Positions 1-32,000 of a stretch of 32,000 nucleotides of DNA are shown one piece after another. The DNA is taken from assembly GCA_037441475.1 (NCBI GenBank), contig JBBISB010000001.1, positions 485,365 through 517,364 of the forward strand. Direction: 5' to 3'. A program made the translations under genes and the position numbers. The notes below the pieces were generated by a model, which made no database searches, was not told the origin of the DNA, and was given only the letters and a program-made list of their open reading frames with translations. Position 1 is the first letter of the stretch, and every line of letters starts with the position of its first letter. This DNA comes from Candidatus Iainarchaeum sp. Lineage in GTDB: Archaea > Iainarchaeota > Iainarchaeia > Iainarchaeales > CSSED10-239.

Positions 1-608
1 TTTTTGCATATTTAATACCAATGCAGAAAGCAAAAATACGTGGAGTATATATTGATATTGAACTTCCATTTGCTTTAAGGCATATTGCAACTGAACTTCA
101 AGCTGGTATTGGTCTTTACAAGGTTTTACAGTCTGTTGCTGCAAATGATTATGGTGTTCTATCAGAGGAGATGAACAGAACAATCTTAGAGATTGAGAAT
201 GGTACAGACACAAAGACAGCTTTAAGACATGCTGCCTTAAGAAGTCAATCTAAAAACTATAATATAGCTTTATTCCATATTGTAAGAACCCTTAACACCG
301 GTGGTAACCTTGCAAACACAATCAGTAGTGTTGCAGATACAGTTTCTTTTGATCTTTTAGAGTCTGCTAAGACTTTTGGTGAAAAGATGAATTTTTTCGG
401 AATTATTTTTATTTTCATAGCAATTGTTTTACCTGTTTTTGCAGCAATTTTAGGTGCAATTGCAAATGCTCCATTAGGTCAAGATGGTGCGTTATTTTTA
501 CCAGGTGTAATGACTCCATTAACTTTAACTTTAATTTACTGTGTAGCACTTCCAATAATATTTATCTTCTTAGTATACTATATTAAGATGATTGAACCAA
601 AGATGTGA
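1..608 (+). CDS. Type IV filament platform membrane protein, single T2SSF domain (TadB/EpdJ/FlaJ-like); 5' end probably outside the window
   Basis: The frame is open from nt 3 to the listed ATG at 21, so the gene likely starts upstream. A T2SSF-type helical cytoplasmic domain (ELPFALRHIATELQAGIGLYKVLQSVA...TALRHAALRS) is followed by C-terminal TM helices (FFGIIFIFIAIVLPVFAAILG; LTLIYCVALPIIFIFLVYY). Confidence 0.8.
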   Translation, partial: FAYLIPMQKAKIRGVYIDIELPFALRHIATELQAGIGLYKVLQSVAANDYGVLSEEMNRTILEIENGTDTKTALRHAALRSQSKNYNIALFHIVRTLNTGGNLANTISSVADTVSFDLLESAKTFGEKMNFFGIIFIFIAIVLPVFAAILGAIANAPLGQDGALFLPGVMTPLTLTLIYCVALPIIFIFLVYYIKMIEPKM

Positions 609-1512
609 TTTAAGAATGGCAAATACATTAACTAGATATCAAGTATTTTTATATACTTTAAAAATAAAGATTCCAGCAAGGGTATGGATAACTTTAATAT
701 TTTTAGCAAGTTTCTTTTTAGGTGTTTTAGGGTACTTGATTGATCTTAAGATAGGTATGTTATTTTTTGTAAATGGTTTGGTTTTAGGTATTGGTCTTCC
801 AATGTATATTTACTTTAATAAAATAAGAACTATTGAAAGATACTGGCCAGATGCCTTAAAGTTAATTGCAGACACCATGAAGGCAGGTTCTTCCTTTGAT
901 TATGCTTTAAGAGAGGTTTCTACTGCTGATTTTGGTCCTCTTTCCTTTGAGATTAATGAGGCTATAAGAAGACTTGAAATGGGGGCCACCACGTCTGTTG
1001 CCTTAAGTTACTTATCTATGAGAATAGAGTCTAAGATAGTTAGAAGAACAATTACTTTAATACAAGAATCATTAAGAACCGGTGCACAACTTGCAGATGT
1101 TTTAGATGAAATTGCAAACGACACTAAACAACTTTTCAGAGTAAAGAAAGAAAGACAAACAAAAACAATGCTTCAAACAATTTTTATTGTTGCAGCATCT
1201 TCAATAGTTGCTCCTTTCATTTTTGGAATGACAAGAGTAATTACTGGTTTTTTAACCGATATTGCAACCTCTTCAGGTATTGCTTCAGCAAAGGCTTTAG
1301 CAGTTTCTTTAGATGCTCAAAAAACAATTTTCTTTTTATTAGATATATATATTGTTATACAGATATTTGCAGCTTCTACAATGATAAGTGTTATGAGGGA
1401 AGGAGACTTAAGTTACATAGTTTTATTTTTCCCTGTCTTAATAACCATAGGTTACATTGTTTATTTTTTAGCTCAATTTGCATTGAACTTAATGCTTTCA
1501 GGAATGGTTTAA
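592..1512 (+). CDS. Type IV filament platform membrane protein, single T2SSF domain (TadC/EpdK/FlaJ-like)
   Basis: T2SSF signature WPDALKLIADTMKAGSSFDYALREVS plus N- and C-terminal TM helices. The listed start at 592 is a TTG overlapping the upstream stop; the ATG at 616 (MANTLTRYQ) is an equally plausible start. Confidence 0.8.
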   Translation: MNQRCDLRMANTLTRYQVFLYTLKIKIPARVWITLIFLASFFLGVLGYLIDLKIGMLFFVNGLVLGIGLPMYIYFNKIRTIERYWPDALKLIADTMKAGSSFDYALREVSTADFGPLSFEINEAIRRLEMGATTSVALSYLSMRIESKIVRRTITLIQESLRTGAQLADVLDEIANDTKQLFRVKKERQTKTMLQTIFIVAASSIVAPFIFGMTRVITGFLTDIATSSGIASAKALAVSLDAQKTIFFLLDIYIVIQIFAASTMISVMREGDLSYIVLFFPVLITIGYIVYFLAQFALNLMLSGMV

Positions 1513-1513
1513 A

Positions 1514-1693
1514 ATGAAGTCTAAGATAAAAAGATTAATTAAAGAGAATAAAGGACAAGTTTCCTTGGAGTTTATTATAGTTTTAGGAGTAGTTATCCTT
1601 GTTGCCTTAACTGTTGGTATTTTCTTGAAGCAGACTTCTTCAAAGAATGTAAGAACAGCAACAGAGTATCAAAAAAATTTTGACAATAGTTGA
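1514..1693 (+). CDS. Flp-sized minor pilin with class III (DUF361-type) signal peptide, 59 aa; not in the supplied ORF track
   Basis: Hand translation: MKSKIKRLIKENKG|QVSLEFIIVLGVVILVALTVGIFLKQTSSKNVRTATEYQKNFDNS*. It has a basic leader, G|Q at -1/+1, Glu at +5 and a hydrophobic helix. The ATG lies 1 nt after the upstream stop, so the gene sits in the operon. Confidence 0.75.
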   Translation: MKSKIKRLIKENKGQVSLEFIIVLGVVILVALTVGIFLKQTSSKNVRTATEYQKNFDNS

Positions 1694-1846
1694 ATATGAG
1701 GGTTTGGATTAATGAAAAGAAACATATATAAATATATCGTATGTATTATTTTAATTAATTTAGCATTACATTAAAGAAAATCTTAAATGAAAAGATTATA
1801 CACTTTATGTGTGATATTTAAAAAAAATAAGAAAGGTGTTTAAAAA

Positions 1847-2368
1847 ATGAATAAAAAATATAAAGGACAAGGTGCTTTAGAGTATCTTCTTTTAATAGGC
1901 GGTGCAGTATTAATCGCTGTTATTGTTATTGCATTACTTGTTGGTATGGGTGGACAATCAAGAGATTCTGCTGCAGCTCAAGCTGAAAAGGCAAATCAAG
2001 CAACAGATGTTCCTCAACCATCACAAATAGTACAAGTTTTAGCTCCATACGCTAATTGTGTTTCAGCAACAGGCGTTGCAGATTTTACCTTCTCATGGAG
2101 GCCTTTAGGTGAAGGTGGAAGTCACGAAGTTATCGTAAAAGATTCAAATAATAAGGAATATACCGGCGCTGATTTAACAGTTACAACTTCTGCAGGTGTT
2201 GCAATGGTTACTGATGATTTAAATCCAAACGAAGTAAATGGTTTAAATGTTGCATTAACATTAGATGCTGGTAGCAAATGTGGTGACTCATACTACTTAT
2301 ATATTAAAACAACAAAGAATAACCAAACAGTAACATCACAAGGTTATAGATTCAGTTGGATTAATTAA
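1847..2368 (+). CDS. Type IV pilin (candidate major pilin), class III signal peptide plus beta-rich C-terminal domain
   Basis: MNKKYKG|QGALEYLLLIGGAVLIAVIVIALLV. The gene has its own AT-rich upstream region, a GGTG Shine-Dalgarno (SD) at -12 and a strong hairpin/oligo-T terminator downstream. Two Cys lie in the globular domain. Confidence 0.85.
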   Translation: MNKKYKGQGALEYLLLIGGAVLIAVIVIALLVGMGGQSRDSAAAQAEKANQATDVPQPSQIVQVLAPYANCVSATGVADFTFSWRPLGEGGSHEVIVKDSNNKEYTGADLTVTTSAGVAMVTDDLNPNEVNGLNVALTLDAGSKCGDSYYLYIKTTKNNQTVTSQGYRFSWIN

Positions 2369-2381
2369 GTAGTAAGTTAAG

Positions 2382-2412
2382 AATATAGCTTTTAAGCTAT
2401 ATTTTTTTATTT
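2382..2412 (+). terminator. Hairpin plus oligo-T terminator after the pilin gene
   Basis: aatatagctt (2382-2391) is the perfect reverse complement of aagctatatt (2394-2403). It is followed by tttttatttt. Confidence 0.6.
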
Positions 2413-2560
2413 TCACAAAAGTATTTTAAAAAAACAAAATCAGTTATTTAAATTAAAACAATATCAGTAAAAAACCTAACAAAAATTAAAATTATATTTA
2501 TTAAAGAAATATTATTAAAAAAATAAAAATTATAAAAAATTAAAAAGAGGCGAAAATATT

Positions 2561-3001
2561 ATGTTTTTTTCAAAAGACAAATCAAAAGGACAAGGTGCCT
2601 TAGAATATTTATTAATTATTGGTGGTGCACTTGTTGTTGCAGTAACAGTAATTGTTTTAGTTGTTAGTATGAGCGGATCTAATAGAGATAAAGTTGCTGC
2701 TCAAGATGAAACACTTTCACAAGTAATCGATAACACAATAACCCCTCCTATAGTAAACATTATAGATTGTACTACAACTCAAATTAGATTTACCTTAAAT
2801 TCTAGTGATACTGTATTCAGTTATGTTGTTAACGGCGGGACTCCTACTACTGTGCCTGGAGCTGTAAATGGTGTTTACACAATTTCAGGAATTAGTCCGG
2901 CAGTAACTTCTGGTAATAGACATACTTTAACTGTAGCAACAGTTAAGGGCACTAAAATGTCAGCCTTCTCAAAACCAGCATCAACATGTAGAGTGCCATA
3001 A
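2561..3001 (+). CDS. Type IV pilin paralog, class III signal peptide
   Basis: MFFSKDKSKG|QGALEYLLIIGGALVVAVTVIVLVV is nearly identical in its N-terminal helix to the 1847 pilin, but the C-terminal domain differs. An SD-like aaagagg lies upstream. Confidence 0.85.
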   Translation: MFFSKDKSKGQGALEYLLIIGGALVVAVTVIVLVVSMSGSNRDKVAAQDETLSQVIDNTITPPIVNIIDCTTTQIRFTLNSSDTVFSYVVNGGTPTTVPGAVNGVYTISGISPAVTSGNRHTLTVATVKGTKMSAFSKPASTCRVP

Positions 3002-3025
3002 ATATAAAATGAGTTTGAAACAAAT

Positions 3026-3220
3026 ATGATATATAAAAAATTACAAGATATTCTAAATGATCAAAAAGGTCAAGTGTCAATAGAGTATCTTGTGATGATC
3101 GTCTTTGGTATGATTCTTGTTATAACAACAGGAATAGTTATCTTAAACCTTAATACCTTCATAACTGTTGCAAAATCAAAAATATTAACTTATAGAGATA
3201 ATATCTTGTCTTCTTTATAA
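3026..3220 (+). CDS. Flp-sized minor pilin with class III signal peptide, 64 aa
   Basis: MIYKKLQDILNDQKG|QVSIEYLVMIVFGMILVITTGIVIL, followed by only a short tail after the hydrophobic helix. Confidence 0.75.
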   Translation: MIYKKLQDILNDQKGQVSIEYLVMIVFGMILVITTGIVILNLNTFITVAKSKILTYRDNILSSL

Positions 3221-3242
3221 AAACCTATAAATTATTTTTAAA

Positions 3243-4367
3243 ATGATGTTTAATTTTACTTTCTTTATTTTTTCAATAACCATTCTATTTCTAATAGTAG
3301 CAGTAATCTATGATGTAAGAAAAAGAATAATCCCAAACCCTTTAGTCTTAACTTTATTAATAATAGGTATTATTACAAAAATAATACAGTCAATTGTTCT
3401 TAATAATCTTAATATTCTATTAAATTCTTTATTATCCTTTGCAGTAACCTTCTTTGTAAGCTACGTGCTTTGGGAAACAGGGTTCTTTGCAGGAGGAGAT
3501 TTAAAATTATTCTCTGCTTTAGCTGTCCTTAACCCATTTAACCTTAACTTCTTTGCATCCTCTCTTTCCTTTGGCATCATAACCCATCCTTTCTTTGTCT
3601 TAACCTTGATCATTGTAAGTATTTTATCCACCGCCCCTGTTCTAATCATTCACTCTCTTTACTTGTTTATTTTCAGAAAGCATCATTTCATTCTTTGGGA
3701 CATCTTAAAATCCAAAAACACTATCTTTTCTTTCATTAGCTCAGTTTTAGTTTTGTTTCTTATAAGTTCTTTCTTACACATTTTTTCTTTAACCATTTCT
3801 TTTCTTTTTTATTTTTTATTCTCAATTGCTTTTTTATTGTTTTTCAGGCAACTAGAGAAATACAATGTTAAGTTCTTTTATTACATCATAACTATTTTCT
3901 ATTTACTTTTAATAGCGTCTGCAATATTCTTTAAGCTAAAAATATTTTCCTTTTATAATCTCTTAACCATAATAATAACCATTAAAGTATTATTTTTAGC
4001 AATAACAATCTACAAGATAATCTCAACTAGAATCTTAGTTGAGAAAAAGAAAATTTATGAGCTTAAGGAAGGAGATGTTGTTTGGAACAATTACTATAAA
4101 ATTAACAATAAAGTTATTGAAAAGAAGGTTACTTTTTTTGGTTACTTTAAACAAATTATTAAAAATACTTATTCCAATAACTTAGTTTTAGACTCAAAAA
4201 AAATAGGTGGTTTATCTTCAAAAGACATAACCTTTTTAAAGAGTTCTTACAAACATAATTTAGAGAAAGAGGTGCTTTTAAAGAGGACACTCCCATTTAC
4301 CCCCTCAGTTTTTTTTGCATACATTTTACTAAATGTTTTAGGGGATTTTATTTGGATGTTTTTTTAA
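3243..4367 (+). CDS. Archaeal A24-family prepilin/preflagellin peptidase (FlaK/PibD/EppA-like), extended 374-aa form
   Basis: Both catalytic Asp motifs are present: IYD24VRKRIIPN and AGGD86LKLF (a GxGD-like motif). The protein is polytopic. A hydrophilic insert of about 80 aa (EKKKIYELKEGDVVWNN...KHNLEKEVLLKR) precedes the final LPFTPSVFFAYIL helix. Confidence 0.85.
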   Translation: MMFNFTFFIFSITILFLIVAVIYDVRKRIIPNPLVLTLLIIGIITKIIQSIVLNNLNILLNSLLSFAVTFFVSYVLWETGFFAGGDLKLFSALAVLNPFNLNFFASSLSFGIITHPFFVLTLIIVSILSTAPVLIIHSLYLFIFRKHHFILWDILKSKNTIFSFISSVLVLFLISSFLHIFSLTISFLFYFLFSIAFLLFFRQLEKYNVKFFYYIITIFYLLLIASAIFFKLKIFSFYNLLTIIITIKVLFLAITIYKIISTRILVEKKKIYELKEGDVVWNNYYKINNKVIEKKVTFFGYFKQIIKNTYSNNLVLDSKKIGGLSSKDITFLKSSYKHNLEKEVLLKRTLPFTPSVFFAYILLNVLGDFIWMFF

Positions 4368-4396
4368 AAAAAGCAAAAGAAGGATGTGCATGATTA

Positions 4397-4879
4397 ATGA
4401 AGAATAGAAAAGGGCAAATTGCCATAGAATATATTGTTTTAATTGCTATATTACTATTATTTTTTCAAGCAGTAATATACCCTAATGTGACATTCTCTGA
4501 AAACATGATAAATGATATTTATTCAATAACCCAAACAAAACAATCTTTTGAAAAACTAGGTGACGACCTCTCTTCTTTCTCAAGTACACCTGGTTATGGT
4601 AAAAGACTAGTTTATTTCTATCTTCCACCAAGCTCTTCAATAACAGGGTGTAGTGGAGGCGTAAACTCAATTATCACTTACACCATAAACATTTCTTCTC
4701 AAATACCAAAACCTAATATATCTGCTTGTAACAGGACTACAAACATCTGTACTTTTGAAAAACAAATTTTTATTTCAGGAGCAAACATTACTTGTGAAAA
4801 TATAGGTCCTGGGTTTAATGGTTATTTATCTGTTGAAAAATTAGCAAACGGAGCATTTAATGTTTCTAAAGCAAACTAA
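4397..4879 (+). CDS. Pilin-like protein with class III signal peptide
   Basis: MKNRKG|QIAIEYIVLIAILLLFF. The C-terminal domain has 4 Cys and several N-x-S/T sequons. Confidence 0.75.
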   Translation: MKNRKGQIAIEYIVLIAILLLFFQAVIYPNVTFSENMINDIYSITQTKQSFEKLGDDLSSFSSTPGYGKRLVYFYLPPSSSITGCSGGVNSIITYTINISSQIPKPNISACNRTTNICTFEKQIFISGANITCENIGPGFNGYLSVEKLANGAFNVSKAN

Positions 4880-5222
4880 AGCACAAACCAGTCTTGAGTT
4901 TTTAATTATTGTTTTAGCTTTGATATTAATAGCCATGTCTGCAACATTATTTTTATTATCTACTTTTGATATAAATGTTGGTCTTTACAAAGTAAAAAAT
5001 AAAACCATTCAGTTTATAGCAAACGATTCAAGGCCACTTGTAATTTCAGCAGTAACTTATGCTTATAATACAACAGATCTTAATTTCACTGTTATTTTAA
5101 AGAAAGCAGATGCCTCTATTACCTGTCCAACACTTACAGACTATAATTATTCTTCTTTAGAAAATGAGGTTGATAAAAGAACAAAATATAATAATATTAA
5201 TGTTAGAATTATTTGTAATTAA
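4860..5222 (+). CDS. Pilin-like protein with class III signal peptide
   Basis: MFLKQTKA|QTSLEFLIIVLALILIAMS, with Q at +1 and E at +5. It overlaps the upstream gene by 20 nt. Confidence 0.7.
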   Translation: MFLKQTKAQTSLEFLIIVLALILIAMSATLFLLSTFDINVGLYKVKNKTIQFIANDSRPLVISAVTYAYNTTDLNFTVILKKADASITCPTLTDYNYSSLENEVDKRTKYNNINVRIICN

Positions 5223-5235
5223 AGGTGCTTTGTAA

Positions 5236-5730
5236 ATGGATAAACATATCTTATATTTAGAAATTATTTTTTTAGCCTCAATAGTGGTTAACTTAATTGT
5301 TCCTGGTATGTTATTTCTAAAAATACTTTTAATGCTTTTAACCTTTTTATTCTTCTATAAAGAGCTTGAAAGCTACCCATATATTAAAAACAAATACGTG
5401 TATATAGGTATTGGTTTTACAAGTATCTTACTTTTGTTTATAATAGCAGATTACATTACTCACATTTATTTTTTAGTTTTCTTTATGTGTCTTGTAGTAG
5501 CTTACCTTTATTTATTCAAAATTTTATTTAATGAAACATACGGCGTGGTTGTAAAGAGCACAGATAAAGAAGTTACCTTTAAGCTAGAAGATCCTTTCTT
5601 TTTATCTAAGAAAGAATATTCTTTAAAATACTCAAGGAAAGTAGCAGTAGGGTCAACAGTTATAATTCAACTATCAACATTTTTCATAAACAAAAAACCA
5701 ATTAAGATAAAGAAAATAATTTCTAAATAG
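5236..5730 (+). CDS. Hypothetical polytopic membrane protein with a small C-terminal soluble domain
   Basis: Three to four hydrophobic helices are followed by YGVVVKSTDKEVTFKLEDPFF... GGTG SD-like taaaggtg lies upstream. No family was recognised. Confidence 0.5.
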   Translation: MDKHILYLEIIFLASIVVNLIVPGMLFLKILLMLLTFLFFYKELESYPYIKNKYVYIGIGFTSILLLFIIADYITHIYFLVFFMCLVVAYLYLFKILFNETYGVVVKSTDKEVTFKLEDPFFLSKKEYSLKYSRKVAVGSTVIIQLSTFFINKKPIKIKKIISK

Positions 5731-5749
5731 TTTTTTTAAAAAATAAAGC

Positions 5750-6118
5750 ATGGATGTAACAAAACTAAATAAGTTTTTAATTTTTCTAACAGTTGCTTCT
5801 CTTTTTGCTTTATTCCTTTTAACCGCTTTTTTTAAAACCCCTGAAATCAATCTTCTTGAAGATAATTCTCTTTATTTAGAAAAGTAGGTTTCAGTAACAG
5901 GAGGTGTAAAACATTTAGATGTAAAAGAAAATAATTTATTTTTTTCTATATGTAATCTTTCAAACTGTTTACCTGTTGTTTACTTTAACCCTTCTAAAAC
6001 AAACTTACATTTACTTGAAAAAGCATACCTTGAAAAGAAAACCTTGAAGGTAACCGGTAAGCATACTCTCTATAATGGTAAAGAAGAAATTATTTTATAT
6101 AAATATGAGATTAAATGA
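5750..6118 (+). pseudogene. Membrane-anchored OB-fold (tRNA_anti-like) protein interrupted by an in-frame TAG at 5885-5887
   Basis: Hand translation: MDVTKLNKFLIFLTVASLFALFLLTAFFKTPEINLLEDNSLYLEK*VSVTGGVKHLDVKENNLFFSICNLSNCLPVVYFNPSKT...LKVTGKHTLYNGKEEIILYKYEIK*. One frame runs throughout (366 nt from the ATG to the TGA). The TGA overlaps the next ATG (ATGA). The gene is not in the ORF track. Confidence 0.55.
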
Positions 6119-7290
6119 TTCTTGAGATAATCCTTGGAGTAATAACAGGTTTTCTTTTTGGTTTAATCCCTTCAATGCACATTAACTTTGTTTCTTACTT
6201 GTTTTTATATTTTGGTTTATTTTTAGTTTTTCCTGATAAATTTTATTTTTTCCTTTCTCTTTCAATCTATCAGTTAATAACAAGTTACCTTCCACAAACT
6301 TTTTTCTCAGTTCCAAACACAGAAAACATAATGTCTTTATTTCCCTTGCATAAGATGTTTCTAAAAGGGCTTTCGAGGGTATTTTTTTAGATTTTCTTGG
6401 TTCTTTTTTTGGCGCTATCTTTGCCCTATGTTTCCTGTTTTACTTTATCTTCTTTTCTCTTCTTTAATAGGTTTTAGTTTTCTAATATCTTTTGCCATTC
6501 TATTTACTCTCTTTAGTTTTTTATTTTTGAAGAAAGTAACAAAGATAGGTTAATTGTTTTATTTATTTTCCTATCTTCTTCTCTTCTAGGTCTTTTAACC
6601 TTGAAATACAATTATTTTTTAAAAGAGCCATTATTTGTTTGTGTGGTTGGTTTGTTTACTCTTCCTCTTTTAATAAAATCTATTTTTGAAAAGCATAAAA
6701 AAGTTTTTCAAGAAACAAAAGAAAATTTTTCTTTCCCTTCCTTAGAGGCTCTCAAGCTTTCTGTTGTCGGCTCTCTTTCCTCCCTTCTAATAATCTTAGT
6801 GCCTTCCTTTTCTTCCTCTCAAGCAGGTACAATTGTTTCAAGGTTTAAAACTAATTTTTCTTCTAAACAATACATTGTTCTTTTTTCAAGCATCTCCATA
6901 AGCGCTTTAATCTTCTCTTATTTTCTTGCAATGTTTTTTATAAGCCAAGGCTAGGTATATAGCTATTCTTTTAATGGAAAAACAGGTTCTCTCTAGGGGG
7001 ATATTTTCTTTTTTATAATAACTGTTTTGCTTTCAGTTTCTTTTTCCCTCTTACTTTTAAACTCAGTTTTAAAAGATATTATAAGGTTTATTAATTCAAG
7101 AGATTTAAATAAAATAAATATTTTATTTTTAATATTTTCAGTTACTTTAGTTGTTTTAATCTCAGGATGGCTCTCTCTTCCTTTTTTATTTTTAAGCACC
7201 TTAATAGGTTTTCTTCCTTTACAGTACAATAAATCAAGGGTGTTGTTAATGGCCTATATAATGCTACCCACCCTTTTATTTTATTTATAG
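6115..7290 (+). pseudogene. TctA/DUF112-like permease, fragmented by about six -1 frameshifts
   Basis: The N-terminus MILEIILGVITGFLFGLIPSMHIN and LFPLHKMFLKG resemble the GLIPG(I/L)HxN and LPGHRxLLKG motifs of archaeal DUF112/TctA permeases. Sensible sequence continues by hopping frames 1>0>2>1 (6380-6560; for example FLDFLGSFFGAIFALCFLFYFIFF in frame 0) and again 1>0>2>1 (6930-7020). Several shifts lie at T6-T7 runs. Confidence 0.6.
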
Positions 7291-8027
7291 ATATTTAACT
7301 TAAGAATAAAAGCAAGTAATCTATTCTTAAAACCTGGCGCGAAAACAACCTTTCTTTTCTTAAGTGCTTTAATAGATCCTCTGACAACCTCTTCTGCTTC
7401 CATGTACATAAAGGAAGGTAAGACCGGTAGCATAGTCTTAAAGATAGCTGTTTTATCAAAGTTTGTTTTTGTAGACCCAGGGCAGAGTGCTTGAACTTTA
7501 ATTTTTTTATTTTTTTTATTAATCTCATCTTGAAGGTTTCTTGAGAAGTGAATGATGTATCTTTTTGTGGAGTTATAAATAATGTTATTTTTTGCTGTAA
7601 ACAAATAACATGCTAATGAAGCTACATTGATGATTACTCCTTTATTTCTTTTAAGCATGTAAGGTAGTGCTGCTCTTGTAAGTAAAGTGGTCGCAAAGAT
7701 ATGCACATTTATCATGTCCTCTGTAACCTTTAAATCAACTTCACTAAAAGGTACTCTATTTCCAAACCCTGCATTATTAACTAAAACATCAATATTTTCT
7801 TTTTCTATTTTCTTTGCAAGTCTTTTAATCTCTTCAGGAACTGAAAGGTCACATAGATAATACTCGCAGTTGATGTTATATCTTTCCTCAAGATCCTTTT
7901 TAATCTCAATAAGTGCTTCTTTGTTTCTTGCAACTAAAAGCAAATCCTTTTTTTCTTTTCCAAACTGATAAGCATATTCTTTTCCAATCCCACTTGAGGC
8001 CCCAGTAATTAATATTTTCTCTCTCAT
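7281..8027 (-). CDS. Short-chain dehydrogenase/reductase (SDR family)
   Basis: ILITGASSGIGKEYA (TGxxxGxG), NNAG, and the catalytic YNSTK (YxxxK). Confidence 0.9.
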   Translation of the reverse strand: MREKILITGASSGIGKEYAYQFGKEKKDLLLVARNKEALIEIKKDLEERYNINCEYYLCDLSVPEEIKRLAKKIEKENIDVLVNNAGFGNRVPFSEVDLKVTEDMINVHIFATTLLTRAALPYMLKRNKGVIINVASLACYLFTAKNNIIYNSTKRYIIHFSRNLQDEINKKNKKIKVQALCPGSTKTNFDKTAIFKTMLPVLPSFMYMEAEEVVRGSIKALKKRKVVFAPGFKNRLLAFILKLNIYK

Positions 8028-8060
8028 GTTTCTTTCCTTCCTTTTTATTTTCCTTTTAAC

Positions 8061-8073
8061 AATAAATATATAC
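8061..8073 (+). promoter_or_regulatory. Candidate archaeal TATA box for a leaderless JAMM transcript
   Basis: aataaatatatac is centred about 27 nt upstream of the ATG at 8095. No SD lies in between. Confidence 0.35.
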
Positions 8074-8094
8074 TTTAAAGACTATATATATTTT

Positions 8095-8484
8095 ATGGCT
8101 GATTGGTATATTTACAAAGACGTTCTTGAAAGCATAATGGAGTTTTCAAAAAGCTTTTACCCTAATGAATTTTCAGGAATGCTAGTTTCTAGAAATAATA
8201 TTTTTCAAGATATATATATAATACCACAAACAAAGAGTAATGAAAATTCAGCAACTATTAGGCTTGACTTTGTACCACTCTCTCTTTCCATTAATGGTTC
8301 AGTTCACTCTCACCCTTCAGGTGGAGGAGAGCCTTCTAGAGAAGATCTTTCTTTCTTCCAATCTAAGGATATTAACATAATTGCCTATTATCCATTCTCT
8401 CTTTACTCCTTTAAGGCCTATGATTCTAATGGTAAAGAGATCAGTTTAGGCGTGATATTACGCGAAGAAAGCAAAAATTTATAA
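8095..8484 (+). CDS. Stand-alone JAMM/MPN+ metalloprotease (AfJAMM / SAMP-deconjugase-like)
   Basis: Complete JAMM motif: E(FSGMLV)...H-S-H-PSGGGEP-S-RE-D (HxHx7SxxD). The ORF-track start at 8026 adds an implausible hydrophobic leader overlapping the divergent SDR start. The ATG at 8095 (MADWYIYKD) is preferred. Confidence 0.85.
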   Translation: MADWYIYKDVLESIMEFSKSFYPNEFSGMLVSRNNIFQDIYIIPQTKSNENSATIRLDFVPLSLSINGSVHSHPSGGGEPSREDLSFFQSKDINIIAYYPFSLYSFKAYDSNGKEISLGVILREESKNL

Positions 8485-8586
8485 ACCTGCCGACACAAAA
8501 AATTTAAACATTTTGTAACATTAGTTATTTTAGAGCAAATAACTTCTATTTTCCAATTTATTTTTTAAAAGGAGGACAAGTTTACC

Positions 8587-9168
8587 ATGCAGTCAGATAC
8601 TAAAAATAATATTAATGAAAATGATGTTTCTTTAAATAAAACAGAAGATGTTTTAGAAAATGAATCTTCTTTAGAAAAAGGTTCTTTAGAAGAGTCTTCT
8701 TTAGAAGAAAACAATAACTCTCAAGAGGAAGAATATTTAAACAAAATTTCTTTTCTAGAAGATCAACTAAAGTTATCCTTAGCAGACTTTTCAAACTATA
8801 AAAAAAGAATGGCAAAGGAGCAAGATAATTTTCTATTCTTAGAAACTTCAAAAATAATTTTAGATTTTCTTTCCTTTAAAGAAACTTTACTAAAAGCCAT
8901 TGAGCATGAAGAAAACATTTCTTCAAAAAACAACCTACTAGAGATAAACAACAATTATGATTTAATACTCTCAAGATTAAATATAAAAAAAATAGATCTT
9001 TTAGGTCTTGATTACGATTACAATACAGCAGAGTGTGTCCAAACATTAAAAGTAGATAAAAAAGAAAAACATAATAAGATACTAGATGTCTTAGAAAACG
9101 CTTATACTTATAAAGATAAAATTATAAAACCAGGAAAAGTAATAATCGGTTTATTTTCGGAGGAATAA
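8587..9168 (+). CDS. grpE: GrpE nucleotide exchange factor
   Basis: DFSNYKKRMAKEQD signature, an acidic low-complexity N-terminus, a strong SD (aaaggagg), and position immediately upstream of dnaK. Confidence 0.9.
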   Translation: MQSDTKNNINENDVSLNKTEDVLENESSLEKGSLEESSLEENNNSQEEEYLNKISFLEDQLKLSLADFSNYKKRMAKEQDNFLFLETSKIILDFLSFKETLLKAIEHEENISSKNNLLEINNNYDLILSRLNIKKIDLLGLDYDYNTAECVQTLKVDKKEKHNKILDVLENAYTYKDKIIKPGKVIIGLFSEE

Positions 9169-11010
<1,842 letters not shown>

Positions 11011-11052
11011 ATCTTTTTTTTTTATTTTTTTAAAAAAACTTAGTGATAAACC

Positions 11053-12192
11053 ATGCAAGACAAAGACTACTACTCTCTTTTAGGGGTTTCAAAGGATGCC
11101 TCTTTAGATGAAATTAAAAAAGCCTATAAAACCTTAGCAAAGAAGCATCATCCTGACTTAGCAGGAGCTTCTGCAGATGCTGAGAAGTTTAAAGAGATTA
11201 GTAATGCCTACTCTGTTCTTTCTGATGCAGAGAAGAGGAAACAGTATGATTCCTACGGTCATGATGCTTTTTCAAAAGGGTATGCGGGAAATGCTGGACA
11301 GGGGTTTTCTGGTTTTGGTGGTTTTGATTTTTCAGATATTTTTAATTCCTTTTCAGATGATGATGACGGTGGTTTCTTTTCTCAATTTTCACAAAGAGGG
11401 CAGCGTAGAAGAGAGAGAGAAGAGGACTTAAACCTTGTTTATAACCTTGAGATTGATTTTGAAACAGCTATCTTAGGTGGCAAAGAAAAAATAGAATACT
11501 ATAAAGATATTGAATGTAATTTCTGTGCTGGAACAGGCTCAAAGGACATGCAAAAAGATGTTTGTTCAACCTGTAATGGAAGAGGAAGAACAGTTACAAC
11601 CAAAAGAACTCCTTTTGGAATGTTCTCTGTTGAAAACCTTTGTTCTACCTGTAAGGGAAATGGTTATGTTATTAAAAACCAATGTTCAAAATGTTCAGGA
11701 AAAGGTTTTGTGAAAGATAAAAAAACATTGTCTGTGGATATTCCATCTGGTATTAACACAGGAGATGTCATGAGATTAAGAGAGCAAGGGCACAACCACC
11801 AAGGTGTTAAGGGAGATCTTTTCTTAAACATCTCTGTTAAAAACCACGCTTTCTTTAAAAGAAAAGGAGAGGATCTTTACTGTGAGGTTCCAGTTACTTT
11901 TTCAGATTTAGTTTTAGGAACCACTCTTAAGATAAACAAGTTCAAGGACAAAATAAAATTAAAAATACCCGCAGGGACAGCTAACAACACAACCTTTAAG
12001 GTAAAAGGAACTGGTGTTTCTATCTTTAGTAGAAGAAATGTTCCTGGTGACTTGTATGTTAAGGTGTATGCCTTTGTTCCTGAAAAGATAGACTCTGATT
12101 TTAAGAAGAAAATAAAAGATATTTCTTCTCTTGAAAAAGAGCTTATTAAAAAAGAAATTTCTAAGGATAAAAAGGAGTATGTAGAATATTAG
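11053..12192 (+). CDS. dnaJ: Hsp40 co-chaperone DnaJ (type I)
   Basis: J domain with HPD (DYYSLLGVSKDASLDEIKKAYKTLAKKHHPD), a G/F-rich linker and four CxxCxGxG zinc-finger repeats. The gene ends with TAG. Confidence 0.97.
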   Translation: MQDKDYYSLLGVSKDASLDEIKKAYKTLAKKHHPDLAGASADAEKFKEISNAYSVLSDAEKRKQYDSYGHDAFSKGYAGNAGQGFSGFGGFDFSDIFNSFSDDDDGGFFSQFSQRGQRRREREEDLNLVYNLEIDFETAILGGKEKIEYYKDIECNFCAGTGSKDMQKDVCSTCNGRGRTVTTKRTPFGMFSVENLCSTCKGNGYVIKNQCSKCSGKGFVKDKKTLSVDIPSGINTGDVMRLREQGHNHQGVKGDLFLNISVKNHAFFKRKGEDLYCEVPVTFSDLVLGTTLKINKFKDKIKLKIPAGTANNTTFKVKGTGVSIFSRRNVPGDLYVKVYAFVPEKIDSDFKKKIKDISSLEKELIKKEISKDKKEYVEY

Positions 12193-12266
12193 GTATCTTT
12201 TACTTCTTACCTTTCTTTTTTCTTTTTTTGTTTTTCGTCTAAATTTTTCTTATTTTATTTTTTTCT

Positions 12267-12280
12267 AAAAGTATATAAAC
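12267..12280 (+). promoter_or_regulatory. Candidate archaeal TATA box for a leaderless rtcB transcript
   Basis: aaaagtatataaac is centred about 27 nt upstream of the ATG at 12302. Confidence 0.35.
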
Positions 12281-12301
12281 TATTTTGTGCATATATTTAA
12301 T

Positions 12302-13669
12302 ATGCATTCTTCTTTCACTTATAAAAAAGGTTTTTTCATTTCAAGAAATAATAATAGAGAAATTAAGATAGCCATAAGTAAATTACTTTTTAAAAACATA
12401 TCAAGTGAGGCCTTCAATCAGCTTCTCTCAATCTCCTCTTTAAAAGAAGTTTCTTCCCCAATCTTAGCAATGCCAGACATTCATCCTGGGTTTGGAGTTC
12501 CAATAGGTTCTGTCTTTGCTTCTTTAAAAGAAAATGCAATCATTAGCGCCGATGCAGTAGGGTATGATATTAACTGTGGAATAAGGATTATTAAAATAAG
12601 TCTTTTTTTAAAAGATCTAAAAAAAGAAGATCTTGTACTTCTTTCCAAAGAGTTAAAGAAACTACCCTTAGGGCTTTCAAGTGATGGTTTAAAATTAAAT
12701 AACAAAGATTATCTAGACATCTTAAAGCAAGGCGCAAACTGGTGTGTGTCCAAGAAATATTGTGAAAAAAAAGATTTGTCTTACATGTACAACCAAGGCT
12801 TCTTTAAAGATGCAGACGTTTCTAAAATTTCAAAAGAGGCTTTAAAGAGAGGTAAGACGCAGGTAGGCACTTTAGGGCAAGGAAATCATTTCATAGATAT
12901 CTTAGAGGTGTCTAAAGTTTTTAACAAGGATATAAGTAACCAATTTGATTTAAGAAAAGGGCAATTAGTTATTATGCTACACACAGGCTCTCGTGGCCTA
13001 GGCCATCAAATAGCTTCTGATTATTTTAAAAAATTTAAAATAAAAGAACCATTATCTCATGCCTCTTTTTCTTCAAAAGAAGGAAGTGATTATTACAAGG
13101 CTATGTGCGCTGCTGCAAACTTTGCTTTTGTAAACAGAACAGTTCTTTCTTCTTTAATAAAAGATGTTTTTTTAAAAACTTTAAAAAAAGAAATTAACTT
13201 TTCTCTTCTCTATGACCTCTCTCATAACATAGCTACTTTTGAAAAGCATAATGGTAAAGAGTACCTTGTTACAAGAAAAGGGGCAACTAGAGTTTTTTTA
13301 AAAGAAGATTTATCTTCAAAAAGTCCTTTTAAAAAAACAGGTTCTCCAATAATCCTTCCAGGCTCAATGCTAGATGATAGCTATATATTAGTCCCTGATA
13401 AAGGGGTTAAGGAAACCTTTTCTTCAGTAGCTCATGGTTCAGGAAGAAGTCTTTCAAGAAAAGAGGCTAAGGAAAAAATATCTTTTAAGGATCTTAAGTC
13501 TTTAATGGAAAAAAACAATGTTATTCTAGAAAACATTTCAGAAAACCTAGCAAGGGAAGAACAACCCTCTTCTTACAAGTCATCAAAGGAAGTTGTGCAG
13601 GCCATGCAGGATTTAAAAATGGTAAAGAAAGTTTTAAAACTTAAACCGATCATTGTAATAATAGGCTAA
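12302..13669 (+). CDS. rtcB: RNA 3'-phosphate/tRNA-splicing ligase RtcB
   Basis: GYDINCG, GQGNHF, HTGSRGLGHQ and HGSGR motifs. The ORF-track start at 12287 is a GTG. The ATG at 12302 fits the upstream TATA spacing. Confidence 0.93.
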   Translation: MHSSFTYKKGFFISRNNNREIKIAISKLLFKNISSEAFNQLLSISSLKEVSSPILAMPDIHPGFGVPIGSVFASLKENAIISADAVGYDINCGIRIIKISLFLKDLKKEDLVLLSKELKKLPLGLSSDGLKLNNKDYLDILKQGANWCVSKKYCEKKDLSYMYNQGFFKDADVSKISKEALKRGKTQVGTLGQGNHFIDILEVSKVFNKDISNQFDLRKGQLVIMLHTGSRGLGHQIASDYFKKFKIKEPLSHASFSSKEGSDYYKAMCAAANFAFVNRTVLSSLIKDVFLKTLKKEINFSLLYDLSHNIATFEKHNGKEYLVTRKGATRVFLKEDLSSKSPFKKTGSPIILPGSMLDDSYILVPDKGVKETFSSVAHGSGRSLSRKEAKEKISFKDLKSLMEKNNVILENISENLAREEQPSSYKSSKEVVQAMQDLKMVKKVLKLKPIIVIIG

Positions 13670-13773
13670 AAGTTGTTAAAAACAAATGTGATAAGATGTA
13701 TCTTAAAAAATTAAAAGTTGTTTCAAAAGAAAATAAGTGTTTTAAAAAGATAATGTTTAAAGGTCGGTAAATC

Positions 13774-14732
13774 ATGTTTAAAAAACTAATATCTAAATTA
13801 AAACCAAAACCAAGGTCCCTTGAAAAAGAAAGAGCAATATATAATGAAAAATTTCATTTTTCTTATGGTTTTAGAGTTAATGACGATAAAAAACTAGATG
13901 TTATAAAAGACATTTATCTTTTTTTAAAGAAAGATAAGCGTTTAGAGTCTTTTGTTTTTGTAGGCAAGGCTCATCACAATAATCAAGGATGTCCTCTTGA
14001 GGTTTATCCTCAAGTTTATCTTCTTTAAAAAAATTAGATCCTAACGTACACAATTATTTTTTAAGGTATGGCTTTTATGGTCTTTTAGAAATTTCTAAAA
14101 AAAATAATTACATTAATTTTAATAATAATATATTAAAAGTTGAAAAATTATATTCTCTTGCGTCAAAGCTACCTTTTGATGAAAAACAAAAGGTCAATGA
14201 GTTTGTAAAATATTTAATAAGAACAGAAAAAATAGGTTCTTTTTCGAATAAACAAATTGAAAGAGAAGTTGAAAGAATTAAAGCAGGGCTATTACAAACA
14301 AAAATAACATCTTCAAAAAAAAGAAAAAGTTGTGATGAAACCTACGGAGGTTTTTTAAGAGCACTTTCTTCAAACACAGCATACTTTACAACTATTGAAA
14401 ATAAACTTTATTTAGAAAAATCACATATAGGAAAGAAAGAGAATTATGCTGGATACAGTAAGCTAGCTCTTGATTTAAGCAACCTTAATGTTTACAGTAT
14501 AGAAACTATTAATGGGAGAAATGTTGTAAGTGAAAAAGCACTTGATTTTTTTGACAGCTATAAAACGTCCATAAACTTATCTGTTACTTCTTACTTTGAA
14601 AGATTAAAAGATAACTATATTAAATATTATCAAAATAAATCTTTTAAAACAGAAGCGCAAAGACAAAAAGCCATACAAAGAATACAAGATATATTTAATA
14701 AAGATAGAATTTCTAATCTATCCAAGAAGTGA
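13774..14732 (+). pseudogene. Hypothetical protein (about 319 aa if repaired) split by one -1 frameshift near the A7 run at 14026-14032
   Basis: The listed 84-aa ORF (frame 1) ends at 14028. A 244-codon frame with no stop and no Met (frame 0, 14001-14732, PNVHNYFLRYGFYGLLEISKK...QRIQDIFNKDRISNLSKK*) follows and overlaps it. 959 nt + 1 = 960, which is divisible by 3. No family was recognised. Confidence 0.55.
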
Positions 14733-14736
14733 TAAA

Positions 14737-15761
14737 ATGTACGCGCAAACAAAAATTTCTTTAATGTCTTGTAAAGGGGGACGTAATTTTTCTATAAAAG
14801 TTTTAAATCACTTAAATAGATTTTTAAAAGAAGATAATTTTTCTCCAATTTCTTTAACAGACACAGAAGAGGTTCAGTTTAAACACAGAAATAAAATCTA
14901 ATGTTCTAGAGTCAATAAGAGGTAGAGATGTTTACATTATCCAAGATGTTACAAACACTTCTTTTGGATATTTGGTAAGTGACAACATCCTTGCTTTAAA
15001 AACATTAATCAACTCAGCAAGGATATCAGGCGCATCAAAAATAAATGTTATCTTACCAACCTTTCCATTTTCAAGACAAGATAAATCTTTTTCAAGAGAA
15101 GGGATTACAGCAAAAATGTTTGCTCAAGAAATCGAACTTTTAGGAGTTAATACCTTAATCGCCTTAGATATCCATAACCTTGCAATTGCTGGTTTTTTTG
15201 ATAAATGCATTTTTGAAAATTTAAAAGGTTTTAGAGATATTACAAGATTTGTTAAAAAAAATATGCCTCTAGAAAATCTAGTTGTTTCTTCTCCCGATAT
15301 TGGTGGTCTTAAAAGAGCCGAAGGCTATGCTTCTGAACTTAAAATAGATTTAATCTCAATCTATAAAGAAAGAAGTTATACAAAAATAGATCAAATAGAT
15401 AAAATGTATATTTTAGGAGAGGTGATTGGAAAGAATGTTTTACTTGTTGATGATATGATAGATACAGGTGGAACTCTTTACAATGCAGCTAAACTTCTAA
15501 AAAAAGAGGGTGCAAATGAAATTTATTGCATGTTCCTTGCCTTTCTTTAACTCTCCTTGTCTTGAAAGATTTAATGAACTTTTTGAAAATAAAGTTTTAA
15601 CTTATGTTATAGGCACAAATGCTATTTATCACACAGATGATTTTTTAAAAAACACACCTTGGTTTAAATCAATTGATGTTTCTGATTATTTTGCAAAAGT
15701 TATTTTTAATATCCACACCTCAAAGTCAATTTCTTCTTTACTTAAAGATATAAAAGAGTAA
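14737..15761 (+). pseudogene. prs: Ribose-phosphate pyrophosphokinase (PRPP synthetase) with two +1-type frame disruptions
   Basis: Segment 1 (14737-14900, frame 1) reads MYAQTKISLMSCKGG...TEEVQF. Segment 2 (frame 2, open from 14858) reads NTEIKSNVLESIRGRDVYIIQD...PFSRQDK...VLLVDDMIDTGGTLYNAAKLLKKEGANEIY, which includes the PRPP-binding loop. Segment 3 (frame 0, 15510-15761) reads IACSLPFFNSPCLERF...VIGTNAIYH. The shifts lie near 14878-14884 and 15520-15530. Confidence 0.8.
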
Positions 15762-15857
15762 AAAATATAATTAAGTATCAAAACACATTTTACTAATATT
15801 TATATATATTATGGTATATATATTTGTATTAAATATATACTTAAAAGGTGAGATATT

Positions 15858-16511
15858 TTGAAAACAGTTATAACAATAATCTTAGTTATGCTTGCACTAG
15901 TTGCAGCAGTTCTTTTTGTTTTGGTTGGTCAAGACAAAGACCAAGCAATAAATCCAGCGGATAACCTACCAGTTAACAATTCTGATTTAATTCCTCCTCA
16001 AGAAATAGTACTTCCTACTGAAGTAATCCCTGTTGATCCGACAATAGATTGTGCAACAGATTTTTCTTGTTTTTCTGGTTATTTATCTTCTTGTAAAAAA
16101 GATGTAAAATATTTACAATCAGAAAAAATAGAATATCCTGCAAATGGAACCAAATATAATTTTTCTTTAGAATATACAATCAATGGTTTAAATCAATTTG
16201 ATGAATGTTTAGTAAGGTTAACTTTAATTGATCATAGAACTTCTTTTTTAGAAATAGAAAGACAAAGATATTTAGCTGAAAATTATACTGAGGCTGGAGT
16301 TTTAGAAATTGAAGATCTATTAAATGTTTCTGCTGGTCACTTAGTTAAAAAAAGCGGGGTTTGTAAATTTGATATTTCTTCACATAATTTAACTTTAACT
16401 AGTTTACAGTTTTTAAATAAAATTATGCAAGGTTATGAAAATTGTTCAGGAGAATTGTTTACATCAACAGGAGATCCTTCTCAAGCACAGTTTTTCATAT
16501 ATGTAAATTAA
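15858..16511 (+). CDS. Secreted or membrane-anchored hypothetical protein (6 Cys)
   Basis: A TTG start lies 7 nt after the aaggtgag SD. The N-terminal signal anchor is MKTVITIILVMLALVAAVLFVLVG, followed by a Pro-rich linker and then a Cys-containing domain. Confidence 0.6.
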   Translation: MKTVITIILVMLALVAAVLFVLVGQDKDQAINPADNLPVNNSDLIPPQEIVLPTEVIPVDPTIDCATDFSCFSGYLSSCKKDVKYLQSEKIEYPANGTKYNFSLEYTINGLNQFDECLVRLTLIDHRTSFLEIERQRYLAENYTEAGVLEIEDLLNVSAGHLVKKSGVCKFDISSHNLTLTSLQFLNKIMQGYENCSGELFTSTGDPSQAQFFIYVN

Positions 16512-16568
16512 TATAGTTTATTAAGAAAAATAGTTTATGAAAAAAAGAAATTATCAACAAGAAAAAAT

Positions 16569-19500
16569 ATGCATAAATCAAAGAAAGCACAGGGTAATCT
16601 AGAGTCTTTGATATTAATAGGGGGTGCAGTATTAATCTCTGTTGTTATAGTTTCTGTTTTAATCTCAATTGGTGGACAAGGAAGAGATGATGCCTCTACC
16701 CAAGGAGATCAAATCTCTTCTTCCACAGATGGTCCATTACCTCCAACAATAGTTTCAGTAAATGCAAGGTATTTTGATGTTATGCAATCGACACTTTAGT
16801 TTCAACAGACAAAGTAGGTTTAATTACTTTTGCATGGAGGCCTTTATCTAAAGAAGGAACCTTTAAACTAGTAATTCAAAATTCAAAAAATGAAGTTTTA
16901 GGAGATTATGATTATGTTGTTACTTATAATTCTGAATTTCAAGATTCTAAAAACTTAAACCCAAACATTTTAACTAATTTAATTGTTTCTGATATTCCTG
17001 TAGGGCAAGGTGTTTGTGGTGACACCTATTATTTATCTATAGATGTTTCTAAGAATAATCAAACCAAAAGTTCTTCAAGATATGCTTTCAGATGGTCTGA
17101 ACAAGGAGAAAAAACTACTTTAGTTTCAAGGCCTGCTTTCTCTCCTTCAGCTGGAACTTATAACATAGCTCAGTTTCCTTTAAATGTTAGCCTAATACAC
17201 GATCCTAGTTATGCAGTTTACTATACAACAGACGGAACTGATCCTATTGTTTCTTCAACAAGAATAATATATTCTGGGGCAATAACTGTTTTGCAAGGAA
17301 CAACTATTAAAGCAGTTTCTGAGTATGCTGGCATTTATTCTGGTGTTTTAACAGGAACTTTCACTGATAGTTATTATACAGTTTCTTCTGTAAATGCAAC
17401 TCCAAGTAGTCAAATAAATCTTCAAGATCCTATTGATGTTTCTTTAGTTACTTCTACTGAACTTTCAACTATTTATTTTCCCTTAGATTCTTCAACACCT
17501 GACTGTTCAGGTAGTTTTACACAGTATACTTCTCCAATAAATGTTTCAAACAATGCAACAATTAAAGCAATTGCTTGTAGAACAAATTATCTTCCAAGTT
17601 CAGTTTCAACATTTACATATACTTTCTTTGTTCCATTAGACCCTGTTGTTATAACTCCTCCTGGTGGATCTTACACCTCTATACAGAAAGTAACTTTAAG
17701 TAACAGTAATGTAGGGGGAACCATAAGGTACACAACAACCGGTGTTGATCCAACAGAAGCAAGTCCAATCTATTCAGGACCAATAAATGTTTCTTCAAGT
17801 AAAACTATAAAGGCAATAGTGTATGTTGGTTCTTTTTCAAGTATAGTTTCTCAAGCAGACTATAACATTACTCTTCCTGCAACTGCTCCGATCTTTAGTC
17901 TGGTTCCTGGAACTTATAATAATCAATCTATTTTACTTAACACAACAACACCCTCTCCTTACACTATAAGATATACTACTGACGGTACTGATCCTGATGA
18001 AGCAAGTAATCTTTATACTGGTTCAGGTGTATATGTTTCAAATAATTTAACTTTAAAAGCAAGAGTCTATAAAACTGATTGGTCTACAAGCCCTGTAACT
18101 ACAGGTGTTTATAACTTTGCTTTATCTGCACCAACTTTTAGTACTTTTCCTGGCGCATACTCTGACTCTCAAGTGGTTTCAATTAATTCTGTTGCAGGCG
18201 TACAGATAAGTTATACTTTAGATGGAAGTAACCCTACACAAACAACTGGTACTTTAATTAACGCAGGAGAGAGCACAACCCTATCACCATTACCTCTGTT
18301 TTAAAAGCAATTGCTTATAAGAATGGTTGGTTATCAAGCCCAATTGCTCAAGGCAATTACACCATTAATGCTCCTGCTGCAAGCCCAGTGTTTTCACCTG
18401 ATGGTGGAACCCATACAAATAGTGTAACTGTTACTTTAAGTTGTGTAACTCCATCAAGCACCATAAGGTACACAACAGATGGAACTACTCCAACAAGAGA
18501 TATTGGAACTATTTATTCTTCTTCATTTAATCTAATCACTACAACAACTGTTAAGGGTGTTTGTTATGCAACTGGTTATTCAACCAGTGCTGTTTCAACA
18601 CAAACCTTTACAATACAAAACCCCCCAGGAGCAGTAACTGTTTCAGGTGGAGGAACATTCTGTAATTCAGCTACCTTAACAGCATCAGGTGGAACTGGAG
18701 GTCTAATATACTACCAAGCTACAACCTCAAATGGAACTTCTACTGCAAATCAAACAACAACTGCAAACATAACTTCATCAGGAACTTATTATTTTAGAGC
18801 GTATAGCTCAACAACAGATCTTTTGGGCACTCAAGGAAGTGCAGCAGTAACAATAAGAACAAATTTTACTGCCCCTACTTCAATAACAGGCACAAATACA
18901 ATCTGTTCTGGTAGTTCTACAACATTAACTGCTCAAGGTGGAGTTTTAGGTACTGTTGCATCTTATCAATGGTTTACTTCTGGATGTGGAATTGGTGCTA
19001 GTGCAGGTACTTCACAAAGTATAACCGTAAATCCAACCACAACTACAAATTATTTTGTTAGAATATCAGGTACATGTAACACAACTACTTGTGTTTCCAG
19101 AACAGTAACTGTTAATTCTCCTCCTACAGTAAATGTTACTCCAGCATCAAGATGTGGTTCAGGAGCAGTTACTTTAGGTGCAACAACTTCACAAGGCACA
19201 ATTGAATGGTATACATCATCAACAGGTGGCTCTCCAGTAGGAACAGGAAATAGTTTTACAACCCCAAGTCTTTCTTCTACAACCACTTATTATGTGGGTG
19301 TTACAGGTGCTACTTGTAACCCATCTTCTAGAACTCCTGTTATAGCAACTATTAATCCTCTTCCAGGAAGTGTTTCTGTAACTTTACAGAGTAGTGGGGC
19401 AGGTACTGCAACAATAGCCGCAAGTGGAGGATCAGGAGTACAATTTATTTCCAAGGAAACACTTCTAATGGCACTTCTGTAGATTTAGGTGGAACTCCTC

Positions 19501-20461
19501 AAACAGTAACTACGAGTGGAACCTATTTTTTCAGATCTAGAAGCACAGAAGGTTGTTGGGGCACTCAAGGTAGTTTAGTTGTAAATATACCTGTTGTTTT
19601 ATCTAATTTAGTTTTAAGTAATAGTCCTTCTTGCTTTAGTTTTAATTCAACAACTTATACTTATAATAGTGTAAGGTATTTAATAAGCACAACAAATAGC
19701 ATAACTGTGACTCTAACAGGCTCAGGAACAATTACAGTAAATGGTTCTCCAGTAATTTCTGGTTCAGCATCAAGTCCAATAAGTATTTCAGATGGTTTAG
19801 AAAAAACAATTACTGTTCAAGTAACTCAAGGAGGTAATTTTGCAACATACACTATAAATGTAAGAAAAATTATTACCACTCATACCGGTACAGCCACGGT
19901 AACTGAAGGAATCTCTGGTGGATTTGCGTGGAGAGTTCATAGATTTACAAGCGGTTCTGGAACTTATAATTCAAACATACCTGTAACAGCTCAATTACTA
20001 GTTGGTGGTGGACCATATAGTGGTGGTGGAGGAAATGCTGGACAATATGTCTATAATGCTAGTTATGCTTTAACCACAGGAAATAAATCTATCACAATTG
20101 GTTCTGGCGGGTATACAACAAATATATGGCCACGTACAAGAATAAGTGGAACTGCCTCTTCATTTGATACAGTAAGTGCATCTGGTGGAATTACTGGTTT
20201 AGAAGGTTATTCTAACGGTAGTGGTGGTGCAAATGGATTAGGAGTAGCAGGTCAAACCTTTGCCCAAGGGGTGCTGGTTCCCCTGGAATTGCAAATTCAA
20301 TAACAGGCTCCACTGTTACTTATGCTAAAGTAGGTAATGGTGGTAATGGAGCTGTAAGTGGAGCTGCTAATACCGGTAATGGTAGAGATGGAGGTTATGA
20401 TTTAACTTTCATTACTGGCGGTACTGGTGTTGTAATTATAAGGGTACAGATACCAGTATAG
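16569..20461 (+). pseudogene. Pilin-anchored giant mosaic adhesin (about 1,298 codons if repaired) interrupted by four -1 frameshifts
   Basis: The class III signal is MHKSKKA|QGNLESLILIGGAVLISVVIVSVLI. Frame segments run 16569-16799 (f0), 16778-18304 (f2), 18262-19482 (f1), 19395-20303 (f0) and 20270-20461 (f2). 3893 nt + 4 = 3897, which is divisible by 3. Recognised by motif: a pilin-1847-like domain, at least six CHB_HEX_C-like repeats (IRYTTDGTDP...Y.GPI...TIKA), Cys-bracketed Ig-like modules, a cadherin-like beta-sandwich, and a glycine-rich C-terminal domain ending GGTGVVIIRV. Confidence 0.75.
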
Positions 20462-20475
20462 TTTTATTTTTTTAT

Positions 20476-21750
20476 TTAAAATAGTTTCTTTTGAAGATCT
20501 TTTAGGTAAAGATTTTCATTAATTTCTTTTTCTTTATTTTCTTTTTCTTCTCCAGTGAAAAATATAAAAGGAGTTCCATAGTTTCCTCCTCCACCAGGAG
20601 AGAAGACAACTAAGTTTTGTCTAAAAGAAAGAATATACTTTGCAATATTTTCATCAATCTTTTTTAATTTTTCAAAAGATATTTTTTGCATAACTTCAAT
20701 CTCTGTATATTTTTCAATAAACCTATCGTATATCTCAATAACCTTTTTATGATTAATATCTTTCTGGTTTATAGCAATTTGAATAACCTGTGCAAGAGGC
20801 ATTAAATATTTATAATCTGGTCTTTTTGTTATTTGTTGTAAAGAAGAGTTTCCTTGAAGTAAAGCCATCTCTTGTGCTCTCTCCAAAACTCCTTTCTTAA
20901 TACTCTTTTTACATAAAGAACATTTCCATTTATTTAAAGTAGCTTGTTTTAAGGTATAATGTTTGTAGCATTTAGAGCAGGCTGTTAAACCATATTTTCC
21001 TTCCTTAGGATTATATCCAACATTATAAACCAGCTTTCCTTTTCTATCTTCTAAAAGATCTTTAAATGATTCTAAATTAGGTTTTTCCATTTCAAGGCAA
21101 ACATACTCTCTCCCTATCCTGTAACTTAAAGGAGAGTGTGAGTCTGAGAATGAAAAAAATTTAATGTTTTTTAATTCAGGTATAATATTTGCAGAAAAGG
21201 TATCTGCAGATAAACCAAGTTCAATAAATTTTATATACTCCCAGTTTTTACCATAGGCTTCTTTTAAAGTATCAAAGTGAGCAAAGATTCCAAAGTAAGG
21301 GGTAAAGACATGTGCTGGAGCAATAATTATTTCTAAGCTTTTACAGATATTTAAAAGATTTTCAGCAGTTGTTTTTAGTTTTGTTCTTCCACTTCCATAG
21401 ATAGACATATCTTGACAAAAAGGTTTTATTTCTTTTTCAAAGTCTTTTATTTGTTTAAAGTTTTTAAAATAAAGAAGATGATGCACTCTTTTTTCGGTTT
21501 CAACTTCTGTTCCTAAAATAAAATATATTTTTTTTCCATTAATCTCTTCTTTATACCTAAAACATCCATCTTCTTCAATTAAGTTTTCTTTAACATGTGC
21601 AAGCCAAACAGGATGAAGGATGTCTGCTGTTGTTAAAACATCTAGTCCTTTCTTTCTAGCTTCAGATGCTAAAAGAGGAATTGTTATGTTTTTTGAGCAT
21701 GCTGCTGCATATGGGGAATGATAATGAAGATCACAGTTAAATATTTTCAT
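20476..21750 (-). CDS. Endonuclease Q (PHP-like fold plus Zn finger; cleaves at deaminated bases)
   Basis: It recalls Pyrococcus EndoQ along the whole length: CDLHYHS, RVHHLL, PAHVFTP, ELGLSAD, SDSHSP, GKYGLTACSKCYKHYTL...WKCSLCKKSIKKGVLER and SPGGGGNYG. The ATG at 21750 is preferred over the listed TTG at 21768, which would overlap the upstream gene. Confidence 0.8.
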   Translation of the reverse strand: MKIFNCDLHYHSPYAAACSKNITIPLLASEARKKGLDVLTTADILHPVWLAHVKENLIEEDGCFRYKEEINGKKIYFILGTEVETEKRVHHLLYFKNFKQIKDFEKEIKPFCQDMSIYGSGRTKLKTTAENLLNICKSLEIIIAPAHVFTPYFGIFAHFDTLKEAYGKNWEYIKFIELGLSADTFSANIIPELKNIKFFSFSDSHSPLSYRIGREYVCLEMEKPNLESFKDLLEDRKGKLVYNVGYNPKEGKYGLTACSKCYKHYTLKQATLNKWKCSLCKKSIKKGVLERAQEMALLQGNSSLQQITKRPDYKYLMPLAQVIQIAINQKDINHKKVIEIYDRFIEKYTEIEVMQKISFEKLKKIDENIAKYILSFRQNLVVFSPGGGGNYGTPFIFFTGEEKENKEKEINENLYLKDLQKKLF

Positions 21751-21754
21751 AATT

Positions 21755-22045
21755 TCACACAACACCAAATACTTTTAAGATAAGCATAACTCCAAGACCA
21801 GCAGGCCCAAAGATAGCAGTAACTATTAAGGTTATTAGAAAAGGAAGTTTAATGTTTAAGACATAGTAAAAGAAAAGTAAACCCACAACCCCCACCACAC
21901 TATTAACAATTACATTTTTTAAAACTTTTATAAAAATAATAGTAAGAATGATTAAACCTAGGGCATACACAAGGTATATAGGGTTAAAAACAAATGTCTT
22001 TGTTGTCTCTGTTGCAGTTTCTGTTGCTAAAAATAATAAATCCAT
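21755..22045 (-). CDS. Small membrane protein, BofA-like
   Basis: Three TM helices. The C-terminal half (VLKNVIVNSVVGVVGLL...TAIFGPAGLGVMLILKVF) resembles the BofA family pattern (..TAI.GilGiPG......K.F). Its stop lies 4 nt from the EndoQ ATG. Confidence 0.5.
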   Translation of the reverse strand: MDLLFLATETATETTKTFVFNPIYLVYALGLIILTIIFIKVLKNVIVNSVVGVVGLLFFYYVLNIKLPFLITLIVTAIFGPAGLGVMLILKVFGVV

Positions 22046-22247
22046 GTTTGTTCACCTTATATATCTATTAATAGGTATTTATTAAATATCTTGTGTTTTT
22101 ATAATAATAATTCTCTTTATAAGTATTTTGTATTTTATAATATATATGAGTAAAGTAACTATTCTTTAAATAAAACAAATATTTATTAATTTTAAAAAAA
22201 TCTAATGTAAATTTAAAAAATAAAAAATTATAAAAAAATGATTAAAT

Positions 22248-22913
22248 ATGCAAGAAAATACCTCTTTTGACGAACAAGAAATAAAAAAACAATATGATTT
22301 AAAAAATCTAAGAGACTTAATAGCTAAATCTCTATCTAAGGGTTCAAAAACAGATGATGATTTAAAAAAAGAATTTCCTGAAGCTAAATATGAAGAAATC
22401 TTAGCTGTTTTAAAAAACATGCTTTCTTTAAAATTAATTAAAAAAGATGGTTTTCCTGTTAAATACTCTCTTTCAGATGAAATTTCTAAAACCTTAGAAC
22501 AAAGAAAAGAACTTTCAAATACTGATAGAAACCCTATAAAGGTATCCATAATAATTGAATCTAAGTCTGATAATAAAACAGTTTTAAGAGAGGCTATGGA
22601 AAAAATACTTTCTTCTCTTAAAGAGGATAAAGAGTATTTTGTTTATGATTCTTCTTTAGCAGAAATAATTGTTCATGATGATCTTTTTTCAACATACATA
22701 TCAGCTGAGGTTTCATGTAAAGATCTTTTTAATCTTTTCCGGCTTATTTACTACTATGGAGTAACCTCTATAGATGTTTTAAAACCTGAAAAATTAAATG
22801 TAGGTATTTCAGATCTTCAAAACTCTCTTCAAACAATAGTTGACATGGTTCATGGTTATGCTGGAATGATTTATGAGTTGAAACAAAAGAATGACCTTTT
22901 ATCTAAAAAGTGA
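22248..22913 (+). CDS. Hypothetical cytoplasmic protein, possible N-terminal winged-helix
   Basis: An intact 221-aa ORF with an AT-rich divergent promoter region upstream. The N-terminal 80 aa are helix-rich (LIAKSLSKGSKTDDDLKKEF...VLKNMLSLKLIKKDGFPVKYSL). No family was recognised. Confidence 0.5.
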   Translation: MQENTSFDEQEIKKQYDLKNLRDLIAKSLSKGSKTDDDLKKEFPEAKYEEILAVLKNMLSLKLIKKDGFPVKYSLSDEISKTLEQRKELSNTDRNPIKVSIIIESKSDNKTVLREAMEKILSSLKEDKEYFVYDSSLAEIIVHDDLFSTYISAEVSCKDLFNLFRLIYYYGVTSIDVLKPEKLNVGISDLQNSLQTIVDMVHGYAGMIYELKQKNDLLSKK

Positions 22914-23103
22914 TTTTAAGTAATTATAAAGGTAGTTTGTATTCTAAATGAACAAAGGTTTGCATTAGCAATGACACCCTTTATAAACTATTTTTATAAG
23001 ATGTGTTTTATTATAAATAATCTATTTTATAAGTCGCACTAATTTATAAAAAATAAAAATGCTTTTATTTTGATTGCATCTTTATTTTTTAAAAGGCAGA
23101 TAT

Positions 23104-23772
23104 TTATAGTTGTTTATCAATTGTTGCTTTAAAGACTTGGTAACTTTGAGCACCTGATATCTTTTGATTACCAACAATAAAGCCTGGTGTTCCTGTAATC
23201 CCGTTTGCTATAGCTTCTTGTTTTTGATTTTCAATCTTTGTTAAAAATTTATTTTCTGCTAAACATTTTTCAAAGGAAGAAACATCTAAACCAATTTCTT
23301 GTGCATACTTTGTAAATTATTCTTTAGCAAGGTTTGCTTGATTTTCATAAAGTTTTTTCTTATATTCAAAGAACTTATTTTGTTCTCCAGCACATTCAAC
23401 TGCATTTGCTGCTTTGATGTCTGTATTGTTTCTTGTAAAGTGTTTGTAGATGTATTTTACTTTTCCTGTCTCTATATAGTCAGTTTTTATATTTTCAAAA
23501 GTCGTATCATCTATTTGATATCTTTTACAGAAATGACATGTAAAGGATGAGTATTCAGTAATTGTTAATGGTGCATCTTTATTTCCTAAGAAATAAATAT
23601 TGTTTTCAGCATCTATTTTTTCTTTTAAATTTGTTTTTTCTTCAGTTTTACTTCCTGTAACATTTAATATTAATAATAATATTAAAATAGCAAGTATTGC
23701 TCCTAAAAGAATTTGTATGTATATTAGTTTATTATCTTTTTTATGTGTTGTTTGGTTTTTTGTTTTTTTCAT
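23104..23772 (-). pseudogene. Membrane-anchored DsbA-family thiol:disulfide oxidoreductase with an in-frame TAA (complement of 23317-23319)
   Basis: The listed 151-aa ORF has a TM anchor and the active site FTCHFC (CxxC). The same frame continues after the TAA for 70 codons: FTKYAQEIGLDVSSFEKCLAENKF...ANGITGTPGFIVGNQKISGAQSYQVFKATIDKQL*. That tail includes the cis-Pro loop (TGTP) typical of DsbA. 23317-23104 = 213, which is divisible by 3. Confidence 0.8.
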
Positions 23773-24098
23773 AAGTAATTACCTTTTTTTATTTTTTTAA
23801 AAAATTTGTTAAAAAATATGAAAAGTTCTAAAAGTAATTTATAAGGTGATATCTTATATTTTCCTTTTTTTTAAAGTAATTTTTTCATATTTCTTAATTG
23901 AGGCTAGGTTTTTTTCTTTTTTTTTAAAAAGTTTTTTTTGTTAAAAAATGAATAACAACCTTCTAATTATATTTGTAAGGTAAATATTTTTAAATACATA
24001 TTAATCTACTTTAATTTAACTTAACCGTAGTTTTTTTGCAATAGTTTATAAATGTTTTTATATAATAATCTATTATAATATATAGAAGGTGAGATGTT

Positions 24099-25259
24099 TT
24101 GGAAAAAAGATATAAGGCGCAAGTTTCTGTTGAAATGCTTGCTATTGTTGGTGTGGTTATCTTAGGAGCTCTTGTTTTTGCTTCATATTATTTATCAAGT
24201 GTTAATAGAAATATTGATACTTTAGAGGGTCTTGATCCTGATTTTTCTAAACTTCTTCCAAATGATCCTTCTGGTACCTTTCCAGGTCTTCCTGGTTTTC
24301 CTGGTGGGGGAGGTCCAAATCCTTTATTATGTGGTAACAATGTAATTAATACTGGTGAGCAGTGTGATGGAATAAATTTAAACGGACAAACCTGTATTGG
24401 TTTAGGTTTTGGTGCTGGTTCTTTAACTTGTAATCTTAATTGTACTTTTAATGCTAGTGGCTGTTCTGGTTATTCTGCTGCTTGTGGAAATAATATTTTA
24501 GAAGAATTTGAAGAATGTGAGATGAATAATGAAACAGACCCATCATCTCCAATGTATAGTGGAAATCCTTCTTGTACTGCATATTGTATTGATAATGAGT
24601 TAGGAATGACTGGTTCAGGAAATATTTCTTGTAACAGTAATAGTTGTTCTGTAGATTATTCTGCATGTGTTTGTAGTAACACTTATTTTAAGCCATTTCT
24701 TTTAATATTATCTGAAGATAGTGGTAGTGCAAATCAAAATATTGGTTTTCCAACAAACCTTTCAGTAGATTTTGATTCAACTGGTGCTGGTACTAAATCT
24801 TTGTGGGTTGATGTAAATGTAACTGTTAAAATATCTGGTTTTTATTCAGACAAATGTAAATACGATAATACACCAATACCTGCCACTCAAAACGGTTTAT
24901 TTATTAAAAAATTCCTTTCAGCTGAATCTAATGTAAATTATATAAAAGATATAAGTTGTTCAGCAGACGGAGTTTATATTTTTATTTTCAAAGGTGTGGA
25001 TAACTTAAATAATATTTCTGATGATGATTTATTCGAATTCACAGTACCTCTTCAAGATTCTTTATTTTTTTGTGATGCAGTCACAACAACAGATGGCTCA
25101 CTTGATGTTTGTATAAATAGATATGAAGGAGGAGCAACAGCTGCTTCTGGAGAAGTTGCATTCTTCATAAATCAACCAGATGTCTCTGAATTTACTGGAG
25201 AATCATGTATTACTACAAATGGTTTAGGTGAAGTTTGTTTTTCATTAGGTTTTAATTAA
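24099..25259 (+). CDS. Class III signal-peptide (pilin-like) protein with Cys-rich repeats (Myxococcus cysteine-rich repeat/DUF4215-like)
   Basis: A TTG start lies 7 nt after the aaggtgag SD; no in-frame ATG would retain the leader. MEKRYKA|QVSVEMLAIVGVVILGALVFA is followed by a Gly/Pro linker. Two CGNN(V/I)...GE(Q/E)C...C...C repeats follow. The protein has 20 Cys in total. Confidence 0.7.
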   Translation: MEKRYKAQVSVEMLAIVGVVILGALVFASYYLSSVNRNIDTLEGLDPDFSKLLPNDPSGTFPGLPGFPGGGGPNPLLCGNNVINTGEQCDGINLNGQTCIGLGFGAGSLTCNLNCTFNASGCSGYSAACGNNILEEFEECEMNNETDPSSPMYSGNPSCTAYCIDNELGMTGSGNISCNSNSCSVDYSACVCSNTYFKPFLLILSEDSGSANQNIGFPTNLSVDFDSTGAGTKSLWVDVNVTVKISGFYSDKCKYDNTPIPATQNGLFIKKFLSAESNVNYIKDISCSADGVYIFIFKGVDNLNNISDDDLFEFTVPLQDSLFFCDAVTTTDGSLDVCINRYEGGATAASGEVAFFINQPDVSEFTGESCITTNGLGEVCFSLGFN

Positions 25260-25331
25260 AAACCTAAAAACACTTCTTTTTTTATTTCTTAATTAGTTAA
25301 CTTTTTAAATAAGTAGGTATATAATATATAT

Positions 25332-27731
25332 ATGAAAAAAAGAATATTTTTAATAATATTAATAATTTTCTTAACTTTTTTATTACTTCCTTTGATATAT
25401 TCAAAGGCAGCACCAATAGATAACATTCCTATTATTTCTCCAATAAATAAAGCAAAACCACCTGTTTTTGAAGTAATGCCACCGATAGTGGATGAAGTTT
25501 GTTTTGGTTATGTTTGTCTTCCACCAGGAGAAACTCCTATTTCTTTAGGTTTAAATAGTTTGTCTGAAAAATCAACAAGGACTTTAGAAACAACCACTGT
25601 TTCTAACAAAGTGAACACTGCTCCAACTACAGGCACCTATAACATACCTGTTCTTTTAGTTAAGTTTCCTAATCTTTCTGCTCCTTCAAACTATAATGTT
25701 TCAATGTATAATGATGTTTTTAATTCAAGTAATTATTTATCAGGAAACGGTATAAGTGTAAAAGAATATTTTAAAAAAAGCTCTTACAATCAATTAAACA
25801 TCACATATGATGTTTATGATTGGAGAACAATGCCTAACAATTATAGTTTTTATTATACAAACAATAATGTGCATCAACTTGTTGTTGATGCAATGAATAC
25901 TTTTGGAACAGGTTCAAATGCTATTGACTTTACTCAATATGATTCTGATAACGATGGAAGGATAGATGGTGTTATTCTTGTTCATGCTGGATTTCCTGGA
26001 CAAGAACAAAGTGGAAATATTTTATCTCAAGCAAGACTTTATAGAGGAACTACAATTTATAGTATTCAAGGTAAGTTGTATGGTAATGTTGCTGTAATTC
26101 CTTCAAGACACACTGCTTTTGCTTGTAATTCCTGGAAACAGACTTTCAACTACCCAACAGATTGTAGAACCTCGATAGATGTTGCTGTTCACGAGTATTC
26201 TCATGTTCTTGGTCTTCCAGACTTTTATGCTATTACTTATTCTGGCCAACAAGCCGGAACTGGTCTTGGTGGGCATACTATTATGAATATGAATAGTAAT
26301 GCTATTCAAGATGTAAAAAAACCAGTTAACTTCGATTCTTGGTCAAAGTTTTTCTTTGGTTGGCTTACCCCAACTGTAATAAATAGTGCTTCTCAAGCAA
26401 ACATTTATTCTTTAACCTCCTATGATACAACAAATAGTGCTTTTATTTTACATAACCCAAACACCATGGGTGCTAAAGAATTTTTTATAATAACAAACAG
26501 ATATATTTCAACAACTTCTTTGGATAGATATCTTTTTGGTACGATACCTCCTCTATTTAATATTAATGGAGGTATAGACATTCTTCACATTGATGAAAAC
26601 TATATTGATTACACTTACTCTGGTCCTCTTGCTTTCAACAGTATAATGTTTGATCCTGATGGGGATTACTATGATGATAATGTAAGTCATCCTGGTATTG
26701 TCTTTGAACAAAATATTTTAGAACCCGTATTTCCACCTGGTAGAAGTGCAGCAGATTTATATACTACTGAATTACCTCAACCAGGGGTTTGTAGTTTATA
26801 TGTATTTGAAGGTAAGTTTGATAATATTGCAAGACACAGTATGCCTTCAAGTTGTCCTGTTTATAGAGACACAACCTCCAGAAGTTATTTAACCCTTCAA
26901 GATAGCGGTATAAGAGTATATGGTTGGTCTGTTGGTGGACAAACCATGCAAGCCTACTTAACAGTAGATGAACCACTACCCTTAATTAGCCAAATACTTT
27001 CTCCTTCTAATGGTTCTAGTTTTGGTCTTCAAGATAATATTGATTTTCAAGGTAGTTATCAAAACAATATTGGTAACACCTATTGTTTATGGCAATATAG
27101 AAAACTAGGCACAAGTAACTTTGTTTCTTTCTCAAATCAATGTCAAACCACAAAAACCCCTTCTCAATTAAATTTAAGTGAAGGAAGTTACAGCATAAGA
27201 TTTAGAGTTACTGATGAATTTAATAGACAACATACTTCCACAATATTAATAACTATAGTAACATCTACCACTTTATATAATGTAATAACCTCCCCTATTG
27301 AAAATAAAAGTTATCCTTTTAAAGAACCAGTTACTTTCAATGCAAGTTACTATAATAACCAAGGAGATGTAACTTGTGAGTGGAAATATAATAATTTAAT
27401 TATTTCAAATGAATGTAATTTTACAGACACCCCTTTTAACTTAGGTATTGCATCTCCTCCATACAACAGTATGGTGGTAATAAACAGTTCTCTTCCTTCC
27501 TTTACTATTTTAAACAAAACTTTACAAACCAGTCCTTTGTTTAAAGAACCTTTAAAAGTAACTGCCCCAACTATCAAATCTCCAAGCTATTTAGGTAACT
27601 TCCCTGCAGGCTTTACAAGAACAATTACTTTAACTACAACAGATGCAAGTAATGCTTCTTTTGTATCTTCAGTAGATATGAAGCTCTGTTTATGCCTTCT
27701 TGCAAACAATAACCAGGCTGCTGTAAGGTAG
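25332..27731 (+). CDS. Secreted M6-family (immune inhibitor A-like) zinc metalloprotease with two C-terminal Ig-like modules
   Basis: Signal peptide MKKRIFLIILIIFLTFLLLPLIYSKA. The zinc site HEYSHVLGLPDFY matches the M6 HExxHxxGxPDxY signature. There are two similar beta modules of about 100 aa (SPSNGSSF...CLWQY...; SPIENKSYPF...CEWKY...). The last 15 or so codons lie inside the direct repeat flanking hicBA. Confidence 0.8.
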   Translation: MKKRIFLIILIIFLTFLLLPLIYSKAAPIDNIPIISPINKAKPPVFEVMPPIVDEVCFGYVCLPPGETPISLGLNSLSEKSTRTLETTTVSNKVNTAPTTGTYNIPVLLVKFPNLSAPSNYNVSMYNDVFNSSNYLSGNGISVKEYFKKSSYNQLNITYDVYDWRTMPNNYSFYYTNNNVHQLVVDAMNTFGTGSNAIDFTQYDSDNDGRIDGVILVHAGFPGQEQSGNILSQARLYRGTTIYSIQGKLYGNVAVIPSRHTAFACNSWKQTFNYPTDCRTSIDVAVHEYSHVLGLPDFYAITYSGQQAGTGLGGHTIMNMNSNAIQDVKKPVNFDSWSKFFFGWLTPTVINSASQANIYSLTSYDTTNSAFILHNPNTMGAKEFFIITNRYISTTSLDRYLFGTIPPLFNINGGIDILHIDENYIDYTYSGPLAFNSIMFDPDGDYYDDNVSHPGIVFEQNILEPVFPPGRSAADLYTTELPQPGVCSLYVFEGKFDNIARHSMPSSCPVYRDTTSRSYLTLQDSGIRVYGWSVGGQTMQAYLTVDEPLPLISQILSPSNGSSFGLQDNIDFQGSYQNNIGNTYCLWQYRKLGTSNFVSFSNQCQTTKTPSQLNLSEGSYSIRFRVTDEFNRQHTSTILITIVTSTTLYNVITSPIENKSYPFKEPVTFNASYYNNQGDVTCEWKYNNLIISNECNFTDTPFNLGIASPPYNSMVVINSSLPSFTILNKTLQTSPLFKEPLKVTAPTIKSPSYLGNFPAGFTRTITLTTTDASNASFVSSVDMKLCLCLLANNNQAAVR

Positions 27732-27751
27732 AAAAACAAAGCTTTAAAATT
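27685..27751. repeat. Direct repeat copy 1 flanking the hicBA cassette (covers the protease stop codon)
   Basis: Core 27689-27719 tttatgccttcttgcaaacaataaccaggct matches 28255-28285 at 30 of 31 positions. A second block, 27731-27751 gaaaaacaaagctttaaaatt, matches 28296-28317 with 1 indel and 1 mismatch. Confidence 0.85.
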
Positions 27752-27783
27752 TGTTTATATCTATAATATATTAGGTGATATAA

Positions 27784-28008
27784 ATGTTAAATCAATCTTT
27801 TGATATTGTTATTGAAGAAGATAAAAAAACTAAACAATTTTATGGTTCAGTTCCTAATCTTCCTGGTTGTTATTCTACAGGTAATTCTGTTGAAGAATTA
27901 ATTACAAATATGAAAGAAGCAATTTCTTTATACTTAGAAGTTAAAAAAGAAAATAAATCGAAAGTATTAGCTAGCAATGTTTTAGGTATGGTAAGGGTAA
28001 CATTATGA
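27784..28008 (+). CDS. hicB: HicB-family antitoxin (UPF0150-type, no DNA-binding extension)
   Basis: FYGSVPNLPGCYSTGNSVEELITNMKEAISLYLE matches the HicB N-terminal domain pattern. ATGA overlap with the downstream hicA. Confidence 0.8.
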   Translation: MLNQSFDIVIEEDKKTKQFYGSVPNLPGCYSTGNSVEELITNMKEAISLYLEVKKENKSKVLASNVLGMVRVTL

Positions 28009-28232
28009 GTGAGCTTCCTGTTGTGTCTTCTTTAAAATTAGTAAAGGTAGTTATCATGTTAGGTTTTAAAGAACTAAGACAGAAAGGATCTCATAAAATA
28101 TTTTCTCATTCTGATGGTAGATTTTTAGTAATTCCTATTCATTCAAATAAACCAATTCCTGCTGGTCTTTTAAATAAAATTATAAAACAAGATTTAAGGC
28201 TTACAAGAGATGAGTTTTTAAAACTTTTATAA
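28005..28232 (+). CDS. hicA: HicA-family mRNA interferase toxin
   Basis: LGFKELRQKGSHKIFSHSDGRFLVIPIHSNKPIPAGLLNKIIKQ matches the HicA/YcfA pattern (GF...GSH...P.H....i..g.l..Il.q). Confidence 0.8.
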   Translation: MSELPVVSSLKLVKVVIMLGFKELRQKGSHKIFSHSDGRFLVIPIHSNKPIPAGLLNKIIKQDLRLTRDEFLKLL

Positions 28233-28250
28233 GTTGTATAGCTATTAAGA

Positions 28251-28317
28251 TCTATTTATGCCTTCTTGTAAACAATAACCAGGCTCTTTTTTATTGAAAA
28301 ACCAAAACTTTAAAATT
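28251..28317. repeat. Direct repeat copy 2 flanking the hicBA cassette
   Basis: See copy 1. In this copy the core is followed by ctcttttttatt (oligo-T). The gcct...aggc pair could form a weak hairpin, so the arrangement looks terminator-like. Confidence 0.85.
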
Positions 28318-29193
28318 ATTTTTAAAAATAGTTATTAGAGGTTATCGATTATAATCGTCAGAAACAACCACTCTTGACGATTTAAATACCCTTAATTAAA
28401 ATTCATTTTTTCTTCTATCTAATATTTTCTTATAATTTAAGAAAAAACATTAATATATTGTTTTTTAACTCTTCTAACTAACCTTTGTGCTAATAGGCTT
28501 GCATTACTCAAAAGATTTAAAAAGGTCATGAGTAATACTTGTTGTTGAGTAATACAAGTTATAGATATTTATATAATTGGCTAAATATATCTTTTATAAC
28601 TCTAAATAACCCCTTTTTGTTTCTTTAAGGTAAAGTAGAGAAATATTACTTAAAAGTAAGGGTAAATTAAAGAAAAAACACTCTCTTTATATATTTCTAT
28701 ATAATATATTATATATAGAGTAATTAAAGATAGGTTATACAAGAGGTTTATACCCTTAATTGCTTTAAAGACCTTTTTTTAAAAACATATATGTAAATGA
28801 GAGAACATAATATCTGATATAGGAATATTTACTTTAAGAGATGTATAATATGTTAAGCTTTTCTTTTAAACTGACCTTTAATAAGGATAAGAAGAAGGCT
28901 ACTTTTACTTCTTTAAAGTGAACAGTTATTTTTTAAGAATATTCCTTTAAAAAGGTATCGTTTGCTTTCAAAAAAAGAAAGGTTTTTAAACAAAACTGCT
29001 CTTTAATTATCTTATACAAGGCATCAGTATCTATACCTTTCTTTTTAGGGTATTGTTTACTTGAGTGCTTTATGCAAGACGAATCTGTTTTAGATCTTTT
29101 AACATTGTTTTTTTGTTAAAGACAAGAAATAACAAACCATGCAGGTTCAATCTTTGTTTTAGTATAAAAAAACAAAAAAAAGGTGAATAAAAA

Positions 29194-31710
29194 ATGAAAA
29201 ATATAAATACAAACAAAATTGTTGCTGGTGTTGCGGCATTAGGTTTATCAGCTCTTTTAGCTGGTTCTGTTGTTGCTGCTAACGTTGGTGGAAACAATTT
29301 TAGTATGAACATCACTAAAGATACAATGTATAATAATGGTGTTCCTAGTGTTAGTGTTGTAGTAGGATCTATGGCACAACCAGTTGATGTAGTATGGGCT
29401 GGTAACATAGCTGCTGCTATTGGTAAAAAGGCTTACGTATCAACAGGTACTGCTGGTGGAGCTTCTTTACAAGACGTAACTATTGAAGTAGGTTCAAAAG
29501 GAGCTACAACTATTTCTGGTGACGGTTATTTAGCAGATAATTACATAGTTAATGCTGCTGAAACTACAAAAACAATAGATTATACAGATTATTCTGCAAT
29601 GTATAAAAAAGATACTTCTGCTGATTCAGATCACGCAGGTGCAAGTACTTTAACTATTTTTGATGAATTGTCAGTAAATGCAAAAGTTTTCTTTAATACA
29701 AATAAAGATGTAAAAGATTTAGTTGCATCTATAGATAGAGGCGCAATTACTTATACACTTGACTTTGATGAAGGTATTAAAAATAACTACACAGATTCAG
29801 GCGCAAGCCCAAGATTAAGGTTTAATTTAATGGGTGTTAACTATACTGTTGATTCATATGATGGAACTACATTAAAATTAGTTCAAAACTTAGCTACACA
29901 AACATATACTGCAGGTAATTCTTTCACTGTTGATCAATATACTGTTGAATTAGTAAGCTTTTTAGATACTGGTGCAAATACCAACAGATATGAAGTAGAA
30001 ATGAACTTAAAAGACGCTACAGGAAATATAGTAGAAACAAATGTATTCAGAACAGGAGATACAAAAATCTTTGATGAATACTTAACAGCTAATATAGATG
30101 TTGATACAGTATATTCTTCAAGTGTTAAATTAATAATGGGTTCTTCAGGTAAATTAGAATTCAAAAACGGCCAAAAAATAAATGATTTCCCTAATAAAGG
30201 AGATAAATTATGGAAGGCTACTTTCACAACAAGTGGTAGTTACTTAACAAAATTAGCTATGACTACTGATGATACATCTTTAAGATATACAAATGAAGAT
30301 GCATTAAGAGTAGGAGATAAAATTGAATTACCATTAGGTTTCGGTGCAATTGAATTTGCTGGATTAACTTCAGAAAAATCAACAGAATTCTCAATAAAAG
30401 ATAACTATATGTACTTTACAGACGCAGATAGAAAATCTCATGAAGTATTCTTCTATGATATAGATGAAGTAACAACAGCAAGAGATACATACACAACACC
30501 AGAATTAGACGGTAGACCATTATACTTCAAGTTCTATACTTCAAGTAATGCTGGTGATGCAAACTTCACTGTTCAATTAAATGATTCTGATGGAAAGTAT
30601 TTAGTTGATGGTGCTGTTGCTGGACCTGCTGCTAGTTGGGGCACAGCACAAACATTCTACACAACAGGAAACAAAGATATAAATGCTGATACTGTTGGTA
30701 CAACCTATACATTAGAACTTCCATTATACAACAACACAGATAGATTAGTTGAATACACTCTTGTATTACAACCTGGTGCAACAAATGTTTATTCTACAGT
30801 TAAAACAGTTGCTATGGGTTTAAAAGATAATCAAACAACTGATTTATATATTGGAGACACAACATACAGATGGGATATTGCTGATGTAGATGTTGATGGT
30901 ACAGATACTTCTGCATTCACAGACGATTCAAACATGGTTGGTTTAAGAGCACCTTCTGCTGCTGGATTACTTGCTGGTGTATTCAACAACTGGATAGCTA
31001 GAGATGAATTCCAATCTATTGCAAGAGTAAAAGTATATAATGCAACAGACAAATCAATCTATTCTTACATAGATGCATATACTGGTGACATGGTTAACTT
31101 AAATGATAACGATTTCACAGATACATATAAGCAAGTTGAATATTCTGATGATAATACAAATACTTTTGAATTAGATGATAAAAACAACACTACTTCATTA
31201 GAATTTGGTTACACAACATACGGTGCTTACGTATCTATTGAAGATGGAAACCCAATCATGACACTTCCAGAAAAACAATTAAAAGGACAATTATTCATCG
31301 GTGGAGGAACTACATCTTCAACTACTTTTAACGGTGGAGAACTTGTTTTAACAACTCCTGGTTCAGTTGTAACTACAGAAGACGGAAAAGTTTCAGCTAA
31401 ATTAGTTAAAGCTAACGTTTCTGGTTCAGCTTCAGTTGTTGCAATGACACCTGCTAACTGGAATGTTAACAACTCTAGATTAGTATACCTTGATAACGAA
31501 AGTATGTCAGGTGCTGGTGCAAAGATAATCGTTGGTGGACACTTAGTTAATACTTTAGCTAACGGAATCACAAACGAATACTTAACACAAGCTGGTCAAT
31601 ATGTTGTTGGTTCAACAGCTACAGGTAATGTTATAGTTGCTGGTTTCACAGCTGCTGACACTGCTGACGCTGCTAGAGCTTTAATAACAGCTATCGAAGC
31701 TTTAGAGTAA
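29194..31710 (+). CDS. S-layer protein (Methanococcales-type S_layer_N/S_layer_C architecture)
   Basis: Sec signal MKNINTNKIVAGVAALGLSALLAGSVVAANVG. N-terminal VVVGSMAQPVDVVWAGNIAAAIG and C-terminal IIVGGHLVNTLA...VIVAGFTAADTADAARALITAI resemble the conserved ends of archaeal S-layer proteins. It has 838 aa, no Cys, is Thr/Asn/Asp-rich and carries many N-x-S/T sequons. A strong SD (aaaaggtga) lies upstream and a strong terminator downstream. Confidence 0.8.
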   Translation: MKNINTNKIVAGVAALGLSALLAGSVVAANVGGNNFSMNITKDTMYNNGVPSVSVVVGSMAQPVDVVWAGNIAAAIGKKAYVSTGTAGGASLQDVTIEVGSKGATTISGDGYLADNYIVNAAETTKTIDYTDYSAMYKKDTSADSDHAGASTLTIFDELSVNAKVFFNTNKDVKDLVASIDRGAITYTLDFDEGIKNNYTDSGASPRLRFNLMGVNYTVDSYDGTTLKLVQNLATQTYTAGNSFTVDQYTVELVSFLDTGANTNRYEVEMNLKDATGNIVETNVFRTGDTKIFDEYLTANIDVDTVYSSSVKLIMGSSGKLEFKNGQKINDFPNKGDKLWKATFTTSGSYLTKLAMTTDDTSLRYTNEDALRVGDKIELPLGFGAIEFAGLTSEKSTEFSIKDNYMYFTDADRKSHEVFFYDIDEVTTARDTYTTPELDGRPLYFKFYTSSNAGDANFTVQLNDSDGKYLVDGAVAGPAASWGTAQTFYTTGNKDINADTVGTTYTLELPLYNNTDRLVEYTLVLQPGATNVYSTVKTVAMGLKDNQTTDLYIGDTTYRWDIADVDVDGTDTSAFTDDSNMVGLRAPSAAGLLAGVFNNWIARDEFQSIARVKVYNATDKSIYSYIDAYTGDMVNLNDNDFTDTYKQVEYSDDNTNTFELDDKNNTTSLEFGYTTYGAYVSIEDGNPIMTLPEKQLKGQLFIGGGTTSSTTFNGGELVLTTPGSVVTTEDGKVSAKLVKANVSGSASVVAMTPANWNVNNSRLVYLDNESMSGAGAKIIVGGHLVNTLANGITNEYLTQAGQYVVGSTATGNVIVAGFTAADTADAARALITAIEALE

Positions 31711-31742
31711 GTACTGCACAATAAAGAATAAAGAGAAAAATT

Positions 31743-31772
31743 AAAAAGGTTTTTTTAAAAAAACCTTTTTTC
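31743..31772 (+). terminator. Palindromic hairpin plus oligo-T terminator after the S-layer gene
   Basis: aaaaaggttttttt/aaaaaaaacctttttt is a near-perfect palindrome, followed by further T runs. Confidence 0.6.
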
Positions 31773-31930
31773 TTTCTTTTTGTTTTTTCCTTTTTTTTTA
31801 TTTTTAAATTTTTATAATTTTAATTCTATTTTCTTAAGTAAATTTTTATTTTTTTAAATATATTTTTTTATTTTATGTTAATTTATTTTTCTTATTAGTA
31901 TATTTTCTTGTTTAATATTATATTATTTAT

Positions 31931-32000
31931 CTATTAGTTTATTCCTTATCTATTAGTTTATTCCTTATCTATTAGTTTATTCCTTATCTATTAGTTTATT
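31931..32000. repeat. Perfect 19-bp tandem direct repeat (ctattagtttattccttat), at least 3.7 copies, truncated by the window end
   Basis: Units start at 31931, 31950, 31969 and 31988 (the last is partial). A degenerate copy, cttattagtatattttcttg, lies at 31891-31910. The array is preceded by about 150 nt of almost pure A/T. Confidence 0.9.

Follow-up and report, generated by a model that had tools for sequence, protein, structure and literature searches.

A reading frame that appears broken in an assembled genome may belong to a dead gene, to a gene that is still expressed by recoding, or to an intact gene that was assembled incorrectly. This question was raised by a stretch of 32,000 nucleotides (here called the window) from a Forterrea-like Iainarchaeote, a DPANN archaeon with a genome of 0.77 Mb and 28% G+C. 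A preliminary description had listed 15 lesions in six genes of the window, comprising 13 frame changes and two nonsense codons, and all of them are present in the sequence. We mapped them by frameshift-aware protein-to-DNA alignment against intact orthologues from four relatives of the genus (G001-G004) combined with stop-to-stop frame maps, which reproduced every item of the list. The neighbouring genes described as intact, i.e. those for the prepilin peptidase, DnaK, DnaJ, RtcB, an EndoQ-like protein, the M6 protease and the S-layer protein, were free of lesions in the alignment. Judged from these sequences the six genes appear to be non-functional. We consider it very likely that they are true and young unitary pseudogenes in the chromosome of this archaeon.

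Lesions in six genes of the window

The lesions comprise short deletions, which remove 1, 2 or 4 nt and mostly lie away from long homopolymers, and a nonsense change from G to T. The earlier proposal of single-base loss holds for most shifts, but three of the 13 are deletions of 2 or 4 nt. Similarly, the statement that several shifts fall in T6-T7 or A7 runs is true of just two or three of them. As expected of unitary pseudogenes, the ancestral frames are interrupted by the 13 frame changes and two in-frame stops, and no intact second copy was present in the genome for prs, the TctA gene and the DsbA-like gene. Homology to intact orthologues spans all frame segments of the OB-like, TctA, prs, adhesin and DsbA-like genes.

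The small OB-like membrane-anchored gene (5750..6118, plus strand, 122 codons) carries an in-frame TAG at 5885-5887 (codon 46), where the relatives encode Val. The local sequence at this codon resembles the loss of 1 nt from an A5 run followed by a gain of 1 nt 6 nt later. G001-G004 and the closer relative L078 have intact orthologues of 121-128 aa, and dN/dS of the gene against L078 is 0.29. Its stop overlaps the start of the TctA-family permease gene, therefore the two genes are probably co-transcribed. The permease pseudogene (6115..7290, plus strand) contains six net -1 changes and follows the frame path 1>0>2>1>0>2>1, with shifts permitted in the plus-strand intervals 6354-6390, 6365-6467, 6517-6553, 6867-6954, 6944-6962 and 6997-7018. 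In the nucleotide alignment these are one deletion of 4 nt and five of 1 nt. The first shift had been assigned to the T7 run at 6382-6388 but is best placed as the 4-nt deletion outside that run. Orthologues of 394-395 aa are intact in G001-G004, L078 and 17 family genomes, and the own genome contains a single match.

A hypothetical gene of a multi-copy family, whose members measure 279-347 aa elsewhere, is located at 13774..14732 (plus strand) and has one net -1 shift. Two pieces remain, an 84-codon ORF that has an ATG and an open frame of 243 codons for which no start codon is available near the 5' end. Only this downstream frame is matched by paralogues and homologues; the upstream ORF would be fused to it, since the long frame lacks a start and the family length fits such a fusion. 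The shift must fall in 14001-14026, just outside the A7 run at 14027-14033, and probably corresponds to a T4 shortened to T3 at 14024-14026. The syntenic copy in G001 is degraded too, with one TAG and one TAA. Two net +1 frame changes interrupt the adjacent prs gene for ribose-phosphate pyrophosphokinase (14737..15761, plus strand), and both are 2-nt deletions, near 14881 and 15527. In G003 and G004 prs is intact (340 aa). Besides the broken gene, the own genome encodes just a PRTase paralogue of 22% identity.

The pilin-adhesin gene (16569..20461, plus strand) joins a type IV pilin-like N-terminus (MHKSKKA|QGNLE...) to a repeat-rich adhesin with CHB_HEX_C_1, Fn3_assoc and Ig_7 domains. Its four net -1 shifts (frame path 0>2>1>0>2) map to the plus-strand intervals 16778-16799, 18262-18304, 19395-19482 and 20222-20303, and a homopolymer longer than 4 nt is absent from all four. 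The G003 orthologue is a single ORF of 1,734 aa. Lastly, the DsbA-like thioredoxin-fold gene on the minus strand (23104..23772) is cut short at codon 146 of about 216 by a TAA (plus-strand 23317-23319). The relatives have GAA (Glu) at this position, thus a single G-to-T change accounts for the stop. Beyond it, homology continues in frame for 70 codons, among them those of the GTPGF loop. Intact copies occur in G002, G003 and G004, and the own genome contains a single match.

Genome-wide extent of the lesions

Compared with the complete sister genome G003, we found 85 lesions (56 frameshifts and 29 nonsense codons) in 50 of 597 genes, although about 10 of these 50 calls rest solely on N-terminal lesions, where shifted start sites are possible instead. 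Under a strict filter 36 of 580 genes were broken here versus 1 of 575 in the reverse test of G003, so that the pattern is far beyond chance. Among the frameshifts 42 were deletions and 14 were insertions, and ORF coverage was 0.87 as against 0.91 in the sister. More pseudogenes and a lower coding density than in sisters together with a deletional bias are features of reductive genome erosion of the early symbiont type, and these three were observed. Mira, Ochman and Moran 2001 are said to have described such a deletional bias.

The lesions cluster within genes: 50 genes were hit, whereas a random distribution would hit 76 (and never fewer than 65 in 5,000 simulations), and at least three lesions were present in six genes compared with 0.9 expected. 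Adjacency of broken genes was not significant (P=0.22). The broken genes mostly encode transporters, metabolic enzymes, pilus or surface parts and hypothetical proteins. We scanned 48 of the broken genes, and not one codes for a ribosomal protein, a tRNA synthetase, a translation factor, a polymerase or a primase, versus 5 of 30 length-weighted intact genes (P ~0.007, Fisher-type). This comparison, in which the core machinery of translation and replication is spared, supports the earlier suggestion that metabolic, transport and surface genes are still being lost. With respect to DNA repair genes, whose loss would be a further sign of such erosion as would a spread of mobile elements, an ambiguous N-terminal difference was noticed in an ERCC4-type nuclease.

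Age of the lesions and losses in relatives

Against L078, whose TctA gene is 87% identical in nucleotides, dN/dS of the TctA gene was 0.095 and thus equal to that of intact neighbours (0.08-0.11), which indicates that the deaths are recent. A lengthened G000 branch was seen for neither TctA nor Prs, and the broken genes showed no surplus of amino-acid changes. The mean similarity of the conceptual Prs to its relatives was 0.75, while the relatives among themselves reached 0.74-0.78. The six TctA deletions lie in 630 bp without a detectable rise of dN/dS. This requires a high indel-to-substitution ratio of at least ~1:6 and counts against reading the gene as a pseudogene.

Some of the same genes are affected elsewhere in the family. 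Remnants of prs occur in G001 and G007, the gene is split in G010 and it was not found in several other family genomes; TctA is broken in G015 too. Repeated loss of prs in the family suggests that it is truly dispensable.

Alternative explanations

Could the breaks be absent from the DNA? Homopolymer miscalls, low-coverage patches, long-read gap filling or a strain-mixture consensus might have disrupted genes that are intact in reality. Such an origin would agree with the net -1 bias (44:12), with the roughly three-fold enrichment of frameshifts near runs of at least 6 nt (41% vs 14% background) and with the dense lesions in C1 450-500 kb. Contig ends share 55 nt, an overlap of the kind that de Bruijn assembly leaves, which makes an uncurated MAG possible, and four of the six multi-hit genes lie beside a broken neighbour, as local damage patches but also whole-operon decay would predict. 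However, per-run Logan contigs, separately produced by another assembler, are gap-free and 100.000% identical to the window over 1-17613 and 18454-31956 for SRR11582162 and over 3281-11025, 11002-17613 and 18454-25039 for SRR11582163. Fourteen of the 15 lesions are covered identically in both runs, hence the breaks are in the reads and did not arise during MAG assembly; the adhesin shift at 18262-18304 sits in a repeat gap beyond the fetched contigs. The two runs have adjacent accessions, probably from one study, and do not represent independent populations. A strain-mixture consensus, which had been considered earlier, is not supported, since two k-mer assemblies of separate runs yield the same sequence. 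A surplus of 1-nt deletions, partly at homopolymers, is shared with the indel errors of 454, Ion Torrent and Nanopore sequencing, but the identity of the two runs, the 2- and 4-nt deletions, the shifts without any run and the substitutions to stop do not match homopolymer error. If such error were the cause, indels should occur at similar density in all homopolymers. In the compared genes, at most 14 of 1,041 A/T runs of at least 7 nt were near a frameshift; fewer than 1.5% of long runs are thus affected and more than 98% untouched. Lesions moreover gather by gene and avoid the core machinery, and the same genes decay in relatives that others assembled. We therefore judge an artefact to be improbable, in agreement with that part of the preliminary description which spoke for real inactivating mutations and against a uniform homopolymer error. 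Even less probable, to a degree that we regard as nearly negligible, is continued expression of the genes by transcriptional slippage at A/T runs, programmed ribosomal frameshifting or read-through or reassignment of stops. Many A/T runs occur in this AT-rich genome, and an A7 run adjoins the shift in the hypothetical gene. Slippage rescue has reportedly been documented in the insect endosymbionts Buchnera (Tamas et al. 2008) and Blochmannia (Wernegreen et al. 2010), and an AT-rich reduced genome is shared with these cases, as are 1-nt indels that partly lie in A/T runs. In contrast to them, most shifts here are outside long runs, with several per gene and as many as six in one, none is conserved in a relative, and nonsense codons occur too; most permitted shift intervals contain no run longer than 4 nt. 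The earlier suggestion that slippage may keep some genes expressed is not supported for any of the six, as three have two to six lesions and two carry nonsense codons. The hypothetical gene is the sole gene with a single shift, but the shift is outside its A7 run, which lies past the old-frame TAA, and an extra A would leave this stop in place. The class of slippage-rescued genes was rejected accordingly: its hallmark, one shift within a long A/T run of an otherwise intact gene, was not found, and in all examined relatives, including the 87%-identity relative, the frames are uninterrupted at the lesion sites. An alternative code was rejected as well, since the internal stops are mixed (17 TAA, 10 TAG, 2 TGA) and point to no reassigned codon, only a minority of genes is concerned and frameshifts occur alongside.

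A further explanation accepts the lesions as real but private to a clone that dominated two samples while riding a bloom or bottleneck. The mutations would be slightly deleterious, the wider species would keep intact alleles and no gene would be lost at the species level. This is possible, though we think it rather unlikely. The lesions are very young and the genotype was found solely in the two runs with adjacent accessions; about 36-50 deaths in a time that is short compared with the divergence from the nearest relative would also not be a steady state. Against this, a search of 5.8 billion protein clusters including Logan assemblies, in which the best 8,000 candidates were scored, gave no intact allele above 85% identity to TctA or above 79% to Prs, and the recurrent prs loss described above suggests dispensability. 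We infer that the lesions are fixed in the population. For the unitary pseudogenes, which remain our preferred explanation, each of the six genes would have been functional until recently. Small deletions that arose spontaneously (of 1, 2 or 4 nt, in some cases via slippage at short runs or repeats) or a nonsense substitution would have disabled them, and the dead genes would then have gathered further lesions neutrally. The window would represent a lesion-rich sample of a genome-wide wave, in which about 6-8% of the genes common with the complete sister were broken likewise. A bottleneck, a relaxed need for the functions or a raised mutation rate may have caused this wave. Somewhat more speculatively, we propose an acute burst of erosion in which 6-8% of the genus-conserved genes died before dN/dS could rise, by our estimate within a period of under roughly 3% synonymous divergence. 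Deaths so fast cannot reflect a steady-state rate for an 800-gene genome and would point to a very recent bottleneck, to a new host or niche or to a mutator state. If true, this burst would be the first case documented "in the act" in DPANN archaea.

Comparison with known systems

Young pseudogenes are known from recently host-restricted or bottlenecked bacteria such as Sodalis glossinidius, Serratia symbiotica and Mycobacterium leprae. As in these bacteria, small frameshifting deletions and nonsense codons have disabled many genes whose orthologues in relatives are intact, dead genes have multiple hits and deletions exceed insertions. Accessory, transport and metabolic genes are hit, and the information machinery is spared. 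Unlike these bacteria, the organism studied here is an archaeon with an already minimal genome (0.77 Mb), and the broken fraction is only about 6-8% of shared genes compared with 30-50%.

Pseudogenization is a known kind of event and only mildly unexpected for DPANN archaea. It is notable solely because "very few pseudogenes" are attributed to their compact genomes (Kellner et al. 2018, PMC7289037). The curated genome of Ca. Forterrea (Probst and Banfield 2018, PMC5905446) provides the frame of lineage, genome size and lifestyle. The sister G003, with 1 of 575 genes broken, fits the DPANN picture, whereas the genome analysed here departs from it with 36-50 broken conserved genes and an ORF coverage lower by about 4 points. 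As DPANN archaea are commonly portrayed as nearly free of dead genes, their shrinkage has been inferred only from gene presence and absence. Dozens of conserved genes that have just died would give a direct view of this process. The dead set includes PRPP synthetase, a widely conserved TctA-type permease, pilus parts, an adhesin and the sole visible DsbA, and such genes could reveal which functions are dispensable, the mutational spectrum (small deletions ~3:1 over insertions) and the speed of decay. A practical consequence is that metabolic reconstructions and completeness estimates will credit this MAG with several functions that it has probably lost. Gene callers were seen to cut the broken loci into fragments, and one Logan gene call is explicable only if TGA is read as sense.

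Results

The genome studied comprises 769 kb on two contigs, C1 and C2, with 28% G+C, and the window lies at C1:485365-517364. Same-genus genomes numbered six, one of which, the complete sister genome G003 (one contig, 839,632 bp), was taken whole as the yardstick. We took the ORF products encoded in syntenic regions of four same-genus relatives (G001-G004), aligned them to the window with a frame-change-tolerant protein-versus-DNA aligner and cross-checked the results by stop-to-stop frame maps. Both reproduced every item of the preliminary description, which had listed 13 shifts and two nonsense codons in six genes. The genes it had called intact (prepilin peptidase, dnaK, dnaJ, rtcB, EndoQ-like, M6 protease and S-layer gene) gave zero events in the aligner. 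In relatives each of the six genes is a single open frame, but in G001 prs is a remnant and the copy of the hypothetical gene is degraded.

The OB-like gene (5750-6118) carries a TAG at codon 46, at a position where the relatives have a Val codon, and this stop looks like the product of a 1-nt loss and a 1-nt gain six bases apart. The TctA permease gene (6115-7290) follows the frame path 1>0>2>1>0>2>1. Single-base loss had been proposed for the -1 shifts, which applies to five of the TctA shifts, whereas nucleotide alignment showed that the first one removes 4 nt within a short GA-rich stretch and that both frame changes of prs (14737-15761), which run in the direction opposite to the others, are 2-nt deletions. 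The pilin-adhesin gene (16569-20461) follows the path 0>2>1>0>2, and in the DsbA-like gene on the minus strand a GAA became TAA at 23317-23319, with 70 homologous in-frame codons after the stop. All 13 frame changes are thus consistent with deletions.

The hypothetical gene (13774-14732) contains one frame change, which is confined to 14001-14026, and the old frame stops at a TAA at 14026-14028. Loss of one T from a T4 run, leaving T3 at 14024-14026, would fit this shift. The adjacent A7 run (14027-14033) begins within the old-frame TAA, so that a lost A cannot explain the shift and a slipped extra A cannot cure it; the proposed rescue by slippage is not supported. Moreover, the suggestion that several shifts fall in T6-T7 or A7 runs holds for two or three of the 1-nt deletions in TctA, which lie within T runs, but neither for this A7 run nor for the T7 run at 6382-6388, which is longer than in the relatives and is not the site of the first TctA shift, nor for the adhesin, where none of the four shift intervals has a run of more than 4 nt. 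For the ORF upstream in the hypothetical gene (84 codons), homology to the N-termini of the family was not demonstrable, the relatives being too divergent. In a Logan contig (a per-run assembly) matching the window, a 248-aa gene call (L065:18754-19500; window 13989-14735) crosses two in-frame TGA codons (13998 and 14730). The gene caller must therefore have read TGA as Trp on that AT-rich contig, and automatic annotations of this organism can thus hide or invent frames.

For the genome-wide comparison, all G003 ORF products of at least 100 aa were aligned onto the studied genome, and the reverse. We found 85 lesions in 50 of 597 genes, namely 44 frameshifts of net -1, 12 of net +1, and 29 in-frame stops. 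Among the 56 frameshifts the net length change was a deletion in 42 cases (35 of them 1 nt) and an insertion in 14. Without filtering, the raw event counts of the two genomes were similar, but this reflected noise due to antisense ORFs, the ends of genes and compensating pairs, which was removed by filtering for non-overlap and for position. Under a strict filter (lesion more than 40 residues from the N-terminus and more than 25 from the C-terminus, identity at least 0.45) 36 of 580 genes were broken, in contrast to 1 of 575 in G003. ORF coverage was 0.87 versus 0.91 in G003.

The lesions are concentrated in particular genes, since only 50 genes were hit, whereas random placement would hit 76 (and never fewer than 65 in 5,000 simulations), and six genes carry at least three lesions where 0.9 are expected. 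Adjoining broken genes look like operon partners: OB and TctA, three ABC transporter genes, and a PLP enzyme with its neighbour. According to Pfam scans of the intact G003 counterparts, 48 broken genes comprise transporters and metabolic enzymes, the ATPase and platform of the pilus, enzymes of tRNA modification and folding helpers, besides many hypotheticals. The genome-wide comparison also picked out the ferredoxin-pilus ATPase locus at C2:10848-12589 and the PLP enzyme at C1:474536-475547. The latter, of fold type II, lies just upstream of the window and is 91% identical to its G003 orthologue, with five -1 shifts and a stop; it and a SpoIIM-like membrane gene, also upstream (C1:480769-481751; four -1 shifts), are the most heavily hit young pseudogenes in the genome.

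Discussion

Our analysis confirmed the observation of patchy lesions and supported their reading as real pseudogenes. Independent assemblies were located by exact-protein look-ups of intact neighbour genes. The EndoQ-like gene with an assumed TTG start gave no exact-protein match, whereas adjoining ATG-start genes did, and the look-ups returned NCBI record GCA_964526055.1 (contig CAZGHU010000001.1) and Logan contigs of SRR11582162 and SRR11582163. The contigs of SRR11582162 cover window 1-17613 and 18454-31956, those of SRR11582163 cover 3281-11025, 11002-17613 and 18454-25039, and all match the window at 100.000% identity with no gap. Such long and exact contigs indicate that the reads are accurate. 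At the assembly level, a different assembler thus recovered 14 of the 15 lesions from each of the two runs, and the remaining one (18262-18304) lies in an adhesin repeat where both Logan assemblies break. The lesions are therefore present in the sequenced DNA, and the alternative of a consensus artefact from mixed strains finds no support in two separate assemblies that agree exactly.

Uniform homopolymer error, already doubted in the preliminary description, would give a comparable density of indels in all homopolymer runs, which is not what we found. Frameshifts do lie near runs of at least 6 nt in 41% of cases versus 14% of background, but at most 14 of the 1,041 A/T runs of at least 7 nt in compared genes have a frameshift nearby. 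Besides, 29 nonsense codons alongside 56 frameshifts are more or less the mix expected from real neutral mutation and not from an indel-type error. An alternative genetic code was ruled out since the internal stops are of mixed types (17 TAA, 10 TAG, 2 TGA), so that no codon is reassigned. A regional patch of bad sequence was likewise rejected: broken genes do not adjoin each other significantly more often than by chance (6 pairs versus 4.1 expected, P=0.22), and the high lesion count at C1 450-500 kb is owed to a few multi-hit genes. None of the 48 broken genes with Pfam-scanned counterparts was a ribosomal protein, tRNA synthetase, translation factor, polymerase or primase, whereas of 30 intact genes drawn at random with weighting by length, five were such core genes (EF-1alpha, an eRF1-family protein, LeuRS, the primase small subunit and deoxyhypusine synthase; P about 0.007). 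The sparing of the core machinery points to selection, since random error would not respect function.

The pseudogenes are young. A protein search brought up a much closer TctA relative with 85% amino-acid identity, whose syntenic 10.4-kb Logan contig from SRR14932604 (87.3% DNA identity) carries intact OB and TctA genes. Compared with that relative, the dN/dS of TctA is 0.095 and thus similar to intact neighbours (0.08-0.11); the OB-like gene reaches 0.29, but this short gene evolves fast in all relatives. Distances to G001-G004 revealed no lengthened branch of the studied genome for TctA or OB. In a coarse identity comparison the conceptual Prs has a mean similarity of 0.75 to seven intact relatives, which among themselves range from 0.74 to 0.78. 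Unraised dN/dS, the lack of a long branch and the ordinary Prs similarity argue that the deaths are recent. We found no closer relative with rtcB and prs to date the prs lesions by dN/dS (best RtcB 84%, on a 2-kb contig; best Prs 79% identical). By estimate from these comparisons, the neutral period would span less than about 3% synonymous divergence, so that at least one indel would have occurred for roughly every six substitutions, a high but not implausible ratio for an AT-rich lineage.

The kind of event is ordinary reductive evolution. DPANN genomes have been described in a review as having 'very few pseudogenes' (PMC7289037), and the complete sister genome conforms to this norm. The genome studied departs from it, and its dead genes are so many and so young that they suggest a recent burst, which makes the case worth reporting. 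Among family genomes, prs is intact in G003, G004 and G006, a 38-residue remnant in G001, a remnant in G007 and split into two open frames in G010 (C2:98107-99266). It was not found in G002, G005, G012, G014 and G016, all of which are incomplete. Loss of prs is thus recurrent within the family. An uninterrupted TctA of full length is present in 17 family genomes, and the gene is broken only here and in G015 (C1:259518-260597; four internal stops). The DsbA-like gene is patchy among relatives, and the hypothetical gene is a member of a multi-copy family; its syntenic copy in G001 is likewise degraded. The literature may understate how common pseudogenes are in Iainarchaeota MAGs.

Several further features were noted. 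Gene order at window 11053-15761 is dnaJ, rtcB, then the hypothetical-family gene and prs, unlike G003 and G004, where prs lies between dnaJ and rtcB; G001 shares the rtcB-hypothetical order, with its prs remnant 8 kb away. About 960 nt without an ORF (28233-29193) separate hicA from the S-layer gene, with a similar-sized gap at the same place in G003, and may represent a conserved long leader or an unrecognised element. A reverse-transcriptase (RVT_1) gene at C1:366326-367330, which shares 87% identity with the G003 orthologue, is interrupted by an in-frame stop at codon 72 and may be part of a diversity-generating retroelement now switched off. Between window 1-3000 and L078:373-4152, a Logan contig of the relative with 87% identity, dS is 0.16-0.32 for the pilus platform and pilin genes but 0.5-0.96 for the genes just downstream, which suggests that the two lineages recently recombined or exchanged the pilus block by transfer. 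C1 contains three 100-N blocks, one directly after the window end, where the NCBI record has real sequence of another length; the coordinates are offset by 175 nt and the contigs measure 671,531 versus 671,102 nt. The 55 nt that open C1 reappear, reverse-complemented, as the final 55 nt of C2, and the 15 nt that close C1 likewise match the opening 15 nt of C2, which starts with a 15-nt tandem repeat; judged by these ends, the contigs look like two unique arcs of one circle with a collapsed repeat between them.

Follow-up and report, generated by a model that had tools for sequence, protein, structure and literature searches.

A modular type IV pilin with an adhesin-type stalk in Iainarchaeota, probably recently inactivated in one genome

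Introduction

The window analyzed here (32,000 nucleotides of Candidatus Iainarchaeum sp., a tiny DPANN archaeon of symbiotic type; GCA_037441475.1 JBBISB010000001.1:485365-517364) contains, at positions 16569-20461 of the plus strand, coding sequence that opens like a type IV pilin, continues with domains of adhesin type, and changes frame four times. The locus raises the questions of whether it is one gene, what its product would be and where this product would be displayed, and whether the present copy is inactivated, misread during sequencing, or decoded in an unusual manner.

A single gene in five frame segments

The locus comprises five frame segments, between which there are four −1 shifts, each corresponding to one missing base:

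16569-16796, plus strand: segment 1, frame 0
16778-18301, plus strand: segment 2, frame 2
18262-19479, plus strand: segment 3, frame 1
19395-20300, plus strand: segment 4, frame 0
20222-20458, plus strand: segment 5, frame 2

This confirmed the four −1 breaks described in the first-pass annotation of this DNA. When one base was put back per junction, the product obtained had 1,298 aa and was free of internal stops; its N-terminal string, MHKSKKAQGNLESLILIGGAVLISVVIV, is found at 16569. Placement by homology located the shifts as follows, in each case inside the range that had been given for it:

16777..16778, plus strand: site 1, one base gone from an Asp codon, GA[T]TGT
18275..18281 (approximately 18277), plus strand: site 2, located in repeat 5, one base gone, ACA[A]ACCCT (which base is ambiguous)
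19438..19439, plus strand: site 3, G gone, GGAG[G]TACA
20271..20272, plus strand: site 4, one G of a G run gone, GGGG[G]TGCT

The junction at site 1 reads RYFD/CYAID, compared with ANYLD/CETID in the ortholog P0001 and PYAN/CVSAT in a paralog. Repaired site 2 reads GESTNPITITS (GESTVPITSTS in P0001 and P0003), and repaired site 3 reads ASGGSGGTIYFQG, compared with ATGGSGGTIYFQG in P0001 and ASGGTGGLIYYQ in an internal paralog. The standard reading ends after site 1, at TAG 16797-16799, and gives a 76-aa product.

The window matched Logan assemblies base for base at sites 1, 3, and 4. Site 1 was identical in the assemblies of two runs (SRR11582162 and SRR11582163), and sites 3 and 4 were identical in one (contig SRR11582162_20858), while site 2 is the sole site outside the Logan contig cover (gap at 17614-18453). 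A fragment ORF at 19707-20303 (P0270) is recorded from NCBI and Logan alike. The assemblies compared may all stem from the same reads or from the same library type.

That the five segments are separate small genes, in line with the gene callers' annotated products of 76, 337, 364, and 198 aa, has a negligible probability, and this reading was rejected: ATG, GTG, and TTG are absent from the first 171 codons of segment 2 and from all of segment 5, Pfam domains and the second GGSG..IYFQ module (see below) span junctions, and single-frame orthologs are colinear over all four junctions.

The N-terminal part is an archaeal type IV pilin module

Residues 1 to 177 of the repaired product make up a pilin module with the following parts:

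16569..16589, plus strand: start codon and short positive leader MHKSKKA, read from the sequence; predicted prepilin peptidase cut after A7, before Q8
16590..16682, plus strand: hydrophobic N-terminal pilin helix QGNLESLILIGGAVLISVVIVSVLISIGGQG; AlphaFold2 (AF2) helices at residues 11-35 and 38-53
16734..17098, plus strand: pilin globular beta-sandwich, residues ~56-177, from pilin homology and AF2; holds frameshift site 1

The predicted cleavage position is based on the QxSxExxxL-type class III motif (PF04021). In a 27-sequence pilin alignment (A2), which takes in pilins above the PF04021 cut-off, residues Q8, E12, L14, G18, and G19 of KKA/QGNLESLILIGG are invariant, and K6, G9, and L11 are nearly so. 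Alignment with these accepted pilins shows the charged leader, the small residue at −1, the Q..x.E...L pattern, and a hydrophobic stretch of ~20 residues. Furthermore, residues 1 to ~177 are 41% identical over the full length to the stand-alone pilin encoded at 1847-2368, and both end at the same point. Cys71 and Cys150 of the beta-sandwich are conserved.

AF2 modeled a long helix (residues 11-53) and a nine-strand sandwich (residues 60-174/175) with a mean pLDDT of 82.7; in the sandwich strands (residues 60-174), pLDDT was mostly >90. A Foldseek search of this model against the PDB returned generic Ig/FN3 sandwiches only, with no solved pilins and no hit at E ≤ 1e-3. In a profile search of 1.84 billion representatives, the whole-module matches were mostly stand-alone pilins of 140-200 aa, and modular forms of 350-1,433 aa were also among them.

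We conclude that this is a complete archaeal type IV pilin module, paralogous to the stand-alone pilin encoded in the pilus locus. The first-pass annotation had proposed a class III signal peptide and a pilin helix. The motif alignment, the helix model, and the full pilin module support this proposal, although Class_IIIsignal (PF04021) scored below the Pfam cut-off of 23.7 bits in the present copy (13.9 bits; 13.1 in a second run). The same family passes in the window's paralogous pilins (23.9-29.6 bits) and is on record for the ortholog P0019 and the relative P0121. With a full-length paralog instead of the helix alone, the pilin identity is firmer than could be told at first.

The extension consists of adhesin-type domains

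Behind the pilin module, the product extends for ~1,120 aa:

17129..18615, plus strand: six tandem CHB_HEX_C_1/Fn3_assoc beta-sandwich repeats, residues ~188-683 (Pfam)
18619..18858, plus strand: first GG(S/T)G..IYYQ..TSNGTS..SGTYYFR module, residues 685-764 (sequence; conserved in P0001-P0004)
18865..19356, plus strand: two Cys-bracketed Ig_7 (CHU_C-associated Ig-like) domains, residues 767-930 (Pfam)
19357..19592, plus strand: second GGSG..IYFQ..TSNGTS..SGTYFFR module, residues 931-1009 (sequence, ortholog alignment); holds frameshift site 3
19596..19868, plus strand: Cadherin-like beta-sandwich, residues 1011-1101 (Pfam PF12733)
19869..20461, plus strand: glycine-rich C-terminal domain, residues 1102-1298, and stop codon (Pfam Gly_rich_2); holds frameshift site 4

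Profile search of the repaired translation recovered the adhesion-type domains that had been read from the sequence alone. CHB_HEX_C_1 and Fn3_assoc each matched in six stretches (205.7 and 205.3 bits, respectively). Ig_7 matched in three stretches, with 111.3 bits on the isolated stretch and 91.3 bits on the whole protein (cut-off, 27.3), and Cadherin-like (PF12733) reached 35.9 bits (cut-off, 24.2; E = 1e-8) on the isolated segment and E = 2.3e-7 on segment 4. Both GG(S/T)G modules could be placed, and they are related to each other and lie on either side of the two Ig_7 domains; in a 326-aa stretch containing the first of them, Pfam found Ig_7 alone, in three stretches with the best at 169-247, and no module-specific family.

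The proposed terminal Gly-rich domain is recorded as Gly_rich_2 (PF21722) in the orthologs P0001, P0002, P0004, and P0019, but the present copy scored under the cut-off (20.2 versus 24.3 bits; E = 6.5e-4; profile positions 3-224 of 226). It is the most degenerate Gly-rich domain in the family, and five residues of the LVVGGGGGGG motif are absent from it; this degeneracy possibly reflects relaxed constraint. The Gly-rich domain of the orthologs matches the phage families phrog_2295 and phrog_863 (tail category).

The best matches outside the family are bacterial surface proteins, with 30-40% identity across ~40% of the query. The description of the modules as bacterial in style therefore holds for their nearest non-family matches, but the fusion is a lineage-specific Iainarchaeota family and not a one-off mosaic.

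Single-frame relatives in Iainarchaeota

Intact single-frame relatives have products of 1,734 aa (P0001), 1,479 aa (P0002), 1,433 aa (P0003), 1,539 aa (P0005), and 970 aa (P0019). All five share the class III signal and the pilin module at their N-terminus, in agreement with the fusion proposed in the first-pass annotation, and run in one frame through all four positions. A syntenic 1,734-aa ORF occurs in Ca. Forterrea multitransposorum (Iainarchaeota, DPANN), whose complete genome (CP045477.1) has the gene order GrpE-DnaK-DnaJ-...-RtcB-hyp223-adhesin-MJ0043_C in common with the window. The synteny includes the upstream neighbor:

15858..16511, plus strand: 217-aa protein with an N-terminal membrane helix, conserved

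This protein is 42% identical to the product of the 223-aa gene ahead of the intact ortholog in Ca. Forterrea and had no match in Pfam or NCBIfam. The family products have 970-1,734 aa and at least 13 domains. The orthologs show ~60% amino acid identity to the window copy and are too distant for dN/dS. Since the intact relatives have the N-terminus in common, we conclude that the fusion is genuine and defines a conserved archaeal family of modular pilins, which, judged by sequence, is established and lineage-specific in Iainarchaeota.

Disrupted relatives were also found. They come from other metagenomes, and each has its own lesions: a 28-nt deletion between ATTAT direct repeats together with a T5-to-T4 deletion (L067), a nonsense codon arising from TTA-to-TAA (L010), and a 1-nt deletion (L015).

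The present copy is most likely a recent pseudogene

The present copy has four single-base deletions, and its ordinary translation would end after 76 residues. Therefore, it is most likely a recently inactivated, non-functional pseudogene, a point on which the first-pass annotation had not decided, the deletions being presumably of biological origin. It is disrupted relative to an intact syntenic 1,734-aa ortholog, and this disruption is identical in the Logan assemblies at the three sites that they cover. Taken as a whole, the locus is probably a single gene encoding an archaeal type IV pilin of modular build with an adhesin stalk, the present copy of which was recently inactivated.

The genome is most likely also losing other accessory genes. 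In ~50 kb, we counted about 15 frameshifts, all confined to five genes (those for the adhesin, TctA, the AbiEii toxin, and a hypothetical protein, as well as prs), while ~45 other genes, including those for DnaK, DnaJ, RtcB, and RFC, are intact. About 13 of the frameshifts are one-base deletions (in one case, a 4-nt gap with a net effect of −1), and 2 are one-base insertions. The TctA gene has six −1 shifts, and its shifted frames still match the ortholog. No nonsense codons were found in the five broken genes, which is odd under neutral decay. In the adhesin gene, 3.7-4.5% of substitutions would give a stop, and the stop-free repaired frame of 1,298 codons thus limits neutral divergence to about 2%.

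The same numbers could be expected if the organism had an unbroken gene and systematic read errors, e.g., short-homopolymer undercalls by a flow-based or other indel-prone platform, had produced the four −1 shifts along with the other indels in the window. This would account for ~13 deletions and 2 insertions with zero nonsense codons and for a coding signal that is wholly kept in the shifted frames. Moreover, wherever an indel could be placed, it lengthens or shortens a run of 1-5 identical bases, a signature that some sequencing chemistries also produce, and the same runs may underlie both the NCBI MAG and the Logan contigs, so that their identity is compatible with error at the read level. 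We nevertheless consider this explanation rather unlikely. Read errors should be roughly proportional to gene length, yet 15 of 15 fall into five genes (~8 kb) and none into the ~45 others; by our own estimate, the chance of such clustering after each gene's first event is far below 1e-4. The frameshifts are not located at the longest homopolymers, and runs of 6-8 bases in the adhesin gene, dnaK, the M6 peptidase gene, and others are untouched. Furthermore, two separate runs gave the same sequence, and the broken genes are of a dispensable kind (transporter, toxin, adhesin, prs).

If, on the other hand, the shifts were real and used by the cell, a full-length protein would be made at least sometimes, through programmed −1 frameshifting, transcriptional slippage or editing, or adhesin phase variation. 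All four shifts go in one direction with a stop-free repaired frame, the TctA gene with its six −1 shifts retains the ortholog match, a strong hairpin lies just 3′ of site 4 (z = −3.72), and broken relatives occur in other populations too, as expected of switchable surface genes. However, the slippery heptamer X XXY YYZ (zero frame) is absent from all four permitted windows, sites 1 and 3 have no notable downstream structure (z = +0.42 and +1.23), and the value for site 2 (z = −1.88) was matched by one of the controls. None of the shifts is a conserved feature, since the orthologs keep a single frame across these four positions. Four or six low-efficiency events in series would yield almost no product. 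As for phase variation, the sites lie outside the simple-sequence tracts that support switching, and the disruptions in the relatives differ in kind (28-nt deletion, nonsense codon). Decoding or use of the shifts is thus very unlikely. Coding information may be distributed over frames, by single-base deletions alone, in many genes of this archaeon. That the cell still expresses such genes through an undescribed recoding mechanism or through base insertion at the transcript level, so that the giant pilin-adhesin is made despite the four shifts, is likewise very unlikely.

Candidate role in adhesion

The first-pass annotation had placed a filament locus at 1-5222, and this was borne out by Pfam:

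21..5222, plus strand: type IV filament (Epd-like) locus
21-608 and 592-1512, plus strand: platform genes (T2SSF, two copies)
1847-2368, 2561-3001, 4397-4879, and 4860-5222, plus strand: four pilins (Class_IIIsignal above cut-off)
3243-4367, plus strand: prepilin peptidase (Peptidase_A24 and Arc_PepC)

A T2SSE ATPase is encoded directly upstream of the window (L001, 5674-7572), and a second T2SSE is encoded downstream (L053). In an intact family member, the A24/Arc_PepC peptidase would cut the leader, and the hydrophobic helix would then enter the Epd-like machinery, made up of the ATPase, both platform proteins, and the remaining pilins. The filament would carry the beta-sandwich stalk, with a position at its tip or close to it being the most plausible; there, the distal Gly-rich domain could recognize a ligand, either on a host cell or on a surface. 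Adhesion to a host and display at the tip are candidate properties of the pilin-adhesin.

Alternatively, the class III signal and helix could serve only for processing and for membrane or envelope anchoring, with the stalk projecting from the cell body. Such an anchoring role is proposed for archaeal sugar-binding proteins that have class III signals, and the census of a preprint (10.64898/2026.04.22.720090) counts 4,364 candidate binding proteins. In addition, the 1,120-aa extension does not fit on every filament subunit, and the gene lies outside the pilus locus, ~11 kb from it. Against this, residues 1-177 go beyond a signal and helix and are a full-length pilin homolog including the globular sandwich and the conserved cysteines, the linkage of the adhesin gene to the pilus locus is retained in Ca. 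Forterrea, and bacterial modular pilins with grafted modules were shown to be filament components (PMC8179133). We therefore regard a cell-anchored surface protein as unlikely and favor display on the filament.

Relation to known pilins and surface proteins

In bacteria, modular type IV pilins such as PilB and PilC of Streptococcus sanguinis carry modules that were proposed or shown to be adhesive and tip displayed (Raynaud et al. 2021, PMC8179133). A modular pilin is defined there as a pilin module with at least one domain unspecific to type IV filaments, and the protein described here falls under this definition by six CHB_HEX_C_1/Fn3_assoc repeats, Ig_7, and Cadherin-like, all above cut-offs. 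The survey in that work searched for the bacterial IPR012902 motif, does not mention archaea, and has 860 aa as its largest example. In contrast, the Iainarchaeota family, known from sequence alone, has an archaeal Epd/DUF361-type pilin module and 970-1,734 aa. Because its N-terminus is of the archaeal type, it would not be expected in the bacterial IPR012902 data set.

In passages of 10.64898/2026.04.22.720090, the archaeal type IV filaments of "system 1", to which the Epd-like pili of Methanococcus belong, are reported from methanogens, Thermococcales, and DPANN, and class III signal proteins whose domains are adhesin-like or galactose-binding are noted in such loci. The window holds the same parts, an assignment made by Pfam content only. 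The keyword-matched passages of that study contain no fusion of CHB_HEX_C, Ig_7, cadherin, and Gly-rich domains. The pilin-adhesin resembles archaeal class III-signal binding proteins in having a functional extracellular domain behind a class III signal and hydrophobic helix and in its predicted dependence on type IV filament-like machinery. Those proteins, however, have a solute-binding domain and lack the pilin globular module, whereas here a complete pilin module is followed by a repetitive beta-sandwich stalk.

The CHB_HEX_C_1, Fn3_assoc, and Ig_7 repeat families are held in common with surface proteins of Bacteroidota, Cloacimonadota, Latescibacterota, and other bacteria. Unlike the pilin-adhesin, these use bacterial export and anchoring, many with T9SS sorting domains (PF18962), and none opens with an archaeal pilin module. 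No sequence similarity of the pilin-adhesin to PilY1/PilC of bacterial type IVa pili was found; the likeness would be that of a large adhesive protein at the pilus tip. PilY1 docks onto minor pilins as a separate protein, whereas in the Iainarchaeota family the adhesin is covalently part of the pilin.

Frame structure and repair of the adhesin-pilin gene

The window corresponds to positions 485540-517539 of contig CAZGHU010000001.1 (671,531 bp; assembly GCA_964526055.1). Six-frame translation of 16500-20520 revealed five long open segments on the + strand. At every transition between them the frame moves back by one, as from a single missing base. Standard translation in the genome yields only a 76-aa fragment. 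The coordinates and motifs that the first-pass annotation had named were all found in the sequence.

Open segments of the adhesin-pilin gene (16569-20461, + strand)
16569-16796, + strand: segment 1, frame 0
16778-18301, + strand: segment 2, frame 2
18262-19479, + strand: segment 3, frame 1
19395-20300, + strand: segment 4, frame 0
20222-20458, + strand: segment 5, frame 2

The four junctions were positioned by comparison with paralogous and orthologous sequence.

Frameshift sites, with the base added in the repair in brackets
16777/16778, + strand: site 1, GA[T]TGT
~18277, + strand: site 2, ACA[A]ACCCT
19438, + strand: site 3, GGAG[G]TACA
20271, + strand: site 4, GGGG[G]TGCT

Adding one base per junction gave a 3,897-nt frame with no internal stop and a 1,298-aa product, and all four repaired junctions aligned colinearly with intact single-frame relatives. 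We ruled out that the five segments are separate genes, since neither the first 171 codons of segment 2 nor the whole of segment 5 contains an ATG, GTG or TTG, domains straddle the junctions, and the orthologs are colinear.

A pilin module fused to a chain of adhesion-type domains

The first-pass annotation had described the class III signal peptide as bona fide. Judged by Pfam score alone this was too strong (Class_IIIsignal, 13.9 bits versus a threshold of 23.7), but the evidence from homology is much stronger. A 173-aa stand-alone pilin encoded at 1847-2368, which passes PF04021 at 29.6 bits, shares 41% identity with residues 1-177 of the repaired product, and this pilin ends exactly at the start of the adhesin extension. 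Residues Q8, E12, L14, G18, G19, C71 and G97 were invariant in an alignment of 27 pilin-family sequences. AlphaFold2 modeling of residues 1-199 predicted a helix (11-53) and a beta-sandwich (60-175) with a mean pLDDT of 82.7; a Foldseek search of this model against the PDB returned only generic Ig/FN3 sandwiches. Of the 699 matches to a pilin profile among 1.84 billion representative proteins, the ones spanning the entire module were for the most part stand-alone pilins (140-200 aa); the longer forms among them ranged from 354 to 1,433 aa. The pilin module thus occurs alone and with extensions of many lengths.

In the extension, Pfam detected six repeats matching CHB_HEX_C_1 (205.7 bits) and Fn3_assoc (205.3 bits), three Ig_7 stretches (91-111 bits) and a cadherin-like sandwich (35.9 bits; cut-off, 24.2). 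The match to Gly_rich_2 was weak (20.2 bits; cut-off, 24.3) and covered nearly the whole profile. Two modules of ~80 aa with the signature GG(S/T)G..IY(Y/F)Q..TSNGTS..SGTY(Y/F)FR flank the Ig_7 pair and have no Pfam family of their own; NCBIfam gave no match to the modules of the protein. The AlphaFold2 model of the C-terminal 288 aa was of low confidence (pLDDT 59.7) and its Foldseek matches were meaningless. Used as homology queries, the N-terminal 188 aa and the C-terminal 190 aa each gave a single match, which was uninformative. In one relative (P0019), the glycine-rich end domain matches phage families, one of them of the tail category. The coding region of the glycine-rich domain also contains a 14-bp perfect hairpin (CCACUGUUACUUAU / GUAGGUAAUGGUGG; 20309-20342, + strand), with a fold z-score of -3.7; none of 200 shuffled sequences was equally stable.

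The repaired product contains 24 N-X-S/T sequons and 15 cysteines. Beyond the adhesin-pilin family, the best matches to the repeat region were bacterial surface proteins with 30-40% identity, from Cloacimonadota, Latescibacterota, Desulfonema, Spirochaetes and Bacteroidales. The GC content of the gene is 35-38% versus ~29%; with Thr, Ser and Gly accounting for 41% of the residues, this was not read as a sign of transfer.

Filament machinery

The pilus locus at the 5' end of the window (21-5222, + strand) encodes two T2SSF platform proteins, followed by four pilins that pass PF04021 and a prepilin peptidase (Peptidase_A24 / Arc_PepC); a T2SSE ATPase is encoded upstream of the window in the same record. 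According to the accessible part of 10.64898/2026.04.22.720090, archaeal type IV filament system 1 is Epd-like, has its platform split over two genes, and occurs in methanogens, Thermococcales and DPANN. In gene content, the window locus matches the parts list of system 1 given there.

Genes for another T2SSE ATPase (770 aa) and for a further small class III signal protein lie ~1.7-6.5 kb downstream of the window (14489-14857 and 17022-19334 of L053, a locus that runs past its 3' end), so that the genome contains two or more type IV filament-related loci. In the region 24099-27731 (+ strand), a 386-aa protein is encoded ahead of a secreted Peptidase_M6 of 799 aa. The 386-aa protein begins in class III-like fashion (MEKRYKA|QVSVEMLAIVG; PF04021 at just 13 bits), contains Cys-rich CGNN..GE.CD repeats and may be a second functionalized pilin-like protein.

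Intact relatives and conserved gene order

A search among 5.8 billion proteins with the repaired product identified intact, single-frame relatives with the same pilin-module start: P0001 (1,734 aa), P0002 (1,479 aa), P0003 (1,433 aa), P0005 (1,539 aa, with an RCC1-repeat C-terminus) and P0019 (970 aa, with PF04021, PF12733 and PF21722 on record). Candidatus Forterrea multitransposorum (CP045477.1, a complete genome; hereafter Forterrea) carries the gene for the 1,734-aa protein. The window and Forterrea have the gene order GrpE, DnaK, DnaJ, (Prs), RtcB, a ~220-aa hypothetical protein, adhesin-pilin and MJ0043_C protein in common. The last of these, a PHP-domain protein adjoining the adhesin-pilin gene downstream (20476-22045, - strand; TIGR00375, 248 bits, below the cut-off of 326.6), has a counterpart with 87% identity at the same position in Forterrea; in the window, the gene after it codes for a membrane protein of 96 aa (weak TctB-like match). 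A keyword search of the accessible text of PMC5905446 gave no match for pili, adhesins, frameshifts or pseudogenes.

A metagenome scan revealed further intact members (1,734, 1,479, 1,534 and 966 aa), as well as many copies truncated where contigs end. The 331,976-bp contig JGI Ga0334898_1000022 (L058, L059 and L066) carries three modular-pilin paralogs. Since two of them sit at its two ends, this suggests that assemblies routinely break at such repeat-rich genes, and the number of these genes may be underestimated.

Frameshifts in neighboring genes

Altogether, ~15 frameshifts, 13 of them -1, were found in five genes within ~50 kb, whereas ~45 other genes had none, including those for DnaK, DnaJ, GrpE, RtcB, RFC, the 799-aa protease and an 838-aa S-layer protein.

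Other broken genes
6115-7290, + strand: TctA-family transporter gene; six net single-base deletions when compared with the Forterrea ortholog, which is intact (395 aa)
13774-14729, + strand: hypothetical gene; -1 shift near 14001-14025; only a weak DUF2281 match
14749-15761, + strand: prs (ribose-phosphate pyrophosphokinase); three frames, two +1 shifts
L053 15390-16901, - strand: AbiEi/AbiEii toxin-antitoxin pair, ~2.6-4.1 kb past the 3' end of the window

The deletions in the TctA-family gene lie near 6369, 6425, 6540, 6940, 6957 and 6999; its shifted frames still match the ortholog, and the corrected path has no nonsense codon. The two shifts in prs come from additional bases, a G near 14871 and a T near 15526. 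In Forterrea, the prs ortholog (intact, 340 aa) is located between dnaJ and rtcB, so prs has also moved. The 243-codon second part of the hypothetical gene has no ATG, GTG or TTG at all, and a short inverted repeat (CTTGAGG / CCTCAAG) is present at its junction. The AbiEii toxin gene is in three frames with two -1 shifts, while the AbiEi antitoxin (263 aa) is intact.

Further along the window are a HicB/HicA toxin-antitoxin pair (27784-28232, + strand) and the gene for the 838-aa S_layer_C protein (29194-31710, + strand). The ~960 nt between them (28233-29193) contain no + strand ORF of at least 70 aa, no tRNA and no Rfam match; tRNA and Rfam scans gave no match anywhere in the window. A bacterial promoter/terminator scan was uninformative, the organism being an archaeon.

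Origin of the frameshifts

Logan assemblies of two separate SRA runs were identical to the window sequence wherever they overlapped it.

Logan contigs overlapping the window
up to 17613: SRR11582162_3978
11002-17613: SRR11582163_10392
~18454-31956: SRR11582162_20858

Site 1 was reproduced in both runs, and sites 3 and 4 in one; site 2 falls in the uncovered gap 17614-18453. These identical contigs rule out that the shifts at sites 1, 3 and 4 arose in assembly or polishing. The contigs of both runs stop exactly at 17613, and the next begins at ~18454. Collapse of intragenic repeats was ruled out as the cause of this break: the window has no repeated 21-31-mers, and the break therefore stems from outside it. 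Probably, the 840-nt stretch for repeats 3-5 branches in the assembly graph via variants or paralogs elsewhere. At this region, the Forterrea ortholog has extra tandem repeat blocks of ~250 aa.

Real and recent inactivation of the adhesin-pilin copy is, in our assessment, the probable explanation. The frameshifts cluster in a way that random read error would not produce, and the affected genes are of a dispensable kind; both points favor decay under relaxed selection. Two findings count against it: none of the five broken genes has a nonsense codon, the open repaired frame of the adhesin-pilin gene leaving room for no more than ~2% of neutral divergence after inactivation, and every placeable indel alters the length of a short homopolymer. 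Systematic read error keeps a small but real chance, because the assemblies may share reads and the platform was given neither in the literature searched for the run and assembly accessions (no match) nor in the Bin Chicken preprint. Slippage at long homopolymers was ruled out, as the five runs of at least 6 bases in the gene are untouched; runs of 6-8 bases were likewise unaffected by the placeable indels. A scan of JGI metagenomes for a near-identical intact allele gave no match to a pattern spanning site 1, whether or not it included the additional base. The indel-only gene breakage in this genome points either to a data-quality problem of a public MAG that has gone unrecognized or to an unusual mutational spectrum.

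Programmed frameshifting at the four sites is unlikely: although a strong hairpin (z = -3.7) lies downstream of site 4, it is the only one so placed (sites 1 and 3 have no such structure, and site 2 equals a control), none of the four stretches that must contain a shift has an X XXY YYZ heptamer, the orthologs are single-frame, and four inefficient events in series would leave almost no product.

Disruption of relatives in other populations

Broken copies were also found among the relatives. A P0005-type gene (L067 6250-9500; JGI Ga0334893_1000816) has a 28-nt deletion between ATTAT direct repeats and a T5-to-T4 contraction. In MAG STF1_257, whose coverage is only ~5-fold as judged from contig names, one copy has a TTA-to-TAA nonsense codon (L010 7427) and a paralog (L015 ~2730) has lost a single G in the helix-coding region. 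The split of the relative P0004 into 216-aa and 1,192-aa ORFs was rejected as another frameshift, since it corresponds to a scaffold gap of Ns. The disruptions are independent and of different kinds, suggesting that the modular-pilin gene is easily lost in natural populations. Together with the broken window copy, they suggest that some conditions make the gene dispensable or select against it; this could shed light on the ways in which such symbionts acquire and give up contact with their hosts.

Proposed function and comparison with known systems

DPANN archaea are generally regarded as living attached to other cells, by contact molecules of which little is known. The adhesin-pilin family places an adhesion stalk of 1,000-1,500 aa directly on a pilin and is conserved next to pilus genes in the Forterrea lineage, making it, on sequence grounds, a good candidate for contact with a host or surface. 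From the module anatomy and by analogy with bacterial modular pilins (PMC8179133), we infer that the A24 peptidase would cut the leader ahead of Q8 and that the hydrophobic helix would then enter the growing filament beside the stand-alone pilin, the evident source of the pilin module. The chain of beta-sandwich domains (~1,120 aa) would form a long stalk, with the glycine-rich domain at its far end as the probable binding part. Most plausibly, so bulky a subunit would be incorporated rarely or at the tip.

We found no description of this Iainarchaeota family in the searchable literature. Archaeal class III signal proteins with functional domains are known, namely, sugar-binding proteins and adhesin-like domains in Epd loci (accessible part of 10.64898/2026.04.22.720090). 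A survey of bacterial modular pilins covers more than 1,200 proteins with 264 architectures, the largest of 860 aa, and its text does not mention archaea (PMC8179133). In contrast to these, the family described here combines an entire Epd-type pilin module with extensions that reach ~1,560 aa and consist of domain families known otherwise from bacterial surface proteins. Its members reach 1,734 aa and, judging by the relatives found, it is confined to the Forterrea branch of Iainarchaeota. It thus extends the modular pilin idea, so far documented for bacteria, to archaea and to much larger sizes.

What the first reader, a model, noticed from the sequence alone, without database searches (positions are those of the whole stretch)
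27685..28317. hicB-hicA cassette precisely bracketed by direct repeats that duplicate the 3' end of the protease gene
A 31-nt core (tttatgccttcttgYaaacaataaccaggct, 30/31 identical) and a second block of about 21 nt (gaaaaac(c)aaaRctttaaaatt) occur at 27689-27751 and again at 28255-28317. Weaker similarity extends about 25 nt further upstream of both copies. The two copies enclose only hicB-hicA and its promoter.

Copy 1 supplies the last codons and the stop of the M6 protease (…MKLCLCLLANNNQAAVR*). Copy 2 could encode an alternative tail (…IYLCLLVNNNQALFY*) and is followed by an oligo-T tract like a terminator. This pattern is what a single-crossover (Campbell-type) integration of a small circular element carrying homology to this site would leave. 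It is far longer than a transposon target-site duplication. It suggests a discrete, recently mobile TA cassette, and the protease C-terminus may have been remodelled by the event.
Basis: seen in the sequence. Interest (0 to 1): 0.6.

Follow-up and report, generated by a model that had tools for sequence, protein, structure and literature searches.

The report
Mobile hicBA cassette duplicating protease tail
A 501-base toxin-antitoxin cassette that moves between tiny DPANN-type archaea has been recombined into the end of a secreted protease gene, giving the protease a new three-residue tail and leaving the old tail as a fossil copy behind the cassette. This is a clean but not unprecedented example of how such cassettes spread.

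Summary
A 99-nt ungapped direct repeat (27658-27756 and 28224-28322) brackets only hicB-hicA and its promoter. It consists of a 30/31 core, a 21/31 left flank, a non-homologous 12 nt (last three codons plus stop) and a 21/25 post-stop block. The core occurs only twice in the 769-kb genome.

The mobile unit is 27732-28232 (501 nt). It runs from the first base after the protease stop to the last base of the hicA stop. Exactly this stretch recurs at 83-93% identity in at least eight other gene contexts. Same-genus relatives carry different cassettes at the same site and have no relic.

Copy 2 holds the ancestral protease tail (…QALFY*, against …AALPY* in orthologs). The working gene now ends …QAAVR*.

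The best reading is one recombination event with foreign DNA that carried a protease-tail homolog plus the cassette, crossing over in the core. A Campbell-type circle is my preferred route (about 0.4). A linear donor with one microhomology join is nearly as good.

Elsewhere the same cassette family sits in arrays separated by repeats that mimic the tRNA-Thr 3' end. An earlier follow-up in this scan had already described the shared leader block on a related genome.

The parts
25332..27731 (+). M6 (immune inhibitor A-like) metalloprotease gene, 799 aa. Its last 3 codons plus stop (27720-27731, AVR*) are the part that differs from the ancestral tail.
   Evidence: ORF. PF05547 E 3.8e-11. Ortholog tails.
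27658..27756 (+). Repeat copy 1: left flank 27658-27688, core 27689-27719, imported tail plus stop 27720-27731, start of the cassette promoter block 27732-27756.
27732..28232 (+). The 501-nt mobile unit: promoter/leader block 27732-27783, hicB 27784-28008, hicA 28005-28232 (4-nt overlap).
   Evidence: The homology limits are the same in 12 other loci at 83-93% identity. Pfam PF15919 and PF07927.
28224..28322 (+). Repeat copy 2, the displaced protease 3' end: left flank 28224-28254 (first 9 nt overlap the hicA end), core 28255-28285, ancestral-type tail LFY plus TGA 28286-28297, degenerate promoter-like block 28298-28322. A T6 run lies at 28287-28292.
   Evidence: The tail matches ortholog tails 12/15 (metagenome contig L046; sequences, counted by hand), against 6/15 for copy 1.
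28323..28400 (+). Segment shared with the post-hicA spacer of same-genus genome G003, including a hairpin (arms 28353-28360 and 28375-28382). It marks where native downstream sequence resumes after copy 2.
   Evidence: Sequence comparison.

Best explanation
What the cassette is. The 501-nt unit at 27732-28232 is a class-2 hicBA toxin-antitoxin cassette with its own promoter. It belongs to a family that circulates among DPANN-type archaea.

Proposed event. The ancestor of this genome had the protease ending …NNNQALFY*, directly followed by a promoter-like block and spacer. A small DNA molecule then recombined with the chromosome. I prefer a circle of about 566 bp, looped out of a relative's protease-hicBA region at the 9-nt microhomology cttttRtaN. 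This molecule carried a diverged copy of the last ~60 nt of the protease gene, its own three-codon tail and stop, and the cassette. A single crossover occurred inside the 31-nt core, carried out either by host homologous recombination or by an SSV-family integrase acting on short homology.

Result. The native protease body is now joined to the imported tail (AVR*), followed by the promoter, hicB and hicA. After hicA come the imported left arm, the core, the native tail (LFY*) and the native downstream sequence.

Shown directly:
- the repeat and its mosaic identity;
- the exact limits of the mobile unit;
- the horizontal spread of the unit;
- the ancestral nature of the copy-2 tail.

Inferred:
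- the circular form;
- the crossover point;
- the enzyme.
For: 1. Mosaic identity (21/31, 30/31, 3/12, 21/25, in register) fits two diverged alleles of 'protease tail plus stop plus block' recombined in their most conserved stretch.

2. The copy-2 tail is the ortholog type. It reads gct ctt ttt tat tga, against gct ctt cct tat taa in L046: 12/15 matches (sequences, counted by hand). At protein level it is …ALFY*, against …ALPY* in G003, G004 and the metagenome contigs and …YLPY in P0002. The copy-1 tail matches 6/15.

3. The copy-1 left flank is closer to the G003 ortholog (20/33 nt, 7/11 aa) than the copy-2 left flank (15/33, 3/11), by hand count on the sequences. A crossover in the core predicts this.

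4. The unit is foreign to the site.
- It is 90-93% identical to metagenome cassettes and 83% identical to those of another genus. The best housekeeping gene compared with that genus reaches only 73-74%.
- Same-genus G003 and G004 have hicBA alleles with 32-66% interior identity at the syntenic site, and no relic.

5. Other members of this hicBA clade are also bracketed by repeats of a neighbouring gene's 3' end:
- a 35-nt repeat (1 mismatch) of a convergent 332-aa gene in G164;
- a 20-nt repeat of tRNA-Tyr in G017;
- a 16-nt repeat in L118;
- tRNA-Thr-like repeats in cassette arrays.

6. The repeat homology starts exactly at the hicA end, at a 7/9 match. This is the junction a microhomology loop-out would leave.

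7. Precedent exists for ~100-bp homology-dependent recombination by an archaeal SSV-family integrase (PMC5495485). This genome carries an SSV-family integrase ORF (PF16795) at tRNA-Thr(GGT).
Against: - No circular form, empty site or donor arrangement (protease with an AVR tail followed by this hicBA allele) was found.
- In all other contexts the conserved unit lacks the protease-like arms, so the arms are not a standing part of the element.
- The core is also the most conserved part among orthologs (about 88% to G003). By my own binomial estimate (not a tool result), 30/31 has roughly a 10% chance without any crossover.
- The flank comparisons rest on about 30 nt each.
- The integrase ORF of this genome may be a split remnant, because no second att copy lies within 50 kb.
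- The G017 repeat may be a by-product of integrase traffic at tRNA-Tyr rather than of cassette insertion.
Confidence: 0.4

Rival explanations
1. Linear donor DNA, homology-facilitated illegitimate recombination. A fragment from a related archaeon carried protease(AVR tail)-promoter-hicBA. It replaced the recipient's sequence through a homologous crossover in the protease gene on the left. On the right, the hicA end (…cttttataa) joined the recipient's protease at a microhomology (…cttttgtat-like). Copy 2 would then be entirely the recipient's native 3' end.
For: - It explains every segment of the mosaic as well as the Campbell route does.
- The junction lies at a 7/9 microhomology.
- Copy 2 keeps the family's alternating hydrophobic pattern and an open frame.
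- An AVR-type tail exists in the genus: G002 ends …SVAVR*.
Against: - The copy-2 left flank is less like the orthologs than the copy-1 left flank (15/33 vs 20/33 by hand count).
- The protease's last 100 aa are G003-like (51%), not G002-like (39%).
- It does not explain why other members of the clade are also flanked by repeats beginning within 10 nt of the hicA stop.
Confidence: 0.3
2. Dedicated site-specific integration. The 31-nt core is an att site of a tyrosine or SSV-type integrase supplied in trans. The cassette would be a cis-mobilisable mini-element whose attP mimics the protease 3' end, as e14 does with icd.
For: - A near-identical core lies between diverged arms.
- The imported end keeps the gene open.
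- Integrase-bearing elements and att-bracketed copies of this cassette exist in the family.
- This genome has an SSV-family integrase ORF.
Against: - No integrase is linked to this core.
- The core pattern recurs in five metagenome contigs of related species, with no repeat or large insert there.
- The arms are homologous to the target on both sides of the core, which a classical att does not need.
- The only intact tyrosine recombinase looks like XerA, in a housekeeping context.
Confidence: 0.1
3. Local origin. Either copy 2 is the remnant of a second, tandem protease paralog whose body was replaced by hicBA, or a 566-nt tandem duplication occurred and the second hicBA was later deleted.
For: - Whole-gene tandem duplication of this protease occurs in G004 and in metagenome contig L050.
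- The microhomology at 27658/28224 could seed an unequal exchange.
Against: - It needs at least two events.
- Copies born identical cannot easily reach 3/12 in the tail while keeping 30/31 in the core. The 11 mismatches of the 62 upstream nt fall 10:1, binomial p about 0.006 by my own calculation from the counts.
- It does not explain why the functional copy, not the relic, has the non-ancestral tail.
- It does not explain the foreign hicBA allele.
Confidence: 0.1
4. Target-site duplication by a transposition-like insertion, or an assembly artefact that joined population variants through the shared 31-mer.
For: - Small inserts with 18-22-nt flanking duplications exist in another family of the order.
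- The genome is a metagenome-type assembly.
Against: - No terminal inverted repeats were found.
- The flanks outside the core are homologous but diverged, and a fresh duplication cannot give that.
- The copy-2 left flank differs from copy 1, so a path through the 31-mer alone cannot create the hicA-to-copy-2 junction.
- The assembly has two contigs, and earlier notes report frameshifts in homopolymer runs. I read both as signs of long reads, which would span the repeat; this is my inference.
Confidence: 0.05

Closest known systems
e14 (and phage 21) integration into icd of E. coli, leaving the icdC 3' pseudogene (Hill et al. 1989; summarised in PMC13626634)
   Same: The insert sits in the 3' end of a protein gene. 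It supplies a substitute 3' end that keeps the gene open. The original 3' end survives as a short homologous fragment on the far side, so the insert is bracketed by diverged direct repeats of the gene's end.
   Different: e14 is about 15 kb and encodes its own integrase and excisionase. Here the insert is 0.5 kb, encodes only hicBA, and has no recombinase. No excision has been observed.
Class 2 compact hicBA modules (Gerdes 2024, PMC10865869)
   Same: The antitoxin comes first. HicB is small (74 aa) and has no DNA-binding domain. HicA is 75 aa with the GSH histidine motif. Archaeal HicA loci are mostly class 1 or 2.
   Different: That classification says nothing about mobility, leader blocks or flanking repeats.
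Cis-mobilisable elements and tandem accretion at tRNA att sites (CIME-type remnants; archaeal integrative elements, PMC8371274)
   Same: These are recombinase-less segments bracketed by att repeats derived from the 3' end of a gene, living beside integrase-bearing elements. Relatives of this cassette are flanked by tRNA-Tyr or tRNA-Thr 3'-end repeats.
   Different: In the window the repeats derive from a protease gene, not a tRNA. They are 99 nt long with diverged arms, and no cognate integrase is known.
Integron gene cassettes, including archaeal integrons (PMC9668308)
   Same: Both involve sub-kb mobile units, often toxin-antitoxin pairs, in one orientation. In relatives they form arrays separated by a recurring recombination-site-like repeat.
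   Different: There is no attC-type imperfect palindrome and no IntI. The cassettes carry their own promoter at the 5' end. The inter-cassette repeat mimics a tRNA 3' end.
Homology-dependent recombination by the SSV-family integrase of pTN3 (PMC5495485)
   Same: It shows that an archaeal integrase can integrate or invert DNA using any ~100-bp homology. That is the length of the repeat here, and this genome has an SSV-family integrase ORF.
   Different: That enzyme is from Thermococcus and has extra domains. Nothing ties the integrase of this genome to the event.

Membership tests
Type II toxin-antitoxin HicAB, class 2 (hicBA) | HicA toxin domain with the conserved Gly-Ser-His motif | tested here: met
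   PF07927 E 8.2e-16, above cut-off. KGSHK is present in the translation.
Type II toxin-antitoxin HicAB, class 2 (hicBA) | Small HicB (63-103 codons) without a DNA-binding domain, encoded upstream of hicA | tested here: met
   74 aa. Only PF15919/PF21748 match, over residues 6-67. hicB precedes hicA and overlaps it by 4 nt. Definition from PMC10865869.
Type II toxin-antitoxin HicAB, class 2 (hicBA) | Toxicity of HicA and its neutralisation by HicB | not testable with these tools
   Needs expression in a laboratory strain.
Integrative element in the 3' end of a gene with a substitute end (e14/icd type) | Insert bracketed by direct repeats of the gene's 3' end, one completing the gene and the other a pseudo-fragment | tested here: met
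   The relic carries the ancestral tail.
Integrative element in the 3' end of a gene with a substitute end (e14/icd type) | Element encodes its own integrase | tested here: not met
   Only hicB and hicA lie between the repeats. The genome's recombinases lie elsewhere.
Integrative element in the 3' end of a gene with a substitute end (e14/icd type) | Empty site in relatives, and excision to a circle | tested here: inconclusive
   Relatives have other cassettes at the site and no relic. A related species is polymorphic for hicBA. No genome of this species was available for comparison.
Integron gene cassette | attC imperfect inverted repeat at the cassette's 3' end, and an IntI integrase in the genome | tested here: not met
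   No inverted repeat lies in 28233-28330. PF00589 gives only a 278-aa XerA-like protein in a housekeeping context.
Transposon or MITE with target-site duplication | Terminal inverted repeats and a short identical duplication | tested here: not met
   No TIR at the unit's ends. The repeat is 99 nt with mosaic identity.
   The block is 88-98% identical across allele classes. The unit is 83-93% identical in 12 loci.
   No such repeat is found in the window at up to 5 mismatches.

The most novel reading that the evidence does not exclude
The hicBA unit may belong to an undescribed cassette-recruitment system of DPANN archaea. In this reading, sub-kb promoter-bearing cassettes with no recombinase of their own (hicBA, RHH-MazF, DUF4143 ATPases, SDR+RibD) are stacked in arrays. 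The arrays are separated by repeats that copy the T-loop-to-3'-end of tRNA-Thr(GGT). SSV-family integrases, acting in trans on short homology, can also attach these cassettes to the 3' ends of protein genes, each time duplicating the gene's end. The protease site in this window would be one such capture.
Probability: 0.25. Interest if true: 0.75.

Novelty: new variant of a known kind. Interest (0 to 1): 0.5.

Why it matters
Toxin-antitoxin pairs are called mobile mostly because their distribution is patchy. Junctions that show how a bare TA pair enters a chromosome are rarely this legible.

Here the limits of the moving unit are defined to the base. The displaced native gene end is still readable, and the host gene's C-terminus was rewritten by the event.

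In organisms with 0.8-Mb genomes and few mobile-element genes, this gives a concrete, testable route for gene gain: short-homology recombination, possibly integrase-assisted. It also points to cassette arrays built on tRNA-end repeats, which deserve their own study.

Tried and rejected
- Core as a common repeat: rejected. The genome holds two copies.
- Integron cassette: rejected. There is no attC-like palindrome and no IntI.
- tRNA or known RNA in the region: none found.
- Other repeat-bracketed cassettes in this genome: a genome-wide scan for direct repeats 60-3000 nt apart found only tandem paralogs and adjacent tRNAs.
- Viral contigs: neither the core nor the HicA was found.
- Closer protease relatives: none. 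The best is 48% in the C-terminal third. Orthologs occur only in four same-genus genomes.
- Recombination breakpoint inside the protease: sliding identity shows no switch of nearest relative.
- Codon-position pattern of copy-1 vs copy-2 differences: 8, 7 and 4 at positions 1, 2 and 3 by hand count. This shows no sign of purifying selection, so my early idea that both copies diverged as coding sequence is not supported.
- Similarity between the 27 nt upstream of the G017 cassette and the protease core: weak (62 of 2000 shuffles reach the score). The comparison with relatives indicates that stretch is native tRNA trailer.
- G017 as a clean second case: weakened, because the tRNA-Tyr locus is an integrase hot spot with several att copies.
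- One Pfam call was wasted on a wrong reference.
Full report
**1. The observation.**
The window comes from a 769-kb, two-contig archaeal genome. I infer a DPANN type from three features: the small genome size, proteins with class III signal peptides, and an S-layer gene.

The repeat finder reports a single 99-nt ungapped direct repeat, 27658-27756 and 28224-28322, at 76% identity. The 31-nt core (27689-27719 and 28255-28285) differs at one base. No window shuffle reproduces it, and the whole genome holds only these two copies.

In register, the repeat is a mosaic:
- left flank 21/31;
- core 30/31;
- the last three codons plus stop 3/12;
- the first 25 nt after the stop 21/25;
- nothing beyond either end.

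Random pairs of genome positions reach 21/31 in 12 of 200,000 trials and never reach 20/25. The flanks are therefore truly homologous, and the 12 nt between them truly are not.

Between the copies lie only a promoter block, hicB (PF15919) and hicA (PF07927). Copy 1 ends the M6 protease (PF05547) with …NNNQAAVR*. Copy 2 in the same frame reads …NNNQALFY* and stops in the same register.

**2. What moves.**
Searches of relatives and metagenomes define the moving unit to the base.

Two genomes of another genus (G017, G019) match window 27729-28233 at 83%. Metagenome contigs were found through HicA proteins 80-91% identical to the window's. These contigs match window 27732-28232 at 83.6-93.2%, always with the same limits. 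Those limits are the first base after the protease stop and the last base of the hicA stop.

The contexts of the unit differ:
- among DUF4143 ATPase genes;
- next to a radical-SAM gene;
- before an SDR/RibD pair;
- behind another hicBA allele;
- behind a Fic gene;
- at the tRNA-Tyr locus.

Between this genome and G017/G019, the best neighbouring housekeeping gene (a DEAD-box helicase) is 73-74% identical, and most genes are undetectable at DNA level. The cassette is the only HicA in the genome. It fits class 2 hicBA as defined by Gerdes.

**3. The site in relatives.**
Protease orthologs exist only in four same-genus genomes.

In G003, G004 and five metagenome contigs of G003/G004-like species, the protease stop is followed directly by the same ~50-nt promoter/leader block. 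The cargo differs from genome to genome:
- a different hicBA allele plus an orphan hicB;
- an RHH antitoxin with a truncated MazF-like gene, then hicBA, then the orphan hicB;
- a form in which hicBA is missing and only its first 19 nt remain.

None of these has a protease-tail relic.

The allele classes share conserved ends: 88-98% in the block and about 80% in the last 50 nt of hicA. Their interiors are only 32-66% identical. The site is therefore a cassette hot spot, and recombination at the conserved ends can swap alleles.

An earlier follow-up in this scan (e1-549098) reached the same view of the shared leader on a related genome. I found the block independently before reading that note.

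**4. Which tail is native.**
Ortholog tails are …NNNAALPY* in G003, G004 and the metagenome contigs, …QNYLPY in P0002, …HSVAVR* in G002 and …HINAD in G001.

At DNA level, the last five codons of copy 2 match the metagenome ortholog L046 at 12/15, against 6/15 for copy 1 (my count on the sequences). Upstream of the core the relation reverses. Copy 1 is nearer to G003 (20/33 nt, 7/11 aa) than copy 2 is (15/33, 3/11; my count). The protease as a whole shows no change of nearest relative along its length, and its last 100 residues are G003-like.

The simplest reading is that the native gene was copy-1-left plus core plus copy-2-right. The segment from 27720 to 28254 came in as one piece: the AVR* tail, the block, hicBA, and a 22-31-nt protease-like arm.

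**5. Mechanism.**
That piece is a circular permutation of 'protease end plus cassette'. A single crossover of a circle within the core gives exactly the observed order.

The homology between the copies begins at a 7/9 match between the hicA end and the protease (28224 and 27658). This is the junction expected if the circle, or the linear join, formed at a microhomology.

A linear donor gives the same map, using a homologous crossover in the protease and a microhomology join at the hicA end. The only difference is that copy 2-left would then be native, and I cannot exclude this route.

A local duplication is unlikely. The 11 mismatches in the 62 nt upstream of the tail fall 10:1 around the core boundary, and the tail itself is unrelated.

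A transposition-type duplication fails for the same reason, and no terminal inverted repeats are present.

**6. Support from other members of the clade.**
I tested 13 hicBA loci of the order for flanking repeats against shuffles. Three are highly significant: the window, G017 and G164.

- G164 belongs to another family, and its cassette is about 70% identical to the window's. There the cassette is bracketed by a 35-nt repeat (one mismatch) of the 3' end and stop of a convergent 332-aa gene, with a weaker extension, as in the window. A third copy of the repeat, at the gene's true end, is separated from the second copy by an ~85-nt hairpin repeat that is dispersed in that genus.
- In G017 the cassette lies between two copies of the last 20 nt of tRNA-Tyr.
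- In L118 it lies between two copies of a 16-nt stretch of the same locus, 8 nt from the G017 insertion point.

Caution is needed for the tRNA-Tyr cases. That locus is an integrase hot spot. G019 has a 10.8-kb element with a tyrosine integrase between two att copies, and G015 and G016 have similar arrangements.

In twenty more distant hicA loci, only two bacterial ones showed flanking repeats.

**7. The usual home of the cassette.**
In most metagenome contigs the unit is flanked on both sides by a 45-60-nt element. The core of this element, TTCAA[CT]TCCCGCCAGAAGCTT, matches the T-loop-to-3'-end of this genome's own tRNA-Thr(GGT) at 19 of 20 positions. The same repeat follows every gene or gene pair of those arrays, about 20 nt after the stop. 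The 'spacer' between cassettes in G003 and G004 is an extended version of it.

This genome carries an SSV-family integrase ORF (PF16795, E 1.8e-28) that starts inside the 3' end of tRNA-Thr(GGT). An orphan copy of the repeat lies at C1:283947.

The window's cassette has none of this. It therefore did not arrive as an att-bearing unit from such an array.

Published work shows that an archaeal SSV-family integrase can recombine any ~100-bp homology. That is a lead for the enzyme, not evidence.

**8. What could not be done.**
The tool for finding sequencing runs was unavailable. I could not look for empty-site reads, circular junctions or assembly support.

No genome of the same species and no donor-type arrangement turned up in the protein database, the metagenome scan, the species-representative genomes or the viral contigs.

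**9. Verdict.**
The repeat is real and specific. hicBA is a discrete, horizontally spreading 501-nt cassette. The protease tail was rewritten, and the old tail survives as copy 2.

The route is a single recombination with foreign DNA that carried protease-tail homology. A Campbell-type circle is preferred (0.4), and a linear donor is close behind (0.3).

The closest known analogue is e14 in icd with its icdC fragment, but here the insert is 0.5 kb and has no recombinase. I class this as a new variant of a known kind, of moderate interest. The tRNA-end cassette arrays seen in passing may be the more novel lead.

Noticed in passing
L107:1285-4683, L111:1043-3310, L117 (metagenome contigs): Arrays of single-gene or gene-pair cassettes (DUF4143/AAA_14 ATPases, hicBA, SDR+RibD_C). 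Each is followed about 20 nt after its stop by a repeat that copies the T-loop-to-3'-end of tRNA-Thr(GGT), flanked by small hairpin motifs. The layout is integron-like but without attC or IntI.
   Followed up: partly
own genome G000:C1:200300-201259 (outside the window; L115:10301-11260): An SSV-family integrase ORF (PF16795, E 1.8e-28) begins inside the 3' end of tRNA-Thr(GGT). No second att copy lies within 50 kb. An orphan att-like copy sits at C1:283947.
   Followed up: partly
L063 (G019:C5:26000-38686): A 10.8-kb integrated element lies between two copies of the tRNA-Tyr 3' end. It carries a tyrosine integrase (PF00589), an N6-methylase/specificity fusion, a DUF5906 primase-like protein and a 23S-IVP-like protein. 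The hicBA unit lies 27 nt beyond the second att copy.
   Followed up: partly
L026 (G164:C15) and L069 (G023:C45:2925-2970): An ~85-nt hairpin-containing repeat is dispersed through two genomes of another family. In G023 it is bracketed by an 18-nt duplication that includes the start codon of the downstream gene. In G164 it is bracketed by a 22-nt duplication of a gene's 3' end.
   Followed up: partly
L021 (G004:C27:1600-1720) and L050: Whole-gene tandem duplication of the M6 protease, with the junction TAAaagata|atatATG. In L050 the second copy has a premature stop three codons before the end.
   Followed up: no
window 28353-28382 and 28498-28562: An 8-bp-stem hairpin (aatcgtca … tgacgatt) lies in a segment shared with G003 and G004; their arms differ from the window's, and in G003 the pairing is imperfect. 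The GTATTACTC/GAGTAATAC inverted motif also follows hicA in G019 and lies beside a hicB remnant in G015.
   Followed up: no
L034 (G002:C80:8216-8903): An RHH antitoxin plus an intact MazF/PemK-like toxin, headed by the same leader block, sits 25 nt after tRNA-Thr(TGT). In G004, L050 and G008 the toxin of this pair is truncated to 7-9 codons.
   Followed up: no
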